This document shows, piece by piece, positions 1 to 61,259 of a stretch of 61,259 bases of DNA; position 1 is the first letter of the stretch, and each line of letters starts with the position of its first letter. The notes under the pieces were generated by a model. That model had not been told where the DNA came from. It worked only from the letters and a program-made list of their open reading frames with translations, and ran no database searches. Origin of the DNA: Candidatus Uhrbacteria bacterium CG10_big_fil_rev_8_21_14_0_10_48_11. Its GTDB lineage: Bacteria > Patescibacteriota > Patescibacteriia > GWA2-46-9. The translations under genes and the position numbers were made by a program. The DNA lies in NCBI GenBank assembly GCA_002793855.1, contig PFET01000009.1:87749-149007 (forward strand), written 5' to 3'.

Positions 1-385
1 CAACCGGCACGGTAATACCGGGCATCCCTTGCTCCCCTTGTTGATAAGTGGGCGTCTCCCCTTTTACTACCCTCTCTTTGCCATCAGTAAGGATAACCGT
101 AGCTATCGCACCAAACGTAGGCGAATTTTTTCGGTAGTCGTAAAAAGCCCACAGAGCGCTCCCGTTAATGACGAAAAAATTTTCTGTCTGGCGAAAATGG
201 TAATGACCCGCCCGCGGTGCATTGCCGGTCGCTGCCGAAAGATAAATATTCTTTATTCCCTCTTTCGCTTGTGGGTTATCGGTACCGTTTGGCACCAGTT
301 CAGCAAGGTAACCTCGCTCATCGGCAATGAACCGGCTGAAGGTTACCACCAACCCTTCTATGGCTGTTGTTGTTGGCGTCTGCAT
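1..385 (-). CDS. rfbC: dTDP-4-dehydrorhamnose 3,5-epimerase-like cupin (3' truncated by window edge)
   Basis: Manual translation from ATG 385: MQTPTTTAIEGLVVTFSRFIADERGYLAE...RAGHYH...FYDYRKNSPTFG, which has RmlC-type DERG, R-x-x-HxH and D-x-R-x-x-SPTFG motifs. It lies directly downstream of rfbB and is missing from the ORF track. Confidence 0.8.
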   Translation of the reverse strand, partial: MQTPTTTAIEGLVVTFSRFIADERGYLAELVPNGTDNPQAKEGIKNIYLSAATGNAPRAGHYHFRQTENFFVINGSALWAFYDYRKNSPTFGAIATVILTDGKERVVKGETPTYQQGEQGMPGITVPV

Positions 386-394
386 AACGCTTCG

Positions 395-1396
395 CTATCC
401 CAAATGATTGTTAATGTTTTCTGCTTTCGCCTTGATGTTGTTCACCCACTCTTGGTTATTTTTATACCAGGAAATTGTCTCAGCAATGCCATCTTCAAAC
501 TTACGCGATGGCTGCCAGCCCAGCTCGGTTCGCAATTTTGTAGCATCAATAGCATAACGCCTATCGTGTCCCGGACGATCTTTAACAAAAGTAATGAGAG
601 ACTCGGGTTTGTCCAGAATGCGTAAAATATATTTTGCAATTTCTATATTTGGCTTTTCAGCGTTGCCGCCAATATTGTAAACCTCACCTGCTTTGCCTTT
701 ATGCAAAACTGTGTCTAACGCCGAACAGTGGTCGCGAACGTAGAGCCAATCGCGCACGTTCTTGCCGTCTCCATACAGCGGCAGCGGCTGATCATTCATT
801 GCTCGGTCAATAAAAAAGGGAACAATTTTTTCCGGAAACTGATACGGCCCGTAGTTATTCGAGCAGTGGGTTACCAAAACATCGCTTCCGAAGGTCTTAA
901 AAAAAGAGCGACACAAAAGGTCGCCACCCGCTTTGGCGGCGGCGTACGGAACATTGGGCGCAAACGGCGTTTCTTCGGTAAACGCAGAAGGGTCGTCAAG
1001 GTCAAGGGAACCGTAAACTTCGTCAGTCGAAACCTGCAGGTGACGGATGTTTCCGCGCTTTCTCTCGGCGTCAAGCAAGGTCTGCACGCCTAACACATTA
1101 GCCAGCACAAAATCTCGTGACCCAACGTGAATACTTCTGTCCACATGCGTCTCTGCGGCAAAATTAACAACCGCGTCTACGTCAGAGACCGCTTTGATAA
1201 CGGTTGCCTCGTCAGCAATATCTCCCTCAATAAAAGAGTACCGAGGATTGCCCGCTAGATCTCTCAAATTAGCCAGATTACCGGCGTAGGTCAATTTATC
1301 AAGATTGACCACCTCGTAATCAGGATACGTTTCAATAAGATGATGGATGAAGTTGGAGCCGATAAAGCCCGCTCCTCCGGCAACAAGTATGCGCAT
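395..1396 (-). CDS. rfbB: dTDP-glucose 4,6-dehydratase
   Basis: GGAGFIGSNF, NFAAETHVDRSI, STDEVYGS, YAAAK, NNYGPYQFPEK and DRPGHDRRYAID motifs. The start is placed at ATG 1396 (MRILVAGG). Confidence 0.95.
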   Translation of the reverse strand: MRILVAGGAGFIGSNFIHHLIETYPDYEVVNLDKLTYAGNLANLRDLAGNPRYSFIEGDIADEATVIKAVSDVDAVVNFAAETHVDRSIHVGSRDFVLANVLGVQTLLDAERKRGNIRHLQVSTDEVYGSLDLDDPSAFTEETPFAPNVPYAAAKAGGDLLCRSFFKTFGSDVLVTHCSNNYGPYQFPEKIVPFFIDRAMNDQPLPLYGDGKNVRDWLYVRDHCSALDTVLHKGKAGEVYNIGGNAEKPNIEIAKYILRILDKPESLITFVKDRPGHDRRYAIDATKLRTELGWQPSRKFEDGIAETISWYKNNQEWVNNIKAKAENINNHLG

Positions 1397-1484
1397 AGAT
1401 GCATCAAGCTTACTCAATTCTTGCCTGTTCGACAACTACCAAAAACAACATGGCCCTTTATGGGCCACGTTGTTTTTCTTTTAT

Positions 1485-4400
1485 CTACTGTTGCTGATTG
1501 TTTTGTTCATCCTCCTCACTATCACGATAGTAATAGCGATACCAAAGGTAAAGCAAAATAACCAGAAGGAGAAGCCACCAGTACCAGCAAATGCTAAGGA
1601 TAGCGTAGCACCCCGTACCACCAGTAGAAACGGTAACCGTCGGCAAGGTTTCTTCTTCTGGAGGTGTTACTATTGGTTGCTGGTTATTGCCCCCTTGTGT
1701 TTCTGTACCCTGTACTTCACCGGCAGGTGGGGTCACCTGTCCCGGACCAGTTTCCGCACCCGCAACTTCACCTGGTGGAGTGGGTGTTGGAGCTGGTGTT
1801 CCACCACCGCTTGGTGGAGGTGTCACTACGGTTGGTGGAGGTGTTGAGGTACCGCCACCGCCTCCACCACTCGTTGTTAAGGTAGTGGTTGCTGTTTTGG
1901 TCGTTGTACCACCTGCGGCATTACGGAAACGCGCATATACGGTTTTTAAGCCATCGCCAGACGTAAGCGTCCAAATGGTCGAGCTTGTCGCCGGTATAAA
2001 GCCTGGGGAATCACTAAAGTTCGAGAAATTACTTACTGCAATACCGGTAACATCAACACCGTAGGTAAATAGCAATGTTATGTTTGTGCTGGTAACGTTG
2101 TCACCTTCAGCAATGGCAACCGCTATGGTTGATGCGTCAGGACCAGATGGCGTTATGCCACCACCGCCTCCGCCGCCACCGCCTCCTCCGCCACCGCCTC
2201 CGCCAGTAGAGGTAGAACTAATAGTAACGTCTTGTGTTGTGGTAAGAATACCGTCAGTGGCGCTAAAACTTGCAGTGAACGAACCGACACTCGTTGGCGT
2301 CCAGCTAAAGGCACCGGTCGCTGTGTCGTAGGTCGCCCCAGCGGGCAAAGTCGGAGTAACCGTAACGGTATCCCCGTCAGGATCGGTCGCTATTAAGGTA
2401 AAGGTAATTGCAGTATTCACGGTGCCACTAGCACTGGTTGGGCCACTAAAGACCGGCGCGTGATTGTCGCACTTTACCACTGGATCGAAGCTAACATAGA
2501 ATCCGTCGCTTGCGGTCGTTACGATATTGGCAAACGATATCGTATTTGTTGTCGTGTCCGCAGTGACGTCATCGCTTCCACTTTCCAATGGATAAGTAAC
2601 ATCGCTTTCAACGGTTGTAACGGTTGTGTTAGCAAACTCAATCGTTCCGTTTACTGATTCGCTATTATCTCCACTCTCCAAATTGCCGTACAGAATGACG
2701 CGAAGTTTTCCGTCAATCCTTTGCACTGCAAGTCCCGCTACATCGGCGTACGCCGCAATATCAGGGTCACTAATGGCGACTCCGTTTTCCACAATGGGGA
2801 ACCAAACACCAGGAAGGAGGGCATTGGTGCTTGAGCCAAGGTAAATGACTGGATCAACATTACCCGTACCGGTCTTGCTGGTACTTTCAAAGCCGACGCG
2901 CGCGTAAGTAGTATCAATACAGGAAAGCGCATCACCAGCGGTAATTTCTGTTGAAGCATCAGCATTGAGCGAGCCATCAGTCACACTAAAGGTTGGTGTA
3001 ACGACTTGGGTCGTCGTCGGCAACCAATTAAAGACGCCAGTCGATGGGTCAAAGACTGCGTCAGACGGCAAATCAGTAGCGCTCAAGGTGAGTGCGTCAC
3101 CATCAACGTCGTCGGTCGTAACGGTAAATGACACAAGCGTGTTAGCCGTAGCAGCTACGGTAGCCGGTGCAACAATAGTTGGTGCATGGTTACCGCCACC
3201 GCCGCCTCCCCCACTCGTAATGGTAATGGCCACTGTCTTTGTGGTCGTGTTTGTTCCGTCGGTTGCCTCAAAGGTAGCTGTGTAGTTACCGGTTGAACTT
3301 GGTGTCCACGTAAACAGGCCGGTCGTTTCATCGTAGGTAGCACCACTCGGTAACGTATTATTTAGGGTCAGTGGGTCACCATCCGGATCGCTAATTGTTT
3401 CCGTAAAGGTCAGCTCTGTACCGTCAGTTCCGCTGGCCGTATCCGGACCGTCAATGATCGGCGCTCGGTTACAGGTTAATGAACCTTCGGTAACAATGAA
3501 GGCATCTGCCTTGACGCTCAGTGCTAAGTAGAAACCAACGTTTCCGCTAAGTATACCAACCTGATCTGGAGATTCCATGGCGTTGTCTCCAATATCCGAT
3601 GCCGTACCAACAGCTGAAGTACCACTAAACTCTATGCGTCCGTCTATGCGTTCGTGATTTAGCTGAATACTGCCGGTACTTTCATGGTAACCGTAATCTA
3701 GTACTCGCAACGCACCGTCTTGGCGCTCTATGGCAAGACCGGCAACATTAGCATAAGGGGCAATATCGCTGTCCACAATGGCAGATCCGTCAGCATTCGT
3801 AAGTGGGAACCATGCACCTGATGGCAAGTAGTTGGTATTTTGTCCAGCGTATACCACTGGCGCAAAGTTTCCGGTGCCACTATTCTCGTATCCATTAATC
3901 AATATGCGAGCGTAAGCAATTGGCTCACAAGAAATTTGTTCGGTTACGGTAATGACTGTTTGTGCGCTTACGGCGTCCGTTCCGTCGCTAACACTAAAGG
4001 TTGGTGTAAACGTGCCCGTTGTTTTTGGAAGCCAGTTGAAAATGCCGCTTGCAGGGTCGAACACCGCGCCAGCTGGAAGATCGGTGACGCTCAGCGTCAA
4101 CGGATCTGCATCAGCATCGTCGGCGGTTACGGTAAACTGAACAAGTTTGTTTGCCGTAACATCAACGGTTGCTGGTGCAACAATGGTGGGTGGAGTGTTT
4201 TCAGTTCCGCTCCCACCATCAGTTATCGTGATGGCAACTGTTTTTGAGGTACTGTCGAGCCAATCAGAAGCAGAAAACGTTGCCGAATAGGTACCTACCG
4301 TATCCGGCGTCCAGCTAAAGAGCCCTTTAGTTTGGTCAAAGGTTGCACCTGTTGGTAATGTATCGTCAGTCAAGGTCACTGCATCATTATCCGCATCACT

Positions 4401-7400
4401 TCCGGAAACAATAAAGGTAAGCGCGCTTCCTGCCGGGCCAGTTACCGTACGTGGTGCGTCAATGGTTGGTGGTGTGTTGCATACTGCATCTGACAAGCTA
4501 GTAATGAACCCGTCCGAGATAAAACCAAGAGACATATAAAATGCCACATTGCCGTTCACGATTGCTGCGACATCTTCAGGGTCAAGGGCTCGCACGCCGA
4601 CGTCAGAAGTCGGATGTAATGCCTTTGTACCTCGAAACTCGATGCGGCCATCAATACGTTCCCAGTTTGCTGGCGTTCCGTCTGCAGCCAAGAAACCATA
4701 GTCAACAACTCTTAGCGCACCATTCTGTCGTTCAACAGCCAACCCTGGCACATTTTCATAGCCAGCAATGTCAGGGTCGATAATCCACGATCCGTCGGGA
4801 TTCGTCAGTGGGAACCATTGTCCGGATGCGATAGAGGTTGTCCCTTGTCCCACATAGGAAACTGGCGAAAAATTACCCGTCCCAGAATTCTGATATCCGT
4901 TAATGATAATGCGCGCCTCAGCAACCGGTGTACAAGGTATGGCGTCGCCAATATCGAGCGTAACCTCTTGACTTGCCGGATCGATGCCGTCGGTAGCTGT
5001 CACTGTTACCGTAAAGGTTCCACTTGTACTTGGCGTCCAGGTAAAGATTCCTGTAGACACGTCAAAGGTGGAGCCTGACGGTAGACTGGCTGCGCTTAGG
5101 GTAACCGTGTCGCCGTCGGCATCGGTAGCGCTTGCGGTAAACGTCACGTCAACACCGGCATTGCCGCTAATGGTAGTGCTAGGAGAAATGGTAAGTACGG
5201 GTGGAGTGTTACCGCCACCGCCAGTTCCGGTGTACGTGTTTACAAAGGCGCAGGTAACGTGTCCACCAGCCGCAAGATCAATGTCAGAGGGGTCGTACGT
5301 TGTTGCGCTTCCTTCAACAGTGCAGCTCACCGGTGACAATACCCAGCCATCAACGGAACCTTCCGTAACAGCGTGCGCTCCGGGGAGAAGTCCTGTGTAG
5401 TCATGTGAATCACCATTGCCAAGCATCGTATCGGCTCCGCCATCCAAACTGAAGGCGAACTTGCGATCGCTCGAGCTTGGGTCGGTAGTTTTCGTAACCG
5501 TAATGGTGCCCAGTTGTACGTTGCCGAAATTGCGCTGGGTCTTATTTCCGTGCGAGGTCATGGCAACCGTGTAGCTGCCGTCATCTGCCCCGCCAAGAGT
5601 GCTATCAGCGCTGGTTGGGTCGGTCTGCTGCCAGCCGACTTGCACTTGCTCAGTTACCGTGTAGGTACCAGGTCCAACGACATCAAAGCGATACTTACCC
5701 TCACTGTCCGACGTTGTTATTCTTGGTGCTGAACCAGTATCAAGAACAATGGTCCAGCCAGAAAGCAAAGGTTCCCCAGACTCATCCTCACCGCTAAGGT
5801 TAAGATCGCTGTAGACGTGTCCACTAATACTGCCGTACTCAAAGTTACCAAAATCTTGGTTCGCCAAATCTTCACCGGCGCTGACGGTTACCATATGAAT
5901 ACCCGGATCTGCCGGATAGGTCTGTACCCAAGCCGTCTGTGATTCTTCGCTAATAGTGTAGTTATCAGGGACAACGTTCAAGAACTGATAGAAACCGTTA
6001 CTGTCAGTAGTTGTTGTTACCGCTGGGTCAACACCGTTATCAAGATCGATTACCCAACCTGACAACCCCGGCTCTCCGTCATCCTTTACTCCATTACCAT
6101 TTACGTCCTTAAATTTTACGCCTGAAATCAAAGCAAGTTCGGTGCTGTTGTAGGTACAGACAATTGCTTGCCCTGCCGCCAAATTAAGTGCTGAGGGATC
6201 CTGCCCATCAGTACAGCTTGGAGTTGAATCAAGCTCGAATCCAACAGAAGCCGTACCAACAAGGCTATAAGTGCTCGGTAATAAATCGTCAAAGGTGTAA
6301 GAATTGCTACCGGCAATTGTCGTATTGTGAGTCGAGCTGTCGCTGGTTTTAGTCAAAGCAAAGTTAAAGCTACCGCCGGTGGCAGAATTGACGACCGTGA
6401 TGGAACCACGTTGCGTGTTGGTATAGGCACAACTAATATCCTGTCCAGCCATAAGCGTAATATCGTTACCACTATTGTAGGACGTGCCATCGCAGGTTAC
6501 GTCACCCCTGTCCCATCCGGTTACGTCGGCTTCTGTAACTTGATAGATACCTGGAAGAAGACCACTAAACGTGGCGCTCTCCCCGTCTTTCAGCGTGGCT
6601 GCACCGCTAGATGTCCCAGAAAGAGCAAAAACAAATGCTTGGTCAGAACCGCTTGGGTCGGTAGTTTTAGCAACCGAAATTGAACCCAGCTCCACATTAC
6701 CAAAATCAAGATGCTGAATGTTGCTATCGTCAACAACAACCTGCGTGTATCCGTAGTCACTTGGGCATACAGTACCACTGGTTGGGTACGTCTGCTGAAA
6801 ACCAGTCGGAATTGTTTCGCAGACTGTGTAGCTACCAGCAGGCAAATTACTCGCGCTATACTCGCCGATTGTCCCCGTCTGTACGGTTACGGTAACTGGA
6901 CCAGTCAAGGTAACAGTAACAGCAGACAATGGCATACTGTCATTCTTGATGCCATCGGCATTGAGATCGTTAAATATTGTTCCGCCAATAATGGCGTTGT
7001 CGAGAGGCGGCTCAACACCGTCACCCCAAACCGTAATGTCGTCTAAACGGGTAAAACTAATGTTCCCAGATGGCGCAGTGGTTTCAAAGCGCAAAGTAAA
7101 ATTAGGATTATTGCCTGCTCCTTTCAGCGAACCAAACGATACCCAGTGCAAGAACGAATCATTGGTGTCCTCAGGTGCTTCAAGCTGAAACCACGGCGCA
7201 GAGCCGGTCAAAGAATAGGATGCGGTAAAGAGGTTATCTTGGTTAGACACGCGTCGTGCATAGGCAACGTGAATACCATAAGCACCAACCGTACTAATGG
7301 TTTTGGTTATGGTGTCGTGAACATTCTTCCTTCCATCAAGTTGTACCCCGTGTCCTTTGTCCGGCGTACCATCGTCCGTATAAAAGACGCGATCATTATT

Positions 7401-8201
7401 TCTGGTTCGTTGCTTAACTTTTGCCGTACCTTCAGTAATCCAATTTTCCGGTGGCTTATTTTTGACATCGTCTTCAAAACCGTCGTAAAAAACGGGTGCA
7501 ACCGTGCCGACCACAAAAACGTCATCAACGCCAACATACTCACCGTCAACGCCCCGCATCAAGAACTGAATAGTGATCATGGCGTGGCGGTCGGTATTAT
7601 CAATGGTATAGATATACTGTGTCCGGTCAGGATAGGCATCAGTATGCGGAACCGGGGCGATACTTTCCGCCGTTGGCTCTACAAAAGGTCGATTGTCGAA
7701 AGCATAACGGAAAAGCAGTGAACTCTCTGAACCAGTCGCAAAGTTATCAATTGTTGAAAACTCTACCGATAATGTTTTGTAGCCTCGTGTCGCAACTTCT
7801 CTGCTTGCCGCATCATCTATACCAGTTGCGGTATGACCATTAAGTAGCAGCCCTTCGGTACCAACTGCTCCAACCGCTGCTCCACTCTGAGTGGTTACCG
7901 CTCTTGTCCCGTGGTGCCATGCGCCTTTGACGGGTTCCCAGTTATTGTAACCAAAGTGATGGTTAGATTGTTCAAAATTATCGTAAAAAAGATTATTTCC
8001 CGTCGATGAACTAGCATTGGCTACTTGCGCCGCAAAGGGCATACTTACTGGCCCAAAGCTTCCCAGTACCATCGTCAAAATAGTAAGCCCAGTTGTTATT
8101 TTGCGCGTAAATAATTTAAGTTGCGCCTTGCGACCCACCAACAAACGGCCAGTCGCTCCCCAGAATTTCCCCCCTGTTAATTGCAGTTTAAAGTGAGTCA
8201 T
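1485..8201 (-). CDS. Giant (2238 aa) surface/adhesin-like protein: signal peptide, two N-terminal beta-rich modules, SdrD-B-like and prealbumin-like repeats, putative Ig/cadherin-like repeats, Gly/Pro/Thr linker, C-terminal TM anchor
   Basis: It has three SdrD-B-like starts (IGGTIFNDLNADG, ISGVKFKDVNGNG, ISGHVYSDLNLSG) and repeated N-x-x-P...D-x-D-x-D...LP-x-GA-x-FD...G-x-F-x-W-x-P Ig units. A 16-Gly run lies at 2157-2204, and the protein ends in the TM segment WYWWLLLLVILLYLWY followed by a short charged tail. Confidence 0.85.
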   Translation of the reverse strand: MTHFKLQLTGGKFWGATGRLLVGRKAQLKLFTRKITTGLTILTMVLGSFGPVSMPFAAQVANASSSTGNNLFYDNFEQSNHHFGYNNWEPVKGAWHHGTRAVTTQSGAAVGAVGTEGLLLNGHTATGIDDAASREVATRGYKTLSVEFSTIDNFATGSESSLLFRYAFDNRPFVEPTAESIAPVPHTDAYPDRTQYIYTIDNTDRHAMITIQFLMRGVDGEYVGVDDVFVVGTVAPVFYDGFEDDVKNKPPENWITEGTAKVKQRTRNNDRVFYTDDGTPDKGHGVQLDGRKNVHDTITKTISTVGAYGIHVAYARRVSNQDNLFTASYSLTGSAPWFQLEAPEDTNDSFLHWVSFGSLKGAGNNPNFTLRFETTAPSGNISFTRLDDITVWGDGVEPPLDNAIIGGTIFNDLNADGIKNDSMPLSAVTVTLTGPVTVTVQTGTIGEYSASNLPAGSYTVCETIPTGFQQTYPTSGTVCPSDYGYTQVVVDDSNIQHLDFGNVELGSISVAKTTDPSGSDQAFVFALSGTSSGAATLKDGESATFSGLLPGIYQVTEADVTGWDRGDVTCDGTSYNSGNDITLMAGQDISCAYTNTQRGSITVVNSATGGSFNFALTKTSDSSTHNTTIAGSNSYTFDDLLPSTYSLVGTASVGFELDSTPSCTDGQDPSALNLAAGQAIVCTYNSTELALISGVKFKDVNGNGVKDDGEPGLSGWVIDLDNGVDPAVTTTTDSNGFYQFLNVVPDNYTISEESQTAWVQTYPADPGIHMVTVSAGEDLANQDFGNFEYGSISGHVYSDLNLSGEDESGEPLLSGWTIVLDTGSAPRITTSDSEGKYRFDVVGPGTYTVTEQVQVGWQQTDPTSADSTLGGADDGSYTVAMTSHGNKTQRNFGNVQLGTITVTKTTDPSSSDRKFAFSLDGGADTMLGNGDSHDYTGLLPGAHAVTEGSVDGWVLSPVSCTVEGSATTYDPSDIDLAAGGHVTCAFVNTYTGTGGGGNTPPVLTISPSTTISGNAGVDVTFTASATDADGDTVTLSAASLPSGSTFDVSTGIFTWTPSTSGTFTVTVTATDGIDPASQEVTLDIGDAIPCTPVAEARIIINGYQNSGTGNFSPVSYVGQGTTSIASGQWFPLTNPDGSWIIDPDIAGYENVPGLAVERQNGALRVVDYGFLAADGTPANWERIDGRIEFRGTKALHPTSDVGVRALDPEDVAAIVNGNVAFYMSLGFISDGFITSLSDAVCNTPPTIDAPRTVTGPAGSALTFIVSGSDADNDAVTLTDDTLPTGATFDQTKGLFSWTPDTVGTYSATFSASDWLDSTSKTVAITITDGGSGTENTPPTIVAPATVDVTANKLVQFTVTADDADADPLTLSVTDLPAGAVFDPASGIFNWLPKTTGTFTPTFSVSDGTDAVSAQTVITVTEQISCEPIAYARILINGYENSGTGNFAPVVYAGQNTNYLPSGAWFPLTNADGSAIVDSDIAPYANVAGLAIERQDGALRVLDYGYHESTGSIQLNHERIDGRIEFSGTSAVGTASDIGDNAMESPDQVGILSGNVGFYLALSVKADAFIVTEGSLTCNRAPIIDGPDTASGTDGTELTFTETISDPDGDPLTLNNTLPSGATYDETTGLFTWTPSSTGNYTATFEATDGTNTTTKTVAITITSGGGGGGGNHAPTIVAPATVAATANTLVSFTVTTDDVDGDALTLSATDLPSDAVFDPSTGVFNWLPTTTQVVTPTFSVTDGSLNADASTEITAGDALSCIDTTYARVGFESTSKTGTGNVDPVIYLGSSTNALLPGVWFPIVENGVAISDPDIAAYADVAGLAVQRIDGKLRVILYGNLESGDNSESVNGTIEFANTTVTTVESDVTYPLESGSDDVTADTTTNTISFANIVTTASDGFYVSFDPVVKCDNHAPVFSGPTSASGTVNTAITFTLIATDPDGDTVTVTPTLPAGATYDTATGAFSWTPTSVGSFTASFSATDGILTTTQDVTISSTSTGGGGGGGGGGGGGGGGITPSGPDASTIAVAIAEGDNVTSTNITLLFTYGVDVTGIAVSNFSNFSDSPGFIPATSSTIWTLTSGDGLKTVYARFRNAAGGTTTKTATTTLTTSGGGGGGTSTPPPTVVTPPPSGGGTPAPTPTPPGEVAGAETGPGQVTPPAGEVQGTETQGGNNQQPIVTPPEEETLPTVTVSTGGTGCYAILSICWYWWLLLLVILLYLWYRYYYRDSEEDEQNNQQQ
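2469..4934 (-). repeat. Three copies of a ~152-aa Cys-bracketed domain repeating every ~1005 bp inside the giant protein
   Basis: Copies at 4479-4934, 3471-3929 and 2469-2921 share AR...GTGN...WFP...D-x-DIA-x-Y-x-x-V-x-GLA-x-x-R-x-x-G-x-LRV...G-x-IEF, with a Cys at each end. Confidence 0.85.
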
Positions 8202-8466
8202 ATAAGTCTAAAATTAAAAGCAAACAAAAACGAACGTCACCGTATGCTATTTTCATAGCGGATGTGTTTCTTTTTATTTTTAGGTTTTCCTAGTCAGTTA
8301 CTAGTTTACCCGCTTTTACGAATCAAAAATATAAATCTTGGCGGTTCTTCTCCCCTTTGAACCATACAAATCGTTGTTGCCGAGCACGTTGGCTCCGAAA
8401 ATCAAAGTTCTTAAGAAATCGTCGTTTTTCTGTGATGTCTGTCTTTGCTTAGACGAAGTACAACTC

Positions 8467-8494
8467 ACTATAGCAAACGTATATTATTTGTCAA
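8467..8494 (-). promoter_or_regulatory. Sigma70-type promoter for the giant surface protein gene
   Basis: On the minus strand, TTGACA (8489-8494), a 16-nt spacer and TATAGT (8467-8472) sit about 260 nt upstream of the ATG at 8201. Confidence 0.65.
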
Positions 8495-8511
8495 CAAACA
8501 ATAAAAATAGC

Positions 8512-8520
8512 TGTGGATAA
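8512..8520. promoter_or_regulatory. Perfect DnaA box
   Basis: TGTGGATAA is the reverse complement of the consensus TTATCCACA and lies just upstream of the -35 above. Confidence 0.45.
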
Positions 8521-8572
8521 CTATCCTGTATATGCTAGACCAAAAAAATAGAACAAAAACAAGTTCCTCCTT

Positions 8573-9763
8573 TTACACAATCAGAAGGAAAACAGCCAGC
8601 ACCACAACAGCAATAGAGTGGCTAACCAGCGAATGATGACGAATGTGAAATTTAAGAGCAAAGAGGTAAACAAGGATACCAGCTGCCAAAAAGACACTAA
8701 AAGCGAGATAAAACGCACGAACCTTGTCATTCAAGTTTTGCACCTTTAGTAAACCGCCAAAAAATGAAGCAAATCGATCAGTACCTTCGTTGAAGATGTA
8801 TAACTGCTGGGTTTTTGAAGCAGGTGCAACAAGCGCCACCGGCTTTGTTTCTGGTAACAAACCCCTAACTAATGCCGTTAAGGTAAGCTGTTCACCATTA
8901 TTCGAAAGTGTTTTTGCGTCATAGGGGACGCTACCGGTCCACTGCCCGTCACTATTTTGAGATAAATCGCTCTCTACGCCAGCAAGTTGAGCTCTGACAG
9001 CCTCAGCTTTGGGAGCTTTAACCGCAACCTTAAGCGCGGTGTTCTCCTCCTTAATAACCAACGAAGAGTCGTCAAATAAGCTAGGAGCTGTGGTTGTTTT
9101 AGGGTTAGTTTCAACTGGCGCGGAGGCAAGAATACCCGCTGGTTGCCCGAACATCTGCACCACAAAGGTTGACGTTACCCCTTCATATTTTCCCGTTGCG
9201 GTGCCGACACCAATTTCGGTATAGACTTGATTGACGATATTAGCCCGATGGGAAGGGCTTGCCATCCAACCAGCATCAACATCTTCAGCAGAATGAAAGT
9301 GTACTGCCAAGTTTTCCCCAGCATAGGTGTAGCGATATCCCACCTGCTGCATCCATACCCATGGGGTCGTACCGTCGGGGCTAGTATGGGCAAAATACCC
9401 GTGGGCGAGCATATCCATTGCCTTGTCCTGGGCTGCGGCAGACAAAAGCTGATTTACCTTAAGGTTTGATAACCCTAAGTTTTCACGCTCTTGATTGGTT
9501 AACTCAATAATATTCTTAGCGGTGATAGAGCTCGAATAAAGACTAGATGAAGGCAGTGTAATTGGTCCCAAGATGATAAGCACCTTAAACAGAATCAAAA
9601 CTACGCTGTAACCAAAAAGTACGCGATGCCGTAGCGCTTGTGGACGATAATCGTTACCGGCATGCGGAATGAGGTGATCTTTCGCCATTTTGTAGCCACG
9701 CTTAAAACCACGGTGAACCGTGTTATGCATTGCCGACTTTTTTGGGCTTATTTTTCGTGGCAT
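8573..9763 (-). CDS. CAP (SCP/cysteine-rich secretory) domain membrane protein
   Basis: LTNQER...L...LSAAAQDKAMDM..GYFAHTSPDG...AGENLA...WMASPSHRANI...YTEIGVG, with N- and C-terminal TM segments. Confidence 0.9.
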   Translation of the reverse strand: MPRKISPKKSAMHNTVHRGFKRGYKMAKDHLIPHAGNDYRPQALRHRVLFGYSVVLILFKVLIILGPITLPSSSLYSSSITAKNIIELTNQERENLGLSNLKVNQLLSAAAQDKAMDMLAHGYFAHTSPDGTTPWVWMQQVGYRYTYAGENLAVHFHSAEDVDAGWMASPSHRANIVNQVYTEIGVGTATGKYEGVTSTFVVQMFGQPAGILASAPVETNPKTTTAPSLFDDSSLVIKEENTALKVAVKAPKAEAVRAQLAGVESDLSQNSDGQWTGSVPYDAKTLSNNGEQLTLTALVRGLLPETKPVALVAPASKTQQLYIFNEGTDRFASFFGGLLKVQNLNDKVRAFYLAFSVFLAAGILVYLFALKFHIRHHSLVSHSIAVVVLAVFLLIV

Positions 9764-9827
9764 AGGTGGCGGATTTAAAAACGACGCATTGCGTTTCTAA
9801 AAACGGTACACTGTAGCCTAAAATTTA

Positions 9828-10247
9828 TCATTTGTCAATACCTACCGCAGCGCGGATATTTTTTGCAATGGTTTCCGCTTCTCCCTCGGCGTACTTGTGA
9901 TGCTGCCACGGCTGAAGTCCGTCGTCGGTTTTTCTGGGGATAATATGAAAGTGCGTATGAAAAACTAACTGCCCAGAAGCTTTACCGTTGTTAAGAGTAA
10001 TATTAAAAGCTTCCGCATTTGCTCCCTCCATTACCGCCTTCGCTATCAGCTGCAAGCGTGAAGTAAGCGCCGCCAATGTCTGGATCGATAATTGAAGAAG
10101 GGTGTCGGAATGTTCTTTAGGAATAAGTAACGTATGCCCCGGCCGGATTGGCTGGATGTCCAAAAAAGCAACAACCGCATCGTCTTCATAAATTTTCGTA
10201 CTCGGTATCTCTTCGGCAACGATTTTACAAAAAATACATTCTTCCAT
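9828..10247 (-). CDS. HIT family hydrolase
   Basis: CIFCKI N-terminus and an HTHFHIIPR histidine triad. Confidence 0.92.
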   Translation of the reverse strand: MEECIFCKIVAEEIPSTKIYEDDAVVAFLDIQPIRPGHTLLIPKEHSDTLLQLSIQTLAALTSRLQLIAKAVMEGANAEAFNITLNNGKASGQLVFHTHFHIIPRKTDDGLQPWQHHKYAEGEAETIAKNIRAAVGIDK

Positions 10248-10255
10248 AATTATCC

Positions 10256-10585
10256 TTAAGGTAACAACAAAGCGGTTAACAAAACGAGGAACAACGGTAC
10301 CGCAACAGCTGCGCTACTGTGTGCATTGGTCACTAGTAACAGTATAACACCGGCTAACAGGCTAACCAAAACAGCGGCAACGACAGATAGTCGTTTGGGT
10401 TCATTGCCCTCGCTACTATAAAGCACGATCCACGGTCCATAGCAAAATAGAAGTAGCGCTACCAAAAATAAATCAACAGCACCAGACACCATGCCAGGGC
10501 GAAATAACTCCGCCGCAATGTACACAAAAAACCACGCCAATAAAATGACAAAGTACTTTTTATGCTGTTCTGGGTTACCTATCAT
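10256..10585 (-). CDS. Small multi-pass membrane protein
   Basis: About four hydrophobic segments, tightly packed between neighbouring genes. The start at ATG 10585 is a judgement call. Confidence 0.65.
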   Translation of the reverse strand: MIGNPEQHKKYFVILLAWFFVYIAAELFRPGMVSGAVDLFLVALLLFCYGPWIVLYSSEGNEPKRLSVVAAVLVSLLAGVILLLVTNAHSSAAVAVPLFLVLLTALLLP

Positions 10586-11156
10586 ACGCCACAAAACTAT
10601 GTACTCTTAACCAATCAACCAGTGCAGAAAAAGTAAACGGGCGACCAGCAAAGTCAACGGTAAAACCGATAAGATGCGGTGGCGAAGCTGCGTCAGTAAG
10701 ACGAGGAATGGAAATAATAAAACGAACACGCTGATCTCGAACAAGCGCATTGGCAAGTGCAAAGCTGACCGTACTACTAGTAACAATTGAAGACGCCGGC
10801 AGTTCTTGTATGCTATAGCGCCACGACGCTGCAGTTGTTGGCGGCAGAGCAATACCAACACCGAGTGGCACCTCGCTCGCATAAGTAACGGTAACCAACG
10901 CGGTGTCGAGCCTACGAGGCAACCGGACATCCAAATAGAGCGGCTCGGCATTCACTAATACTACCTCTTCTCCGTTTTTATCACGCATCACCGCCACTCT
11001 ACCCTTGGGATAAAGCACGCTAGCTCTTGCTGTTTCGTGTGAAAAATTTGCGCTCATTTCATACTGTCCGCTCGGCAGCGTGTCCTTATACAATAGCCAA
11101 GCCAGCACAACAGCCGGCAAGCATAACAAAACACCGTAGACAGCGCGACGACTCAT
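10575..11156 (-). CDS. Membrane-anchored hypothetical protein
   Basis: N-terminal TM segment. ATG 11156 forms an ATGA overlap with the upstream GT-C-like gene. Confidence 0.7.
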   Translation of the reverse strand: MSRRAVYGVLLCLPAVVLAWLLYKDTLPSGQYEMSANFSHETARASVLYPKGRVAVMRDKNGEEVVLVNAEPLYLDVRLPRRLDTALVTVTYASEVPLGVGIALPPTTAASWRYSIQELPASSIVTSSTVSFALANALVRDQRVRFIISIPRLTDAASPPHLIGFTVDFAGRPFTFSALVDWLRVHSFVAYDR

Positions 11157-12790
11157 AGATGAACTACTGGGTAGAGCCACGCCCCATCAGGCAACGAAAA
11201 CGGTTGATGAACAATTAACCGTTCAGCGCTAAACGCCGCGCGTTCGACATCGGTCAGTTGCTCTAGTCGGTAAACGTAGAGCGGCACCGCGTCCGCAATA
11301 ATCGGCAGCGCCTGCATAACCTCACCATAGGTACTGTATGGCCGGTCACCGGGGCTAATCACTCCGCGTTCAGGGAAAAATAATTTATCAATGCGATCTC
11401 CAACAATGACGGCATTGTCGCCTGTGATGTGGTTCACGGCACTCGCAACATCGCGATACGTTGCCAGACGAGCGGCAACAAGTGCCAGACCTTCACTCTT
11501 GTCAAAATACACTTGCGCAAAGCTAATAAACCCAAGTACCACCATAAGTGAAGCAAGTACTGGCTTTAATCGTGTGTAACCACGAAAAAAATCATACAGT
11601 CCCCAACCGGCATACGGCAGCCACACAGCGTACATTGGCAACCAATAACGAACGTAAGAGTTACCCAACGTTAGGCGCTGCACGCCAACGGTGTCCGCAA
11701 TATGCCAGCTGCCATAGTAGAGAGCAACAACCGTACTAACGAAAAGTGCGCTGTAAAAGTACCAACGCTGTTCGCTAGTAACCGTGCGGCGTTCACGCCA
11801 AGCACCATAGAGACCAAAACTGACCAGTAACCAAAAAGGTAAAACGAGTAGAACTCCGTATTGGAAAAAGTTTTTTACAATACTTAACGGATGAAACCCA
11901 AACGGTAAAACAATACTAAAGAGTGACTGAAGCAGTCCCCCGTGCACCGTTGCGCTCGCCGCGCTGTGTACCGCCTGATAACCGATAGGAAGTGGCAACC
12001 CGTAGAGTACCGTAAAAACTAGCGCCATAAGCGCCGCTAGACTGCCGGCGGAGCTGACCGCAATTGTCAACTGCGCAAGCGTAACCTCTTTGCGTAACGC
12101 CCACAGTGCTGCAAGTCCTAAGGGTAATAGCCAGAGGACTTCGGATGAACGAACAAACAAGGCAAGCATAAAAAGTAACAACGAAAAAGTCAGCCACTCA
12201 ACCGAGTGCTTCTGCTTCAGCAATCGGCAGTATCCCCAGACCGAAAAAATAATGAGATCAAGAAAAAGAACATTGTGATAAAAACCACGACTGGCGTAGT
12301 ACCAGAGCGCCGGATGAATAGCCAAAAGAGCCGCTGCCAGTAGCGCGCTCTTTGCCGAGAATAGTCGTCGCCATGCGCCGTAGGCAGCCAGGAGTGCAAG
12401 CACGGTAAAAAACGGGGTCAGATACGGCAATGTTGCTTTACCGACCACTAACGCAAAGCCGCCATAAAGAAGCGGCAGACCAATGAAACTTGCCGGTACA
12501 AGATAATCACCAATCGACAACATTGCCCGCGGGTGTATAACACCACCTACAGAACTCGAAAGCGGTTCAAAAAAATGAAGACCGGAACCACCGGCAACCG
12601 TTGTGCTAAAAAAGTAGTTTGCAGTTTCGTCCGGAGAGTTAAAACGTAGTGGCGAAGACGATGCTGCCCACGGGAAAAAGGCGTAGAGTAAAAAAGCCAG
12701 TACTGCCATCAGCAACACAATCGATAGTTGTGCGCTTGCGTAGCGGCGTATGGTATGCGTTGCTGAATTGATTACCGTTTGAATCGTCAT
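11153..12790 (-). CDS. GT-C-fold (PMT/ArnT-like) membrane glycosyltransferase, putative
   Basis: Many TM helices, the first-loop motif RFNSPDETANY with an acidic DE pair typical of GT-C enzymes, and later YVRYWLP and C-terminal soluble segments. Confidence 0.65.
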   Translation of the reverse strand: MTIQTVINSATHTIRRYASAQLSIVLLMAVLAFLLYAFFPWAASSSPLRFNSPDETANYFFSTTVAGGSGLHFFEPLSSSVGGVIHPRAMLSIGDYLVPASFIGLPLLYGGFALVVGKATLPYLTPFFTVLALLAAYGAWRRLFSAKSALLAAALLAIHPALWYYASRGFYHNVLFLDLIIFSVWGYCRLLKQKHSVEWLTFSLLLFMLALFVRSSEVLWLLPLGLAALWALRKEVTLAQLTIAVSSAGSLAALMALVFTVLYGLPLPIGYQAVHSAASATVHGGLLQSLFSIVLPFGFHPLSIVKNFFQYGVLLVLPFWLLVSFGLYGAWRERRTVTSEQRWYFYSALFVSTVVALYYGSWHIADTVGVQRLTLGNSYVRYWLPMYAVWLPYAGWGLYDFFRGYTRLKPVLASLMVVLGFISFAQVYFDKSEGLALVAARLATYRDVASAVNHITGDNAVIVGDRIDKLFFPERGVISPGDRPYSTYGEVMQALPIIADAVPLYVYRLEQLTDVERAAFSAERLIVHQPFSLPDGAWLYPVVHL

Positions 12791-12814
12791 TCGTCTCTAG
12801 GTACAATACCAGTT

Positions 12815-14932
12815 ATGTATAGAAACACTATTGCAGCTATCCCCCCTCTTCTCATTTTGGGTGCTATAACCCTAAATACGACACTTTGGCACCTTCCGCT
12901 CATCGGTATTGTTGCTGCACTTTTCTACCTACTGCTTTACGCCAACCTCGCAGGCAAGGTATTTGTACGCAATGGCGATGCCCTACCGCAAACCTTCTTC
13001 GGCTTTTTTATCTTGCTGGCGTGCTTTTCGCTGATAGGAACCGGCCTCTATTACCTGCACAACCTAGGCGCGGCTTCCATTCTTGCGACGCTTATTATGG
13101 TGGCGCTGGCCCTCACCGTTGCCACCTTGCGCAACCCGCACTATGCAAAATCAGCGGTTTCTATAAGTATATCACAGCAACACGTGCGTCCGCCCATTCT
13201 TTTTTTCTGGGCAATCATGGTTGTGGCGCTCGCCTTCGCTACAAAATTTCTACTCCTAGCAAGAACGTCTGAAGCCATTCGTTCACCATGGGGCGTTATC
13301 GATCCCGCTTTTTTCACTTGGTACTTCCTCGCTGCAGTTGCAGCGCTTTGTATCATCTTTTTTTCTAAAAACAGCAGACCCGTCACCACAACAGTCATGC
13401 TTGGATTACTGACAATGCCAGCAACGCTTCTTGGTGTGTTGGTTTACCGCGTCGGTTTTGGTTTCGACCCATTTGTACACCAAGCGACAGAATCGCTCAT
13501 TGCCACAACGGGCGTAGTTCATCCTAAACCGTTCTACTATATTGGCCAGTACGCGCTTGTTGTTATTTTGCATACCCTAACCGGCGTGTCAGTACCGCTT
13601 CTCGATACTTGGTTGTTGCCCACGCTTTCACTTTTACTTTTCCCAACCGCGCTTTTCGGCGCTTTACGTTCAACCGGCATACCTACCAAAATCGCGGCGC
13701 TAACTTCATTGTTACTTTTGGCGCTTCCTCGAACGGCATTTATTGCCACAACGCCACAAGGGCTCGCCGACCTTGTTTTTGTCATCGCTATTTTTCTTTA
13801 CTATCGACAACAGGCTTCGGAGTCACGCACTCTCAACTGGCTGTTGATACTGCTTGCCCTGGTCGCGCTCGCTATTCATCCTCTAGCCGGACTACCGGCG
13901 CTCTTTTTGGTTTGCTTTCATCTCTCTAACGCTTACCGCCCAAAGAGTCGCACTCTTTATGGTGTAGTTACCACTCTTGCCGCTCTCACCTTGCCGCTCA
14001 TTCTTTTTTTGCAAAACAGCACCCGCGCTGCCAGCAAAGCCATTGCCACGTTGCCAACCGTGCCAGCAGAAAACGTGTCGCGTGGCTTACTCTACCTTGA
14101 AGAGCATTACCATCTTCTACTCGATGGCGTTTACCTCTACGCCTTCAATCTCCAGCTTATACTGCTACTGCTTGCCGCTTCGGGTGTCTACCTACTTATC
14201 AAACAAAAACAGTTAAGGCGTTACTACGCCCTGCTAACGCTTAGCGTCATTTTGCTTGCAGACGCTGTAGCCGTACAACATTTTATCCCCTTCTCTTTCT
14301 TAATCGACTACGAGCGCGGCAACTTTACCGGTCGCATTTTCTTTCTTGCCTTTGTTTCTCTGCTCCCATTTGTTGCTGTTTCGTTAAATGCTTTCTTCGC
14401 GCGCCTCCTCAAAGCGCCCCGCTCGGTTATGGTTTTCTTTATACTCTTCATTTCGGCTCTCGCGACCGCGGGCGTATACCTTAGCTACCCGCGCTTTGAT
14501 ACCTACCAGTTTGATCGTGGCTACTCAACCAGCGTTCACGATGTGAGTGCGGTAAACGTTATTGATAGTAACGCTACCGGCGACTACGTCGTACTTGCTG
14601 ACCAAGCGGTCGCCGCGGCGGCATTGAAAGAACTTGGATTTCAAAAGTATTTCGCCCCTACTTACGGACAAAGTGGTGAGCCCATTTTCTTCTACCCCAT
14701 ACCAACTGGCGGTCTTTTGTACCAAGACTATTTAAAAATGGTCTACGAAAAAGCTGATCGAGGTCCTATTGATGAAGCGCTTACTCTCACGGGCGCCAGT
14801 GAAGCGTATTTTGTACTGAATGACTACTGGTTTGATTTTGAAAAAATCCGCGATACAGCAAAGCTATACGCTGACGACTGGCAAGAAATTGACGGCGGGA
14901 AGCTGACGGTTTTTCACTACACCAAAAAGTAA
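12815..14932 (+). CDS. Large multi-pass membrane protein, putative GT-C-type glycosyltransferase
   Basis: At least 15 hydrophobic segments, a GFDPFVH loop motif and a C-terminal soluble domain. The start at ATG 12815 follows TACAAT-N7, a leaderless arrangement. Confidence 0.6.
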   Translation: MYRNTIAAIPPLLILGAITLNTTLWHLPLIGIVAALFYLLLYANLAGKVFVRNGDALPQTFFGFFILLACFSLIGTGLYYLHNLGAASILATLIMVALALTVATLRNPHYAKSAVSISISQQHVRPPILFFWAIMVVALAFATKFLLLARTSEAIRSPWGVIDPAFFTWYFLAAVAALCIIFFSKNSRPVTTTVMLGLLTMPATLLGVLVYRVGFGFDPFVHQATESLIATTGVVHPKPFYYIGQYALVVILHTLTGVSVPLLDTWLLPTLSLLLFPTALFGALRSTGIPTKIAALTSLLLLALPRTAFIATTPQGLADLVFVIAIFLYYRQQASESRTLNWLLILLALVALAIHPLAGLPALFLVCFHLSNAYRPKSRTLYGVVTTLAALTLPLILFLQNSTRAASKAIATLPTVPAENVSRGLLYLEEHYHLLLDGVYLYAFNLQLILLLLAASGVYLLIKQKQLRRYYALLTLSVILLADAVAVQHFIPFSFLIDYERGNFTGRIFFLAFVSLLPFVAVSLNAFFARLLKAPRSVMVFFILFISALATAGVYLSYPRFDTYQFDRGYSTSVHDVSAVNVIDSNATGDYVVLADQAVAAAALKELGFQKYFAPTYGQSGEPIFFYPIPTGGLLYQDYLKMVYEKADRGPIDEALTLTGASEAYFVLNDYWFDFEKIRDTAKLYADDWQEIDGGKLTVFHYTKK

Positions 14933-14937
14933 TTTTG

Positions 14938-14979
14938 GTGGCGAGGTCGGATGCGTTTTTTCGCACCCGGCCTCGCCAC
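14938..14979. terminator. 18-bp stem hairpin between convergent genes
   Basis: GTGGCGAGGTCGGATGCG / T6 loop / CGCACCCGGCCTCGCCAC. Confidence 0.6.
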
Positions 14980-14983
14980 GTCT

Positions 14984-15415
14984 TCAGAGCTTGACCTCGT
15001 GGCGACCAAATGATTTTGCGCTCAGCTCCTGCGCGGCGATCCTGACATCTCCGCAAACCTGGAACGTTGAACCGAGAGCCGTGTAGAACTCGCTTGACCC
15101 CTCCAAAGGTATGAAGAAGACCAGAACGTCGCCGTCCTGAATCTCGGCCTCCCTCCGCAGCAGCTCTGGCAAATCAGTTACCCCCGGAATGATGGGCGTT
15201 CTCTGAATCTCAGGTGCAGGCATCTCCGGAATCTTCTGGGTTACCCGTGTAGCCACATGAGCGAGGCCTTTACACGCGTACGCTTTCACCTCGGACCAGC
15301 TTCTTCTGCGAATCTGGCGCCCAGGCCGACCTATGAATTCTCCGAGCTTGTCAACGGCGTTGTTAACGTCGCCATGACTGGCGTCGGGTTTCATTGCTAC
15401 CACTACCACAAACAT
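14984..15415 (-). CDS. Hypothetical protein (143 aa)
   Basis: ATG is preceded by GGAGG and followed by a hairpin. No motif was recognised. Confidence 0.5.
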   Translation of the reverse strand: MFVVVVAMKPDASHGDVNNAVDKLGEFIGRPGRQIRRRSWSEVKAYACKGLAHVATRVTQKIPEMPAPEIQRTPIIPGVTDLPELLRREAEIQDGDVLVFFIPLEGSSEFYTALGSTFQVCGDVRIAAQELSAKSFGRHEVKL

Positions 15416-15435
15416 CTTCCGTTTTTCCTCCGATC

Positions 15436-15687
15436 CTAATCCCAGATCATCGTCTGGGGCTCAGCAGTGTCAATCATAACAAAGTTGACCATGGAATCGT
15501 TGCATCTCCTCTCTATACCTCTCTCTGAGAGAACGCGCTCTGCCGTAGTAGGGCTGAGAAAGAACAGCGCTACCCCATCCGGATCCTCTGTCGTGGCCTC
15601 ACCCAGATACGGGTCGAGCCGACACAAGAGGCTCTTTTTGCGCCGCCCTGATACCAAGCGGCCCAGTGATCTGATCAGCCATAACAC
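15436..15687 (-). CDS. Hypothetical protein, possibly the frameshifted 3' half of the 15599-15847 ORF
   Basis: It overlaps the upstream ORF by 89 nt in another frame and has no clear start signal. Confidence 0.3.
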   Translation of the reverse strand: MLWLIRSLGRLVSGRRKKSLLCRLDPYLGEATTEDPDGVALFFLSPTTAERVLSERGIERRCNDSMVNFVMIDTAEPQTMIWD

Positions 15688-15847
15688 GCTCCGACTCAGA
15701 CTCTACGTAGAGCCAGTTGTGATTGTTGTCGCACCCGTGGCGTGAAAAAAATCCTTCCATCCTAGCACTTGCCGTGACCAGCTGGTTTGCTTTGCTGGAT
15801 GGGTCGTGCACCTCCGTACCCACCCAAAGAATAACTACAAATTTCAA
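15599..15847 (-). CDS. Hypothetical protein (82 aa)
   Basis: The TTG start is preceded by a strong SD, AGTAGGAGGAG. Confidence 0.4.
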   Translation of the reverse strand: MKFVVILWVGTEVHDPSSKANQLVTASARMEGFFSRHGCDNNHNWLYVESESERVMADQITGPLGIRAAQKEPLVSARPVSG

Positions 15848-15890
15848 TGAACTCCTCCTACTCTTTTTGGGTTGCCATTACCCTAGTCAA

Positions 15891-17066
15891 TCAGGTCTTT
15901 TGCGTCAAGTCAATAAGTTTTTCAATGTATTCTTTAGGGGTAGCAAAAACAACGGGCGCAACACTATCCCCAACCTTTGTACTGTCTATACTTTCAAAAA
16001 GTGCTTTCGCTAACGCACCACTGTCCCCTGCTGGCACCATTTTAATACCAGAAGAAAGTGCTGTCAGCTCTGCCATACCGCCACTATCGCTCGCCACAAC
16101 AAGTACGCCACGACTTAACGCCTCTATGATGCTTCGCGGACAATTTTCTAACAACAATGACGGGTACACAAACACGTCGGCAACTTCCCAGATGGCATCG
16201 AGCTGCTCTTGTGTTAAAAAGCCACTTGCAATAATACTCGTATCTCGCGTAGCCGCCTTTTGCACGGCACTCAAATAACTGCCAGCGCCAACCAACAACA
16301 ACCGGCAATTCTCGTGCTTCATTTGAGACCATGCCTCAAGTAAAACGGTAATGCCTTTCTGTTTTTCTATCTGACCAATGTAAACGAAATTGATACCGTC
16401 ATGCCCTTTCTTTTTCTGGTTGCTGGTTGGTGCCGCATTTGGCAGCACCACTTTTTTTGTTTTAGAAAATAAACCGTACCGCGTATAAAAATCGTTCAAA
16501 AATTGTGAAGGAAATATCGTTATGGGTATAGACGAAAAAAGATAACGAGTGAGCAATCGGTAAACGCGCCTTAGGGGCGAGCGCAAACGTCGCGCCTCCT
16601 CACCGGAAAACAAAAGTCCGCTTGGCTCTACTAGCTGCACATCATGAACGATATGCACGTAGCGTTTCGCGTGCTTGGCAAAGAGTCGCGGCAGCAGGTA
16701 GCCAAGTCCTCGCAGGTTATGGGTAACTACAAGGTCAGGCTGCTCTCTACTAAGCACACGGCGCGCGACAACGTACGAATGCAAATTACAAATATCAATC
16801 ATTCCCCACAACGCTCGCGCCAGCATACTATGCTTACCAATAAACGCGTACGAAAAAAGATTGAGAGGGAAAAAACGGTACACGCTTTCTTTCCCTTCTA
16901 GAGAAAGCTCAGCCCTAAAAGATTTAGATCCTGCGAATGGCGTAGTTGTTAGGATACTCACTTGCCATCCCGCTTCTTGAAACCCTTCACTCATCGTTTG
17001 GACAACCGTTTCTGCGCCGCCCCTACTGTACGGCCGGTAAAGGTTCGAAACAGTCAGTACTTTCAT
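15891..17066 (-). CDS. Glycosyltransferase family 4
   Basis: GGAETVV, G-x-IEKQKG and ENCPRSIIEALSRG (Ex7E) motifs. Confidence 0.9.
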   Translation of the reverse strand: MKVLTVSNLYRPYSRGGAETVVQTMSEGFQEAGWQVSILTTTPFAGSKSFRAELSLEGKESVYRFFPLNLFSYAFIGKHSMLARALWGMIDICNLHSYVVARRVLSREQPDLVVTHNLRGLGYLLPRLFAKHAKRYVHIVHDVQLVEPSGLLFSGEEARRLRSPLRRVYRLLTRYLFSSIPITIFPSQFLNDFYTRYGLFSKTKKVVLPNAAPTSNQKKKGHDGINFVYIGQIEKQKGITVLLEAWSQMKHENCRLLLVGAGSYLSAVQKAATRDTSIIASGFLTQEQLDAIWEVADVFVYPSLLLENCPRSIIEALSRGVLVVASDSGGMAELTALSSGIKMVPAGDSGALAKALFESIDSTKVGDSVAPVVFATPKEYIEKLIDLTQKT

Positions 17067-18220
17067 AGAACAAGCGTGAGCAGTTCTGCCAATTTGTCGC
17101 CGATTACTTTTTTACTGTACTCACTCTCTACCACTACCCGACCACGTTCTCCGTACCGTTCGGCAACCGCAGGACGGGTAAGAAGGTGAAGCAACGTTTC
17201 GCCAAGCGCTTTGCTGTCCTCCGCTTCTACTAATTGTCCGGTTTCGCCATCTCGTACCACGCGACGCACACCGGCAAGATCAGAAGCAACCGTTGCCCTA
17301 CCGCTTGCCATCGCTTCTAGTAACACAAGTCCAAAGGCTTCTGACGCGTCTATCGAAGGTAGCACAACAACGTTTGCTAAGCGGTAATAATTTGGCAACT
17401 CGTCATTGCTAACACCGCCAACAAAACCAACAGCATCTTCTATACCAAGTTTTTTTGCCAATCGTTCAAATGATTTGCGTTTGTCCCCTTCACCGATAAG
17501 CAGCAGCTTTGCATTTGGCAGCGCGCAAAGCACGCTTCGCCATGCGGTAAGTAGCATCGGAACTCCTTTAAAATAATGGGCACTGTCCAAACCACCAACA
17601 AACAGCGCAACTGGCGTATCGCTTTCAAACCCGTACTCTTTCGTCAGCAGCTTTGGTCGCTCTGCTGGAAAAAATCTTTCGGTATCAACGGCCAGTGGTA
17701 ATTCTCGAAGACGTTTATCTATTGTTTTCAAATGCGGAGCCAACAGCGACTGTTCAGCGTAATCTCTGGTGCTCACTAAAATAAGTTTTGCGTGCGCCAA
17801 CAAGGGCGCGAGGTAACGGCGATGATAGCGCGCAAACAAAAATTTCTTCCAGCCGTGCCCGACAGTATCCATATGGTAATACACAACCAATTGTTGGTGA
17901 GGTAGTACACCGTTTTTGGCGTACCCTTCCGCGCCGCCAATAAACGGGTAGTGCAAAAACACGATATCGCTATCTTTTGTCTGCTGGCGAAGGGTCGGCG
18001 CAAAAGCCGCGTTGCCATAGCGAAGCACCGACAGGCATCTAACCACCTTTACTCCCCCAGCGCTCTCTACGGCCTTTCCGGCGCCCCCAGCAGGGGTATA
18101 GACAGTCACGTCATAGCCGCGCGCCGCCAATGATTGCGCCTGCTCGACGGCAACGTTTCCCATACCGCCGGCGTAGGGCGGATACGTAGAAACGACAATG
18201 GCGACTTTGGGTGTACTCAT
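17063..18220 (-). CDS. Glycosyltransferase family 4
   Basis: YPPYAGGM, HYFKG and EAFGLVLLEAMASG motifs. The true start is ATG 18220 (MSTPKV); the track ORF is over-extended. Confidence 0.9.
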   Translation of the reverse strand: MSTPKVAIVVSTYPPYAGGMGNVAVEQAQSLAARGYDVTVYTPAGGAGKAVESAGGVKVVRCLSVLRYGNAAFAPTLRQQTKDSDIVFLHYPFIGGAEGYAKNGVLPHQQLVVYYHMDTVGHGWKKFLFARYHRRYLAPLLAHAKLILVSTRDYAEQSLLAPHLKTIDKRLRELPLAVDTERFFPAERPKLLTKEYGFESDTPVALFVGGLDSAHYFKGVPMLLTAWRSVLCALPNAKLLLIGEGDKRKSFERLAKKLGIEDAVGFVGGVSNDELPNYYRLANVVVLPSIDASEAFGLVLLEAMASGRATVASDLAGVRRVVRDGETGQLVEAEDSKALGETLLHLLTRPAVAERYGERGRVVVESEYSKKVIGDKLAELLTLVL

Positions 18221-19296
18221 TACCAAAAGATAATAGCGCGAATTAAGAGGTAATAAAACTCCAAAAAAGGATTCACGAAGTAGAGTGGCGTCGCGGCGAC
18301 TGCTTGGTAACGAACACTTCCGCTCATATGACGTAACACTTCGCTGTCCTTTACCGTACGCGTTTTTTGTCGCCGAGCACGTTCTTTCATTAGTTCGGAA
18401 AAATGAACAACAATGTAGAGATACCCTTTTACCTTTAATGGCAACCAACCCTTAAAAAGCGCAAAACCAACAATGCCGACTTCCATCGCGAACCACGCCG
18501 GAAACATAAGCAAGAGGGTCAGCCAGTGATAATTTTGCAAAAGTACAATAAGCCGATTACGCTCACCGTAATAATATTTGATATTCGCCGAACGGCTAAA
18601 CTCGTAGCGATGAAAGGCACGCGCTGAAGGCACTAGTACACTTTTCTTTCCGGCTAGTAAAATACGCCACCCAAAATCGAGATCCTCGTGGTACATAAAA
18701 AAAGCTTCAGGGAAAAGTCCCAGCGTTTTTACGTCGGCCGTTCTCACCATCAGCGCCGCGCCTGACGCGTACGTCACCTGACGCGGTGCTTTAAGGTACG
18801 GCACCAATGCTCCGCTGGTTATCTTTTCTCCTTCCCTGTCAGAAAAACCAAACCCAAGGTAGTGAATGCAATTACCCGCAGAGTTTACTTGCTCTCTGTC
18901 TTGATCAAGCAAAATAAGCGCCTGCGCCGCTGCCGCCTCTTTTTCGTTTTGAAGAGCAGCAACAAGCTCCGACAAACAGTTGTCAGCAACAAAGCAATCT
19001 TGATTAATAAAGGCAACATACGACGCGCCACATTTTTGTGCTTCAGTAAAGCCGCGCGTGCAGGCACCGACAAAGCCGGTATTCGTCTGTTCTTCAACAA
19101 TTGCTACCGACGGATACTGCTTACGAACATTTAAAACCGAATCGTCCGTAGACGCATTATCGACAACAATGACAGCTAGCTTTGCGCCAACAGATTTTTT
19201 CAACGCTGCAAGACAACGCAGCGTGTCGTTGCCGCCGTTAAAGCTGGGTACGACAACAGCAAGAGACGGGTTACCGTTCATCGTCCCCTTGATCAT
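18220..19296 (-). CDS. Glycosyltransferase family 2 (rhamnosyltransferase-like)
   Basis: VVDNASTD, NTGF, NQD, SGAA and FFMYHEDLDFGWR motifs. The start may be 19281. Confidence 0.88.
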   Translation of the reverse strand: MIKGTMNGNPSLAVVVPSFNGGNDTLRCLAALKKSVGAKLAVIVVDNASTDDSVLNVRKQYPSVAIVEEQTNTGFVGACTRGFTEAQKCGASYVAFINQDCFVADNCLSELVAALQNEKEAAAAQALILLDQDREQVNSAGNCIHYLGFGFSDREGEKITSGALVPYLKAPRQVTYASGAALMVRTADVKTLGLFPEAFFMYHEDLDFGWRILLAGKKSVLVPSARAFHRYEFSRSANIKYYYGERNRLIVLLQNYHWLTLLLMFPAWFAMEVGIVGFALFKGWLPLKVKGYLYIVVHFSELMKERARRQKTRTVKDSEVLRHMSGSVRYQAVAATPLYFVNPFLEFYYLLIRAIIFW

Positions 19297-19618
19297 CTAC
19301 TTCGTCACTGAGCGCCAACGAGCGTACCAATTCGGTAAGGGAGTGTTCTAGCCTATCTGTCTTTCTTGACTGCTGAAAGAGCGCGTAAAAGAGAAGCAGT
19401 ATAGAAACATACAGTACGGCATCAACACCACGTCCCACACCAAGAAAACGCGCTGCCGCATCGGTCGTCTGCGGCAGGTAAACAACAATCACCGTTGCCA
19501 CCCAAAACAAAAGCCACCACAACAGCTTACGCCGGTCGAGCGTACCGCCGCGGTAACTTTTCACCGCTCGCCAAGCGGCAAACAGCGCGAAGAGGGTAAT
19601 CAGCCACTGTATCGGCAT
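19271..19618 (-). CDS. DUF2304-like membrane protein
   Basis: Three TM segments with LGVGRGVD and a C-terminal coiled segment (LEHSLTELVRSLAL), directly downstream of a DPM-synthase-like GT2. Confidence 0.75.
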   Translation of the reverse strand: MPIQWLITLFALFAAWRAVKSYRGGTLDRRKLLWWLLFWVATVIVVYLPQTTDAAARFLGVGRGVDAVLYVSILLLFYALFQQSRKTDRLEHSLTELVRSLALSDEVDDQGDDER

Positions 19619-19620
19619 AG

Positions 19621-20298
19621 CTAGTCGTGAGGGAAAAATTTATCCAGCACCAAATCGCGCACAATCCTAACGGCGTTCAGCTTACGTTGACCGCGAGCGA
19701 TAGCGTACGGCGTGTAATGGATAGTTACCGGCACCTCAACGTAGCGTAAAGATAAATCAGCAATACCGTCGATAATTTCTGAGGCGTGCGCCATACCGTC
19801 TTGCCTCACCGGCAGACGCCTCGCGGCATTTGCAGAAAACGCGCGCAGCCCATTGTTGGTATCGGTCAACCAAATACCGGAAAAGATACGGGTAAATAAA
19901 ATACCGGCTTTGAGTAGCAACCGCTTAGCGAAAGGCAAGTTTGGTGCGCTACCAAGAAAACGAGAGCCAAGCACCACGTCGCACACGTCGTTCACAATAG
20001 GTTTTACTAGCGCTTCAATATCGTTACTGTCATGCTGTCCATCAGCATCAAAATGCACAAGAACCTCCGCGCCGTGGCGAAGCGCGTACTGCGCACCAGT
20101 AGCAAGCGCCGCGCCTTGCCCGCGGTTGATGCGATGATGCAGCACTACTGCGCCGGCACGTTTTGCTTCGGCTGCTGTAGCGTCAGTAGAACCGTCGTCA
20201 ACAACAACCACCCGTTGAACGCGCGGCAAAACCGAGGCAACCACCGCCGCGATGCCGCTCGCTTCGTTGAAGGCGGGAATGACGGCAAAAATCCGCAT
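19621..20298 (-). CDS. Glycosyltransferase family 2 (polyprenol-phosphate glycosyltransferase/DPM1-like)
   Basis: IPAFNEA, VVDDGSTD, NRGQGAA, DADGQH, GSRF and TDTNNGLRAF motifs. Confidence 0.9.
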   Translation of the reverse strand: MRIFAVIPAFNEASGIAAVVASVLPRVQRVVVVDDGSTDATAAEAKRAGAVVLHHRINRGQGAALATGAQYALRHGAEVLVHFDADGQHDSNDIEALVKPIVNDVCDVVLGSRFLGSAPNLPFAKRLLLKAGILFTRIFSGIWLTDTNNGLRAFSANAARRLPVRQDGMAHASEIIDGIADLSLRYVEVPVTIHYTPYAIARGQRKLNAVRIVRDLVLDKFFPHD

Positions 20299-20305
20299 AA
20301 CGCAA

Positions 20306-21325
20306 TTAAGCTCCCTGGTTGATGAGCCCTTGGCTGGCCTTTAAGTCTTCTATCGTCTTAATGAGTCCGTCTTTTAATAGTGTTACCGGAAACCAGCTCA
20401 AGTTCTCTTTGGCGCGCGCAATGTTCGGGACAAGGTGTGGACGAAAACCATCGGGGTAATCCGGGCGAACCAACAGCTCTACTTCTTCGCCGACAATCTG
20501 CATCATCTGATGCGCAAGGTCAGTCAGCTTCAACGCTTGATCGCTACCAATGTTGACCGGTTGTTCGTCTCCGGCTGCCATTAGTCTAATAAGACCCTTC
20601 ACGGTGTCGGTAATGTAAGAAAACGAGCCAACGGCTTCTGACCCGCCGTAGACAATAACCTCTTCGCCGCTAAGTATCCTTTGTAAAAATTCAGTAAGCA
20701 CGTTAGAGTCGTCCAGACGCATTCGCGGACCATAGGTGGTAAAGACACGCGCTACGCGAACGCTAATCTCGTAATTGCGCCGATAGGTTTCAACCAGCGC
20801 CTCGCCAAAACGTTCGGCAACGGCGTAAGCGCTAAAGTTATCAATGTGCGGCACAATGCCTTCGGCGCTCTCGCTGACGTGATCCCCGCCGTTTAGCACC
20901 TCGCCGTACGCTGCGTCGGATGATACATAGCAAAACGTTGCCTTGTTCTCTTTTGCAAGATCAAGCGCGTATCTAAGCCCAACCGAATTAACCATCATTG
21001 TTTCAACCGGAAACTTTTTGACATCAATGCGAGAGGATGGGGACGCCAAAAAGTACACCTCCTGCACCCCTTGCCACGCTGCCTTAAATTTCGTCAACGC
21101 CCGTTCACTACCAGAAAGCGAGAACGGTTCGGTGATGTCGTGGCGAATAAAAGCAAAATCTGGGTTTGAGAGCAGGTGATCAATGTTCTGTTCTGAACCA
21201 GTCAAATAGTTATCGAGGCAAATAACCTTAGCCGTCTTCACCAACTCGTCGCAGAGATGCGAGCCGATAAAACCGGCACCTCCAATGACGAGGACGTTCT
21301 TCTTTTCAAATATTGGTTTAGCCAT
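20306..21325 (-). CDS. NAD-dependent epimerase/dehydratase (UDP-glucuronate decarboxylase-like) with degenerate catalytic motif
   Basis: GGAGFIGSHLCD, LASP, YGPRM and NIGS motifs. The canonical YxxxK reads YAVAE. Confidence 0.8.
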   Translation of the reverse strand: MAKPIFEKKNVLVIGGAGFIGSHLCDELVKTAKVICLDNYLTGSEQNIDHLLSNPDFAFIRHDITEPFSLSGSERALTKFKAAWQGVQEVYFLASPSSRIDVKKFPVETMMVNSVGLRYALDLAKENKATFCYVSSDAAYGEVLNGGDHVSESAEGIVPHIDNFSAYAVAERFGEALVETYRRNYEISVRVARVFTTYGPRMRLDDSNVLTEFLQRILSGEEVIVYGGSEAVGSFSYITDTVKGLIRLMAAGDEQPVNIGSDQALKLTDLAHQMMQIVGEEVELLVRPDYPDGFRPHLVPNIARAKENLSWFPVTLLKDGLIKTIEDLKASQGLINQGA

Positions 21326-21344
21326 AAAGTCCTGTTTACGTTTC

Positions 21345-21752
21345 CTAATGGTCTAAAGTATAACGAAAAACCCACTTTTTGGCGAGCACAAAGTTCCAGC
21401 AAATCGATACGGTAACAATGGCACACAGCTTAGCGACAAGGTCAAAGATATGAAACTGTTCAACAAACACTGCCAGCAGTAAGTTCTGCCAAACAATGCC
21501 GGCGCCATACACCAGCAAGAACTTTCCATAACGATGCAAAGAGAGCGGCTCTGGGTGACGAAAGGTAAAGCGATGATGCAAGGTGTAGGCAACTGTCGCC
21601 CCAATGAGCGACGTACCAATACTGGTTAAGAGATAATATTCGTAAAGAAACGGCACCAAGCGGGTTAGTATCCCATACGAACCAAAGTCAGCAGCGGCCG
21701 CCGTTAGCCCGACACTAAAAAAACGCAACAGTTGAAAGGCAAACGCCACCAT
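21345..21752 (-). CDS. GtrA family membrane protein
   Basis: Q-x-LRFF-x-VG, RFTF and WNFVLAKKWVF motifs with four TM segments. Confidence 0.85.
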   Translation of the reverse strand: MVAFAFQLLRFFSVGLTAAAADFGSYGILTRLVPFLYEYYLLTSIGTSLIGATVAYTLHHRFTFRHPEPLSLHRYGKFLLVYGAGIVWQNLLLAVFVEQFHIFDLVAKLCAIVTVSICWNFVLAKKWVFRYTLDH

Positions 21753-21758
21753 AATTAG

Positions 21759-23849
21759 CTAGCGCAGCACCACAACGTTTATCCCGCCTCGATAGTTTTC
21801 GTTGTAGGCAAAAAACTGACCAATCACATTACCGCGAGAAGTAAAAATGCGTACCTGTGGGCCGCCGCCAGAAAATGGCGCAATGACAATTTCGTCCTTG
21901 CCGTCACTCGTAACATCACCGACAGAGAGCGAAACACCACCGCGGAATACTTCCGGCAAAACGAAGAACTGACCAAGTACTCCGCCACTGCTGTTAAAGA
22001 TGCGTACCTGTGGGCCGCCGCCGGCAACCGGCGCGGTAACAATTTCCGCACGACCATCGCCGTCCAAATCCCCCGCCGCGACGTTGACGCCGCCGCGGTA
22101 CGTCGGGTACGGGTACCACTCGTCAAGCAAATATCCTTTGTCATTAAAAACACGCACCGGCAAATTCTTTAGCGTGGTAGAACTCACAATAATTTCATCT
22201 TTGCCATCACGGTTAACGTCCGCCGTCGCTACACTAAAACCACCACGCAATTTTTTGTCATAGGCAAAAAATTGTAGCTTCACGTTGCCACCGCGGTCGA
22301 ATACTCTAATCTGTGGGCCGCCGTTAGCAGCTGCCGCTACCATAATGCTACCGACGCCATCACCAAAGACATTGCCGGAAGCAACGTTTATCGGTGAGCG
22401 CATTGGTCGGTCAAAGGCGTACCACTGCGACAACGCAGAGCCGGCAGTTGAGAGTATACGTAACCTACCAAGGCCACCAATCCCCTCGCCTTCTACAATG
22501 CGCTGCTCACCGCGAATGATGGCACTAATACGCAAAGTGTTTTCTTCTGGTACCAGACGAGAGTTTTCACTAATAGCAATGCCACCACCACCGACAAAGT
22601 CTCGGTCATACGCCGGCCAGCTATATTGTATACCGCCATCGTTATAGAAAAGCTTTAATGCCGGCTCATACCCACTATGGGCAACGGTAACAATCCGACC
22701 ATTGGTACTTGCTATTGCGACGGGCGGCGTCAAGGCTGGTGAAGCGGCACCCAAAATCGCTCGGCTGGCATTTATCCGTCCGGCGCCGAGCTTGTCGTTA
22801 AACCCACGGTTAGCCACAGAAATATGATCCGCGCTTTTAAGTATGACGTTGGTAATTTGCGCGTTGGTCAGCGCTGGATGCGCCGCCTTAATAAGCGCCG
22901 CCACGCCGGAAACTACCGGTGTCGCAACAGACGTGCCGGACCAACCGCCACCGTAAGCATCGGTTAACCCTTTGGCAAGGTCGTATACTTCGGTGCTATA
23001 AAAGAGCGTCCCCGGTGCAGAAATGTCGACGCAACTGCCATAGTTAGAACTTTTTAATTTCTGATCGAGTGTGTCAGTTGCGGCAACACCCAAAATCCAA
23101 TTTTCGTTTGACCCACTGTCAAAGCACACCGGATAGCGCTGGTCAGCATCGAGGTCGCAGTCGGTACCATTGTTGTTGCCCGCCGCCACCACAACCAAAA
23201 CACCGGCGTCGTAGGCGCGCTTTAAGGACGCGTAGAGTCGGTTACTATATCCGGGACCGACAAAGCTTAAATTGATAACGTTGGCACCGTTATTGACCGC
23301 GTAATCAACTGCGTCCGCAACGATATTGACGTCCCCCTCCCCCTTAGAGTCGAGAACACGCAATGGCATAATGCGCGTGTGCCACGTAACGCCAGCGATA
23401 CCTTCAACGTTGTTTCCTTCTGCCGCAATAATGCCGGAAACAACCGTACCGTGATTTAAGGCGGTCAAACTAAACGGCGGCGTTGCGTCCGGTCGTGGGT
23501 CAGGGCTGTTGGTAACAAAATCCCAGCCATGGACATCGTCAACGTACCCGTTGCCGTCGTTATCTTTACCATCGTGTTCTATTTCACCGGGGTTCGTCAA
23601 AATGTTGTTACGTAAATCCGGATGGTAGATATCTACTCCGGTATCCAGTACCGCAACAACAACGTCCGGGCCGCCGGTTGTCGTCTCCCACGCATTAGGC
23701 GCGCCAATCTGCTGCAGATACCACTGCTGAGGATAATGAATGTCATTCGGGTCAAAAGCGGCTAGTGTCGTTTCTGTAAAAAACGCAAATAGCAGCACTA
23801 CGGTTGTAATGAATTTGCCAGTTTTAAAAAATGAGGGCATGTCTAACAT
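21759..23849 (-). CDS. Subtilisin-like S8 peptidase with C-terminal FG-GAP-like repeats
   Basis: Catalytic triad in VLDTG, HGTVVSG and SGTSVATP. Repeated GGPQ(I/V)R(I/V)F and GD-x-x-x-DG-x-x-EI units follow. TATACT-N7-ATG gives a leaderless start. Confidence 0.92.
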   Translation of the reverse strand: MLDMPSFFKTGKFITTVVLLFAFFTETTLAAFDPNDIHYPQQWYLQQIGAPNAWETTTGGPDVVVAVLDTGVDIYHPDLRNNILTNPGEIEHDGKDNDGNGYVDDVHGWDFVTNSPDPRPDATPPFSLTALNHGTVVSGIIAAEGNNVEGIAGVTWHTRIMPLRVLDSKGEGDVNIVADAVDYAVNNGANVINLSFVGPGYSNRLYASLKRAYDAGVLVVVAAGNNNGTDCDLDADQRYPVCFDSGSNENWILGVAATDTLDQKLKSSNYGSCVDISAPGTLFYSTEVYDLAKGLTDAYGGGWSGTSVATPVVSGVAALIKAAHPALTNAQITNVILKSADHISVANRGFNDKLGAGRINASRAILGAASPALTPPVAIASTNGRIVTVAHSGYEPALKLFYNDGGIQYSWPAYDRDFVGGGGIAISENSRLVPEENTLRISAIIRGEQRIVEGEGIGGLGRLRILSTAGSALSQWYAFDRPMRSPINVASGNVFGDGVGSIMVAAAANGGPQIRVFDRGGNVKLQFFAYDKKLRGGFSVATADVNRDGKDEIIVSSTTLKNLPVRVFNDKGYLLDEWYPYPTYRGGVNVAAGDLDGDGRAEIVTAPVAGGGPQVRIFNSSGGVLGQFFVLPEVFRGGVSLSVGDVTSDGKDEIVIAPFSGGGPQVRIFTSRGNVIGQFFAYNENYRGGINVVVLR

Positions 23850-23897
23850 AGACTTAAGTATAGCAGGACAACCACTATTTTATTCCAAAATAAAAAA

Positions 23898-24668
23898 CTA
23901 CTTGGTTGTCCCCTCTAATTCCCTGATTTGGTTGCTAATATCATCATGCAAAACACCGGGGGGTGTGCGACGTAACCATTCGTTATAATATTTGATAGCG
24001 TTTTCTTTATTGCCTTGCCCTTGCCAATATTGCGCCGATAGACGTAAAAACTCATCACTACCAGTCTGGGTGAATGCATCCGCATAGATTTTTGGTAGTA
24101 GGTACGATTTTTCTGTTAGATAATTCTGGTACACGTCTGCCTCGAGAATGTAGCCATCTGAAAGTTTAGGAAATGCTCGAACCGACTCCAAGGCATAGCG
24201 CTCAGCTTTAGCAAAATCACGAGTTACCTCATACAACTTGACCAAATTCCACAACACAACCGTTGCCTTCGGAGCATACTGATATGCTTTCAAAAAACTT
24301 TCCTCTGCGCCCGCGTAATCTTGAAGTCCATACTGCTGAGAACCGAGATCAACCCAAAGCTGAGCGTCGTTTGGCGTTTTAGCAATGCCGTCGAGTGCGG
24401 CAACAATCTGCGGACGATGAACATCCTTATACGAGTCACTATCACTGTACCTTCGGTCAAATTTAGCAACCGTGCGTGATTTCACCGCATCTCGATACGT
24501 GTTGACCCCAAAACTTTTTACGTTTTCGATTTTTTGAGCCAGTCCGTCTTTGCCACGAGTAATCGTCTGAATAACAAGTTCTTTCTTTTGATACACAAAA
24601 AACCCACCAGCTAAAAAAACTAGCAATCCTATAAATAATAAACCGCGCACGATGTATCGCTTGGTCAT
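23898..24668 (-). CDS. Membrane-anchored TPR protein
   Basis: N-terminal TM segment and TPR-like helices (LGSQQYGLQDYAGAEESFLKA). The start is placed at ATG 24668. Confidence 0.75.
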   Translation of the reverse strand: MTKRYIVRGLLFIGLLVFLAGGFFVYQKKELVIQTITRGKDGLAQKIENVKSFGVNTYRDAVKSRTVAKFDRRYSDSDSYKDVHRPQIVAALDGIAKTPNDAQLWVDLGSQQYGLQDYAGAEESFLKAYQYAPKATVVLWNLVKLYEVTRDFAKAERYALESVRAFPKLSDGYILEADVYQNYLTEKSYLLPKIYADAFTQTGSDEFLRLSAQYWQGQGNKENAIKYYNEWLRRTPPGVLHDDISNQIRELEGTTK

Positions 24669-24717
24669 AGAAGTAAACACAAGATACCGCCTTTTCTTAA
24701 ATATTTCAACCGCGACC

Positions 24718-24758
24718 AAAGCAAATCCCCCCGGGCTTTCGCCCGGGGGGATTGCTTT
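24718..24758 (-). terminator. Intrinsic terminator of the S-layer-like gene
   Basis: AAAGCAAATCCCCCCGGGC / TTTC / GCCCGGGGGGATTGCTTT, about 47 nt after the stop codon. Confidence 0.8.
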
Positions 24759-24804
24759 CTTTATCCGATTCGAATAAACGAATCGAGTAGAGAAGAATCG
24801 CTAC

Positions 24805-27800
24805 CTAGTACTGGTTCAATTGACCAGTAACCGGGTAGTAGTCAGTCACGTCCATGACCTGATTGCCAGTGCTGACGTTAAGAATCGTCGCCTGACCTGA
24901 GGTCGTAGTCGCAAATGTACCTGCTGTCGTGGTTCCTGTTGAACCGTACTTACCGTTCACGTCCGTGTAGTCCCATCGTACGCCACCCAATGTTTGTGTG
25001 GAGTCGATTGCCGCTGAGGCACCGAGCCACTGACCCTTACCGGCTTGACCGTCAAGGTAGAGCTGGTAAGTGAGAGGGTTCGTGGTTGTTGCACCCGTAC
25101 GAACCGCAGAGGTGTTTGCCTTGACGACAAAGTCAGTCGAGGATCCTCGTGAGATCGTAATCGGGCTAGAGAGCAAGAACGTTACGACGCTGCCACTTGC
25201 AATGCGAGCTGTTGGCGCGTTAGCTAAGATGTTGTCCGTTCCGTCATTGACGAAGAACGAGACAGTCTTTGCTTGGCCGTTCTGCCAGAGCTGCATGTCG
25301 TAGAGACCAGCGCTGTTAGTACCCGCAGTCAAGATGATGGTACCGGCAGGGACACCACCAGAACAGGTGGTGCTACCGTCAGCAATCGTCACGTACTTGG
25401 ACGTAAGGGCAATAATCGCAGTCTTCGACGTCGTGTTGACACCAGTAAAGGTTTCGAGTGTTGTTGTACCACTACCACTCTTGACCGTCACCGTGTCGCT
25501 CGCTGTGTTACCGGTCGTTACAATGACCTGGTAAAGATCGACTGGCACTGTGGTCTTCTGGCTCACAGTAATGACTCCTGAAGTCGTACACGGATCACTG
25601 TTAGCGGCCACTGAGGTCACTGGTGCCAAGTATGAACCGGAGGTCTTTACCTGAAGAGCATTGATGATGAGATCACGCGTTCCGGTTGCGGCGATGTTGA
25701 AGTCAGCAATGGACTGGCTGGTGGAACCAGCAGTACCGCTTACTGAAGCAACAGTCACGACTGGCTCAACGTTGTGGTTGATGAGCGTATTTGATTGGAA
25801 CTGAAGGTTGGTTGCAGCTGGAGTAATAGTCGCGTCGTAAATGATAACGCGACCTCCTGCTACGGTAACCGTCGCGGCAGTACCCAAAGTGAGTGTCGTG
25901 CTTGTTGGCGCAGCGCTCACAGTAAAGCCGGAACCGGAGTTCGTTTCAGTACCACCCGACGTGACAACACCATCGTTGTTCAAGTCGATAGCAACTTTTT
26001 GACCAACCGTAAATTGAGATGAGTCATTAACCGTCAAGGTCGTTGAGGCCGAGCTCGTTGCGGATGTAACACCACCCGAGGCGCGGACCGTTGTACCTGA
26101 CGAGTTGCCGACGTACTCAAAGTACGTTGGTGCAACGAAAGTTTGCTGACCAGGGGTCTGCACACCGGAACCGGTGGCGGTCGCCTTAACGGTCAAAACC
26201 TTTGCAGAGTCAGACTTGACAACAACAAAACCGAGACCAGTGAATCGAACTTCACCGCTCACAATTTGTGCTGTTGAACCAACCTGAGTTGAACCATTGA
26301 AGAGTTTGACGTCCTGGTAGTTACCTGAACCATTAGTGAAGGCAAGGTAGAGCTTGTTCAGGGTCAAATCTTCTGCGTTGGTGTTCTCAGAGACCTTAAG
26401 GGTTAGGAGCGGAACATCAATTTGGCTCGCGGTCACTACCTGCTGAATTGGCGTACCAGCAGCATCAGACTGGAGAAGAAGCGTACCGTTGGCAGTCATA
26501 GTGATTGACTGACCCTGAGTGGCGGTTGCTGTCTTTGTGGTCTGTGATGATTGTCCAACACCGGCAGTAACGGAAAGTTTGGTTGAGAGGATGTCTGATC
26601 CAGACGTGTACGGGTTGAAAGCCGTTGAGACGTCAGCGTAGACATCGACCTGAACCGTGCCGGAAGCCGGAACGACCGCATTACCCGAGAACGAATCAGT
26701 TGAACCAGCGGTAACGCTTGAGATTGGTGTCCCAAAAGCGGTTTCACCAATCTTCAAGTTTACGTTGCTGATACCTGTTGGTACCGCAGCAGTCGTAAAG
26801 ACAGCTGCCGCAGTACTCGTACCGTTGTTTGTACCAATAAGCACGCCCATCGTAGTCAAGTTAACCCCTTCAGCTGCACCGGCCTGGACGTTGAAGGAAC
26901 CAATCTTGAGATTGGAACCACCCTTAACCAGGTTGGTTGGGTTGTAAGAGGAGTTGCTTGAAATGGTCAAACTACTGGTGTCTACTTGTCGCTGAATACC
27001 AGTAACAGTACTGGTGTCAGTGATGTAGTTGTTCGTTGACACGCGTCGAGCGTAGAAGCCCGTGATACGTACGGCATACGAATCAGTGCTCACCGCTGCT
27101 GAATTAATGTCAACGTAGAACTTCAACTTACCGGTGGTACCGGCCTTGACCGTGTAGTACGTGTTCAAGGTCTGTTGAGTACCGGCAACCCCGCTACCAG
27201 TACCGGTGGTCAACGTCGTCGAACATGACGCTGTACCAGGAGTGCTGTAGTAAATGGTTGCGCCCGTAGCAGATGAAGTATACACCGTTGAATCGTTTCC
27301 ATTGTTGATCTTAACAGTACCTGTCAAACAGGTGCTGCCGTTCGCCAACGCAGTGGAACCGTCTGAGGTAATCTGCCAGGTCAACTTCTGAACTTCAATG
27401 TCTTCACCAAATGCCTTAACGTCAAATGACGCCAAGAGAACGTTGGTAGCACCAGGTGCTACTTTGGCAGACGGTGAATCAGATGAACGGGAGATAATCA
27501 TCGAACCGGTCTTGAACTGAACGTAGTTACCTACGTCAGCGCCAGAACCATCACCAATGGGGAAGGTTGAAGAACCTGCCGCCGTTGGCAAGATGCCGGA
27601 ACCGGTGGACGTACCATAGATCTCAAGGTCGTAGTCGTTCTGCACCGTAAAGTCGAGCGTTCGGCCAGCGCTGTTAGAAACGCCAGGAACGTCTACGGAT
27701 AAGGTGAAGTCTCGCTGCGTACCTTTCGGAATGGTGTATGGACTTGCCGATAAGTCAAAATTGACTTTACCAGAGGTAGCGGTTGCCACGGTGGCAAGAA

Positions 27801-29196
27801 CGTTACCGTTTTGGTCCTTCAAACGAATGTTGGTGTAATCACCGTCAGCGGCAGAACCATTGTTGAAGACCGTCAGGTGGTTCAATGTGGCACCCTCTTG
27901 ACCGGTTGTTTCAGCAATGCGGAACTTCTGCACGTCAAGGTTGGTTGAACCTTGGTCAATCTGTGTTGGTGACGTACTTGTTCCACCAGCCAAAGTTTGT
28001 GAGGTGATGGTAACGGTGGCAACGCTACCCGAGGTCGGGATGAGCGAGAAGCCGTTACCCGACACTGGGAAACTACCGCTCACAGTTGCAGTTGTTTTAA
28101 CATCAGCTGCTGAGAGAACGGCGATGGCGTAGGTACCAGACAATGACGTGCTTGCGGCAATGTTTGTCTTTGCCCAAACGGAGACGGTCTGACCAGCCGG
28201 AACCACCAAGGGGTCATTCGGGAAAAGTACGTTAGCCTTGGTGTCGCCGAAAGTAACAACGTTACCGTAGCGTCGACCAGTGGCGTCGTAGATACCGACA
28301 CCCGAGAAGGTTGAATCTTGTGACAAACCTTGACGCGTCAAAACGATACCCGTGACGTTCACGGAACCATCGGCTGAAGCAGTCAAGTTGAGCTTTGTCG
28401 ACTTGTTGTAGGCTGTACCCGCTGCCTGGATGCCAGGAGCTGCCGTATCAGCGGCCAGAGCGACTGTCAAACCAGAACCGCCTGGCGTTGATGTTGAAGC
28501 ACCGCCGGTGAGGTTCCAGATGCTTGTGTCGGCGGAATTAATCTGTGAACCGGTGCTAAGTGCGTTAAACACACTGTCGTCGGCGACCAAAACATCCTTC
28601 GACTGAAATTTGTTAGCCGTAAAACCAGCGGCTGTCACCATGCGCTTTGAGGAACCGTCGACGTAGTAAACGTCGTTGGAGCTTGCCTGCTTGATGAGCG
28701 AACCGGTGGGGTAAGAATTTGTACTGATTGAAGAACCTAGGGTGTAGTTCACAAAGAACTCATCTGGTACGTCATCAACCAGTGATGCCCAGTTTGACCC
28801 ATAAAGAGTGGTCGCAATAGACTCGTTTTCAATCCAGCGCAGTGTGCCACCTGGCTCAACTGCGTAGACATGCGGGTCGGTTGTGATCTTTACGAGACGC
28901 GTACCTGGGCGGTACGTGATGTTTCCCTTAATGTGGTAGGACTGCATTTCGGATTGTGACACTGTCACAACGCTCGAAAAGTCAGAGTACCAAGTAAAGT
29001 ACGTCTTGCTGTTTGGGAAGACGTAGCGTAGGCCGTCTGTCCCGAGGTAGTAAACCGAGGTGCTCCCATCCATCTTGATGAGGTCACCGGCGGATGCCGC
29101 TCGCGTAGCGAGCGGTGCAAAACCGGCACCGATTGACCAAAGAATGGTCGTGGCGGTAACCGCAATGCTTACACCTCGCTTAATAATATTACTCAT
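24805..29196 (-). CDS. Large S-layer-like/surface protein (~1463 aa), CPR type
   Basis: A signal peptide ending ATRA is followed by the N-terminal domain GDLIK...VYY...DG-x-RYVFPN-x-KTY-x-TWY-x-DFS, which I associate with Parcubacteria surface proteins. The rest is Ser/Thr/Gly-rich beta repeats. It has a strong terminator, and the start is ATG 29196. Confidence 0.8.
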   Translation of the reverse strand: MSNIIKRGVSIAVTATTILWSIGAGFAPLATRAASAGDLIKMDGSTSVYYLGTDGLRYVFPNSKTYFTWYSDFSSVVTVSQSEMQSYHIKGNITYRPGTRLVKITTDPHVYAVEPGGTLRWIENESIATTLYGSNWASLVDDVPDEFFVNYTLGSSISTNSYPTGSLIKQASSNDVYYVDGSSKRMVTAAGFTANKFQSKDVLVADDSVFNALSTGSQINSADTSIWNLTGGASTSTPGGSGLTVALAADTAAPGIQAAGTAYNKSTKLNLTASADGSVNVTGIVLTRQGLSQDSTFSGVGIYDATGRRYGNVVTFGDTKANVLFPNDPLVVPAGQTVSVWAKTNIAASTSLSGTYAIAVLSAADVKTTATVSGSFPVSGNGFSLIPTSGSVATVTITSQTLAGGTSTSPTQIDQGSTNLDVQKFRIAETTGQEGATLNHLTVFNNGSAADGDYTNIRLKDQNGNVLATVATATSGKVNFDLSASPYTIPKGTQRDFTLSVDVPGVSNSAGRTLDFTVQNDYDLEIYGTSTGSGILPTAAGSSTFPIGDGSGADVGNYVQFKTGSMIISRSSDSPSAKVAPGATNVLLASFDVKAFGEDIEVQKLTWQITSDGSTALANGSTCLTGTVKINNGNDSTVYTSSATGATIYYSTPGTASCSTTLTTGTGSGVAGTQQTLNTYYTVKAGTTGKLKFYVDINSAAVSTDSYAVRITGFYARRVSTNNYITDTSTVTGIQRQVDTSSLTISSNSSYNPTNLVKGGSNLKIGSFNVQAGAAEGVNLTTMGVLIGTNNGTSTAAAVFTTAAVPTGISNVNLKIGETAFGTPISSVTAGSTDSFSGNAVVPASGTVQVDVYADVSTAFNPYTSGSDILSTKLSVTAGVGQSSQTTKTATATQGQSITMTANGTLLLQSDAAGTPIQQVVTASQIDVPLLTLKVSENTNAEDLTLNKLYLAFTNGSGNYQDVKLFNGSTQVGSTAQIVSGEVRFTGLGFVVVKSDSAKVLTVKATATGSGVQTPGQQTFVAPTYFEYVGNSSGTTVRASGGVTSATSSASTTLTVNDSSQFTVGQKVAIDLNNDGVVTSGGTETNSGSGFTVSAAPTSTTLTLGTAATVTVAGGRVIIYDATITPAATNLQFQSNTLINHNVEPVVTVASVSGTAGSTSQSIADFNIAATGTRDLIINALQVKTSGSYLAPVTSVAANSDPCTTSGVITVSQKTTVPVDLYQVIVTTGNTASDTVTVKSGSGTTTLETFTGVNTTSKTAIIALTSKYVTIADGSTTCSGGVPAGTIILTAGTNSAGLYDMQLWQNGQAKTVSFFVNDGTDNILANAPTARIASGSVVTFLLSSPITISRGSSTDFVVKANTSAVRTGATTTNPLTYQLYLDGQAGKGQWLGASAAIDSTQTLGGVRWDYTDVNGKYGSTGTTTAGTFATTTSGQATILNVSTGNQVMDVTDYYPVTGQLNQY

Positions 29197-29401
29197 GTTT
29201 CGTGGTTTCCTTTTAGTTACCTTCTCTAAAATTGAGAAGGATTTGCTAAGAGTTAACCATGAAACTCTGCGCATAGCAGATCGACCTTTGTTCCGTGGTC
29301 CGGCTTAACAGCCAGCCAAGAACAACCGATGTCTGATCGGCTGTACTGGGTTGAACGTTAAACATGAGCATGGAGTCTGCCATGGTAAGCGCGTTAGTAA
29401 A

Positions 29402-30622
29402 TTAGTTAGTAGGGGTTGATTGCCCGTCGGGCGCGGCGCTGTTGCTGTCTAGCGGAATAGAAACCTTGGTGGAGCCGTCTGCTTGCTGCTGGTCAGTGGT
29501 GCTGGTGTTGCCACCATTTGCATCTACCTTTGTGCCGCCGGTGCTTGTTGTTGTGCCAGAAGTATCTGCCGGTTTATCACCAGTTTTACTGTCAGAGGTA
29601 CCAAGTACTTCACCCTTGCTAGAACTGTCCGTCGACGTAGTGCTGTCTTTTGGTTGACTGGTCGCATCAGTGTTGCCAGTGCTGTCAGCCGGTTGATCTG
29701 CCGGAACGTCAAGTTTATATACAATGTCTTCTACCTTCTTAATAAGGGCGATAGCGGCAAGGTAGTCACCGGAAATAACTTTCTCTTTTGCTTCGGCAAG
29801 ACCCGCCTTGGCTTCTACGTTACCTTTAGCACCACCAAGCAGGTTGAGGTTGTCTTCGGTCGTCTTAATTTTTTGATCTAGTTTATCCCCAACCGATGAA
29901 TCGTTTGGATTTTTCTCGGCAATAACTTTGAGGGTTTCTGTCTCTGCACGGTTGACCGCCTCTATCGCTTTACCGACAGAACCGGATACCGCGGCGCCGC
30001 CGACAGACTTTGTGGTTTCTAGCGCATGGACGTAGTCATCAAGACGAGCGTCAAGGATACGTGCGATTTCTACGCCTTGATTTGGCTGACTGTCTGATAC
30101 TTCGCTTGCTTTGGCGGTCGCCTGCGCTAACTTATTTTGAAACTGTCCGACCAGCTCCGCCACCTGCGGGACGTTACCGCCTTTCTGCGAAGTAAGAATG
30201 GAGGCCTCGATCAGACGTCGTGAGGCAAACTCTACCTCTAAACGAACCCGCTGCTGTGGTGTTCTGGCAACCGCAAGTTCTGCTGACTCTACTGCCAGCT
30301 TAACTTGGTAGAGTGGTTCACCCGGAACGCTGCCGTTAACTGCTGTTACCACGTAAGCACCAGTGCCAACAATAAACACAACCGCAAGCAACGCAGCTGC
30401 CGCGGTGCGTCGAGCAGCAACAGAAAAAATACCGGTGAAAGTTTCTTCTACATTCCAAAGGGCAACGCGAACCCGCTCGACAATAGACAGCGAGGTCTCA
30501 CTTGCCGCGTCTTCGGCAATACGTCCCAGTAAACCCGCGCGCGTAGCACGAAGCCACTCGGCATCTGGCCGAAGCTCTGCCTTGAGCGCCGTTAGGTTTT
30601 TTGTAAGCTGGTGGTTTTTCAT
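29402..30622 (-). CDS. DUF5667-like membrane protein, putative anti-sigma factor
   Basis: One TM segment followed by SVPGEPLYQVKLAVE, helical repeats and a disordered S/T/D tail. It has an ATGA overlap with the ECF sigma gene. Confidence 0.7.
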   Translation of the reverse strand: MKNHQLTKNLTALKAELRPDAEWLRATRAGLLGRIAEDAASETSLSIVERVRVALWNVEETFTGIFSVAARRTAAAALLAVVFIVGTGAYVVTAVNGSVPGEPLYQVKLAVESAELAVARTPQQRVRLEVEFASRRLIEASILTSQKGGNVPQVAELVGQFQNKLAQATAKASEVSDSQPNQGVEIARILDARLDDYVHALETTKSVGGAAVSGSVGKAIEAVNRAETETLKVIAEKNPNDSSVGDKLDQKIKTTEDNLNLLGGAKGNVEAKAGLAEAKEKVISGDYLAAIALIKKVEDIVYKLDVPADQPADSTGNTDATSQPKDSTTSTDSSSKGEVLGTSDSKTGDKPADTSGTTTSTGGTKVDANGGNTSTTDQQQADGSTKVSIPLDSNSAAPDGQSTPTN

Positions 30623-31197
30623 TGCTGCGTGGTTGATGATTCTATGTTGGTTACCGCTTCGCGAAGTGCGTCGAGTGCTCGGTGGGTGGTAACCCGAATG
30701 GCACCGCGCGACTTCTCTAAAATCTTTGCGACTTCTGCAATGGAGTAATCTTCGATGTAGCGAAGCAGAATGACTTCACGATACTCGTCCTTTATAGCGG
30801 CAAGACCTTTGGTGACAGTCTCCAGGTCAGAGCGGAACGACAGGTTTACCGCAAACGATTGCTCAACCGGTTCCATCACCCGCGCCATCAATTCTGCTGA
30901 GGCGGTTACCGAGTCTTTCGCTCGGCTGCGGTAATGGTCGATAACCACGTTGCGAGCCAGTCGGTAGACAAACGGTCTGAAGCTCGTTATCTTGTCTTCT
31001 CGCTTCTGGACGTACTCCCAAGTTTTCAAAAAAACGTCTGCTGTTAAATCTTCCGCCTCGACGCTAGAAGAAACTTTAAAGTAGATGTACCGATAGATTC
31101 GCGGCGCGTAGACATCATACAGTTCGCCAAACGCGTCTGCGTCCCTATCGTACAGCCGGTACAGTAAAATCTTTTCTCGCCAAGGTGTATTTTGCAG
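30619..31197 (-). CDS. ECF sigma-70 family RNA polymerase sigma factor (apparent CTG start)
   Basis: The frame extends upstream of the track start through region 2 (AFGELYDVYAPRIYRYIYFKV...AEDLTADVFLKTW) to CTG 31197, with an in-frame TAG at 31204-31206. Region 4 reads YREVILLRYIEDYSIAEVA...HRAL. Confidence 0.9.
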   Translation of the reverse strand: MQNTPWREKILLYRLYDRDADAFGELYDVYAPRIYRYIYFKVSSSVEAEDLTADVFLKTWEYVQKREDKITSFRPFVYRLARNVVIDHYRSRAKDSVTASAELMARVMEPVEQSFAVNLSFRSDLETVTKGLAAIKDEYREVILLRYIEDYSIAEVAKILEKSRGAIRVTTHRALDALREAVTNIESSTTQQ

Positions 31198-31217
31198 ATC
31201 GTTCTAACGCTAATTAA

Positions 31218-31243
31218 GACGAAAAAAATAGCGATATGTTACA
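31218..31243 (-). promoter_or_regulatory. ECF-type promoter upstream of the ECF sigma gene
   Basis: TGTAAC (31238-31243), a 16-nt spacer and CGTC (31218-31221) match the AAC...CGT pattern of ECF promoters. Confidence 0.7.
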
Positions 31244-31454
31244 GCTACTGTAGACATCCGCTCGCCAAAAAGATATAAGCCCTAAAACATTGCTAAAAGT
31301 ATAGTAGAAGCACATATATTTACAATAGCAGCAACCCCACAGGATTACTTTTAATGTTTGCTAAACTAAGAACAATATGGGATAACCTGATAACCGGTTT
31401 TGGTTCTGCGTAGAGCCAAAGAGTACGGAAATGTTATCAAACTATGCGCTGACC

Positions 31455-31485
31455 TGTGGACAACAAGTTATCCACCTGTTGATAA
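31455..31485. promoter_or_regulatory. Cluster of three DnaA-box-like 9-mers
   Basis: TGTGGACAA (31455), TTATCCACC (31468) and TGTTGATAA (31477) are each one mismatch from the consensus. Confidence 0.4.
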
Positions 31486-32583
31486 ACTATCAAGTGTTAC
31501 GGTTTTGCTTATGGTTTCTGTTCCGCGCATATATTTGATGACAATTTGGTCACCCGGTATATGCGACGACAAGATAGAGAATACATTACTGCTCTCGGCA
31601 GCGCTTTTACCATCTATGCTGACAATGATATCCCCAGCCTTTAGCCCAGCCGTTGCTGCCGGACTTTTTGCGACCACCGCAGAACCAGAAGCACTGTACA
31701 CAAAAGCCTCTGCTGATCCGCTTTGTACGTTTGTTGTTATTGCGTAACGTAAACCCAGCTGTGCGCGATTTGGTTCGTCATAGCGCAGTACACGATCTAA
31801 CAAAGTTCTTAAAGCATCACCCGGATAGATAACTGCCGTATTGTTTCCGCCGTCAATAAGCCCTACTACGTCACCACCAATGCTATACACAGGTGAACCG
31901 ACAAGTACGGAGGCGTTTTGCGTAACCCCCAAAACTGTTGAAAGAGTATCACTGCTTTCTGTTATCCCATCCTTTGCTCGACGGGGCACATCAACGCTGG
32001 TGATGTTCATTCGTGCAGCTTCCGAAGTCGGTGAGGTGGCAACAACAGTAATGCCAACCATGTAGTCTTTTGCGGCCATAAACCTCGCAGAAGAAAAGGT
32101 ACCGTCCCCTACTTTGAGCAGTACAAATGGCGTTGCTGTGTCTTTGACTATTCTGGTAATGAAGTGAGCCTCGCCTTGAATACTTATGACGTCACCAACG
32201 ACAATGGGAACGTCAGCAATGCTGCCAAACCAACCATCGTCAGTAAGTGAAATTGCCGCAGCTTTAGCTGCAGTTTTTTGGTAAAAATTTTTATCTCCAA
32301 TGTGGATAACGCTGTTTACGTTATACACAGCCCCCATAAAGGCTTTACTCTGCTTTACAATGTCGTTAATTCTGCTCCCCTCTTCTACCACAACCGTACC
32401 GGGTGAAGAAACGATGACCGATTGTGTCCCTGCTGGTATCTCTGCACGACGAAGCCCCGGAGCGAACCAAAGCAAAAGTCCAGCTCCGGCAGCGCCGGTG
32501 GCAAGACCGATGAGGATAAGGATAGCGAGCGGAATACCGGTTCGCTCTTTTGGTGGAAAAGTTGGTATTTCAGTAAGTGGCAT
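31468..32583 (-). CDS. HtrA/DegP-like trypsin-fold plus PDZ protein, catalytic triad degenerate
   Basis: N-terminal TM segment and a PDZ domain (SPAATAGLKAGDIIVSIDG). The protease motifs are altered. TATACT-N7-ATG gives a leaderless start. Confidence 0.75.
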   Translation of the reverse strand: MPLTEIPTFPPKERTGIPLAILILIGLATGAAGAGLLLWFAPGLRRAEIPAGTQSVIVSSPGTVVVEEGSRINDIVKQSKAFMGAVYNVNSVIHIGDKNFYQKTAAKAAAISLTDDGWFGSIADVPIVVGDVISIQGEAHFITRIVKDTATPFVLLKVGDGTFSSARFMAAKDYMVGITVVATSPTSEAARMNITSVDVPRRAKDGITESSDTLSTVLGVTQNASVLVGSPVYSIGGDVVGLIDGGNNTAVIYPGDALRTLLDRVLRYDEPNRAQLGLRYAITTNVQSGSAEAFVYSASGSAVVAKSPAATAGLKAGDIIVSIDGKSAAESSNVFSILSSHIPGDQIVIKYMRGTETISKTVTLDSLSTGG

Positions 32584-32655
32584 AACGTGAAGTATAGCAG
32601 AAAAAAACCCTCGCGTCGGTGAGGGTAAAAACTGTGCTATTTATGATTACTTTTT

Positions 32656-33525
32656 CTACAGTAACCAACGAGTCGTAATCAAAATAACGGCAAGGGAAAT
32701 GATGCTGATGTAGGCGTAACGGCGAAACACGATTGGACGCAGAGTGCCGTCGAGATGCGCGCGACCAATATTGGTAAAGAGGTAATACGCGAGGACAACA
32801 ATAAACGCTTTGACTTCAACCAAGTTTGGCAAAAAGTTAAGCACCCAAAACAGCTCACCAATGACTACAGCCTGCGCTACCAACAACAACCAAACACGGC
32901 TTGGTGCGTAGCGCTGTACCCAGAGCGTTCGGTAATCTATATAGAAAACAATAAACACGACGAGCAAGGCCGAAACCGGAATGATGCTGGTAACGTACTG
33001 CTCTGGTAGAATACTTGGGTCGAGGAGCAAATGGTAAAGAAAAAGCGACGTAAACCAGACAATCAAGGTGTTGAGGGCAAGAGACGCGTTCTCTAGTGAT
33101 TCGTCGTGGTAATTTGCACGATCCCAGTAGTAACGCCAGATGTGCTCCCAAAAGATGAAAATCGCCACCGCGGCAAGGAGGATAACCGCCTGACGACCAA
33201 GCGAAGTTCTAGCGAAGAGCAGCAAAATGCCCGCGCTTATCGTAAGCAGTAATGGCGTAAAAAGCGTATGCCACCAGCCAGCCACCAGAAGCGCGCGTTT
33301 GGAAAGGGCGATGCTGTTGATAACGACTATGCCGCCAACAACCGGCAAGATAAACTGCCACTCGGTGGGCGTAGTTACCAAAAACTCCAAGAACAACACC
33401 ACCATTGCGGCAGCCAAAAAAGGAAGGAGGCGGCGTACTGGCTGTTCGCGAATGAAGCATGCCAGTCTGACTAGGTGCGATCGTAAAATAACCAACCAGC
33501 TGCTCGGTTTTGAGAAAAAAGCCAT
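32656..33525 (-). CDS. Multi-pass membrane protein of unknown function
   Basis: About nine hydrophobic segments in a 289-aa ORF in tandem with its neighbours. Confidence 0.75.
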   Translation of the reverse strand: MAFFSKPSSWLVILRSHLVRLACFIREQPVRRLLPFLAAAMVVLFLEFLVTTPTEWQFILPVVGGIVVINSIALSKRALLVAGWWHTLFTPLLLTISAGILLLFARTSLGRQAVILLAAVAIFIFWEHIWRYYWDRANYHDESLENASLALNTLIVWFTSLFLYHLLLDPSILPEQYVTSIIPVSALLVVFIVFYIDYRTLWVQRYAPSRVWLLLVAQAVVIGELFWVLNFLPNLVEVKAFIVVLAYYLFTNIGRAHLDGTLRPIVFRRYAYISIISLAVILITTRWLL

Positions 33526-33527
33526 AA

Positions 33528-33980
33528 CTAGTTAGCAAGCTCTAACCCGGACAGCCAGTCGAGCCCATGAATTGCCTCATTGAACAGTATCGTACCCGTG
33601 CTGACCTTATCTGTAGCTGGCGGATCGCTCGCGTAACCACTTTGAAGATGGGTCAAGGCGAGAATGAGCCCGAGGTGAAGATCTTTGTATTGTGCGGGGA
33701 CACGTAGCGACAGCAATGCTATTTTTGCATCATCTATGATTGCTTTTCTGCTTGCTTCTGTTTGCTTTGTTGTATACGCCTTTTGAAAAACAGTAAGAGC
33801 TGTTGCAAGGTCGTGCTGGTAGGCTTCTGGTTTGATGGGGCTTTGGATGCTCATTGCGCCCGCCGCAGTATCGGTTGTTTTCGACACTGGTTGTTGAGAA
33901 TGCGAAAACACGGAGATAATGCCAGCCATTACCGCCAAAACAAAAATAAAGACAAGGGTAAATTCAAGTTTTTTACCCAT
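33528..33980 (-). CDS. Membrane-anchored hypothetical protein
   Basis: N-terminal TM segment and a helical C-terminus, with 2-nt spacing to both neighbours. Confidence 0.7.
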   Translation of the reverse strand: MGKKLEFTLVFIFVLAVMAGIISVFSHSQQPVSKTTDTAAGAMSIQSPIKPEAYQHDLATALTVFQKAYTTKQTEASRKAIIDDAKIALLSLRVPAQYKDLHLGLILALTHLQSGYASDPPATDKVSTGTILFNEAIHGLDWLSGLELAN

Positions 33981-33982
33981 AA

Positions 33983-34303
33983 CTAAAGGGCAAAGTCGGC
34001 GGCGTTAAGCTCTTGCCATTCGCCAGAAACATCACGTTCGACCGTGAACACGTGAACAATGTCAGATTCGTCGTATTCGCTCTTGACCTCTGCCGTAGAG
34101 CTCGCCCGCTTACTATAGACACGCTTCTCCCCTATCTTGCGAGGTTGCGAGGTCCACGAGAGCCGCAAACGGCCAACAGGTGAGGTAACAATGTAGCTCT
34201 CTACCGTACCAGGACGACCGACAAGGTCTTCGATATATTTCGAATCTATCTTGCCTTCGTCTTGAAGGCGACCAATTAAATCTTGCCAGCGTTCGTCAGT
34301 CAT
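33983..34303 (-). CDS. Hypothetical protein (106 aa)
   Basis: The start is placed at ATG 34303 (MTDERW), preceded by TATACT-N9. The track ORF is over-extended. Confidence 0.7.
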   Translation of the reverse strand: MTDERWQDLIGRLQDEGKIDSKYIEDLVGRPGTVESYIVTSPVGRLRLSWTSQPRKIGEKRVYSKRASSTAEVKSEYDESDIVHVFTVERDVSGEWQELNAADFAL

Positions 34304-34334
34304 AGTGCACTTAGTATACCAAGTCAAAATCTCG

Positions 34335-34364
34335 TTGACAAAGCGCCCCTTAAAATGGTAAAAC
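34335..34364 (+). promoter_or_regulatory. Candidate sigma70 promoter for the small membrane-ORF array
   Basis: TTGACA (34335-34340), an 18-nt spacer and TAAAAC (34359-34364) with an upstream TG. Confidence 0.4.
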
Positions 34365-34499
34365 GAAGCGTTCTTTAAAAAGTGAACAGATCGAATAAGG
34401 GTCGACAATCCGCTCGATAAATCGACCCCAACTTGCGTCATAGACGCGAGGTAAACCAACAGGCCGACGGTTGCAAAAGCCTTCGAAAGATTTCTTGCT

Positions 34500-34733
34500 G
34501 TGATGGCTACGTGCTATGCCATCCTGACATGCTGGCAAATACACCAAGTCTTGGAACGCCCGCCATGCGTGACCGAGATTTATCTGAGTAGGTATGCCTA
34601 CCTGACAAGTCTGGCGGGCCTGCTGACAGGCGTCTGCATGGTACTCTTCCTGGTTCGGCGGGGCTATCTGATCTCGCCTCAACAACATAAACAGAAGCGA
34701 GATGATGAAAATTGTCCCGGTTGGGCCAGTTAG
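34500..34733 (+). CDS. Small membrane protein (array member A)
   Basis: 77 aa with a hydrophobic segment (LTSLAGLLTGVCMVLFLV). The start signal is weak. Confidence 0.4.
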   Translation: MMATCYAILTCWQIHQVLERPPCVTEIYLSRYAYLTSLAGLLTGVCMVLFLVRRGYLISPQQHKQKRDDENCPGWAS

Positions 34734-34960
34734 CTTTAGGTGCCGCACCAAGCGCGACACTCAATGCGCCGCTTACAAGCGGGAGGTTAATAGTAGACAG
34801 AGAGAACTCCGGAAGAAAAAGACACAACCTGCTGGTGACGCGAGCTGGTTTTTTGCGCTACGGTGATGATATTCGTTGTCGCAGTCGCACTGTCCCGTAG
34901 CAAGGTTCGGCATCACCACAACATTTTCGGCGTGCATACGCACGCCGAGGGAGTAAGGAA

Positions 34961-35191
34961 GTGAAACAACCGCCCCAGTGGAAGATAAATAACGCCCGGC
35001 GCGGCATCGAAAGCCCGCTGCTCACTATCGCACTGGTCGTACTGCTGAGCAGTATGGCAGCGCTTTCGATGGCGAAGTGGAACACCCTCGGCTCCGAGGA
35101 AGCGGTTCGCTTCGCCAAACTGGCGCTTGGCATACCTACGTTGCTCATTGCCATCGTCTCTGCCGTTCGGGCAGAGAGAAGGAGGTCATGA
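34961..35191 (+). CDS. Small 2-TM protein (array member B)
   Basis: GTG start after GAGGGAGTAAGGAA, two hydrophobic segments and an ATGA overlap with the next ORF. Confidence 0.6.
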   Translation: MKQPPQWKINNARRGIESPLLTIALVVLLSSMAALSMAKWNTLGSEEAVRFAKLALGIPTLLIAIVSAVRAERRRS

Positions 35192-35427
35192 TGACCAGTC
35201 ATCAATGGGAAGAAATTCCCTACGAAACGAAATTCTCAATTACGTACACCGTCGCGTTCTTCGTGATCGCAGAACTGCTGGTGTGGGCCATCCTTGGATG
35301 GGCGCTCGCTTTCGCGCTCTTCCTCTGTGGTGTTGTTTTGGCGGCCTTGCTCGTTCTCTTTCTGTCGATGGCAGGACTCACGAAGGAAGCGGAAAGGAAT
35401 AAAGATGATATGGACGACGGCGCTTGA
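35188..35427 (+). CDS. Small 2-TM protein (array member C, 79 aa)
   Basis: AGAAGGAGG SD before ATG 35188, an ATGA overlap and a long hydrophobic hairpin. Confidence 0.65.
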   Translation: MMTSHQWEEIPYETKFSITYTVAFFVIAELLVWAILGWALAFALFLCGVVLAALLVLFLSMAGLTKEAERNKDDMDDGA

Positions 35428-35521
35428 AAAGATTCGGGGAGTAGCAACAACAATAGCGTTCGTTTGCGTTTTTGCTGCCCTGTACGTCATTCAACGTTTC
35501 ACTTTGACCAGCAAAAAATGA
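35405..35521 (+). CDS. 1-TM peptide (array member D, 38 aa)
   Basis: GAAAGGA SD before ATG 35405, sequence MIWTTALEKIRGVATTIAFVCVFAALYVIQRFTLTSKK, and an ATGA overlap with the next ORF. Confidence 0.5.
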   Translation: MIWTTALEKIRGVATTIAFVCVFAALYVIQRFTLTSKK

Positions 35522-35739
35522 GGGAACAGAAGATGATGAGGCAAGAAAAAACGGTAAGTTACGGAGGGCGAATGTTGATACTAGCCCCAACCACCGCGGG
35601 CATCGTTGGTGCACTGCTGACGATTCCCTTCTTTGGATGGAGGGCAGCAAGCCTGCTCTTCGTCGGTGGCATCACCGTCGGCCTGACCGCAGCGGTTCTT
35701 CTCGGACTACTCGGAAATAACGAGGAGCACAAGGCATGA
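35518..35739 (+). CDS. Small 2-TM protein (array member E, 73 aa)
   Basis: ATGA overlaps at both ends. It shares GW-x-x-A-x-x-LF-x-x-G with member C. Confidence 0.65.
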   Translation: MREQKMMRQEKTVSYGGRMLILAPTTAGIVGALLTIPFFGWRAASLLFVGGITVGLTAAVLLGLLGNNEEHKA

Positions 35740-35906
35740 GGAGAATTAGGGGACTTCAGTCAAGGGTTGCGCTGTCGGTCAGCGCAGTCTGTTTTCTCGC
35801 TCTGTCCGCGTTCGGCGCGGATGGGCCGAGAGCAGGAATCCATGTGCTCATTTTCTTCGGATTTCTCTTCGCATTGGCGTGGGGCCTCTCGAAGGCAATG
35901 CGCTAG
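35736..35906 (+). CDS. Small 2-TM protein (array member F, 56 aa)
   Basis: Not in the track. GAGGAG SD, ATGA overlap, sequence MRRIRGLQSRVALSVSAVCFLALSAFGADGPRAGIHVLIFFGFLFALAWGLSKAMR. Confidence 0.6.
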   Translation: MRRIRGLQSRVALSVSAVCFLALSAFGADGPRAGIHVLIFFGFLFALAWGLSKAMR

Positions 35907-35915
35907 GGAGAAAGT

Positions 35916-36137
35916 ATGATGAAATCTGTTTTTGTACTGCCGATAGTGGCGGGACTACCAGTGCCTCTCTTGCTTGTTGCTGCACTGCTCGGTGCCTATG
36001 CAGCGCAGAACAGCACGGAGTGGGCAGAGATGCTCCACCTGTGGAGCTTCTGGGGCGCAATTGCTTCTTTCTGTGGGGTGCTTATCTGCGGCCTCTTTGC
36101 TGAAGACATGAGCATAGAGGTGCAGAAGGAGGACTAA
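35916..36137 (+). CDS. Small 2-TM protein (array member G, 73 aa)
   Basis: AGGGAG SD, two hydrophobic segments and a TAATG overlap with the next ORF. Confidence 0.65.
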   Translation: MMKSVFVLPIVAGLPVPLLLVAALLGAYAAQNSTEWAEMLHLWSFWGAIASFCGVLICGLFAEDMSIEVQKED

Positions 36138-36355
36138 TGAAAGAATTTGAAGATCTCACATGGAAGGGGGGGCGCCGCCTCATGAGGCAATGTCTTCTCT
36201 ATGCGGGACTCTTCGCCATCGTAGCCATCTTGGCACTCCCCTTATCGCATGGAGGAGTGAGCATCGTATCTAAAATGGCAACGATGGCGTGCCTGGCATC
36301 GGCGTGGGCGGCCATGGTCTGCCGTTCGATCTGGCCACCGAGGTCACAACGATGA
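36137..36355 (+). CDS. Small 2-TM protein (array member H, 72 aa)
   Basis: AAGGAGG SD, TAATG coupling and two hydrophobic segments. Confidence 0.65.
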   Translation: MKEFEDLTWKGGRRLMRQCLLYAGLFAIVAILALPLSHGGVSIVSKMATMACLASAWAAMVCRSIWPPRSQR

Positions 36356-36385
36356 CCTCGGTGAAACACAAGGAGGACAGTTCGT

Positions 36386-36433
36386 AAAACCGGCGGTGTC
36401 GCAGCTCAAAAAAGAGTTGCACCCGCCGGTTTT
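36386..36433 (+). terminator. Hairpin terminator closing the array
   Basis: Outer stem AAAACCGGCGG ... CCGCCGGTTTT with an inner stem. Confidence 0.7.
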
Positions 36434-36472
36434 CATATACGCTCCATTCTCTTCACGCCTGCCCAACATACA

Positions 36473-36504
36473 ACATTCCAACATTCTTGAGAATGTTGGA
36501 ATGT
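36473..36504. repeat. 32-bp palindrome, copy 1
   Basis: ACATTCCAACATTCT-TG-AGAATGTTGGAATGT, with perfect 15-bp arms. Confidence 0.95.
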
Positions 36505-36614
36505 CATTTTTTTAAAATTAATCCATTGACGGCGCAGCTTACAAATGTTAAAAAAAGGTATCCGTTTCCTCCTGTCCGCCCTTGTTATTGCGGAAACAAA
36601 AAAGGAGGTGTGTC

Positions 36615-36863
36615 GTGCACACAAGAGGAAGAAAGGAAAAAATCAAGCGCCAGTCAGTCGTCCTGCGACGGGACGGCTACGACCCCAGCAAAAGAGCGGC
36701 GATTATACTCGGCGGAGTAATCGCCATGTCGATCGTGGGGGTACTGCTGATGCTCTACCCCCATGCGACGACCACGGTTCTCGTCGTGATAATTTTGGCC
36801 GGCCTCGCAACGCGCGTCTTCTGCGCCGTCAGCCGCTCCGGCATCTTCCGTTCGATATCGTAA
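36615..36863 (+). CDS. Small 2-TM protein between palindrome copies 1 and 2 (82 aa)
   Basis: Full SD AAAGGAGGTG before GTG 36615, a basic N-terminus and two TM segments. A 12-bp hairpin follows at 36888-36921. Confidence 0.65.
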   Translation: MHTRGRKEKIKRQSVVLRRDGYDPSKRAAIILGGVIAMSIVGVLLMLYPHATTTVLVVIILAGLATRVFCAVSRSGIFRSIS

Positions 36864-36994
36864 TCGACAGGAAGAGGCAGCCGACAAGGAGGAGCGCAGT
36901 GGTCACCCGCTGCGCTCCTCCCCCCTCTCGTCACTTCTTCACTGCCGAAGTAAAAATTTAGGAAAAAAAATTACCTCACCCCCACCCCAATCAA

Positions 36995-37026
36995 TCATTC
37001 CAACATTCTTGAGAATGTTGGAATGA
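36995..37026. repeat. 32-bp palindrome, copy 2
   Basis: TCATTCCAACATTCT-TG-AGAATGTTGGAATGA has an identical 30-bp core and compensatory T/A ends. It lies 2 nt after the wHTH stop codon. Confidence 0.95.
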
Positions 37027-37028
37027 CT

Positions 37029-37316
37029 TTACTGCAGCGCTCGAAACATTTTCAAAAAACGAACAACTATTCTTCCATAAGGCGAGAGCGAATGCTCTAC
37101 AAATTTACCGCGATACTTTTTATTGAGCAAACCAGACTGAACAAGGCGACGCGTGTGTTCACTTATCGTTTTACTATTCGCACCAATGGCTGCAACCAAC
37201 GAATCGAGGGTAATACCCTCCTTACGAGCTACGAGAAATAAAATATCAATCCGGTAATGATTTGCAACTCCCTTCAGGTGTCGTTCTATTTGCTTGGCTG
37301 TTTTTTGTTTTTTCAT
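37029..37316 (-). CDS. Winged helix-turn-helix (ArsR-like) DNA-binding protein
   Basis: KGVANHYRIDILFLV...ITLDSLV...NSKTISEHTRRLVQSGLLNKKYRG. The start is ATG 37316 (MKKQK) after TATACT-N6. Confidence 0.8.
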   Translation of the reverse strand: MKKQKTAKQIERHLKGVANHYRIDILFLVARKEGITLDSLVAAIGANSKTISEHTRRLVQSGLLNKKYRGKFVEHSLSPYGRIVVRFLKMFRALQ

Positions 37317-37330
37317 ATTTTTAGTATACC

Positions 37331-37362
37331 ACATTCCAACATTCTTGAGAATGTTGGAATGT
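37331..37362. repeat. 32-bp palindrome, copy 3 (overlaps the wHTH promoter)
   Basis: Identical to copy 1 and located immediately upstream of the TATACT -10 at 37323-37328. Confidence 0.95.
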
Positions 37363-37410
37363 TTAATGAATCGTTAGCGGCGTGTCGACACAGGTTCCCC
37401 ATTATTTATG

Positions 37411-38673
37411 CTACTCTTCTTCGAAATATTCTCGACCTTCTAACTCATCCGGTAAAAAGCTTTGCTCAATTTTTTCTCCACGCTTCTTCGCCTCTGGTGT
37501 GTACTGATAATTTTTTCCATACCCTAAATCTTTCATCAACTTGGTCGGCACATTACGTAAATGAATCGGCACGGGCAATGTTCCGTACTCTCGAATATCT
37601 TCAGTAACCCGGCGGTAGGCGCTATACACCTCATTTGATTTTGGCGCCTTGGCAAGATATCCCGCAACCTCGGCCAGTATTACGTTACATTCTGGCATAC
37701 CAATAAAATGCGCTGCCTGGTACCCAGCAACCGCAACGCCTAGCGCGCTTGGGTCGGCAAGCCCGACATCTTCACTGGCAAAGCGAACCATCCGCCGCGC
37801 AACATAAAGCGGATCTTCCCCTGCCTCTAGCATCCTACCTAACCAGTAAATTGAAGCACTAACGTCTGAGCCGCGCATACTCTTATGCAGTGCCGAGATA
37901 ATGTTGTAGTGCTCTTCCCCCCCCTTGTCATAGCGTAGATAAGCCGTCTGCAGTGCCCCCACGATATCGTCTTTTGTTACATCGCTTCGTTTTTGTCGGG
38001 CGGCGGCTTGCGTCGAAAACTCTAATGAGTTAAGGGCAACGCGAGCATCTCCGTCCGCAACTTCGGCTAGGTGACGAAGTGTCGCACTTGAAATTCTAAA
38101 ATCTTTGTCACCAAGACCATTTTCCGAATTATTAAGCGCCCTCTCGACAATTGCCGCAATGGCGTCAGTGGAAAGCTTTTGCAGGGTGTAAACGCGACAA
38201 CGGGACAAAAGGGCGCTCACCACCTCGAACGAAGGGTTCTCCGTCGTTGCACCAATAAGCGTAATGGTACCGTTCTCTACAAACGGTAACAATGCATCTT
38301 GTTGTGATTTACTCCACCGATGAATTTCGTCGATAAAAAGAATGGTGCGCTTGCCATAGAGCGCCTGCCGTTCTGCCGCAACCGCAATGACCTTGCGCAA
38401 TGCCGTGACACCGTCGGTCACTGCATGAAAGCTCACGAACGACGCGCCTGTCATCTTTGCGACAATGCGGGCAAGCGTTGTTTTGCCAGAACCAGGTGGT
38501 CCCCACAAAATCATTGACGGTACTTCGTCTGCTTGAATAGCTTGCCGCAACATCGCCCCTTCCCCAATGATGTCTTCCTGCCCGTAAAAATCCTCTAGCG
38601 TTTCTGGCCGCATACGGTCTGCAAGCGGACTGGTTGTTTTCTTTTGCTGTTCGTTAGAAAAGAGATCGTTCAT
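37411..38673 (-). CDS. rarA: Replication-associated recombination protein A (MgsA/RarA)
   Basis: PLADRMRP, GPPGSGKTT, FIDEIHR, ATTENPSFE, ISALHKSMRGSD and ASEDVGLAD motifs. Confidence 0.95.
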   Translation of the reverse strand: MNDLFSNEQQKKTTSPLADRMRPETLEDFYGQEDIIGEGAMLRQAIQADEVPSMILWGPPGSGKTTLARIVAKMTGASFVSFHAVTDGVTALRKVIAVAAERQALYGKRTILFIDEIHRWSKSQQDALLPFVENGTITLIGATTENPSFEVVSALLSRCRVYTLQKLSTDAIAAIVERALNNSENGLGDKDFRISSATLRHLAEVADGDARVALNSLEFSTQAAARQKRSDVTKDDIVGALQTAYLRYDKGGEEHYNIISALHKSMRGSDVSASIYWLGRMLEAGEDPLYVARRMVRFASEDVGLADPSALGVAVAGYQAAHFIGMPECNVILAEVAGYLAKAPKSNEVYSAYRRVTEDIREYGTLPVPIHLRNVPTKLMKDLGYGKNYQYTPEAKKRGEKIEQSFLPDELEGREYFEEE

Positions 38674-38936
38674 AGCGTTATTTTAATTTGTTTCTTTCGC
38701 CCGTGCGCACCGGACAGTATCCGTACGTGCGCTACCGGTACACTAAAGGCATCTGCCAAGTATTCACTCAACTTATCGTTCGCTTTGCCTTTTTCTGGTT
38801 GGGCAGCAACCTCTATCTTCACCGTACCGTCAGTCAGAACGCCTCTTGCTTGCGTTTTTGATCTGCCGGGCAACACCGAAACCGTAATCACCACAGAGCC
38901 CTTACGTAAAATTGTTTCTCGCTCGTCTTCCCACAT
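38670..38936 (-). CDS. DUF167 (YggU-like) protein
   Basis: V-x-P-G-x-x-K...VKIEVAAQPEKGKAN...L...I-x-SG-x-x-x-RKK-x-I-x-I. The start is placed at ATG 38936. Confidence 0.8.
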   Translation of the reverse strand: MWEDERETILRKGSVVITVSVLPGRSKTQARGVLTDGTVKIEVAAQPEKGKANDKLSEYLADAFSVPVAHVRILSGAHGRKKQIKITL

Positions 38937-39052
38937 ATACGCCAGTTTACCCCCTGAAGGAGTGCCCGCGCAACCGCAAAAACAGAAAATTCGCCACGTC
39001 TCCATTTACCATTGATAGAAAGTGAAAATGCCGTTATAGTGCATTTCATTGC

Positions 39053-39129
39053 CGGGCTGTAGCGCAGTTGGCTAGCGCGCGTCGTTCGGGACGACGAGGT
39101 CGCGGGTTCAAGTCCCGCCAGCCCGACCA
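39053..39129 (+). tRNA. tRNA-Pro (anticodon CGG), CCA encoded
   Basis: Acceptor stem CGGGCTG/CAGCCCG, anticodon arm CGTCG-TTCGGGA-CGACG and T-loop GGTTCAAGTCC. A TTGATA-N17-TATAGT promoter lies at 39012-39040. Confidence 0.97.
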
Positions 39130-39533
39130 TTAAATTTCTTTGTATATAAACAAAAAAGAACTAAGGAGCTAGCAACCAACAAGGCCGTTGCTAGCACAAA
39201 ACCGTTTGACAGAAACTTCATTTGGATTCCGAAAGAGGCATTCAATCCGATTCGGCGTTACTTCGTCAGAGAAATAAATCTGCTCCAAAGAGGAGTAAGC
39301 TATCGCTCAAGCGCACTTTTTTTTCATCTACGCGCAGTGGAGCAAGAACACTATGCTTTTCTGCACAAGGACGTTGGCAACGTCGCGCGATTTCCTCTTT
39401 TGGTACCCATTCATTTTTTTATTTGACCTCATCCCCTATATTATCTTTTGCACGATTAAGAGAAAATCACTTCGCTCCTTTTTTGAATGTTCTCTTCTAG
39501 ATCAAAATACTCAGCGCCATTAAATTTATTTTT

Positions 39534-40679
39534 TTAACCCTTTGCCCTTCTCGAACGTACCGCTCGTTCACTGCCCACTGCTTCGCTGATAGTATCAAAA
39601 CCGTCTTTTTTTAAAAGCTTTACTAGCCCCCTATTAATTTCGCCAATAAGTTGCGGGCCTTCAAAAATCATTCCGGTGATGACTTGCACCAATGATGCAC
39701 CTGCCTTTATCTTTTCGTACGCGTCAGCGGCAGAAAATATACCACCGCAACCAATGACAACATAATTCCCTTGGGCGCGTTGATATACATAACGGACAAG
39801 CTCGGTTGATAGATCTTGCACCGGCTTGCCGCCAATGCCCCCCTTTTGTGATACGTTTGCGTCAATAATAGTTTTGTTTGCCCTGTTCTTTGTAAGGTTC
39901 GTGCAGATAAACCCGTGCACTCGATGTTGCTTGGCGGTTTCAAGAATTGCATCTACTTCAGCAAATGTAAGATCCGCGGACAGCTTCAAAAAAATTGGTT
40001 TCGTTATTTTAATTTCATCAATGCTGGTAAGTAAGGAGTCCAGTTTGTTGGGATCAGTAAACGGTTCGCCACCATAAGCGTTTGGGCAACTGATATTTAT
40101 AGTTGCGTAAGCTCCTACGTTTTTTAGTTCGACAAATGCTTTTGTATAATCTGCTATACCGCGGCTAACATCAACCGTGTCGGGACTGTTCGTTTTGGCA
40201 ATGCTAACGCCCGTAGGAATGGTAAATTTTTTTTGCTTCAAGTTTTTTGTAATGCGCTCACAGCCATCATTTTTTAGCCCATAATAAACGACTAGTCCTT
40301 TTGATTTAGGCAGTCTCCAAAGACGGGGTTTTGCGTTGCCAGCACAAGGTTCGCCGGTGACTGATCCAACCTCGACAAAACCAAACCCGACCGAGGGCAA
40401 TAGGTCGGTAAGCTCTCCGTTTTTATCAAAGCCCGCAGCAAGCCCGACAGGATTTGTAAATTTAATGCCTAAAATTGTTTGCTCTAATTTTTTGTGTTTG
40501 TACGAAAATAATATTTTCGTAGTAAAACGAAACGCCGAGCAACGCCCTAATACTTTACCAACGCGAATAATGCCGTCATGCACTACTTCGGGGTCAAACC
40601 TAAAGAAAATTGGTTTAGCAATGTATGCGTATAAAAAATGACTACACCAATTTCGAATGGCTGTTCCTATTTCTATCAT
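39534..40679 (-). CDS. pyrD: Quinone-dependent dihydroorotate dehydrogenase (class 2)
   Basis: [35 protein letters not shown] and GASLVQ motifs. Confidence 0.92.
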
Positions 40680-41431
40680 TGGTCTTGCGTACTTTTTTGA
40701 AAAAGTCCACCTTGTAATACCCCAAGGCGATGTAGCCGATAACTTACCGCAGTTATCACTACCCCGAAACCGTAACGAATACTGCGCATAAAATTAATAG
40801 ATGACGCTTCTGGAAAATACCGAGCCGGACAAGAGACCTCGCCAACGTGATAACCAAAGTAGAGAGCCTCAGCCAACATTTGGTTGTCAAAAATGAAATC
40901 GTTAGAGTTTCGTGAAAGCGGCAAGGTTTCCAGCACGGCGCGAGAAAATGCTCGGTAGCCAGTATGATACTCTGACAGACGCTTGCCGGTACATACATTT
41001 TCAAACCACGTTAAAAAACGGTTGGCCACATATTTGTATAACGGCATACCGTTTTTGTATGCACCTTCCGAAATGAACCGTGAGCCAAGCACAGCGTCAA
41101 ACTGGCCGTTCGCTACTAACGCCGCCATGGGTACAATTAACTTAGGGGTGTACTGATAGTCCGGATGAAGCATCACTACCACGTCAGCACCGGCAGAAAG
41201 CGCCGCACGATAGCATGTTTTTTGGTTAGCTCCGTAGCCAAGATTGGTATCGTGAACAATAGTTGTTATACCTAGCTCGTTTGCAATACGCGCCGTCTCG
41301 TCATTGCTCTTGTCGTCAACCAAAATAACCTCGTCTACATACGCTTTAGGTATTTCGCTGTAGGTGCGCGCCAATGTTTTTGCCGCATTGTACGCGGGCA
41401 TGACGACAACAATTTTTTTGTCGAACAGCAT
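40676..41431 (-). CDS. Glycosyltransferase family 2
   Basis: [35 protein letters not shown] and GSRF motifs. Confidence 0.9.
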
Positions 41432-41448
41432 ACCCGGGCAAAATATTC

Positions 41449-42204
41449 TTAGAGACTCTTTTTATCGAGAGACCCTTGAAGCGCGCTTAGCACTTCTATT
41501 GGTATGGCAAACACGATGGTGTTAGATTGGTCGCTCGAAATGTCATTAATGCTATTGAGCGTTCTTAGATGCAGTGCACCTGGGCTTCCGCCCAAAATTT
41601 TTGCCGCTCGCTGTAGGTTCTCTGCGGCAACCACTTCACCTTCAGAGTTAATAATAACGGCACGGCGCTCACGCTCCGCCTCAGCTTGCTTGGCAATGGT
41701 ACGAACCATCTCTTCCGGCAGTACAATATCTTTTAACTCTACCGAGTCAACTTTAATACCCCACGGATCACTCGCCTTGTCGACAATTTCCCTGATACGT
41801 TCTGCTGCGGCGTCTCTGTTTGAAAGTAGTTCGTCCAAGGTCATTTCACCAACAACGTTTCGCATTGTCGTCTGCGCCAGCTGAGAAACAGCGTTGCGAT
41901 AATCTTCAACCTCAATAATTACTTTTTGCGAATCGGTAATGCGATAGTAAAGCACGGCATTGACACGCGCTGAAACGTTATCTTTGGTAATGGTTTCTTG
42001 ATACGGTACGTCAACGACTTTTACACGAATGTCCACCTTGGTCATACTCTGCACAATCGGCCAAACAAGGCGCCATCCCGGATCGACAAGACGCTTAAAT
42101 TTTCCAAACTGAAACTTAACACCGCGCTGATACTGCTCGACCTGACGAATACTGATAACTACGATAAACAAAACAACACCAAGAAAAACATAGAGACCGG
42201 CCAT
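41449..42204 (-). CDS. SPFH/slipin (stomatin-like) protein
   Basis: [22 protein letters not shown]-x-R, WGIKV-x-x-VE-x-KD and AEAERERRA motifs. The start is placed at ATG 42204. Confidence 0.9.
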
Positions 42205-42476
42205 AGGACTTAATAGGTTAAGCGAACTAAAGAGAGAAATATTATCAAAGATAAGCGGTAAAACAAAAATGATAACCAGCAAACGAATAACTCCCGTTAC
42301 CTGCTTTGTCGTCTTTTTTTGAACTGACCAATCAACTTCTGCAGCTGTTCATCCGGCGTTGGCTCCTTTTGTCGCGGCATATATATTTAAGTGTAGCCGA
42401 AAATAATAGCGACCGCCATAGCAAAGTATGGATAAAAAAGCTTGTAAAATTGATTAAAACATGGTATGGTATAAAT

Positions 42477-43178
42477 ATGGATGCCTCCAGAAATCCTTTC
42501 AAAAAATTTTTCAATAAAGACAGAATCGGAACCGGATCTCACTTTGTTGAAGGTGACGACAGAGCTGGCCCTACCGCACGGAAGTTCGGCAAGGGGCTCA
42601 GTGGGGACTTCTATAAAGCAAAATGGACTGCAGCCGGTACAAAACGCAATCTTACAAAAAACCTGTCGAAGGAAGATGTCAATTTCATAGACAAACTGGT
42701 TGGGCACGAACTTCGAGCGTTACCAAAAAATGCATCCGGACTAACCCGCTGGCAGGGGCGAAAATTGAAGTTAAAAGTATATCGTGCGTTTAAACGAGGA
42801 AAAACAGACGGCAGCCAGCAATTACATTTAAGCAAAGCTGATGTAAATGATGCGAGGAATATTATTGAGGCTCTCGGAGATAAGCACCTAGACTACTTAA
42901 GAGAAGGAGGACGATTCCCCCGAGGGGAGAGAAGTGAAGGCGAACCAAATAACTTCAAAACTAACAGGCAAAGAGGTGTCCTTATGTCCAGAACGAACGA
43001 CAGGGTCAAAGCAACAAGACATATTTCCCGTCTTAACACAACGTCAGATAGGCACGCTGAAAGTTTTAATACAGAACGACCTTCAAATCGATCAACGGGA
43101 ACTTTTCAAATTAGACAACAGATGTCGCGACCGAAACTAAATAAAAAGGAAGATCCTCCCGAAATGAACATTGGCTAG
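42477..43178 (+). CDS. Basic hypothetical protein (233 aa)
   Basis: TTGTAA-N17-TATGGT-N6-ATG 42477 is a leaderless promoter. The protein is K/R-rich with no recognised motif. Confidence 0.65.
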   Translation: MDASRNPFKKFFNKDRIGTGSHFVEGDDRAGPTARKFGKGLSGDFYKAKWTAAGTKRNLTKNLSKEDVNFIDKLVGHELRALPKNASGLTRWQGRKLKLKVYRAFKRGKTDGSQQLHLSKADVNDARNIIEALGDKHLDYLREGGRFPRGERSEGEPNNFKTNRQRGVLMSRTNDRVKATRHISRLNTTSDRHAESFNTERPSNRSTGTFQIRQQMSRPKLNKKEDPPEMNIG

Positions 43179-44194
43179 TTAAAAGAAAAGCTGGTGACGA
43201 TATGCGCAAAGGCGTCGGCTCCCCTGCCGGCGTTTGTGGCATCTCGGTAAATTAGACGAAACGTTTTTTGGTTTCTCGTAAACTGGTACTCCACTCGCTG
43301 TTCACCATTTACTGACCCGCTATAGCGTGCAGCGCTGACACCCCCTACGGTTGCATCCTCTTTTTGTAAACCAGCAACGTCAGTCGCAAACGCCGATAAT
43401 GGCAGATCGCTTACCTCTATTGCCACCAACCCCAAGGGGTCAGCGTTCAGTCCTGCAAGTGGTGCTGTATCCATAATGAGGTAATCATCGACATTGGGAT
43501 GTGTGCCGTCGATATCGTTCTTGTTGTCGTGTTCCCAATACCAAAGGCTTGGCCGGTCAATAGTGTAACCCACTGATCTGTTGGTATAGGATTCGAATGC
43601 AAGATTTGTAATGGGCGCGCTTGGGCCTGACGGTGTCGTCGTCCCCTCTGCTGGTTGAGTAGTTTTGCTGGTGGCTGGCGCAGGCTCGGTAGCTTTTGCT
43701 GGTTCGTCAGTAGCTTGGTTATTTTCAACTAGGCCACCCTGTAACACGTTGTCGCTCGCCAACGTAAACGATGCATCAACGCCATTGACGCTAACGGTAT
43801 AGTCCCCTTTCGAGAGACCAACAACGGGGAGTGAAATATTTTTCGTAAACGGAACGAGAGCTTGCGTACAAAAAACATCAGCTGCGCGCGTTGTTGGCAG
43901 CGTTACCGTAAAATGATTACCTGACTTATCTATTTTTGCTTCTGCCAATTTTGTACACCCATCCGCAAGGTTACCCGCTACCGCAAGCTGAATCTGTACG
44001 GGAAACGACTCCAGCGTATGTACTTCAACAGTATCAACCAAAACAAGGCCAGCGGTACTATTTTTTGTAGCAACGTTGTCCGCAACAGACGCATTAGACT
44101 GTTGTGGAATTGTTTTTGAACGCTCACGAGCATAGTAAGCGCCGGCAAAAGCCGCCAACACAATGACAGCAATAAGGAATACCGTTTTTTTCAT
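43175..44194 (-). CDS. Membrane-anchored two-domain exported protein
   Basis: N-terminal TM/signal segment, a beta domain with paired Cys (DGC...CTQALVPF), a P/T linker and a possibly PsbP-like C-terminal domain. TATACT-N7-ATG start. Confidence 0.75.
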   Translation of the reverse strand: MKKTVFLIAVIVLAAFAGAYYARERSKTIPQQSNASVADNVATKNSTAGLVLVDTVEVHTLESFPVQIQLAVAGNLADGCTKLAEAKIDKSGNHFTVTLPTTRAADVFCTQALVPFTKNISLPVVGLSKGDYTVSVNGVDASFTLASDNVLQGGLVENNQATDEPAKATEPAPATSKTTQPAEGTTTPSGPSAPITNLAFESYTNRSVGYTIDRPSLWYWEHDNKNDIDGTHPNVDDYLIMDTAPLAGLNADPLGLVAIEVSDLPLSAFATDVAGLQKEDATVGGVSAARYSGSVNGEQRVEYQFTRNQKTFRLIYRDATNAGRGADAFAHIVTSFSFN

Positions 44195-44209
44195 ACCAGT
44201 AAGTATACA

Positions 44210-45460
44210 CTATTCGTAACGTAACGCCTCTATGGGGTTTTTCCTTGCCGCTTGACGAGCTGGATACAGTCCAAAAATGAGTCCTACAAGACCAGACACA
44301 ATTAGTACCAAACTGGTGGCAAGTACCGGTATGGTAAACGGCCAAGTTAAACCAAGCACTTGAGTGATAATGATTGAAGCAAGAAAGGAAAGACCAAGAC
44401 CAATACTGATACCGATTAGCCCACCAAGACCCGTTAGTATAACTGCCTCCAAAATAAACTGTGTTAAAATGTCGCGCTCTGTTGCCCCGACGGCTTTTCG
44501 TAAGCCAATTTCTCTCGTTCTCTCGGTGACCGAGACCAGCATAATGTTCATAACACCAATACCGCCAACGACGAGTGAAATGGCAACGACAGCCGAAAGA
44601 AACACGGTAAGAATCCCAATAATGTTGCCCACCTGACTAATGAGTCCTTCGGGAGTGACCACAAAAAAATCGTCTTTGGTAGGATCGGTGATATTATGCG
44701 AAGCGCGCATAGTCGCCTCAACATCAGTAACGGTGCGCTCAACATTCTCTGCTTGATCTACTCGAATTAAAACCTCGTTATAAAAGTCGATGCCAAGCAG
44801 GTAGGTGCGGGCGGTGGTATAGGGAAGAATGACAAGGTCGTCGATATTAAAAAACGCAACTTGCCCTTTAGGCGGATACACTCCCACAATGCGGAAGGTC
44901 TTATTCTTTATCGTAATGATTTTACCGACTGCATCATCGAGCCCAAAAAGTTCCCGCTTAACCTTGTCGCCAATAACTGCAACGCTTGCGTTCGAACGTA
45001 TATCAGTATCGTCAAGGATGGTCCCCTTGTCGGGATAGACATCGAACATCTTTGATAAAAATGCTGCCGACCAGCCAATAACCTGCGCGTTGCGATAGGT
45101 TTCCCCTTGGTAAGCAACTGACCCCGGCACAATAAGCGCCGGTGCTATGTCTGCAAGATGTGGCACATTGCTTTTCCTCGAAAGCGCCTCAACATCTCGC
45201 TGTTTAAGCGAATCAGCAAATAGCGTTCCGGCGATATCTGATGGCCCCGTCGGTTCACGACCCGGACGAACCACGACAAGCTCCGCGCCGGTACCGGAGA
45301 GCTGACCTAAAATCAGCTCCTTCGAACTCTGCCCAACCGAGGCAATGACCATAATGGAAGTAATGCCAATGACGATGCCAAGAATAGTAAGACCAGAGCG
45401 CGATTTGTTAGCGCTAATACCACGAACGGCTGTCTTAATAGTGTTGGTGATTTTAGTCAT
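44210..45460 (-). CDS. ABC transporter permease, MacB/FtsX family
   Basis: RSGLTILGIVIG, GGIGVMNIMLVSVTERTREIG-x-RKAVGA and GLYPA-x-x-AA-x-x-NPIEALRYE motifs. Confidence 0.95.
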   Translation of the reverse strand: MTKITNTIKTAVRGISANKSRSGLTILGIVIGITSIMVIASVGQSSKELILGQLSGTGAELVVVRPGREPTGPSDIAGTLFADSLKQRDVEALSRKSNVPHLADIAPALIVPGSVAYQGETYRNAQVIGWSAAFLSKMFDVYPDKGTILDDTDIRSNASVAVIGDKVKRELFGLDDAVGKIITIKNKTFRIVGVYPPKGQVAFFNIDDLVILPYTTARTYLLGIDFYNEVLIRVDQAENVERTVTDVEATMRASHNITDPTKDDFFVVTPEGLISQVGNIIGILTVFLSAVVAISLVVGGIGVMNIMLVSVTERTREIGLRKAVGATERDILTQFILEAVILTGLGGLIGISIGLGLSFLASIIITQVLGLTWPFTIPVLATSLVLIVSGLVGLIFGLYPARQAARKNPIEALRYE

Positions 45461-46146
45461 CGGATTTTTGTATCCGTCGCAATCCGCCCATCCATGATGC
45501 GGATAGTTCGGTCTGCGTAGGCGGCAATATGGTCGTCATGCGTAATTACGAGAACGGTACGATGCTCGTCGCGATTCAGCTTTGTGATAATCTCCATAAT
45601 ACTTTTACCTGAAGCCGAGTCGAGGTTACCCGTCGGCTCGTCGGCAAGCAAAATTTCAGGCTCGTTAATGAGCGCACGGGCAATGGCGGCTCGCTGCATC
45701 TCGCCGCCAGATAGCTCTGAGGGTTCATGCTCTAAACGATGCGCGAGGCCAACAGCCGTCAGCGCCTTCTTTGCGCGTTCGTCCCACTCGGCACTTGGTA
45801 CCTCAGAGTACGCTAATGGCAATTTTGCGTTTTCTAAGACCGTTGTTCGCTTAAGTAAGTTAAAGGCTTGAAACACAAACCCTATTTTTTTATTGCGTAT
45901 ACGCGCGCGTTCAATTGGCGAATAGCTCGCAAATGTTCGGCCTTCAAATTCGTAGACTCCCCCTGTTGGTTCGTCGAGAAACGCTAAGATGTGTAATAGT
46001 GTTGACTTTCCGGAACCGGATGGCCCCATGATTGCCACAAACTCCCCTCGCTCGATAGAAAAGGTAATATCGTGAAGCACCGTCGTTTTGACACCTTAGC
46101 CAAAGTAGGTCTTCGAAAGATTTTTGGCACTGATGAGAGGTGTCAT
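45457..46146 (-). pseudogene. ABC transporter ATP-binding protein (MacB/LolD-like) with in-frame TAA at codon 17
   Basis: MTPLISAKNLSKTYFG*GVKTTVLHDITF, with TAA at 46096-46098. Walker A (GPSGSGKST), signature (LSGGE) and Walker B (LADEPT) are intact downstream. Confidence 0.8.
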
Positions 46147-46170
46147 GGGCAGATAACATGCCCCAATGGC

Positions 46171-47913
46171 TTAATTCTTAATCTCGTTAACAATAATTTG
46201 ATCACCTTCGCTAATGCCGCTCGTTACTTCTATGTTGCCCGTTGAACCACGAAGTCCTGTTTCAATCTGTACCGTTTCAGGAAGACCATTTTTAAGTACC
46301 CGAACTGCTCGTTGACCATTATCAGTAAACACGGCGCGTTGCGGAATAATGATAGCGTCAGTACGGGTGCCACTCATAATGGTTACGTTTGCGGTCATAC
46401 CTGAGCGAACACGCTCGTCAGGTGTCGTAAATTGCAACACCACCCGATAGGTAGAAACGCCCTCGATAACGGTTTCTGCTGGGTCGATGCTACTAATAGT
46501 CGCGTCAAACGCCACTTCGTCACCATAAGCATCGAGCGTCACCGTTGCTGTGTCGCCAACATGCACTTTGGCAATGTCTGCTTCTGGTACGTAAGATTTA
46601 ATTTCAAAAGTAGCTTCAGAAATAAGTGCGATAGCAGATGCGCTAGACGCGACAATTTCACCAGCAGTGACGTCTCTAGCGGTAACAACACCATCAATGG
46701 GCGAACGCAATATTGACTTACCATACTCTGCGTCCGCGCTTGCAAGGTTGGCGTTGGCACGATCGATCTCTGCCTTCTGCGATGCCACACTTGCTTCCGC
46801 TTGTCGTACCGCAGCTTCTTTTGCGGCCAACTGCTCGGCGGTTGGTCCAGAGAGCGTAATGCTTAGTTGATCTTTAGCAACCGCAAGCGCTTGCTCGGCA
46901 TCACTTACTACTGCCGTCGCTTTTGAAATAACAGCAGTATTGCTTGCCTTTTGTGCGGCAATGGCCTGCTGCACACCAGTAACGCTGGAAATAGCGGTAT
47001 TTACGTTTGAGCGCGCGGTATTAAGACTAGTTCGATACGACGTTTGGTTAGCCGCCGAAAGACTGGTAGAAACGTTGATGGTGTCATTCAGCCTCGATAG
47101 AAAATCTCGAATGGTGCTAAGCTTCGCTGCCGCCGCAATTAACGCGCTATCAACCGCTGCCTGATCAGTAACACTAACGTCAGCAAGCGACTGCAAGGAT
47201 GCCAAAATAATACCGGAGGTAAGCCTCCCCTGCTCCGAATCTATTTGCGCCTGACTATCAGCCGTCACAAAACTCAACTTAGGATTATTCGAGGCGTCAT
47301 CGGTAAAGAAGTCATCAATCTGTTTATTCACCGCATCGTCTGCCTCGCGGTACGCCTCATGAAGTGCGTCTACGGCGTCACCGTAGCCGTTTGCCAAATC
47401 GGTGGTCGCGGTTACTTTGGTGTTTGCAAGAGAAACCCTTGCGTCACTTACTGTTTGTTCAGCTCGGCTAACCTGTGTTTTTGCTAGTTGTATTTGTTCT
47501 TGAGTAGAACCCTGTTTTAGTTCTGCTAGTTGTGCCTGTGCAGTATCAAGCGCTGCCTGGTACTGACCAAGGTGGGCTGTGGCACTCGCCACTGCCGCGC
47601 GCGCTTCTGCAATACTGGCACTTTGGGTTGCTGCCTCTAACCGAACCAGAGGCGCATTCTTTTTGACGTGGTCACCAACTTTTACCAGCACCTCGGCAAC
47701 CCGACCACCGCGCTCAAAGGCAAGAGTCACATCGGTCGCCGCCTCTACGTGACCCGTTACGTCAACGGTCTGCGTGATAGTGCCACGTATTGCCGTTGTG
47801 GTTTCGTATGTTGGTCCGGATGACCTGCCAAACTGCAAATAGGCAACACCACCAATGACAACCAAAACGGCAATACTAATAACAATCTTAGTTTTCGAAA
47901 AAGCTAACTGCAC
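46171..47913 (-). CDS. Efflux RND/MacA-type periplasmic adaptor with long coiled-coil insert
   Basis: V-x-VGD-x-VKK-x-x-PL-x-x-L lipoyl half-motif, LRSPIDGVV, V-x-EADIA and GM(T)ANV motifs. Confidence 0.88.
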   Translation of the reverse strand: MQLAFSKTKIVISIAVLVVIGGVAYLQFGRSSGPTYETTTAIRGTITQTVDVTGHVEAATDVTLAFERGGRVAEVLVKVGDHVKKNAPLVRLEAATQSASIAEARAAVASATAHLGQYQAALDTAQAQLAELKQGSTQEQIQLAKTQVSRAEQTVSDARVSLANTKVTATTDLANGYGDAVDALHEAYREADDAVNKQIDDFFTDDASNNPKLSFVTADSQAQIDSEQGRLTSGIILASLQSLADVSVTDQAAVDSALIAAAAKLSTIRDFLSRLNDTINVSTSLSAANQTSYRTSLNTARSNVNTAISSVTGVQQAIAAQKASNTAVISKATAVVSDAEQALAVAKDQLSITLSGPTAEQLAAKEAAVRQAEASVASQKAEIDRANANLASADAEYGKSILRSPIDGVVTARDVTAGEIVASSASAIALISEATFEIKSYVPEADIAKVHVGDTATVTLDAYGDEVAFDATISSIDPAETVIEGVSTYRVVLQFTTPDERVRSGMTANVTIMSGTRTDAIIIPQRAVFTDNGQRAVRVLKNGLPETVQIETGLRGSTGNIEVTSGISEGDQIIVNEIKN

Positions 47914-47921
47914 AATGATAC

Positions 47922-48380
47922 CTAATGCAGATAACGGCTACGGCGGCGCCACTTAAATACCAACCAGCGATCTAACCCCCAGATTTCACCAGCACGAAGG
48001 GTAATTAGTAGCCCAAGAGCCATGATATAAATAATATGTTGATCAATTAAAAACCCATTACTCACGTAGGGAAAGTTCAGCCCAGGTAAATAGTAAAGCA
48101 GCATCAGTAGCATACCGAGCGAGCCAGCGAAGCGTACAAAGACACCCAAAATTAGTGCAATGCCAAGCAACGTTAACCCCCACTCGTTTATCAGGTTTAC
48201 CCAGCCAATATTGAGGGGTGTTGCAAGCCATGCGTAAAGCGCAGGAAAGGTGTTGGCGTTTGCTAAATAACCGGCGGCAGACCAAGATGCGTTTGTTAAC
48301 TTCGAAATACCGGCATACAAAAAGAGCGACCCTAAAGTGAGACGCAGTAGTACTAACCAAACTTTTGCAAAACGTGTCAT
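47922..48380 (-). CDS. DoxX/DoxD-like membrane protein
   Basis: LLRLTLGSLFLYAGISK, G-x-ALILG-x-FVR-x-A and GLDRWL motifs. Confidence 0.85.
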   Translation of the reverse strand: MTRFAKVWLVLLRLTLGSLFLYAGISKLTNASWSAAGYLANANTFPALYAWLATPLNIGWVNLINEWGLTLLGIALILGVFVRFAGSLGMLLMLLYYLPGLNFPYVSNGFLIDQHIIYIMALGLLITLRAGEIWGLDRWLVFKWRRRSRYLH

Positions 48381-48441
48381 AGGATAGAATTAATTCGTCG
48401 TCATTTTACCAGAATTGCCCTAATTTTGCAAGCCCCAGAAG

Positions 48442-48939
48442 TTACTGCTTTTCCCAACCGATAATAGGATGTATTTCCCACCAGTTGTGGGGAATATCAA
48501 AGCGGGTCAGACCCCAAAGGCGAACGGTGTCACCAAGCTTCGGCAGCTCCATCGGAATCTCCGGAATGCCCTCGGTGACGAGCGGCAACCCAAAAGAATC
48601 ACTAATAATAACGTGGTAATCCCCGTCAGGATCTTTTACTACTTCGGTTACCTTACCAACAACGCTGACTTTCGTTTTAGCGGAACCATTGATGATGTAA
48701 CTCGTCAGGTTGGTATCATGATAGAGCAAGTCTTCTTCTACCCCTTCCCCTTTTGTGACAAAAAACGATAGCAAACGTGAGAGTGGTCCGGGAATAGTCG
48801 CACGTGGGTTCACCGTTTGACTGCGAATATAAAATCCAAGCACACCACCAAGTCCAAACATAACCACAAACAAAACAGCCAGTACCGCTTTTCTCTTCCT
48901 TGTGGATTTACCAATGTGCTGTGTAATGATTTTTAGCAT
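48442..48939 (-). CDS. Membrane-anchored protein with OB-fold-like C-terminal domain
   Basis: A TM segment followed by DGDYHV...WWEIHP. Confidence 0.6.
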   Translation of the reverse strand: MLKIITQHIGKSTRKRKAVLAVLFVVMFGLGGVLGFYIRSQTVNPRATIPGPLSRLLSFFVTKGEGVEEDLLYHDTNLTSYIINGSAKTKVSVVGKVTEVVKDPDGDYHVIISDSFGLPLVTEGIPEIPMELPKLGDTVRLWGLTRFDIPHNWWEIHPIIGWEKQ

Positions 48940-48988
48940 ACGATTATTTCCTAAAGCATAACACGCACTGAATCAAAAACGAATACTG

Positions 48989-49906
48989 CTAAACAACAAA
49001 GGAGGGCACGCCCACTGGCTGCCGACGCGTCAGTAGCCATGCACCAAAAATCATCGGCACAATACCGGCTAACTGCCACACCGTTGGTACCTCGTGCAAA
49101 ATGAGATACGCAAAAAGTAAAGTCAACGCCGGCGCTACCGACCCTAGCCCAAGAGCCTTAGCAATACTAATTCTGTGAATACTTTCAATCCAAAACACTT
49201 TTGCTAGGCCCAAAAACAAAACACCGTTAATAATAAGAAATGGCAAAACGCTGTACACCTCGGGTGCAGTTGGTAGTGGAGAAAAAAGTAAGGCAATACA
49301 AAATAAAAGAAAACCTCCAAAAAGACTCCTCATGCATAAGATGTACGTGGCACTAACCAGCATACGAGCACGACGCGTAAAATAATTGCCGATTGGAGGG
49401 ATAGCCGTCGCAAGCACCATGAGAATGTCGCCGAGATGAAAATGATAGCTAGCACCAGAAAGTACAATGAGCGCCCCAAGCGCCATCATTACGGTACCGA
49501 CGACTGTCAGCCGGCCGTAAAATTCTTTGCCCAATCTCCCAAGGATACTCATGGTAAAAAAGATTTCCATAAGCCCTAGGATAGCTGCGTTTCCAGCGGT
49601 GGTGTAGTGAAGCGCAATAAAAACCAGTCCGTAAAAAGCAACCGCATTCGTAGCAATGATAAACACCATATCACGCCACGCCTCGCGAATACGTACGTAA
49701 TGCCACTCTTTACGAACAGTGATAACACCCAAAAGAAAAAGTCCAGCCCAAAAAGCACTGAACGCCGCCGCGTAAAGTGGCGCAATGGTCGCAAAACTTA
49801 GTATTGAAACAATCGGGAAAAACGACCACAACAATGCATGAAAAAACACGTAGTACTCCCCCACCTGTTCTTTGTGAGGGGCAAGAACAAAACGAGCACT
49901 AATCAT
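48989..49906 (-). CDS. DMT/EamA family transporter
   Basis: About ten TM segments in two repeats, with ALHYTTAGNAAIL. Confidence 0.85.
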   Translation of the reverse strand: MISARFVLAPHKEQVGEYYVFFHALLWSFFPIVSILSFATIAPLYAAAFSAFWAGLFLLGVITVRKEWHYVRIREAWRDMVFIIATNAVAFYGLVFIALHYTTAGNAAILGLMEIFFTMSILGRLGKEFYGRLTVVGTVMMALGALIVLSGASYHFHLGDILMVLATAIPPIGNYFTRRARMLVSATYILCMRSLFGGFLLFCIALLFSPLPTAPEVYSVLPFLIINGVLFLGLAKVFWIESIHRISIAKALGLGSVAPALTLLFAYLILHEVPTVWQLAGIVPMIFGAWLLTRRQPVGVPSFVV

Positions 49907-49921
49907 GCAAACGGACGACGC

Positions 49922-50176
49922 CTACTTCTTGGCGATTTTCTTTGCGGCCTTACGCTTCTTTGCCTTTTTGACTACCGTTCGGGCGGCAAGCAATGCCGCC
50001 AGCCCACCCAACGCGGCGGCTGCCTTGTTACGAGCTTCAGGGTCGATTGCCTCGTAGCGTTCTCGACCATGTTTGATAAGGGCTGCAACGTCTGCACCCA
50101 CTTTGCCAAGCTGGGTTCTAAGCTGCTTTAAATCAGCTTCTGCTTTCTTCATGGTCGAACTTGCTTTCTTGTTCAT
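49922..50176 (-). CDS. Small basic protein, loosely DUF883/ElaB-like
   Basis: N-terminal coiled segment, a small-residue hydrophobic segment and a K-rich tail. Confidence 0.5.
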   Translation of the reverse strand: MNKKASSTMKKAEADLKQLRTQLGKVGADVAALIKHGRERYEAIDPEARNKAAAALGGLAALLAARTVVKKAKKRKAAKKIAKK

Positions 50177-50236
50177 AAAAAATTAAGTTAACAATGCTTA
50201 AAGTATACTCGTTCTGTTTAAAAAAGCCACCTCAAA

Positions 50237-50750
50237 CTAGGTCTCCTTTTCGGTAGATTCTGCCATCTGAAGAAATGTTAAATCTCGCAGTCATATAAAC
50301 TTACCTTCATAATTTTTAATCGTGCTCTCCTCTTCTTCTAAGATGCCCACGCGTCAGAAAGACTTACCCACTGAGGCGTAAAACCATCTGCTGCTTCCTC
50401 ATCTGCTTCGAGATGCGGCATACCTTGTTTGTGAGTTTACTTGGGATTATGATAGTCAAGGACTGTAATAACTTTTCTAGTCCTTTTGCTTGACGAAAAT
50501 AATCGGCAGCAATCTTTATAACATATCTCTCTTGCTGGCGAGCGGACAATTTTTCTCAATCTCTGCGCAACCGTTCAACATCGCGCTCAATAAAACATTC
50601 GTAGTTGAGGTCGTCCTTGAGGTAGCAAAATGAACGCAACCATCTTCCGGTCAAACGAATACACGCATCACGTGCATCATCATTAAGCCGTGTCCACACA
50701 CGGACAGGCAATTCATTCCAGACGCCCAAAAGGGTTACCGCTGTTTTCAT
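50237..50750 (-). pseudogene. Degraded gene remnant(s); the 3' part resembles a NUDIX-hydrolase C-terminus
   Basis: TACTGT-N7-ATG 50750 and an in-frame TGA at 50556-50558 (RRD*EKL). Frameshifted pieces read GFTPQWVSLSDA and GILEEEESTIKNYEGKFI*LRDLTFL. Confidence 0.35.
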
Positions 50751-50888
50751 ATTTAAGACAGTAACCTATTCGCAACCTTACAAAAAACCTTAAACAATAA
50801 ACAACCAATTCGCTACTTCTTTGGTTATTCCTTTTACCGCAGTACCCATTCTTAAAAAGTATACAGCTATAGTACGACAAGCGCTGCA

Positions 50889-52727
50889 CTAGGTAGCGCT
50901 CTCAAATGACAAACGAAGCGCGTTTATAATAACAATAACATCAACAACCTCTTGTAGTACCGCACCGGCAACGGGTGGAATATATCCAAACGAGGCAATG
51001 ACCATAAGACCAATACTTAACCCCATACCAATACCGATGCTTTGCTTTGCTAGCTGAAGTGAACGTTGGGCGATATGCACCGCGTCATGAATTCTAGCCA
51101 CACCATCACCGCTAATCACAATGTCCCCTGTTTCAGAAGCCGCCGTTGCGCCACCATGCGCCATGGCAATGCCAACAGAGGCAAACGCCAAAGCGGGCGC
51201 ATCATTAATACCGTCACCAACCATTGCTAGCGGGCCGTACTTTTCTTGCAATTTTTTGACCCACATTACCTTGTCCTCAGGTAGAAGCTCGGCGTGAAAT
51301 TCTTTAACGCCAACCGCAATAGCCGTTTTTTCTGCAACTGCATGTTTATCACCTGTTAACATGACAATTTTTCGCATGGCATGCTCGTGCATTTTTTGAA
51401 ACAAATCATGAACGTCAGTACGGATAACATCCGCAAACGTAATATAGCCAAGAATAGCTGTTTCACTTGCCAGGCAAACAATTGATAAGCCTTCATTGCG
51501 CGCTATCTCTTCAAGTTCGGCAAGCTTGTCTGGAATAGGCATCTCGTTTTTTCTCATGAAGCCCAGAGAACCAACAGTGTAGGTCACGCTATTAATCGTG
51601 CCACTGGCACCATGGCCGATGATTTCAGAAAAATTTTCTGGATACACCAACACTGCTTGCCGTTGTTGAGCCGCCGTTACGAGCGCTCGGGCAAATACGT
51701 GTGTTGAAAGCTGATCAATGGACGCAGCGAGCTGTAAGATAGCATCTTTAGGTAAACTCCCCAACTGTACGATGCGAACGACTTCTGGTTTGCCAATGGT
51801 GAGCGTTCCTGTTTTGTCAAAAATGAGACCGCGAACACGTGCGAGACGTTCTAAGGCAATACTATTTTTAATAATAATCCCTCGGCTTGCTGCTTTGCTC
51901 ATGCCCGAAATCATAGCAATTGGTGCGGCCAAAATTAGAGGGCAGGGTGAAGCAACGACGAGCACTGCAAGCATTCTAACCGGATCACCAGAAACGAACC
52001 AAGCCACCCCAGCCAAAGCAAACGTGGCGATAGTAAATATGCCAGCATACCGATCTGCCAGACGCACCACCGGGGCACGTTTTTCTTGTGCGCTGGCAAC
52101 AAGGCGAACAATTGTTTGGTAGCGACTGGTAGAACTCGTATTGGCAACGCGAGCTGTAAATGGTTGGTTCAACGCCAAAGAACCACTATATACCAACGAA
52201 CCGACGGCCTTACTTACCGGTAAACTCTCGCCAGTAATTGCTGACTCATCGACAGCAATCTCCCCCTCTGTTACGACACAATCAACTGGAACGATTTCGT
52301 TCGGTTTAATAATAATCGTGTCACCAACAGCAACCTCTTCAATGGCAACCTCTTCTAGCTGGCCATCACTCTTTTTTCGGTGAGCGAAATGAGGCGTGTT
52401 CTGTAGAAGTTTTGTGAGCTCAGCGCTGGCGCGGCCTTCGGCGTAGGCGTCAAGCGTTTCTCCCGTGGAAAGCATAAGCAAAATAACAACGCCCGCGACG
52501 TACTGCCCCATGACGAGCGCAGTAACAATAGCAGCAAGCGCAATAAAATCTGCACCAAGCTGACCCGATAGAGCAGAGCGAATAATACGATATGCGCCAG
52601 AGATACCGCCAAGAACAATCGTGACCATAAACACATCATTTCCGAGTGAATGGCTGACAAACAAATACAAACCCCCACCCACAACGGTGCCTATTAGGAC
52701 TCCTGCAAGATGTAAATATTTTTTCAT
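50889..52727 (-). CDS. Heavy-metal translocating P1B-type ATPase (no N-terminal metal-binding domain)
   Basis: TGES, ASPCP, DKTGT, MLTGD, GDGIND and QEVVD motifs. Confidence 0.92.
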   Translation of the reverse strand: MKKYLHLAGVLIGTVVGGGLYLFVSHSLGNDVFMVTIVLGGISGAYRIIRSALSGQLGADFIALAAIVTALVMGQYVAGVVILLMLSTGETLDAYAEGRASAELTKLLQNTPHFAHRKKSDGQLEEVAIEEVAVGDTIIIKPNEIVPVDCVVTEGEIAVDESAITGESLPVSKAVGSLVYSGSLALNQPFTARVANTSSTSRYQTIVRLVASAQEKRAPVVRLADRYAGIFTIATFALAGVAWFVSGDPVRMLAVLVVASPCPLILAAPIAMISGMSKAASRGIIIKNSIALERLARVRGLIFDKTGTLTIGKPEVVRIVQLGSLPKDAILQLAASIDQLSTHVFARALVTAAQQRQAVLVYPENFSEIIGHGASGTINSVTYTVGSLGFMRKNEMPIPDKLAELEEIARNEGLSIVCLASETAILGYITFADVIRTDVHDLFQKMHEHAMRKIVMLTGDKHAVAEKTAIAVGVKEFHAELLPEDKVMWVKKLQEKYGPLAMVGDGINDAPALAFASVGIAMAHGGATAASETGDIVISGDGVARIHDAVHIAQRSLQLAKQSIGIGMGLSIGLMVIASFGYIPPVAGAVLQEVVDVIVIINALRLSFESAT

Positions 52728-52861
52728 AGTTATTCGTGGACAAAGGCTGACTGCTTAATCCTATCACAAAAAGAACGAGAGAGTATGAAGGCTACCGAGC
52801 TAGCCTGCGGTGGCGCACAACAACAAAACTAAAGGTAGTCCTTCCTAAAAAAGATTACCAT

Positions 52862-54106
52862 CTAACAATGCTCCCCTGCTACAAAACCGGTAGTCCAACA
52901 AAGCTGTAGACTATAGCCACCCGACGGACGGTCGATATTGAGCATATCTCCAACCAGATACAGCCGAGGCACCAGCCGGGACTCCATTGTCTTAAAATTA
53001 ACCTCTTTCAGGTTCACCCCGCCCGAAGACACAATCGCTTTGTCCGCACCAAGTAACTTCTCGACAGATAGCGGGGTGTGCTTAAAAAGAATGACAAGTT
53101 TTTTTCTTGATTCACTACGGACGCTATGGTTTGGCGTTTCGTTTTCAATAGCTGCTAGTCTTAAAAGTACTGGCACTAGTGACGACGGTACTAACTTGCC
53201 AAGCACGTTTTTAATTTTCTTATTTATTTCCGCAATAAGTAGTGCCTGCAGCTGAGACTTAAGTATGGTATGATCTACGCCGGGAAATAAATCTAAGGCA
53301 ATAGTTACCTCTCCATATTTTAAAAGTTCTCCTACCTCTTTACTCATATGAAGCACTGTTGGCCCGCTAATACCGACATGGGTAAACAACAGCTTCCCCT
53401 TATAAGCCTCCTGTTTATGTCGGTTTTGAAAAGTGGTGAGTTTTATGTCACTCAATGTTACGCCAGCAAGTTTTTTCACCCACGCATCTTTGATAGCTAT
53501 AGGCACAAGTGAAAAATCATTATCAATAATGTTATGACCCAGTTTTTTTGCTATTTGAAACCCATCGCCAGTTGCTCCTGTTTCTGGTCAAGATAGACCA
53601 CCCGTGGCAATAATGCAAGACTTCGCAAACACAGTGCTACCATCTTTTAGTAGTACTTCAAACTGTTTATCTGTCACCGCAAGATCTGTAACCGTTGCCT
53701 CTGTCCTTACTTGTACGTCGCCCTTTTTTATATACTCCACAAGTACATTCCAAACCGATACGGCTTTATTCGATGCGGGGAAAATTCTTCCCTCGTTCTC
53801 TTCTTTTGTCGCCATGCCGCGACTGTGAAAAAAATTTAGCGCATCTTCGGTGTTAAATTGTGCAAAAGTGGAAAATAAAAATTTATCATTACCTTTGTAT
53901 TTCCCCAGCATGGTGCGGACCTCTTTATTATTTGTCACATTACAGCGTCCACCGCCGGTGATAAGTAACTTTTTACCAAGGGATGCATTTTTTTCAAGGA
54001 GCACAACAGCAAAACCACGCTCTGCGGCGCGTCCAGCGGCCATCATGCCAGCGGGGCCGCCGCCAATAACCGCAACATCAAAAAGTTTATGCCTGGTCTC
54101 TTTCAT
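52862..54106 (-). pseudogene. HI0933/BaiN family flavoprotein interrupted by one in-frame TGA
   Basis: The two track ORFs are one frame: GGGPAG...KKLLITGGGRCNVTN...ATGGLS*PETGATGDG...LLFTH-x-GISGP...SGGYSLQLCW. The TGA is at 53588-53590. Confidence 0.85.
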
Positions 54107-54154
54107 GTATCAAATAATAACATAATCCACTTGCAGTACAGCGTTTTAGCTGAT

Positions 54155-54185
54155 AAAAATCTGGCCGTTCCCAGCCAGATTTTTT
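54155..54185 (-). terminator. Intrinsic (likely bidirectional) terminator
   Basis: AAAAATCTGGC / 8-nt loop / GCCAGATTTTT. Confidence 0.7.
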
Positions 54186-54197
54186 ACTACCTATTTG

Positions 54198-54266
54198 CTA
54201 CTTCTTCGGCTTTTCCTTCTTTGGCTTCTTTTTGTTTCGCTGCTGCGCATTGTTTCCTTTTGCCAC
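54198..54266 (-). CDS. 22-aa basic peptide MAKGNNAQQRNKKKPKKEKPKK
   Basis: GTG start and TAG stop, followed 12 nt later by a terminator. Confidence 0.5.
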   Translation of the reverse strand: MAKGNNAQQRNKKKPKKEKPKK

Positions 54267-54491
54267 AGTATTGAGTTAAAAATGAATAAATTATCAGACT
54301 GTGATTATGTGCCGTTTTCTGCACTCTATTTCCCTATCCACGCATCCATTATACCACTAATGTCGGCTAACTCCTGTACTCTTGGAAAATGACGCATAGC
54401 GCCTTCAGTAAGGAATACTTTTTCCTGCATACTTTTCTGTCATTCTAAAATATACCTACAAAAACCGCATTGCTATCTTTGTCTAACCCAA

Positions 54492-54680
54492 CTAATTCCC
54501 TTTAAGAAAGCGTCCAATAAAATAGGCAGCCGTAACAATAAACAACAGCCACCATAGCCATAGTAGGCCAATGAGGTAATCGTAAAAGTAGAGACCCATC
54601 ATTATGCCCAATGAAATCAAATAAATTTTGATTACGCTAACCTCCCACCATTGAAACACCCACGATCTAAATATTTTTAT
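54492..54680 (-). CDS. 62-aa 2-TM membrane protein with ATA in place of a start codon
   Basis: IKIFRSWVFQWWEVSVIKIYLISLGIMMGLYFYDYLIGLLWLWWLLFIVTAAYFIGRFLKGN*. Confidence 0.5.
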   Translation of the reverse strand: MKIFRSWVFQWWEVSVIKIYLISLGIMMGLYFYDYLIGLLWLWWLLFIVTAAYFIGRFLKGN

Positions 54681-54718
54681 ATAGGTTTCGGCTACTAATA
54701 ACTATAGTAGGGCACTAT

Positions 54719-55266
54719 TTAAAAGTGCTCCTTCAAAGCTTCAAATATAAGCTTGTGCCCTTCACTGTTTGGATGTAGCCCGTCGTCGGTATAGACGTTC
54801 CAGTCTTTAACTTTCTCAACCGTGGCATACGTATCAATAAATTCAGCCTCTGCTTCTTTTGCGACCTCATGAAAAATAGCCGAGTAGTTTTTTGGTCGCT
54901 CGTTGTAAAAATAGACGTCTTTATTTCTCCATGGGTTACAACGCTCTTCAATAAAGGACTGCCGTTAATGCAGACAACGTGAGCCGCATATTTTTTGGCA
55001 ATGGCAAAAATGTATTCGAGGTTAGCACGATACGCTTCTTCTATTACCTTGGGTTTCCCATTTTCTATTCGAGAATCATTACTGCCACTATACAGAAGAA
55101 TGGTTGTATCTTTTTTACGCTCCGGCTTTGCTCTTGCTGCAGTCTCTTGTTCAATTCTTGCCAGTAACCTTTTTGAAGTGTCCCCTGGTATTGCTAAACT
55201 ATATAAGACTCGATCTTATTCTTTTGTTTCAACATGACGGCGCAGCTGCTCCTGCCAGCCGCCATT
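54719..55266 (-). pseudogene. SGNH/GDSL hydrolase pseudogene (5' truncated, nonsense, frameshift)
   Basis: IPGDTS, GSND (block III) and DGLHPN (block V) motifs. There is a TAA at 55216-55218, a frameshift near 54955, and the block I GDS is absent. Confidence 0.75.
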
Positions 55267-55791
55267 GTTACTTATGTTTTTACTATTTTCTTTTAGGTTG
55301 GTTACTTCTTTTTCTAATTTTTCAATATGTCTGTCTCATTTTGCCGTTCTCTCGTCCAATTTTTCTTCAAGCCGATTTGCATGACCGGCTAGTGTTTCGG
55401 CAACAACCATCATTTCGGTTACATCTTCGATGGCTAAAAGTATTATCGATGAAAGCTGTTTTGTTGTGGCTGTTTGCTCAAAATATATTTACCGCGCACT
55501 TAAAATCATTATTTTTTGACCAATACGCGGAAATGCATGGTCAACTTCAAAACCTTTAAAAAAAGTATTCTTAGGCAAAAGGTCTTCAAGAAATTTTCTA
55601 AGTGCTGGTATTGCCCATTGCCCATTTCCTAACTCGTATATTTTTTTGTTCCGTCTCTTTCGATGCCACTTGAAACGTACGATAAAATAGCTCATTGGCA
55701 ACCACACACAAAAATTTTTATCACGTATAAGCAACGGCTCGCGCAGCACGTCTACTACGGTTTTAGTATAGGTCCAACTTTCTTCGGCCAT
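55267..55791 (-). pseudogene. PAS-domain protein pseudogene
   Basis: REPLLI-x-DK...YELGNGQW-x-IPALRK-x-LED-x-LPKN...IGQKIMILSAR*, with TAA at 55489-55491 and a frameshifted LAIEDVT downstream. Confidence 0.6.
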
Positions 55792-56079
55792 ACGCTCAAA
55801 AAACCTTCTTTCAGGGGACTAACTTTGTTTTCAAATTTTGTATGTATTGTGTTCATACTAGTAAGCCGAAGGAATCGTCCTATTATTCCAACTCGCAGGC
55901 TGAGAGGCAACGTGCTACGCTTGAGGTAGCCAGTAATTGCTCTTTAAAAAAAGAAAGCTGTAATACCTTGGTCATGAAGCAACCCACCTCTAAAAGATCA
56001 AAAAGCCCAAAAACAGTACAAACGCCGGCTCACTGTAACCATCGTGTAATTCAACAGTGATTTGTTCGGTTTAACTATA

Positions 56080-56414
56080 ATGACAGCCGCACAAGACAAG
56101 GAACGAGACAGTAGACTAACCTCAGCGCATAACGATTTTGCAAAAGGGCTTAATTCGTATGCTTTTTTTAAAATGCCAAATCAGGCAATAAGCGAAAATC
56201 TGGTACAGGAAACATTTATGAAGACGTGGAAGTATCTCGCCAGAAAAGGAGAAATAGCTACCATGAAGGCCTTATTATATCACGTACTCAACGGGCTTAT
56301 TGTGGATGAGTATAGAAAACGAAAAACAATCCCTCTTGATACGCTACTTAAAAAAGGTTTTGGCCCAAGCGTCAATCCCTCCGATCAGCTTTTTGATATC
56401 TTAGATGGCAAAAT
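56080..56414 (+). pseudogene. ECF sigma factor fragment (region 2 only, region 4 lost)
   Basis: ENLVQETFMKTWKY...ALLYHVLNGLIVDEYRKRK, after which the sequence switches to GH3-derived DNA at about 56415. Confidence 0.75.
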
Positions 56415-57827
56415 GGGATTGATGCCATCCATGGTCATAACAACGTTTTGGGCGCCACTATTTTTCCTCAGGCTATTGGACTAGGCGCCTCAAGGGACGC
56501 AGACTTAGTACGTCGCGTCGCCACAGCAACTGCTGACGAGATGGCAGCCACGGGAATATATTGGAGTTACTCCCCCAACCTTGATGTCCCCCAAGATACT
56601 CGATGGGGAAAAACCTACGAAACCTTTGGGTCAGACACGGCAAACGTTACCCAATTGGGTGCTGCTTATCTGGCAGGAACGCAAGAGTCGTCAACCCATT
56701 ATTTCAACGTCTTGGCAACCGCCAAGCATTTTCTTGGTGGCGGAGCCATGGTGTATGGGACATCACGTAACAAAGATTTTAAAATAGAAGAGGGAACAAT
56801 TACGCTCGACGAACAGGCGTTGCGTCAGGATCATTTGACCCCCTTTAAAAAAGCCGTCAGCGACGGGCTGCAAGCCGTTATGGTAGGTACCGCCACTTGG
56901 AATGAGGTCATCAATCCTGCAAATCATTACCTGCTTACCGATGTCTTAAAAAAGGAGCTTGGCTTTTCCGGTTTTGTCGTTTCTGATTGGTACGCGATCT
57001 ACGAAATAACCTCAGACAAGTATCAATCTATGGTAACCGGTATCAACGCCGGTGTAGATATGGTCATGACACCGTTTGATTACAAAGAGTTTGTAGCTAA
57101 TATGCAACGGGCGTTAGCGCAAGGAGACATAACCAAAGATCGTCTTGATGATGCCGTTCGCAGAATTCTTACGGTAAAATTTGAAACCGGTTTATTTGAT
57201 CGACCTGCGCCAACCGCTGATGGTCTCTCTGTTGTTGGTAGTCAGCAGCACAAAGACTTGGCACGACAAGCCGTTGCAGAGTCACAGGTCTTGCTCAAAA
57301 ATGCAAATGACATTCTACCGCTATCTCCTTCGGTAGGTAGCATTATTGTAGCGGGCTCGGGAGCCAATAACTTGGGTCGTCAGAGTGGCGGATGGACAGT
57401 AGAGTGGCAAGGAGTCGATGGCAACTGGATTCCGGGTACCACCATACTGGCAGGTATAAAAAATACGGTGTCAAAGAGCACACAGGTTGCGTATAACCTA
57501 GACGCCAACTTTCCCTCAGCACAACAAATAGCAGATGTAGGTATCGCAGTGGTTTCGGAAAAACCCTACGCTGAAGGATGGGGTGACAATGCAAATCCTC
57601 GTTTGAGCGATCAAGACCTAATAGTAATCAAAAAATTAAAAAAGCAAAGCGAGAAGTTGATTGTGATTATCATCTCTGGAAGACCACTTGAAATTTCACC
57701 CTATATAAGTAACTGGGATGGCGTCGTTGCCTCGTGGCTCCCTGGCACTGAAGGACAAGGAGTGGCGGACGTATTGTTTGGCCTAAAGCCGTTTATAGGA
57801 AAGCTTCCCATTCGCTGGAATTACTAA
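56415..57827 (+). pseudogene. GH3 beta-glucosidase lacking its N-terminus
   Basis: GIDAIHGHNNVLGATIFP begins at 56415, followed by WGKTYETF, KHF, GFVVSDW, VLLKN and KLPIRW. An in-frame TGA at 56394-56396 precludes a normal N-terminus. Confidence 0.75.
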
Positions 57828-58107
57828 TGCGATGTGCACGACCATCACTAAATAACAGTACTGTTCTAGAACGCTACCTACTCACAAGATACGACAGCGA
57901 TTCAAAAATTAAAGAACTTTTTTCAATAATCTCTAGCATAAACAAAAAAGTCCCGCCCCGACCGGCAGAACTCTTTTGGCAGGGGCTCGTGGAGGACGTT
58001 ACCTGTCCGCCTCTGGCGGAGAACCATTCTACGAAGACAAAGTCGGTACGTTTACGTCCCCGATTTAAGGTCAGCCACTTAATTTACCTTAATATATTAC
58101 TCTATAG

Positions 58108-59247
58108 TTATAAAGATTTTATCCCATCAACAAACCAGAACCTACTAAAATCGTATGGTAGATTTTTGAGTTTATTGAGATGTAAATTGAGTGCCTTTTT
58201 GTAAGTAAACTGTGGATTCAATAAAAGCTGAGTCGCCTTTACTATCTCGGGTATCTTCTTTGTTAAAAGTTTGTCTGTCATGCACGTGGCTTTTTTCCCT
58301 TTACTAAGAAGCTTACAACAACCCCTTGTTACTTCTTCTTTCGCTGGGCAAGAACCACATTCGGGAAGTACTGAATAAAATGGTTCATAATTGAATACGT
58401 AAGCGGGCCATAAACAGTTGGCCAGTTCAAGCCAGGGTGTGCCGATAAGAGGAGAAAGAAATGCAAAACCAGTATGTGGGGATAAAAAGATGTTGATTTT
58501 TTGGATTAGCGCAAGCTGATTCCAAAGCCCTATGTTATATGTGGCTTCAGCATTGGGAAGACTATCTACTAAGTATTGAACATCACCGAGATTGAAGTCA
58601 GCAGTATGAGTTCTCCCGCCTACGCTTTTGGTTATACCAGTGAAGTAGATTTTAAGATTCGGGATAGCTTTGAAAAGTGCTTGGCAAATCTTAAGCCACA
58701 TCTCTATCGTGAGGCTTTGCTTATCTCCTGCTGAGCCGCCAAGCATAATGCAGATTGCAGGCCCAGTATGCTTATATCGTTTGGCAAATTCTTTAGCTTT
58801 TTTGGGAATGGTAAGTTTAATTTTAGGATTAGGCACATAGGCAAGAATGTCGGCGTGCTTACTAAGCAGGTCATGATAATCTTTTCCTATTCTGGCCATC
58901 AAAAGAGGATTTAATACCTTATATGCCCTAATCAGATCGTTTTCATCCCAGTGCGGCTTGAACGAAGTTGATCTATTGTCGGTAATAATGTAATCCCAAA
59001 CCTTGGGTAGCCTTTGAATTAATTTTGCCCTACTGCCGTCTTTCCATATTTCTTTTAAAGATATTGGGTATACTTTCTTGATCCACGGGCAAGCCTCAGC
59101 AAGCTCTACCGGAGAGTCGGCGTTCAACACCAAATGAACCTCAACATTTTTGTTGGCCAGAGCATACCCCCCAGATACTTTCAGGGCTTCTACAACATGG
59201 CCCACGTGTCGATAGTATAGTCAGTTCAAAAGTAATTTTTTCTTCAT
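58108..59247 (-). CDS. GT9 (heptosyltransferase)-like glycosyltransferase with an in-frame TGA at codon 9
   Basis: TATTCT-N7-ATG 59247, then MKKKLLLN*LYYRHVGHVVEALK with TGA at 59221-59223. The C-terminal FLSPHTGFAFLSPLIGTPW resembles the GT9 D(S/T)G-x-x-H-x-A...P motif. The family call is tentative. Confidence 0.55.
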
Positions 59248-59279
59248 ATAAATAAGAATATTCTACCACAGTTCTTCAG

Positions 59280-59438
59280 CCAAAGGCCGATCCACCTCTG
59301 GCGGAAACTCCACGATGCCCTCTCTTTTGTATAGCAAAAAACCTGCCTCCGCCATCCGCCAACTGGCGGAGGCGGATCAGGCAGGTTTTTTGCTGCAGGG
59401 CATCGTGGAGTTTCCGCCAGAGGTGGATCGGCCTTTGG
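59280..59438. repeat. 159-bp nested inverted repeat containing REP-like TCCGCC-N3/4-GGCGGA units
   Basis: Perfect 42-bp outer arms (59280-59321 and 59397-59438), 16-bp inner arms (59333-59348 and 59379-59394) and a central nested palindrome. Confidence 0.9.
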
Positions 59439-59517
59439 AGGACAGTACTTCCACTGCGGGGAACCTACCGGTTCCCCGACCCCTTCCCCAGGTTCGATTC
59501 CACTTTCAACCATATCA

Positions 59518-59552
59518 GAAAAATCCGTCCACCAATCGGTGACGGATTTTTC
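59518..59552 (-). terminator. Terminator after tRNA-Trp
   Basis: GAAAAATCCGTC(C)ACC / AATC / GGTGACGGATTTTTC, abutting the tRNA CCA. Confidence 0.8.
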
Positions 59553-59626
59553 TGGCAGGGGCGGTAGGAATCGAACCTACGACTTAGGTTTTGGAGACCC
59601 GCATGATACCACTTCACCACGCCCCC
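59553..59626 (-). tRNA. tRNA-Trp (anticodon CCA), CCA encoded, 4-bp anticodon stem
   Basis: GGGGGCG/CGCCCCT acceptor stem (G1-U72), G73, anticodon arm CGGGT-CTCCAAA-ACCTA with a C27-A43 mismatch, and T-arm GTAGG-TTCGATT-CCTAC. Confidence 0.96.
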
Positions 59627-59629
59627 ATG

Positions 59630-59685
59630 CGTTGGCTTATTGCAAATAGCTAATAGCATATAGCCAGCAGCTAGTCGCAAATAGT
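59630..59685. repeat. Degenerate heptamer array downstream of the four-helix-bundle gene
   Basis: cgttggc ttattgc aaatagc taatagc atatagc cagcagc tagtcgc aaatagt, with GC at a 7-nt period. Confidence 0.7.
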
Positions 59686-59689
59686 AAGG

Positions 59690-60037
59690 CTAGGAAACGC
59701 TCAAGGCGTTCTTGAACGCGCGCACTCTTTTGATTAACAGCTCCGCTTCGTTGTAGAGCTGCTGTTGCTCATTGGCGCTAATGTAGTTTAATTCTTTTGC
59801 CAAATGAATGCTACTCACGGTTTCTAGGGCTGACTTCATGATGTCTAGATACTTTGCAAACTCTTTGTCGCTTCCACCAGAACCTTCTGCAATATTATTA
59901 GAAACCGACACTGCTCTGCGAAGCTGATCGCCAAGTGCATACCTTTCAGTTTAAGGAAACGACAACGTTACTCGATAAACCTTCTTTGCGTAAACAATAG
60001 CCGATTTCCAAATTTCTAACTCCTCAAACCTAAACGT
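59690..60037 (-). pseudogene. Four helix bundle protein (23S rRNA IVS-protein family) pseudogene
   Basis: FRFEELEIWKSAIVYAKKVYRVTLSFP*TERYALGDQLRRAVSVSNNIAEG. TAA is at 59951-59953, and the likely start position reads ACG. Confidence 0.85.
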
Positions 60038-60040
60038 CCC

Positions 60041-60068
60041 CTCCGACGTGCGACAAGCGCCTTGCGAC
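60041..60068. repeat. Degenerate heptamer array upstream of the four-helix-bundle gene
   Basis: ctccgac gtgcgac aagcgcc ttgcgac. Confidence 0.6.
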
Positions 60069-60071
60069 GTA

Positions 60072-60227
60072 CTATTTCGTCTCCTTGTGCAAGGTGTGTT
60101 TGCCGCACCAAGCGCAGTGCTTCTTGATTTCGAGACGATCTTTGAGCTTCTTCTTATTCTTGAAGCTGTGATAGTTTATGCGATTGCAGCTTGTGCACTG
60201 CAATTTGATGAGATTGTCTTGGGACAT
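60072..60227 (-). CDS. rpmG: 50S ribosomal protein L33 (Zn-ribbon type)
   Basis: Manual translation [51 protein letters not shown], with two CxxC motifs. It is below the track length cut-off. Confidence 0.95.
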
Positions 60228-60258
60228 ACAAAATTAATTGAATACAGTTAGTCAAAGC

Positions 60259-60287
60259 AGTATGCTAGAAAAAACGAAACCTGTCAA
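60259..60287 (-). promoter_or_regulatory. Sigma70 promoter of the rpmG-tRNA-Trp unit
   Basis: TTGACA (60282-60287), a 17-nt spacer and CATACT (60259-60264). Confidence 0.7.
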
Positions 60288-60300
60288 CTGCGCGAAAGAA

Positions 60301-61191
60301 CTAAGGACAGGCGACGTCCCTTTGTTTAAGATTACGTTTAGCTTCCATGACAACAATTTGTTTAGAATCCTCTCGTAAAGCGCACAGAATGTCTGCCGGA
60401 AGGTTCGGATTAAATGTAAGGTTACTGCGAACTATTTCGTCTTCGCTCTTACTCAGTACAAGCAAGATATCTATGGGTGTGCTCGGATTTACGGCAAGAT
60501 CATAGGCAACATACCCATCGCCATTTTGATTAGTACTATTATGTTCATACAGTAACCGCAGTGACTCCATGGGTGTTTGAGGGTTGCGCGCAACATTATG
60601 AAGAATTCTCAAACGATTATCCTTAGCGAGATCACCCAAAATATCACTTAGAGTATTTTCGTTAGCCGCAACTGCGGAGAGGAGGACGCTATCGTAACCT
60701 GATAACGGAGAATGATAAAGTTTTACTATCTCGTCAGGACGCGTTGCGGCGCGAACTCGCTCGATGTTCGTAAAACGGTAGCATTCGACAACACCAACTA
60801 CAACAAACAAAGTGAGGATAACAAGTGTGATCATCTTCAAACGAGTAGGATGATCATCGATGTTTCCGTTGAACCACGTTCTTGTTAACAGCAACGTGGC
60901 GATCGCCCATTCAACCACATAAGCAAATAGCGCGAGTGGCAGACCAGACAAGGGAATATTTACTATGCCAAGAATTCTTGTTGAGTTCGTTGAAACAAGA
61001 ATTAAATAAACGGTGTAAAATGCAAAGGATAGGAAAACAAGAGCGGCAAAAATAATGGCAGTGTTGTGAACTTTCTTTCGAATTGTCGTCTCTCGCTTAC
61101 GGTAGATGACAACGCCGACCAGAGAGCCAAACACAACAGCTGGCAGGATGAAGTATCCGAGAACAAATGGGTTAAAAAAAGAAAAAAGCAT
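60301..61191 (-). CDS. Membrane protein with C-terminal HEAT/LRV-like helical repeats
   Basis: Four TM segments followed by repeats of the form (V/L)A-x-N-x-x-TP-x-x-x-L-x-x-L. Confidence 0.7.
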   Translation of the reverse strand: MLFSFFNPFVLGYFILPAVVFGSLVGVVIYRKRETTIRKKVHNTAIIFAALVFLSFAFYTVYLILVSTNSTRILGIVNIPLSGLPLALFAYVVEWAIATLLLTRTWFNGNIDDHPTRLKMITLVILTLFVVVGVVECYRFTNIERVRAATRPDEIVKLYHSPLSGYDSVLLSAVAANENTLSDILGDLAKDNRLRILHNVARNPQTPMESLRLLYEHNSTNQNGDGYVAYDLAVNPSTPIDILLVLSKSEDEIVRSNLTFNPNLPADILCALREDSKQIVVMEAKRNLKQRDVACP

Positions 61192-61259
61192 GTTCGGCAA
61201 AGAAATTATTTTCTGGAGTGTCTTTACGACTTCACTCGAACCTATTTTATCAAAAATTC

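Follow-up and report, generated by a model that had tools for sequence, protein, structure and literature searches.

A probable lineage-specific operon of small, mostly two-helix membrane proteins beside RarA in a Patescibacteria genome

What kind of locus packs seven or eight tiny, mostly two-helix membrane proteins into one compact operon, as is found in the genome of a groundwater Patescibacteria (Uhrbacteria-like) organism? No part of bacterial genomes is less well annotated than the small membrane proteins, and unexplained genes abound in CPR bacteria. In addition, the origin of bacterial orphan genes is debated between capture, extreme divergence and birth from non-coding DNA. We analysed the locus within a 61-kb window (the whole stretch of 61,259 nucleotides) and compared its position in related lineages.

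The core of the locus is a chain of ORFs on the + strand, B to H, running from 34961 to 36355 and closed by a strong terminator (Table 1). In the original prediction, tiny membrane proteins with SD sites were coupled in translation and framed by a promoter and a terminator. Overlaps, hydropathy and folding support this description, and the ATGA and TAATG junctions were re-found exactly at the five positions it had named (35188, 35518, 35736, 36137 and 36352). If anything, it slightly understated the locus: ORF A is doubtful (no SD, poor coding score), but gene J, a ninth small hairpin gene in its own transcription unit, had been missed. ORF coverage of the + strand is 0.978, a value matched by 1/1000 shuffles, and when both strands of the window are searched for small hydrophobic ORFs preceded by an SD, the array chain accounts for 8 of the 15 (Poisson P ~5e-13). 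Overall, it is very probable that B–H and J represent a genuine, lineage-specific operon, in which one promoter and one terminator surround seven coupled genes while J forms a separate unit. The products would be mostly helical hairpins of 38-82 residues, and the operon would lie in a turnover slot for orphan membrane microproteins. Opposite-strand ORFs (136, 115, 106, 90, 84 and 70 aa) were rejected as genes, having poor scores and no family. Gene finders recovered only three to six of the nine genes (A–H and J) and misread J.

Table 1 Genes and signals of the array and of the adjacent gene J, in window positions.
Feature	Position	Strand	Description
Promoter of the conserved 106-aa gene	34341-34313	-	TTGTCA-17-TATACT; found by promoter scan
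Array promoter, candidate	34335..34364	+	-35 TTGACA (34335-34340), 18-nt spacer, extended -10 TGgTAAAAC
ORF A, 77 aa	34500..34733	+	doubtful member, possibly a decayed copy
Gene B, 76 aa	34961..35191	+	GTG start, GGGAGTAAGGA upstream; two-helix hairpin, basic termini
Gene C, 79 aa	35188..35427	+	AAGGAGGT SD; ATG overlaps TGA stop of B as ATGA
Gene D, 38 aa	35405..35521	+	GGAAAGGA SD 6 nt upstream; single helix; 23-nt overlap with C
Gene E, 73 aa	35518..35739	+	ATGA overlap with D; hairpin; candidate paralog of C
Gene F, 56 aa	35736..35906	+	ATGA overlap with E; GAGGAG SD; hairpin, basic termini
Gene G, 73 aa	35916..36137	+	GGGAG SD; 9-nt gap from F; hairpin, acidic C-terminal tail
Gene H, 72 aa	36137..36355	+	AAGGAGG SD 4 nt upstream; TAATG overlap with G; hairpin
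Stub I, 11 codons	36352..36387	+	ATGA overlap with H; orphan AAGGAGG 36370-36376
Intrinsic terminator of array	36386..36433	+	20-bp stem between A-tract and T-tract
J promoter, candidate	36526..36554	+	TTGACG-17-TGtTAAAAA
Gene J, 82 aa	36615..36863	+	AAGGAGGT 5 nt before GTG start; hairpin protein, very basic N-tail

The predicted proteins are mostly two-helix hairpins, as had been proposed. Two hydrophobic spans are present in B, E, F, G and H, a single one in D, and in C one unbroken 51-residue span with a central GW and acidic distal tails. AF2 models of B (helix-turn-helix) and C (single long helix), both with a pLDDT of 79, add little. The hairpins are probably inserted in the cytoplasmic membrane with both ends cytoplasmic, a topology suggested by the basic residues flanking the helices and by the very short loops. 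Several members open with tandem Met codons. Gene E has alternative starts at 35533 (68 aa) and 35572 (55 aa), both with better SD sites than 35518 and with basic residues between the starts, and gene callers differ in their choice (73-, 68- and 55-aa versions). Members of the 90% protein clusters differ only by start-codon choice. Gene B is annotated in NCBI, JGI and ENA records; D was never called by gene finders. Gene J is reported as an 82-aa protein on one ENA contig, and the version that most callers put in its place, a 138-aa, Arg-rich ORF (36545-36961) without family match, was rejected.

Are these ORFs translated? T-richness at codon position 2 tracks B, C, D, E, F/G, H and J and changes frame at the junctions. 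The phase lies in frame 1 for B and H and in frame 2 for F, and moves to frame 1 at 35385-35430 for D. It is strongest in J (0.40-0.53; GC3 0.70) and weak in ORF A, which also has the lowest coding score (-0.32). Codon-usage scores are best in C (+0.13) and, at +0.05, top among the six frames of G; those of B, D, F, H and J are negative, under the host-gene norm. SD-like cores number 28 on the + strand of the array and 4 on the - strand, against about 11 in shuffles. AAGGAGG itself occurs five times on the + strand of the array and never on the - strand, making up 5/13 of the motifs of the window (P ~1e-6). An SD of at least 5 nt precedes 7/8 members versus 1/26 host genes (Fisher P = 1e-5), and host genes in the relatives likewise have none. 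The SD signals of the array are thus foreign to the host's translation-start habit. Because the position-2 signal changes frame at the junctions, AAGGAGG occurs only on the coding strand and the SD usage contrasts with the host, support for coding is independent of ORF calling. Strong SD sites in a genome almost without them imply either selection for translation or a foreign origin. No RNA runs holding the stretch were found. Composition bears less on the question of origin: pooled GC3 of the array (0.63) lies above the host average (0.46), a level of 0.60 is attained by no more than 3.9% of 70-codon windows in the host, and the small ORFs of the relatives' slots have the same excess. GC3 was nevertheless downgraded from proof to a weak argument for foreign origin, because host membrane-protein genes are also raised (0.41-0.58).

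Abutting ORFs in changing frames, with about two helices each, are also the expected decay product of one polytopic transporter broken by about six frameshifts, and gene C matches the permease family ArsP_1 below threshold (E = 6.8e-4; 19 bits, where the cut-off is 32). Such a pseudogene is extremely improbable here. Each junction carries a start codon, in most cases with an SD at the right distance, and C and G have no relatives. The concatenated B–H sequence retrieved no Pfam family (E up to 10) and no PDB chain. Moreover, several samples were assembled independently and the array is 100% identical in all of them, which rules out sequencing errors as the cause of the frame changes. Two short contigs that end at the array edges were considered as a possible mobile unit and reflect only low-coverage fragmentation (depth 2-7).

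The candidate array promoter is back to back with that of the 106-aa gene, and the two have a common -35 region. The motif CGTTGACA..TGnTAAAAC aligns at the same place in the related lineage L087 and, less exactly, in L090, and within the window this is the sole TTGAC-N16-19-TGNTAAAA match. The promoter previously proposed at 34335 is thus conserved in relatives but fails a strict consensus scan, as its -10 has no T at position 6. The J promoter has the same architecture, as do two promoters in L087. The terminator proposed at 36386 folds at -33.1 kcal/mol (z = -7.45), and 0/200 shuffles were as stable. Beyond J, a DNA hairpin is found at 36888-36921. With regard to a possible ArsR/SmtB-regulated operon, a 30-nt palindrome that brackets an ArsR-like gene is absent at the B–H promoter, and one copy ends 22 nt upstream of the -35 of J. 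A link between this palindrome and small membrane genes was rejected, since only 2/147 flanking small ORFs in 120 Patescibacteria stretches have two hydrophobic spans and none is array-like.

Within the array, the pattern GW-xx-A-xx-LF-xx-G noted earlier in C and E was recovered inside an ungapped 63-residue alignment (BLASTP E = 2e-5 as a single pair, 3.5e-4 within the set). The second helix and tail of ORF A are marginally similar to C (E = 1e-3). The proposal that members arose by duplication and divergence holds weakly for C/E and possibly A/C; other pairs are not similar and no repeat exists at the DNA level. Recent duplication was discarded, there being no DNA similarity inside the array or between leader and array, and the small resemblances being too short. 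One of these concerns stub I: its CACAAGGAGGAC resembles the G/H junction CAGAAGGAGGAC. The stub's peptide ..KHKEDSS resembles the ..VQKED of G.

The setting of the array is highly informative. It occupies the slot between RarA and the conserved 106-aa gene, and thereby inserts into, or expands, a syntenic block that is conserved apart from it. The neighbouring envelope operon encodes the 106-aa protein, a TM protein, DUF5656, a PDZ protein, an ECF-type sigma factor and DUF5667; all four lineages keep its divergent arrangement. In every lineage of this Uhrbacteria-like clade that was sampled, small membrane-protein genes follow the same conserved promoter in the slot, numbering 1, 1, 4 and 8 depending on the lineage. 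L092, L104 and L228 each have a single hairpin gene of 72 aa, accompanied by AAGGAGG and a terminator; the slots of L092 and L104 are identical. L090 and L091, 99.96% identical to each other, have one 75-aa single-helix gene. In L087 the slot contains four small TM genes of a different sequence, equipped with SD sites of their own, along with two copies of the promoter and two terminators. No slot member is detectably similar between lineages, whereas flanking proteins are 60-82% identical (versus L087: RarA 82%, 106-aa protein 78%, DUF5656 74%). More distant relatives have NUDIX and PilT genes or QueH-like genes instead, on the other strand. The variable membership anticipated in the original prediction is therefore seen between related lineages and not between strains, whose copies are all identical.

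Because the slot holds 1, 1, 4 and 8 unrelated genes behind the same promoter, the array can be described as a turnover slot for orphan membrane microproteins. Judged from these comparisons, the slot appears to be a site of birth and death, or of capture and loss, of such genes. A stronger version would make it a dedicated 'nursery' or landing pad, where a conserved promoter and downstream terminators allow new membrane microprotein genes to arise or be captured, gain a strong SD and be lost, fast enough for lineages with 60-82% identical flanks to share none. We regard this version as possible, if somewhat unlikely.

Do the members belong to any known family? No match was accepted for any of them in Pfam, PHROGs, PADLOC, NCBIfam, phages or plasmids, and Rfam gave none in the array. 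Gene C had no homolog in 5.8 billion proteins nor in 1.84 billion representatives, and gene G none in 5.8 billion proteins nor in IMG/VR. The AF2 model of B had no significant fold match (best E = 0.65 in a BFVD fold search). These profile and large-collection searches (C and G for the latter) bear out the earlier statement that no known operon type explains the array. In addition, where host interaction, phage exclusion or toxin/immunity had been suggested as possible functions, a Pfam scan of the larger ORFs of the 61-kb window found no toxin, phage, secretion or transporter partner. Nor is this a recognisable prophage remnant: no phage gene or match was found, and the genes on either side belong to the chromosomal core and keep their order in relatives. 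Overall, three identities can be dismissed for the array: prophage remnant, known defence system and frameshifted known transporter. Had C or G been captured, donors would be expected among the 5.8 billion proteins searched, and none was found.

Could the members instead damage membranes, as holin-like pore formers or type I-like toxins, some perhaps with antidotes among them, acting in lysis, host attack or abortive infection? Holins are very diverse and often orphans. With 56-82 residues, two transmembrane helices and charged termini, overlapping genes and tandem or alternative starts, the members share the body plan of class II holins. Hydropathy and charge tables and, for B, the AF2 model agree with the holin pattern, in which a small protein has between one and three transmembrane helices and a charged tail at its C-terminus; the basic residues between the starts of E recall holin dual-start motifs. 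Gene B, alone among the members, matches PHROG 565 'holin' (phrog_565; E = 6.5e-4, 20.7 bits), which is noise level for a hydrophobic query. Unlike holins, the array comprises seven or eight members outside any phage context. No endolysin, spanin, muramidase, amidase or other phage gene was found by Pfam among the larger window ORFs scanned, and no significant match to phage proteins was found by sequence or, for B, by fold. To our knowledge, eight consecutive holins are without precedent. As for type I systems, which need antisense promoters, a consensus scan found no minus-strand promoter-like site in 34342-37025. Unlike tandem type I toxin-antitoxin loci, the array has one promoter for seven coupled genes, marginal similarity only for C/E and no DNA repeat. 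A membrane-damaging role is accordingly very unlikely.

The lack of homologs in the searches with C and G also fits functionless proto-genes or decaying genes, that is, near-neutral hydrophobic ORFs in a fast-evolving spacer transcribed from the conserved divergent promoter. So do the sub-normal codon scores of most members, the complete turnover among close lineages, and the leader of roughly 600 nt that separates the array promoter from B and contains the degraded ORF A. The chain also ends, as originally described, in a stub with an orphan SD, the AAGGAGG at 36370 having no start codon downstream, and a second such stub is found at 36886. On the other hand, near-perfect SD sites at correct spacing are unexpected of neutral ORFs in an SD-poor genome. 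Seven consecutive ORFs are open and abutting with a clean frame-specific hydrophobic codon signal, and the G+C content here exceeds that of intergenic DNA in the host. We therefore hold it unlikely that these ORFs are functionless.

Translational coupling is a classical mark of complex subunits, and stop-start overlaps at five junctions are the classical device for making them in equimolar amounts. This favours the view that a single membrane assembly has the hairpins as its subunits or modulators: they would build a hetero-oligomeric channel or scaffold of about 14 helices, or else act as small regulators of the adjoining envelope operon. Helices rich in Gly and small residues fit this view, the neighbours are membrane and envelope-signalling proteins, and the divergent arrangement with its back-to-back promoter region is kept in four lineages. 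However, subunits are normally conserved together, and here the lineages have 1, 1, 4 and 8 genes with no recognisable common member. Moreover, J and the L087 genes are spread over separate promoters and terminators. A single assembly thus seems improbable.

By analogy, an accessory protective or membrane-modulating role seems most likely for the products of the array. The points of analogy for protection are the promoter-gene-terminator unit, the atypical signals, the membrane location, the rapid turnover and the lineage-variable copy number. We tentatively propose, at distinctly less than an even chance, that members are accessory protective factors which act singly in the membrane, each of them blocking one kind of attack directed at it. 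Conflict would drive a quick turnover of the repertoire. On this view the genes would overlap tightly because they are compacted and co-expressed, and not because one complex needs a fixed stoichiometry. The logic would be that of prophage 'moron' exclusion proteins or of orphan bacteriocin-immunity arrays. Taken jointly, the structure (a lineage-specific operon in a turnover slot) and the protective function suggested by analogy fall a little short of an even chance.

How close are these parallels? Like prophage morons and superinfection-exclusion membrane proteins, the array is a promoter-genes-terminator unit between conserved genes, with signals and composition unlike its surroundings, and encodes small membrane proteins with orphan sequences and fast turnover. 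Unlike them, it lies outside any prophage, between RarA and a conserved envelope operon that are syntenic in relatives, and counts eight genes rather than one or two, without a phage-protein match. Class II bacteriocin immunity and interbacterial-defence arrays are likewise tandem sets of small, mostly helical membrane proteins with little mutual similarity and variable copy number (between strains in that case). Unlike those, the array has no nearby bacteriocin gene, C39-peptidase ABC exporter or toxin gene, the only ABC/HlyD genes in the vicinity being a MacB-type set 7-11 kb away, and it matched no known immunity family in Pfam, NCBIfam or PADLOC.

A small-protein array described as unique to reduced genomes was reported in Saccharibacteria and other CPR, with 4-6 small secreted proteins adjoining type IV secretion genes (McLean et al. 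2020; PMC7427843). Both loci are arrays of small hypothetical proteins in CPR genomes. However, the reported proteins carry signal peptides at their N-termini and are encoded next to VirB4/VirB6/VirB2 homologs, whereas B–H and J are hairpins with charged N-tails, and no VirB or type IV secretion gene was found among the larger ORFs scanned. A field overview (PMC12315717) covers lineage-restricted microproteins of bacteria (ORFans), among them products with transmembrane helices whose genes are proposed to have arisen de novo. As presented there, they resemble the array members in being short, hydrophobic, taxonomically restricted and in formerly intergenic positions, but mostly occur one at a time at dispersed sites. 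The eight of this locus form a chain with strong SD sites behind a conserved promoter, and related lineages make up a graded series of 1, 1, 4 and 8.

The locus pairs a conserved frame (promoter and flanks) with contents that are fully different and variable in number, and hence bears on the origin of orphan genes. SD sites in an SD-poor genome provide an internal marker of selection for translation. If the slot is indeed a nursery, the series of 1, 1, 4 and 8 genes would record, as a natural time-course, how microprotein genes are born and die, and a symbiotic CPR bacterium would possess a hypervariable membrane-protein repertoire. If, in addition, the proteins are protective or host-interaction factors, they would give an episymbiotic lineage a hypervariable repertoire of a new kind at its surface or membrane.

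The array lies in a chromosomal segment of a member of the Patescibacteria (CPR) from groundwater and aquifer metagenomes, whose nearest relatives carry the labels Candidatus Uhrbacteria or 'Patescibacteria group'. Copies that are 100% identical occur in a 146-kb ENA contig, a 61-kb Logan contig and short JGI/ENA contigs of other samples. The neighbours are ordinary chromosomal genes, encoding RarA/MgsA, dihydroorotate dehydrogenase, glycosyltransferases, surface proteins, an ECF-type sigma factor, DUF5667 and DUF5656 proteins, a PDZ protein and a MacB-type ABC system. The larger window ORFs that were scanned include no integrase, phage or type IV secretion gene.

Small membrane-protein ORFs B to H follow one another on the + strand, with ATGA/TAATG overlaps where the original prediction had placed them. 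As it had also described, the chain ends in a stub (I) with an orphan Shine-Dalgarno (SD) motif, AAGGAGG, inside, and in a terminator hairpin. Of the 'about eight' members counted from 34500, B to H hold, whereas ORF A is doubtful, because it lacks an SD site and has the worst coding score, and a further hairpin gene, J, had been overlooked. The two-helix hairpin attributed to most members is seen in B, E, F, G and H, but C has one continuous span and D a single one.

Features of the array and of the region following it, in window coordinates
Feature	Position	Strand	Description
ORF A	34500-34733	+	doubtful member
B	34961-35191	+	two hydrophobic spans
C	35188-35427	+	continuous 51-residue hydrophobic span, GW at centre
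D	35405-35521	+	one hydrophobic span
E	35518-35739	+	two hydrophobic spans
F	35736-35906	+	two hydrophobic spans
G	35916-36137	+	two hydrophobic spans
H	36137-36355	+	two hydrophobic spans
Stub I	36352-36387	+	11 codons
Terminator	36386-36433	+	very stable hairpin, -33 kcal/mol, z = -7.5
Candidate J promoter	36526-36554	+	TTGACG-17-TGtTAAAAA, after array terminator
J	36615-36863	+	82 codons, GTG start, very basic N-tail and two helices
Hairpin	36888-36921	+	downstream of J

Genuine coding was assessed by four tests independent of ORF calling: codon phase, SD motifs, a blind screen and contrast with host genes. The T-enriched phase (codon position 2 of hydrophobic residues, T2 phase) runs through frames 1, 0, 1, 0, 2, 2, 1 and then 2 in J, and its switches coincide with the junctions of the predicted genes. 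SD-like cores in the array region number 28 on the + strand and 4 on the - strand, as compared to 11 +/- 4 in shuffles; AAGGAGG occurs there five times, always on the + strand, out of 13 on both strands of the 61-kb window (Poisson P ~1e-6). When both window strands were screened blindly for hydrophobic, SD-preceded ORFs of 30-110 codons, 15 were recovered, eight of which are the chain (P ~5e-13). SD sites of at least 5 nt precede 7/8 array genes, in agreement with the claim that most members have one, versus 1/26 ordinary window genes (e.g. 23849, 32583, 44194, minus strand) searched within 20 nt of the start (Fisher P = 1e-5). The array sites are partly made of the Arg/Lys/Glu codons ending the previous gene (AGA AGG AGG; AAG GAG GAC), as is usual for coupled genes. 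On host-trained codon usage, only C, E and G, the three members called as genes on the long contig, score positively, and the others negatively.

Downstream, AAGGAGGT sits 5 nt upstream of the GTG of J (36615). Most gene callers give, in a different frame over J, an Arg-rich 138-aa ORF (36545-36961) with no family match. The hydrophobic codon signal of the region is strongest in J's frame, and the SD site, T2 phase and GC3 make the 82-aa J much better supported. A second orphan AAGGAGG (window 36886-36960) lies within the hairpin following J, then a GTG at 36898 and a 20-codon ORF (MVTRCAPPPSRHFFTAEVKI), which may be a junction remnant like stub I. One strain variant carries a single SNP near 36880, just upstream of this orphan motif (P to L in the 138-aa frame).

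Host genes start differently. A TATACT box is found just upstream of many SD-less host genes, in several cases at 8-10 nt from the ATG, suggesting leaderless or near-leaderless mRNAs for such genes. In related genomes, the RarA, PDZ, sigma and DUF5667 genes are likewise SD-less. The pooled array members have a GC3 of 0.63, for a host mean of 0.46, and only 3.9% of host 70-codon windows have a GC3 of at least 0.60; the relatives' small ORFs also exceed their flanks. Since host membrane-protein genes reach 0.41-0.58, part of this excess stems from hydrophobic coding, and GC3 points only weakly to a foreign origin. The SD contrast with the host is the stronger anomaly.

In line with the original prediction that no known operon type explains the array, Pfam, PHROGs, NCBIfam and PADLOC gave no significant match for any member, the last discarding a known defence system, and GenBank phages, PLSDB plasmids, IMG/VR and 2.25 Mb of Patescibacteria loci gave no match. 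C and G are orphans, each matching only itself among 5.8 billion proteins (word-seeded search), as did C among 1.84 billion representatives (exhaustive HMMER). The best sub-significant matches, B with a PHROG 'holin' family (E = 6.5e-4) and C with ArsP_1 (19 bits, cut-off 32), are at the level expected of hydrophobic queries; that the members are holin-like or toxic peptides is improbable. A reading of the members as functionless proto-genes would account for their orphan status and poor codon scores, as well as for the pair of orphan SD stubs and the long leader. The SD and frame signals argue against it, and we hold it to be unlikely. The 90%-identity cluster of a 55-aa form of E (35572-35739) includes a 505-aa Arg/Pro-rich ENA protein (P0008) without visible similarity, which looks like a clustering artefact.

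The GW..A..LF..G motif reported for C and E is present within an ungapped alignment of 63 residues (22% identity; composition-corrected BLASTP E = 2e-5 for the pair alone, 3.5e-4 in a 15-protein set; P < 0.001 against a block-shuffle null keeping the hydropathy profile). In addition, the second helix and tail of A are similar to those of C (E = 1e-3). The proposed duplication and divergence is consistent with C and E, and marginally with A and C, but the remaining pairs score no better, or scarcely better, than chance, and no DNA repeats occur in the array. Paralogy is weak; if the array grew by duplication, this would be ancient or followed by very fast divergence.

The array occupies a gap in a conserved block composed of RarA, the gap, a 106-aa gene, a TM protein, DUF5656, PDZ, sigma, DUF5667 and a giant surface protein. 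The gap alone varies, and its genes are opposite in strand to RarA in every clade member. In the window, it spans 3.1 kb and contains B to H, J and an ArsR-like gene. In locus L087 (identity to the window 82% for RarA, 78% for the 106-aa gene, 74% for DUF5656), 1.6 kb carry four small TM genes (90, 64, 73, 56 aa) with SD sites, one ATGA overlap, two promoter copies and two terminators. L090/L091 (RarA 69%) have 558 bp with one 75-aa single-helix gene and a terminator, and Uhrbacteria RIFCSPLOWO2_02_FULL_48_12 (L092/L104/L228; RarA 67%) has 491 bp with one 72-aa hairpin gene, AAGGAGG and a terminator, the L092 protein being restricted to its own genome. Compared between lineages, the small proteins show no resemblance beyond marginal scores. 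In more distant relatives, small TM ORFs are absent and the gap carries NUDIX+PilT or a QueH-like gene, on the same strand as RarA.

The candidate promoter already noted upstream of the array (CGTTGACA...TGnTAAAAC), adjoining the 106-aa gene, is conserved in the window and L087, less exactly in L090; it stands back to back with that gene's own promoter, with the -35 region in common. Synteny is decisive here: the slot and its promoter are kept within the clade, whereas its contents are replaced entirely from lineage to lineage and differ in number. The anticipated variability is therefore observed between related lineages, but not between samples, where window copies are identical. That the members form one complex, or modulate the neighbouring envelope operon, would fit their translational coupling and the promoter region common with this operon; as they are not co-conserved, we find this doubtful.

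A second TTGACA-N-TGgTAAAAC copy lies inside the L087 slot, between the second and third small genes (9240-9290, minus), so that the promoter seems to have been duplicated along with the cassette. Between L092 (5015-6142) and L104 (88-1215), identity is ~80% in the 3' part of RarA; from roughly position 5400 of L092 it rises to 100% and stays so across the small-ORF slot and into the 106-aa gene, reflecting either a strain recombination breakpoint or a chimeric assembly. The 106-aa protein (33983-34303, minus; homologs in L007-L107) is without a match in Pfam, NCBIfam or PHROG and is one of a conserved family of Parcubacteria-like genomes, usually lying upstream of a TM protein and DUF5656, with invariant residues including W6, P42, G44 and W96; its longest ORF (158 aa) overextends the start.

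A perfect 30-nt palindrome, CATTCCAACATTCTTGAGAATGTTGGAATG, has three window copies only (36474-36503, 36996-37025, 37332-37361). Two copies flank the ArsR-like wHTH gene on both sides, one of the two overlapping the gene's predicted promoter. Palindrome depth is ~5600 in one metagenome run, versus 14.7 for the flanks. At least 120 stretches, drawn from many Patescibacteria classes (L108-L227), contain its 26-nt core without mismatch; among the matches listed, the core adjoins an ArsR-like gene (40-68% identical) in 18 of the first 80 stretches, and several stretches have palindrome pairs spaced 317-379 bp. The palindrome, not found in the literature searched, probably serves as the operator of a CPR regulator of wide conservation, as a bidirectional terminator, or as both.

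Other identities were discarded. The array is not a prophage remnant, having core-gene flanks, no phage gene among the larger ORFs scanned and no phage match, nor a recognisable frameshifted transporter: B-H read-through matches no Pfam family or PDB chain, each junction has start signals of its own, and the assemblies, which are independent, give the same sequence. Nor is it a type I toxin array, as a consensus scan gave no antisense promoters and there are no repeated paralogs. In Saccharibacteria, an array of small secreted proteins adjoins type IV secretion genes (PMC7427843); its signal peptides and VirB neighbours distinguish it from the B-H locus.

The gene structure and signals, the hydrophobic hairpin design, the orphan status of C and G and the variable slot are established. 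The proteins would insert in the cytoplasmic membrane with both termini inside, because basic residues flank the helices, and would expose almost nothing outside, since the outer loops comprise 1-15 residues. By analogy with morons and orphan immunity arrays, which are likewise self-contained units with foreign-looking signals, fast turnover and variable number, an accessory role is tentatively the most likely, members acting singly in protection or membrane modulation. The locus is real and unusual, and is best described as a lineage-specific small membrane-protein cassette. What makes it interesting is not a demonstrated function but the conserved turnover slot with its promoter, together with the SD anomaly.

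Follow-up and report, generated by a model that had tools for sequence, protein, structure and literature searches.

A winged-HTH gene of Patescibacteria is bracketed by a palindrome, its predicted operator, that is also dispersed between and inside genes

Genes and palindromes at the locus

Two convergent genes and three palindromes (P1, P2, and P3) lie between positions 36473 and 37362 of the window, by which we mean the whole 61,259-nt stretch of DNA that was analysed (Table 1). One gene is a small open reading frame with two predicted transmembrane helices (the 2-TM ORF), and the other encodes a winged helix-turn-helix (wHTH) protein. The exact 30-mer CATTCCAACATTCTTGAGAATGTTGGAATG occurs at 36474–36503, 36996–37025, and 37332–37361 and had no match in 100 dinucleotide-preserving shuffles. 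Each of these 30-bp cores is a perfect palindrome that an extra complementary outer pair (A/T in P1 and P3, T/A in P2) extends to a 32-mer, the three lie in direct orientation, as judged by their central TG on the + strand, and no further copy or half-site was found in the window. The original prediction had described three palindromes with an identical 30-bp core at these places, compensatory ends in the second copy, and the layout P1, Shine-Dalgarno-led 2-TM ORF, P2, wHTH gene, P3, with P2 2 nt past the wHTH stop and P3 just upstream of the −10 element, and this description was confirmed throughout.

Table 1. Features of the locus, with positions in the window; promoter and operator assignments are predictions
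Feature	Position	Strand	Description
GC-rich hairpin	36385..36432		just before P1
P1	36473..36504		solo B-type copy, ACATTCCAACATTCT TG AGAATGTTGGAATGT
2-TM ORF	36615..36863	+	82 aa, predicted TM helices; GTG start, AAGGAGG 6 nt upstream
GC-rich hairpin	36888..36921		after the 2-TM ORF
P2	36995..37026		begins 2 nt past the wHTH stop; family-wide 3' flanking copy
wHTH gene	37029..37316	−	ArsR/SmtB-like winged-HTH, 95 aa, no cysteine
wHTH promoter	37317..37351	−	−35-like TTCTCA (37351–37346) inside P3, 17-nt spacer, −10 TATACT
P3	37331..37362		candidate operator copy overlapping the promoter; centre 31 nt before the wHTH ATG

The same three-palindrome arrangement is found at 99.9–100% identity in seven contigs from independent JGI and ENA assemblies. 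Because these contigs reproduce the arrangement, P1–P3 are not the assembly artefact that the original prediction had considered. Among the same seven contigs, which encode the exact wHTH protein and some of which end ∼90 nt past P2, there were no empty-site, circular, or alternative-junction alleles of the kind that the prediction had suggested looking for.

Alignments of homologues place the start of the wHTH protein at the ATG at 37316 (MKKQKT) and rule out an upstream ATG at 37334. The protein passes the Pfam HTH_5 model (25.6 bits versus a gathering cut-off of 22), scores 34.7 bits against the NCBIfam ArsR/SmtB model (under the cut-off of 55), and has CadC, ArsR, HlyU, and SmtB as its best PDB sequence matches (E 0.005–0.08; top match CadC, 3f72, E 0.005). 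By these sequence comparisons it is a distant member of the ArsR/SmtB family. It contains no cysteine, and a by-eye look at the family found no conserved α5 ligand set; in this respect it resembles non-metal ArsR/SmtB members such as HlyU and PagR. We found 2062 homologues at ∼70% identity across the CPR. An AlphaFold2 model (mean pLDDT 49.5) has helices at residues 7–32, 37–44, 48–60, and 79–94, in the order expected of the α1-α2-α3-α4-β-β-α5 fold, with the wing not modelled; its confidence, low because of the shallow (∼70% identical) alignment, is too poor to confirm the fold or a homodimer. The predicted recognition helix spans approximately residues 48–60 (SKTISEHTRRLVQ) and includes Ser52.

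The predicted −10 element of the wHTH gene (TATACT, 37328–37323) is TG-extended (TGG-TATACT) and is followed by 6 nt and then the ATG. Transcription is therefore predicted to begin at the start codon itself, giving a leaderless mRNA. P3 ends 3 nt before TATACT and overlaps the −35 element and the spacer. The centres of P2 and P3 are 336 bp apart, or ∼32 helical turns, and P1 lies 522 bp from P2.

All copies of the palindrome are predicted to fold as RNA hairpins of about −19 kcal/mol (z of about −5), with P1 at −19.3 kcal/mol (z −5.6). On the + strand P1 is followed by CATTTTTTTA, which gives it a terminator-like 14-bp stem and T-run; when a GC-containing stem plus a T-run is taken to define an intrinsic terminator, only P1 of the three qualifies, on the + strand. 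The P2 hairpin reaches −26.5 kcal/mol on the wHTH strand but has no U-tract, and P2 is probably a second operator, a 3' hairpin of the wHTH mRNA, or both. An Rfam search of the window returned two tRNAs only.

The best promoter-like site of the 2-TM ORF (TTGACG-17-TAAAAA) is not covered by P1, which lies ∼23 nt upstream of it. This ORF belongs to no Pfam or NCBIfam family and matched none but itself among 5.8 × 10^9 proteins, so that conservation of a membrane-peptide cassette is unlikely. The neighbouring array of small ORFs contains no palindromes. These observations do not bear out the proposal, made in the original prediction, that the wHTH protein controls the adjacent membrane-peptide genes. 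A decayed TspO gene between P1 and P2 was considered and rejected, as the match consisted only of the palindrome-encoded peptide. No recombinase or transposase domain was detected on the window ORFs that were scanned, a set that leaves out some regions, including 1485–8201, 24805–29274, and 60301–61257.

A gene-plus-palindrome module conserved across Patescibacteria

Eighty metagenome loci anchored on the wHTH protein (67–74% identity) were analysed, most of which lack the exact palindrome of the window. These loci carry a related palindrome, AACATCCTTACAAACT-NN-AG(AAT/TTT)GTAAGGATGTT, in the same two places. An upstream palindrome is present at 89 of the 103 testable genes, with its centre 33 nt before the ATG in 51 of the 89 (31 nt in the window), and a downstream palindrome is present at 83 of 102, with its centre +15 to +18 past the stop in 61 of the 83 (+18 in the window); the background of the palindrome detector was 0.02 matches per kb in shuffled DNA. 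The centre-to-centre spacing is 334–337 bp in 35 of 63 distinct modules, a range that includes the 336 bp of the window, and the up- and downstream copies within one locus share lineage-specific quirks. These data demonstrate that a compact module of ∼335 bp is conserved across Patescibacteria (CPR) and some Verrucomicrobiota/Kiritimatiellia.

The modules fall into two types that differ in the putative recognition helix and in the half-sites of the palindrome. Type A proteins have the helix KT[IL]GEHTRRLYQ, with Gly, and all 60 of their genes have at least one AGTTT or AGTAT half-site; type B proteins have the helix KTISEHTRRLVQ, with Ser, and 20 of 21 genes have only AGAAT half-sites (ATTCT-NN-AGAAT). 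The Gly/Ser site, the variable position of KT[IL]xEH, falls early in the helix that the low-confidence model predicts for residues 48–60. The wHTH protein of the window is A-like overall (∼70% identity to A, 54–65% to B), but its residues 52 and 59 are Ser and Val, and it is accompanied by AGAAT B-type operators. A second A-like protein (∼62% identity), at locus L067, likewise combines Ser with AGAAT sites, and locus L182 contains two adjacent paralogous modules, one A and one B, each accompanied by operators of the corresponding type. Most of the split coincides with two clades, so that there are few independent Gly/Ser changes, of which the window and L067 are the main cases.

In type A modules, for which AACATCCTTACAAACTGGAGTTTGTAAGGATGTT is an example of an operator sequence, the palindrome centre forms the −35 element (TTGAGA), which is followed by 16 nt, TATAAT (usually TG-extended), 6 nt, and the ATG. 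Homologous loci share the design of the window, with the palindrome followed by TGTATAAT, 6 nt, and the ATG. The promoter-proximal A-type operators are conserved as imperfect palindromes (AAACTTGAGAAT), from which it follows that a perfect hairpin is not needed there, as fits protein binding. At B-type loci the distance from the upstream palindrome to the ATG varies from 23 to 92 nt, which makes promoter occlusion less certain for type B in general. In short B-type genes the stop codon is inside the downstream palindrome (TTC TAA), and the opposite arm has the matching G-to-A change in four loci and keeps G, as a G-U wobble, in one. This compensation suggests that an RNA hairpin at the transcript's 3' end is under selection.

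Dispersed copies of the palindrome

A scan for the 22-nt core CCAACATTCTNNAGAATGTTGG in one genome per GTDB species identified at least 120 stretches, with 129 copies among the matches listed. The hosts among these listed matches belong to many CPR/Patescibacteria lineages (Saccharibacteria, Paceibacteria and Parcubacteria groups, Doudnabacteria, and others), with 11 Verrucomicrobiota/Kiritimatiellia/Lentisphaerae MAGs and three odd bins in addition. Outside the core, positions 1–5 pair in 120–128 of the 129 listed copies, positions 6 and 7 pair more often than in shuffles (97 versus 78 and 63 versus 36, respectively), and pairing is gone from position 8. As the pairing fades at offset 7–8, we conclude that the element is ∼34–38 bp long; its consensus is A-n-AACATTCCAACATTCT-NN-AGAATGTTGGAATGTT-n-T, and the flanks read AACAT...ATGTT. 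Compensatory symmetric changes are found at offsets 1, 2, 4, 5, 6, and 7, and the double changes outside the core include T-A to A-T (4 copies), T-A to C-G (6), C-G to T-A (11), and A-T to T-A (5). The central dinucleotide is free (GC in 55, CA in 31, TG in 26, and TA in 14 of the 129 listed copies).

When all ORFs of the palindrome-anchored loci were clustered, the wHTH gene was the sole recurrent family, present at 23 of the 120 listed loci at a median distance of 44 nt, and the next family was present at five loci or fewer. From these 23 stretches we estimate that there are roughly five palindrome-bearing loci per genome, assuming one wHTH gene per genome and random sampling of stretches. 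No mobility gene (transposase, RAYT, or recombinase) recurred in 200 related loci, 120 of them palindrome-anchored and 80 protein-anchored.

About a sixth of the listed copies (∼21 of 129) lie well inside long recognisable genes and are read through in frame. Their hosts are TsaD and MnmA (each twice, at different sites), class II FBA (twice, at the same site), TrmD, PGK, PurL, three glycosyltransferases, an FAD oxidase, dihydroorotase, GltX, a 6PGDH-like protein, UvrC, MurC, and PrmC. Twenty of the copies are read, without stops, as HSNIL[E/Q/K]NVGM, and there is one real case of FQHSAECWN. Relative to solved structures, the palindrome segment is an insertion of 8 aa in FBA and of 10 aa in MnmA. 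In the corresponding loop (EYAR...ISIEGELG) of the 120 closest FBA homologues, the states include a 7-aa loop with no insertion, the peptide in intact form, decayed forms of it (HTNNLKYVGM, HSNILENARMM), a second frame (NIPTFSRMLEC), and other palindrome-like inserts (KSDFPREVRLP, KFSIFNFQF, LQPTTYNLQP), and these states are mixed even among proteins that are >80% identical. TspO genes are recurrent neighbours of the module, and in ∼5 of the 14 TspO ORFs in these loci the TM2-TM3 loop contains the palindrome in frame; both the FBA and the TspO loops carry it in many lineages. In two orthologous pairs the palindrome is identical at 28 of 30 positions, the centre differing, whereas the 150-nt coding flanks are 55–75% identical, which indicates that the in-gene DNA is selected or kept homogeneous.

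Other copies are solo and intergenic, and many of these occupy exactly the space that separates two convergent genes (L057, L115, L036, L049, and L102), where they read ATAAC...GTTAT or AAAAC...GTTTT. Within single genomes, the outer positions of the two arms of solo copies change together and symmetrically (for example CGGAT..ATCCG and AAAAC..GTTTT in UBA6102), and such covariation points to hairpin selection or arm-to-arm conversion and is not explained by a dimeric protein. B-type copies are mostly solo, with 11 solo copies in 394 kb of protein-anchored loci that had not been selected for the palindrome. In 1.27 Mb of fetched loci, by comparison, all 34 perfect A-type palindromes and 46 of 50 hybrid forms adjoin a wHTH gene. 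Based on these results, the B-type alone disperses, at low copy number, between genes and in frame inside housekeeping genes.

Several known kinds of sequence were considered for the dispersed copies. Carriage by a phage or plasmid vector was rejected on the basis of zero matches of the 22-nt core in 2.9 million IMG/VR viral contigs. A DNA-uptake sequence was rejected because the density is far too low, with approximately one copy per 30–90 kb and none elsewhere in the 61-kb window. Target-site duplications were not found, the flanks being complementary and not directly repeated, and with no parent IS found either, the element does not classify as a MITE. A literature search that included the DNA motif, the HSNILENVGM peptide, and full text found no account of the element or of the regulator.

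The palindrome as a probable operator, and alternative readings

The simplest model of the original prediction, in which the wHTH protein binds the palindrome and regulates its own gene, receives strong comparative support from ∼100 bracketed loci and from the covariation of helix and half-site. Because the helix residue tracks the half-site and the palindrome both brackets the gene and overlaps its promoter, direct binding and autorepression appear well supported by the sequence comparisons, and we assign a probability of about 0.7 to the palindrome being the operator of the wHTH protein that it brackets. A wHTH dimer on P3 would occlude the promoter and so repress its own gene. P2 would serve as a second operator, at a spacing from P3 (336 bp) that would allow looping, and, as RNA, may fold into a hairpin that terminates the wHTH transcript or stabilises it at its 3' end. 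P1 would be a third, solo site, probably bound by the same protein, and its T-run could terminate transcription on the + strand. Since the B-type variant is dispersed, the regulator would also have a genome-wide set of sites that are predicted to be very strong. Against the operator model, it does not account for the entry of a 30–36-bp site into coding sequences, nor for the symmetric covariation of the outer positions, and P2 lacks a U-tract on the wHTH strand.

A bolder and distinctly tentative proposal is that the locus represents an undescribed kind of element, a self-contained operator-gene-operator module whose optimal operator has proliferated without a transposase between genes and in frame in essential genes. 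The module would have moved between CPR and PVC, and the bound sites would form a genome-wide roadblock or organising network under the control of a single, very small regulator. The copying might even be promoted by this wHTH protein, which could, for example, stabilise hairpins that are extruded when DNA is replicated or repaired.

Much of the dispersal is also what would be expected if the palindrome were primarily a selfish, RPE-like element, with P1–P3 as three insertions, the wHTH protein as at most a tolerating or taming factor, and regulation as incidental. An exact 22-nt core in at least 120 GTDB stretches from many CPR classes and PVC MAGs, ∼21 of 129 listed copies in real genes and nearly always in the HSNILxNVGM frame, insertions of 8–10 aa relative to solved FBA and MnmA, rapid turnover at the FBA loop among >80% identical proteins, with decayed copies included, and dispersal of the B-type only, all 34 perfect A-type copies adjoining the gene, fit such an element. 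However, random insertions would not be expected to bracket one gene at a fixed spacing or to show covariation of helix and half-site, and the copy number, at an estimated ∼5 loci per genome from the listed stretches, is low. There is, moreover, no associated transposase, RAYT, or recombinase, no target-site duplication, and no match in the 2.9 million viral contigs, and the 28/30 identity of in-gene copies within flanks of 55–75% identity argues for selection or homogenisation and not for decay. We therefore consider a primarily selfish element unlikely. According to the original prediction, a REP scattered without any link to wHTH genes would count against it; the palindrome does occur scattered, but its link to the wHTH gene is strong. 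A role solely as nucleic acid hairpins, in which the palindromes would terminate transcription or, in the manner of REP, stabilise mRNA and no specific protein would take part, is very improbable in our judgment. It would explain why P1 scores as a terminator, why every copy folds stably, why many AAAAC...GTTTT solo copies exactly fill convergent-gene gaps, and why the changes outside the core are compensatory and symmetric. Yet the sequence itself is conserved across phyla beyond its pairing, the promoter-proximal copy is upstream of the transcription start and often imperfect, and the orientation classes of flanking genes (convergent 19, divergent 12, tandem 44) are near the random intergenic expectation; terminators inside genes would be harmful, and the covariation of the wHTH helix would be left unexplained.

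The original prediction had offered, as an alternative, that the palindromes are recombination sites defining mobile single-gene cassettes. In this reading they would be attC-, dif-, or lox-like sites (12-6-12) bounding excisable cassettes, with the 2-TM ORF between P1 and P2 and the wHTH gene between P2 and P3. The direct orientation of the three copies (centre TG on the + strand), the lineage-specific quirks shared by paired copies, as direct repeats would share them, and a single ORF bracketed by two copies at locus L082 are in its favor. We nevertheless give it almost no credence, as no tyrosine or serine recombinase is present on the scanned window ORFs or recurs in the 200 related loci, no circular or empty-site allele is present among the seven contigs with the locus, the neighbouring small-ORF array is without palindromes, the centres of paired copies differ or are flipped at some loci (L058 and L085), solo copies in essential genes cannot be cassette junctions, and the palindromes consistently bracket the wHTH gene only. 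The associated idea that the palindrome inserts elsewhere holds in that it is dispersed between and in frame inside genes, but not in that it forms a cassette boundary. For integron attC and dif-module cassettes, likewise, a cognate recombinase and sites bounding each cassette are expected, and neither was found, on the scanned window ORFs and in the neighbouring ORF array, respectively.

The operator reading places the locus close to the ArsR/SmtB autorepressors such as SmtB, CadC, HlyU, and PagR, which are likewise wHTH proteins of ∼100 aa with HTH_5 and whose operator, like the candidate operator here, is palindromic and overlaps their own promoter. Their operators are 12-2-12 inverted repeats, whereas the one predicted here is 14-2-14. 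Unlike those systems, the module has no cysteine or recognisable metal site in its protein, a predicted leaderless mRNA, a conserved second candidate operator directly 3' of the gene, an operator sequence that is also dispersed, including inside coding sequences, and an unusual conservation across the CPR, with ∼70% protein identity and a near-exact DNA site. InsA of IS1 is a small HTH protein whose binding sites are the terminal repeats on either side of its own gene, and one of these repeats contains the promoter. The module is similar in having a ∼90-aa protein, predicted sites that bracket the gene, and a promoter in the upstream site, but it has no transposase frame or catalytic domain, and the sites on either side of the gene repeat a self-complementary sequence directly and are not terminal inverted repeats.

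Selfish DNA (RPE) was reportedly described in protein-coding genes of Rickettsia by Ogata and colleagues in 2000. The dispersed copies resemble RPE in being in-frame palindromic repeats of housekeeping genes, with a preferred frame, tolerated loops, and no known transposase. They differ in length (34–38 bp versus ∼100–150 bp), in their unrelated sequence, in their low copy number, in their CPR and PVC hosts, and in being tied to a gene for a DNA-binding protein whose predicted operator they are. With REP/BIME the element shares its form as a short (20–40 bp) hairpin repeat, often at gene 3' ends or in convergent gaps, and a possible function as terminator or stabiliser. REP/BIME associated with RAYT carry a GTAG or CGTC tag (PMC3733652). 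The element described here has neither tag nor a RAYT, consists of perfect palindromes with few copies per genome, and has copies inside genes. Based on these comparisons, the regulator-operator logic is of a known kind; what appears to be new is the strict bracketing by two copies and the link of an operator to an element of the RPE kind.

The locus is thus part of a CPR/PVC-wide module with a dispersed candidate operator, which makes it more interesting than the original prediction had stated. To our knowledge, regulators are very scarce in CPR bacteria, and hardly anything is known of the gene control of these organisms. The module offers a concrete, testable regulator-operator pair that is conserved across much of the CPR, with a predicted specificity switch (Gly/Ser52 for AGTTT/AGAAT) and defined genomic sites. 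In addition, several families of short palindromic insertions are present in frame in CPR proteins; such insertions could mislead annotation and alignments, and they parallel the long-unexplained palindromic elements of Rickettsia. As an identifiable protein partner is available here, the origin and function of such elements become experimentally approachable.

Additional features of the window

A block in which the GC content is 53-54%, compared with ∼45% in the adjoining DNA, contains small ORFs with predicted membrane helices. No family matches were found for these small ORFs, and the palindrome does not flank a single one. Elsewhere in the window, a perfect inverted repeat lies ∼115 nt from the gene for tRNA-Trp and encloses a second, GC-rich hairpin with A- and T-runs. 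In addition, a single in-frame TGA, located within the conserved motif ATGGxS-x-PxTGxTGDG, divides a gene for an HI0933-like flavoprotein into two ORFs; the gene may be a pseudogene, or the codon may be recoded or result from an error in sequencing.

Positions of features in the window and of wHTH modules in two related loci
Sequence	Feature	Position	Strand
Window	GC-richer block, small ORFs	∼34800-36950	+
Window	HI0933-like flavoprotein gene	52865-54106	-
Window	In-frame TGA	∼53587-53589	
Window	Inverted repeat, 42-nt arms	59280-59321, 59397-59438	
Window	Nested hairpin	∼59338-59392	
Window	tRNA-Trp	59553-59626	-
L182	Two paralogous wHTH modules	288-572, 1454-1720	
L200	Two paralogous wHTH modules	530, 4001	

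Paralogous wHTH modules and neighboring TspO genes

Among the related loci from other genomes and metagenomes, L182 and L200 each carry two paralogous wHTH modules. The L182 pair consists of one A-type module (recognition-helix Gly, AGTTT/AGTAT half-sites) and one B-type module (Ser, AGAAT half-sites), each having the operator type that matches its own protein.

TspO/MBR genes are frequent neighbors of the wHTH module. In five loci (L161, L172, L181, L196, and L095), the palindrome is present in frame in the TM2-TM3 loop of the TspO gene. The insert in L161, L172, and L181 reads HPYILENxRM and has CCTTAC arms that resemble A-type operators; these arms also occur in the wHTH operators of L181 itself.

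In-frame inserts in FBA homologs

Among the 120 closest FBA homologs (P0121-P0240), the loop EYAR..ISIEGELG contains HSNILxNVGM, the peptide encoded by the palindrome, in some proteins and one of several other palindrome-like in-frame inserts in others. These other inserts (KSDFPREVRLP, KFSIFNFQF, KIQNSKFQIQ, LQPTTYNLQP, and ESRIKNKESRI) are found across different CPR lineages. The variety of loop sequences suggests that CPR coding sequences hold further families of short palindromic elements.

Occurrence in PVC bacteria

The same AT-rich palindrome, together with a wHTH protein that is 55-60% identical, was found in MAGs of Kiritimatiellia, Verrucomicrobiota, and Lentisphaerae (L027, L044, L046, L007, L016, and L105), on contigs of up to 126 kb. 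In L044, the PrmC gene contains one copy of the palindrome in frame. The occurrence in these MAGs suggests transfer between CPR and PVC bacteria.

Follow-up and report, generated by a model that had tools for sequence, protein, structure and literature searches.

A weak-stem tRNA-Trp(CCA) and neighbouring in-frame stop codons as probably unrelated features of an uncultivated patescibacterial genome

The window, a 61,259-nucleotide stretch of a Candidatus Uhrbacteria contig and the whole of the DNA analysed here, carries a tRNA-Trp(CCA) gene with a weakened anticodon stem close to genes that are interrupted by in-frame TGA and TAA codons. These are probably two unrelated things that lie side by side, the stops being ordinary nonsense mutations. 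On this reading, the tRNA would be the normal functional tRNA of the lineage, decoding UGG, and its anticodon stem, in which C27·A43 is mismatched and G28·U42 is a wobble pair, would be a conserved trait of a small groundwater clade of Patescibacteria. The TGAs and TAAs would be recent, fixed nonsense mutations in a genome in which UGA is still a stop codon, and TGG-to-TGA and CGA-to-TGA transitions in a low-GC, decaying stretch (about 44–60 kb) would account for the two testable TGAs.

The gene concerned is the sole tRNA-Trp gene seen in the window:

59553..59626, minus strand: tRNA-Trp(CCA), 74 nt, CCA encoded, discriminator G73 (ARAGORN; Rfam tRNA, 60.3 bits, cut-off 29)

Its anticodon sits in a seven-nucleotide loop, CUCCAAA, closed by a stem of CGGGU (positions 27–31) and ACCUA (39–43). 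The top pair, C27·A43 (plus-strand positions 59601/59585), is neither Watson–Crick nor G·U and is marked as non-standard by cmscan; the other four pairs form, with the G28·U42 wobble (59600/59586) directly beneath the mismatch and G29–C41, G30–C40 and U31–A39 below it. A sequence-only reading of the window had described this 4-bp stem, and ARAGORN, Rfam, cmscan and the sequence bear it out. The cmscan alignment places U11–A24 and G10·U25 in the D stem and a G at position 9; the single-sequence minimum-free-energy fold (z = -0.54) is uninformative.

The same anticodon arm occurs, unchanged, in uncultivated Patescibacteria relatives (L129, L130, L131 and L132). These represent three further distinct contigs from two divergent relatives, a distribution that points to selective maintenance. 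Proteins of the arm-bearing relatives are 40–53% (MacB operon), 50% (a 299-amino-acid protein) and 73% (HI0933-like) identical to those of the window, and in L131 two positions of the tRNA-Trp D arm differ while the anticodon arm is the same. Because at least two divergent Patescibacteria share the arm, it is best regarded as a conserved lineage trait of a functional tRNA; the possibility that the tRNA gene is itself decaying was ruled out on these grounds. A phage-borne gene was also ruled out, with no matches among viral contigs. In GTDB, at least 115 species have a tRNA-Trp with the C27·A43 pair. A separate GTDB scan with the exact 5′ half of the window's tRNA-Trp gave no match, so a close relative is absent from the GTDB species representatives.

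Bacterial tRNA-Trp genes of this kind have been described as a class (NAR 2026, PMC13092985). Among bacterial tRNA-Trp(CCA) genes, 8.9% have the 4-bp stem; 6.5% of standard-code genomes carry this form as their only tRNA-Trp, and C:A is the most frequent unpaired top pair in the Blastocrithidia-like subset. Genomes that have the form use fewer UGA stops, and over-expression of a C27A tRNA-Trp in Escherichia coli raised UGA read-through about 2.5-fold (PMC13092985). The premise of the sequence-only reading, that unpairing of 27–43 in tRNA-Trp(CCA) promotes UGA read-through, is now shown for bacteria too. The tRNA of the window resembles the class in its CCA anticodon, seven-nucleotide loop and C:A pair at 27–43, and its host likewise uses the standard code with low UGA stop usage; an rpmG–tRNA-Trp neighbourhood is a further shared feature. 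It falls outside the strict Blastocrithidia-like subclass, which lacks C9 and A24; its A24, paired with U11, places it in the ‘G24A/A9C’ subclass (2,414 of 3,438; PMC13092985). What the window adds is the G28·U42 pair below the mismatch, a combination absent from 120 sampled C27·A43 tRNA-Trp genes, in which 28–42 is C–G or U–A. It is thus another conserved patescibacterial instance, with an added G·U, of a variant that is widespread in standard-code bacteria.

Two further precedents help to place the tRNA. In Blastocrithidia, the same top stem pair is unpaired and the proposed mechanism is an enhanced C34·A wobble at UGA (2023 work, via PMC13092985), but there UGA has been wholly reassigned to Trp, in-frame UGAs number in the thousands and eRF1 is mutated (PMC13092985), whereas in the window UGA still terminates translation and a single TGA falls in a Trp column. 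The Hirsh UGA suppressor, E. coli tRNA-Trp G24A, shares U11–A24 in a tRNA-Trp with a CCA anticodon; unlike that acquired suppressor mutation, A24 is native here and widespread in many bacteria. Judging from experiments on other tRNAs, the tRNA of the window may be somewhat likelier than a 5-bp-stem tRNA to misread UGA, and some low-level read-through by it is plausible.

Three reading frames in the window contain an in-frame TGA:

58108..59244, minus strand: GT9/heptosyltransferase-like gene, 379 codons, TGA at codon 9 in a conserved Trp column (TGG in relatives)
52862..54106, minus strand: HI0933-like/aminoacetone-oxidase-family flavoprotein gene, full length but for its TGA (CGA/CGG in relatives)
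50364..50750, minus strand: orphan frame split into 64 and 63 codons by TGA 50558–50556 (ORF call)

The sequence-only reading had located the second and third of these TGAs correctly (codons 53590–53588 and 50558–50556). A homology search with the third frame found no homologs, and the frame may not be a gene; only the GT9-like and HI0933-like TGAs are therefore testable.

In the GT9-like gene, the TGA (59220–59218, context AAC UGA C) is at codon 9, downstream of the tRNA, as had been read; the start coordinate had been off by one, the ATG being at 59244. The start had also been called well supported and leaderless. N-terminal conservation supports the ATG, but the promoter scan gives no σ70 site. 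An extended -10-like motif, TGgTAGAAT, was seen by eye 12 nt upstream of it. Codon 9 is indeed a Trp-compatible position, with 27 W, 3 F, 1 Y and 1 H among the 32 homologs that have a residue there. The gene is intact apart from the TGA and is 69% identical to its best homolog. Its nearly invariant Pro14 is His in the window, and conserved columns are changed at 6 of 106 positions, which lies in the upper third. We regard the gene as probably a recent pseudogene; since the excess of conserved-column changes is only moderate, it may still be under selection through read-through or restart. No tRNA-Trp lies near the GT9-like homologs at three loci of relatives (P0002, P0003 and P0005), so elsewhere the two genes are not syntenic.

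The TGA of the HI0933-like gene (context UCU UGA C) replaces an Arg. The sequence-only reading had stated that some family members have GGxSWP here; this does not hold, as 32 of the 36 close homologs have Arg there and the other 4 have His. Over 120 homologs the column is at least 90% Arg, with V, Y, I or M in PDB relatives, and Trp never occurs. Conserved-column changes in this gene (12 of 214) are in the top ~5%.

This pattern is what chance predicts. Given the codon usage of the window, 18–38% of new TGA nonsense codons are expected to arise from TGG and 15–27% from CGA or AGA; the two testable TGAs comprise one Trp and one conserved Arg site. The TGAs are thus no more aligned to Trp than random nonsense mutation would make them, and the tie that had been drawn between them and a leaky tRNA does not survive. 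Because the relatives have TGG at the first site and CGA or CGG at the second, both TGAs are single GC-to-AT transitions, and sense codons at these sites in intact orthologs are what is expected of pseudogenes. There are ~204 TGG codons against one Trp-site TGA in about 16,000 codons. A Trp-aligned TGA beside a suggestive tRNA is, as a caution, a chance-level observation, since TGG to TGA is among the commonest routes to a TGA.

UGA, as had been supposed, remains a stop. TGA ends 8 of 46 ORFs (17%, the rarest stop), several of them in ATGA overlaps, and TAG is the commonest (50%); the relatives, too, terminate at TGA. The low use of TGA fits the published link between 4-bp-stem tRNA-Trp and low UGA use. 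We found no TGA-split genes in positions 1–44 kb of the window or in about 50 kb of the relatives' DNA. No prfB (RF2) was present among the ORFs scanned in the 61-kb window, which is part of the genome only, and ARAGORN found no tRNA-UCA gene in the window.

Ordinary decay is also seen in genes whose lesions a tRNA-Trp cannot explain. Apart from rpmG, the features listed below are TAA-broken, frameshifted or truncated, and lie within 44–60 kb:

45457..46149, minus strand: MacB-type ABC ATPase gene, otherwise full length, with TAA 46098–46096 at codon 17
54733..55330, minus strand: GDSL/SGNH lipase pseudogene, broken by a TAA (55216) and by a frameshift around 54950
55339..55791, minus strand: ORF without a Pfam family, with TAA 55491–55489
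56062..57827, plus strand: ECF sigma factor truncated to region 2 and leading into a GH3 glycosidase, a deletion remnant
59690..60040, minus strand: 23S-rRNA-IVS (four-helix-bundle) protein gene, between rpmG and the tRNA, with TAA 59953–59951
60072..60227, minus strand: rpmG (ribosomal protein L33), an ORF read by eye that marks a conserved rpmG–tRNA-Trp neighbourhood

All four TAA lesions of the sequence-only reading were found, as was its sign of ordinary decay. The TAA of the ABC ATPase falls on a non-conserved position, and the L129 gene is intact; the 23S-IVS profile is matched at positions 1–103 of 106 through the TAA. These two genes show the same pattern as the TGA genes, a single stop in an otherwise full-length frame, and because a tRNA-Trp cannot explain TAA, they count against a link to the tRNA. 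The GH3 glycosidase lacks about 81 N-terminal profile positions. Another relative, L133, is partly syntenic with the window here and has intact GH3 (602 amino acids), HI0933-like, GDSL, DoxX and HlyD genes; its 240-amino-acid GDSL lipase was not aligned to the remnant in the window. Relatives that share the tRNA arm retain sense codons and unbroken orthologs, which also speaks against a link between the tRNA and the TGAs. Around the tRNA, L131 keeps the gene order of the window (296-amino-acid gene, rpmG, tRNA-Trp). GC content is 0.40–0.46 at 48–60 kb compared with 0.47–0.525 in the rest of the window.

We infer that the broken genes at 44–60 kb are non-functional. Single nonsense codons, a frameshift, a deletion, a low-GC cluster and intact orthologs in a relative are all features of ordinary pseudogene formation, from which the region departs only in density (at least seven lesions in about 16 kb). 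It illustrates clearly how recent gene decay can cluster in a reduced genome. What counts against a pseudogene reading is that both testable TGA genes are otherwise full length, each with a C after its TGA. In studies of termination context in E. coli, UGA-C is the weakest.

The main alternative, which we judge unlikely, is that leaky decoding of UGA as Trp by the weak-stem tRNA partly rescues codon 9 of the GT9-like gene while UGA is a stop elsewhere. The gene would then yield some full-length, correct protein and stay under selection, and read-through would be expected to produce the peptide beginning MKKKLLLNWLYYR. The position of the TGA on a conserved Trp in a gene that is otherwise intact and 69% identical to its best homolog is consistent with this, as are the low use of TGA stops, an arm weaker than that of any of the 120 sampled C27·A43 tRNA-Trp genes, a U11–A24 pair that is the Hirsh-suppressor state and the effect of a 4-bp stem on UGA read-through in E. 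coli (PMC13092985). Against it, a single Trp-aligned TGA among the two that are testable matches the chance expectation, and insertion of Trp at the HI0933-like TGA would not restore a protein in which that column is a conserved Arg. The TAA lesions have the same pattern, the GT9-like gene has also lost its nearly invariant Pro14, comparable TGAs are lacking from relatives that share the tRNA, and the published gain is modest and was obtained by over-expression only (PMC13092985). A fuller version, in which the doubly weakened stem and U11–A24 act as a UGA-to-Trp buffer that rescues the phenotype of TGG-to-TGA mutations, for example at codon 9 of the GT9-like gene with its UGA-C context, while RF2 still terminates, as an intermediate toward reassignment, appears improbable to us. 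If leaky decoding were true, this lineage would represent a naturally occurring stage partway from the standard code to one that reads UGA as Trp; its phylum has recoded UGA at least twice.

Restart of translation at the in-frame GTG of codon 14 (59205), giving a shortened 365-amino-acid protein with partial function, is a very unlikely explanation of the GT9-like gene. A GTG-initiated ORF (58108–59205) does open four codons past the stop, and bacteria are well known to reinitiate translation downstream of an early nonsense codon, for example in lacI; however, the lost segment includes the nearly invariant L6, N8, Y11 and Y12 and is probably the first β-strand of a Rossmann-like fold.

Genome-wide reassignment of UGA to Trp, of the kind found in Mycoplasmatales and in JAKLIH01, a family of Patescibacteriota, has almost no chance of being correct and is effectively refuted for the window. 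Precedents for UGA recoding do exist in the phylum, to Trp in JAKLIH01 and to Gly in Gracilibacteria/Absconditabacteria, and TGA is the least-used stop in the window. In these recoded lineages, however, RF2 is missing, UGA does not serve as a stop and a cognate tRNA-UCA reads it; in JAKLIH01, that tRNA accompanies a 5-bp-stem tRNA-Trp. In contrast, the window has UGA stops (8 of 46 ORFs, ATGA overlaps included), no tRNA-UCA gene, no excess of Trp- or Gly-aligned TGAs, one TGA at a conserved Arg and ~204 TGG codons against a single Trp-aligned TGA.

It is scarcely credible that the stops arose as errors of sequencing or assembly, or that the consensus took up rare variants. The window does come from a contig assembled from short metagenomic reads, and the region is near the contig end, but a 20-kb Logan contig from one run (X1, depth 15) and several contigs from another (X2, depth about 6) match it with no differences over 44000–59300, and stops identical across two separate runs are not assembly errors.

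Also of interest is a conserved module 3′ of the tRNA-Trp. It is followed in the window by a palindromic element:

59516..59554, minus strand: intrinsic-terminator-like hairpin and U-run directly after the tRNA-Trp, with 14-nt perfect arms, conserved in relatives
59446..59515, minus strand: conserved 3′-flank block, GGTTGAAAGTGGAATCGAACCTGGGGAAGGGGTCGG plus a variable hairpin (blastn, alignment)
59280..59438, no strand assigned: perfect nested palindrome with 42-nt outer and 16-nt inner arms (repeat search)

The flank block is about 89–93% identical to that of L129 and L131. Rfam and ARAGORN gave no match to it, and its sole viral match is to the T-arm of a tRNA-Tyr from a phage, which is unrelated. 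The opposite strand of this flank carries the motifs GGTTCGAxTCC and CUUCAAA/UUUCAAA. The idea that this strand encodes a hidden tRNA-Sec or a suppressor tRNA for UGA was rejected, as ARAGORN and Rfam (including a focused search at E ≤ 10) came back empty and neither a T stem nor an anticodon stem could be drawn. Integration at the tRNA 3′ end, joining unlike halves and so making the mismatch, is also unsupported, because the displaced copy in L129 and L131 spans only about the last 17–20 nt and does not reach positions 42–43. In the window, the flank block is cut short by the palindrome, which is present there as a single copy, breaks assemblies and reaches a depth of 150–500× against a 15× baseline in X1; it looks like a multi-copy, MITE-like element.

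The tRNA-Trp(CCA) of the window probably adjoins the interrupted genes by coincidence: a clade-typical tRNA of an already described kind would here border a decaying low-GC region, in which nonsense codons would have arisen by ordinary transitions. The sequence-only reading had raised a possible link between the two, leaky decoding of UGA as Trp. The tRNA and its surroundings are as follows.

59626–59553, minus strand: tRNA-Trp(CCA), called by ARAGORN and Rfam
59446–59552, minus strand: conserved module in the 3′ flank of the tRNA (7583–7735 in L129 and 5261–5420 in L131, two metagenome contigs)
59280–59438: perfect 159-nt nested palindrome (42-nt outer arms, 16-nt inner arms and a central hairpin)
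59244 (ATG) to 58108 (stop), minus strand: GT9/heptosyltransferase-like gene 3′ of the tRNA, matched by homologues along its whole length
56062–57827, plus strand: ECF sigma-70 region-2 fragment running directly into a GH3 glycosidase with about 81 N-terminal profile positions missing
54106–52862, minus strand: HI0933-like/aminoacetone-oxidase-family gene, full length except for a TGA at 53590–53588

The window covers 61 kb of a 146-kb metagenome contig of groundwater or aquifer origin, which belongs to an uncultivated patescibacterium (CPR), and the best homologues of its proteins are annotated as Sungbacteria, Nomurabacteria or ‘Patescibacteria group’. The tRNA reads GGGGGCG UG GUGA AGUGGUA UCAU G CGGGU CUCCAAA ACCUA AGUC GUAGG UUCGAUU CCUAC CGCCCCU G CCA. 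Its anticodon stem pairs are C27·A43, G28·U42, G29-C41, G30-C40 and U31-A39, with C27·A43 flagged as non-standard by cmscan; the tRNA had been described correctly from the sequence. In the D stem is a U11-A24 pair, which in Escherichia coli results from the Hirsh suppressor mutation G24A, and position 9 is G. The acceptor stem ends in a G1·U72 wobble; another wobble, G10·U25 of the D stem, corresponds to A10-U25 in L131.

This architecture is known. In a 2026 survey of 42,109 bacterial genomes, 8.9% of 38,615 tRNA-Trp(CCA) genes had a 4-bp anticodon stem, 3,171 of these being ‘unpinned’ at the top, and the 4-bp form was the only one in 6.5% of standard-code genomes (PMC13092985). It was accompanied by lower UGA stop usage in 13 of 19 orders, C:A was the most frequent unpaired pair (35%) in a ‘Blastocrithidia-like’ subset, and the 2,414 of 3,438 4-bp-stem genes with C9 and/or A24 were set aside (PMC13092985). 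Over-expression of a C27A tRNA-Trp in E. coli raised UGA read-through about 2.5-fold (PMC13092985). The proposed mechanism, in which an unpaired 27-43 promotes UGA read-through, is thus sound and already in print, and the tRNA of the window is a further member of the published class, in its A24 subclass.

A metagenome scan with the 3′ half of the tRNA, positions 42–43 left free, matched four loci. One (L132) is from the same organism as the window; L129/L130 and L131 are from other organisms, with different upstream flanks and protein identities to the window of 40–53% (MacB-type efflux operon), 50% (a 299-aa protein beside rpmG) and 73% (HI0933-like flavoprotein). The anticodon arm, GCGGGUCUCCAAAACCUAAG, is identical in all four, and the tRNA of L131 has two D-arm differences from that of the window and none in this arm. 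Because the arm is shared by divergent organisms, the mismatch is a conserved clade trait and the tRNA is functional. That the arm is itself a lesion is ruled out by its presence in L129/L130 and L131. A tRNA-Thr(UGU) in L131 (3781–3856) has A·A at 27-43, also flagged by cmscan, so unpaired top pairs are not restricted to tRNA-Trp in this lineage. Nor is the trait rare: a scan of GTDB species genomes for tRNA-Trp with C27 and A43 matched at least 120 loci. Among the matches listed, 115 were confirmed as tRNA-Trp(CCA) by ARAGORN, chiefly from Acidimicrobiales and Clostridia, but also from Streptomyces, Micromonospora, Helicobacter and others. Compared with the matches listed, in which 28-42 is C-G (106) or U-A (13) but in no case G·U, the sole unusual point of the window tRNA is its extra wobble pair, G28·U42.

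The in-frame TGAs differ in what they replace. Homologues of the GT9-like protein begin MKKKLLLNW(L/V)YYRPVGH, and of 32 of them, 27 have W in the column under the TGA at codon 9 (59220–59218), three have F, one Y and one H; relatives have TGG there, bearing out the earlier suggestion of a Trp-compatible site. The HI0933-like TGA falls in the motif ATGG-x-S-(R/H)-PETGSTG, and the supposed family variant GGxSWP was not found: of 36 close homologues, 32 have Arg in this column and the other 4 His, and it is at least 90% Arg across 120 homologues and V/Y/I/M in PDB relatives, with Trp in none of these sets. Of the two nearest relatives, one has the codon CGA and the other CGG. The third TGA, at 50556, interrupts an ORF of 64 + 63 codons for which a homology search returned no homologue, and which may not be a gene.

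A single GC-to-AT transition accounts for each of the two testable TGAs, TGG having become TGA in one case and CGA in the other. From the codon counts of the window, new TGA codons are expected to derive from TGG in 18–38% and from CGA/AGA in 15–27% of cases, the ranges being set by transition bias; one Trp and one Arg site is what random nonsense mutation predicts, and the proposed tie between these TGAs and the tRNA does not hold up.

It is nevertheless conceivable, albeit unlikely, that the weakened stem allows enough UGA read-through to rescue the GT9-like gene in part. Its TGA, like the Arg-site TGA, is followed by C, the weakest context for UGA termination in E. coli context studies. The TAA lesions nearby are likewise single stops in otherwise intact genes, yet UAA cannot be read by tRNA-Trp. 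Restart at a GTG four codons past the GT9-like TGA is a minor possibility.

Coincidence with local decay accords with the wider region. GC content is 0.40–0.46 at 44–60 kb against 0.47–0.525 elsewhere, and at least seven lesions cluster within about 16 kb (approximately 44000–60050): two or three TGAs, four TAAs, one frameshift and one deletion fusion, with no in-frame TAG. From the start of the window to 44 kb, no disrupted genes were found. An ABC ATPase gene has TAA at codon 17 and is otherwise full length, a 23S-IVS four-helix-bundle gene has a Pfam match spanning its TAA, a GDSL lipase gene has a TAA and a frameshift, and an unassigned ORF has one TAA; the ECF sigma/GH3 fusion apparently arose by a deletion that joined two genes. 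Ordinary decay, which the sequence-only reading had allowed for, is probably acting. For changes at conserved columns, the HI0933-like gene ranks in the top 5% or so of its family and the GT9-like gene, with His at a nearly invariant Pro14, in the upper third, mild evidence of relaxed constraint. In L133, from the organism of L131, which shares the arm, GH3 (602 aa), HI0933-like (416 aa), GDSL (240 aa), DoxX and HlyD genes are all intact and partly syntenic, and no gene split by TGA occurs in about 50 kb of DNA from relatives.

Assembly artefact is effectively excluded as the source of the stops, because a 20-kb Logan contig of one sequencing run (X1, depth 15) and the contigs of another (X2) show zero differences over 44000–59300. 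In at least two runs the stops are the prevailing state; contigs mask rare variants, so the sites may be polymorphic. Genome-wide UGA reassignment is effectively excluded by the eight of 46 ORFs that end in TGA and by about 204 TGG codons against one Trp-site TGA. UGA is still a stop here, as had been supposed: TAG ends 23 ORFs (50%), TAA 15 (33%) and TGA 8 (17%), several of the last overlapping the following gene as ATGA, and relatives with the same arm also have genes ending in TGA. That TGA is the rarest stop agrees, in this small sample (n = 46), with the published association. Stop usage looks unusual, although 46 ORFs are too few to test, and a second in-frame stop directly follows two of the eight TGAs (TGA TAA at 9828 and TGA TAG at 40676). 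A new UGA-to-Trp code has been reported in the Patescibacteriota family JAKLIH01, with a tRNA-UCA, loss of RF2, no UGA stops and a tRNA-Trp with a 5-bp stem (PMC13092985).

The 110–150 nt or so 3′ of the tRNA are about 89–93% identical among the window, L129 and L131, compared with only about 40–73% for proteins. This module holds a terminator hairpin, a second, variable hairpin showing compensatory changes, a block (GGCGGAATCGAACCTGGG) reverse-complementary to the T-loop-like GGTTCGAxTCC, and a block (AAACCGAGGGGTTTGAA) that can pair with the T-loop-like first block; L129 and L131 also carry a degenerate second tRNA-Trp 3′ end, TTCTACCGCCCCTG[C/T]CA. It matched no Rfam family and gave no tRNA or tmRNA call with ARAGORN, and could be either the conserved scar of an integration or a small RNA of a new kind. 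In the window it appears to be cut short by the palindrome, which lies between the tRNA and the GT9-like gene. Assemblies break at the palindrome, and its depth in Logan contigs (150–500× over a 15× baseline, 10–30 times local depth) suggests a multi-copy MITE-like element. Elsewhere, the slightly GC-richer stretch at 34900–36450 (plus strand), without an ORF of 120 aa or more, carries several very small hydrophobic ORFs in succession, each with a strong GGAGG Shine–Dalgarno-like motif in front.
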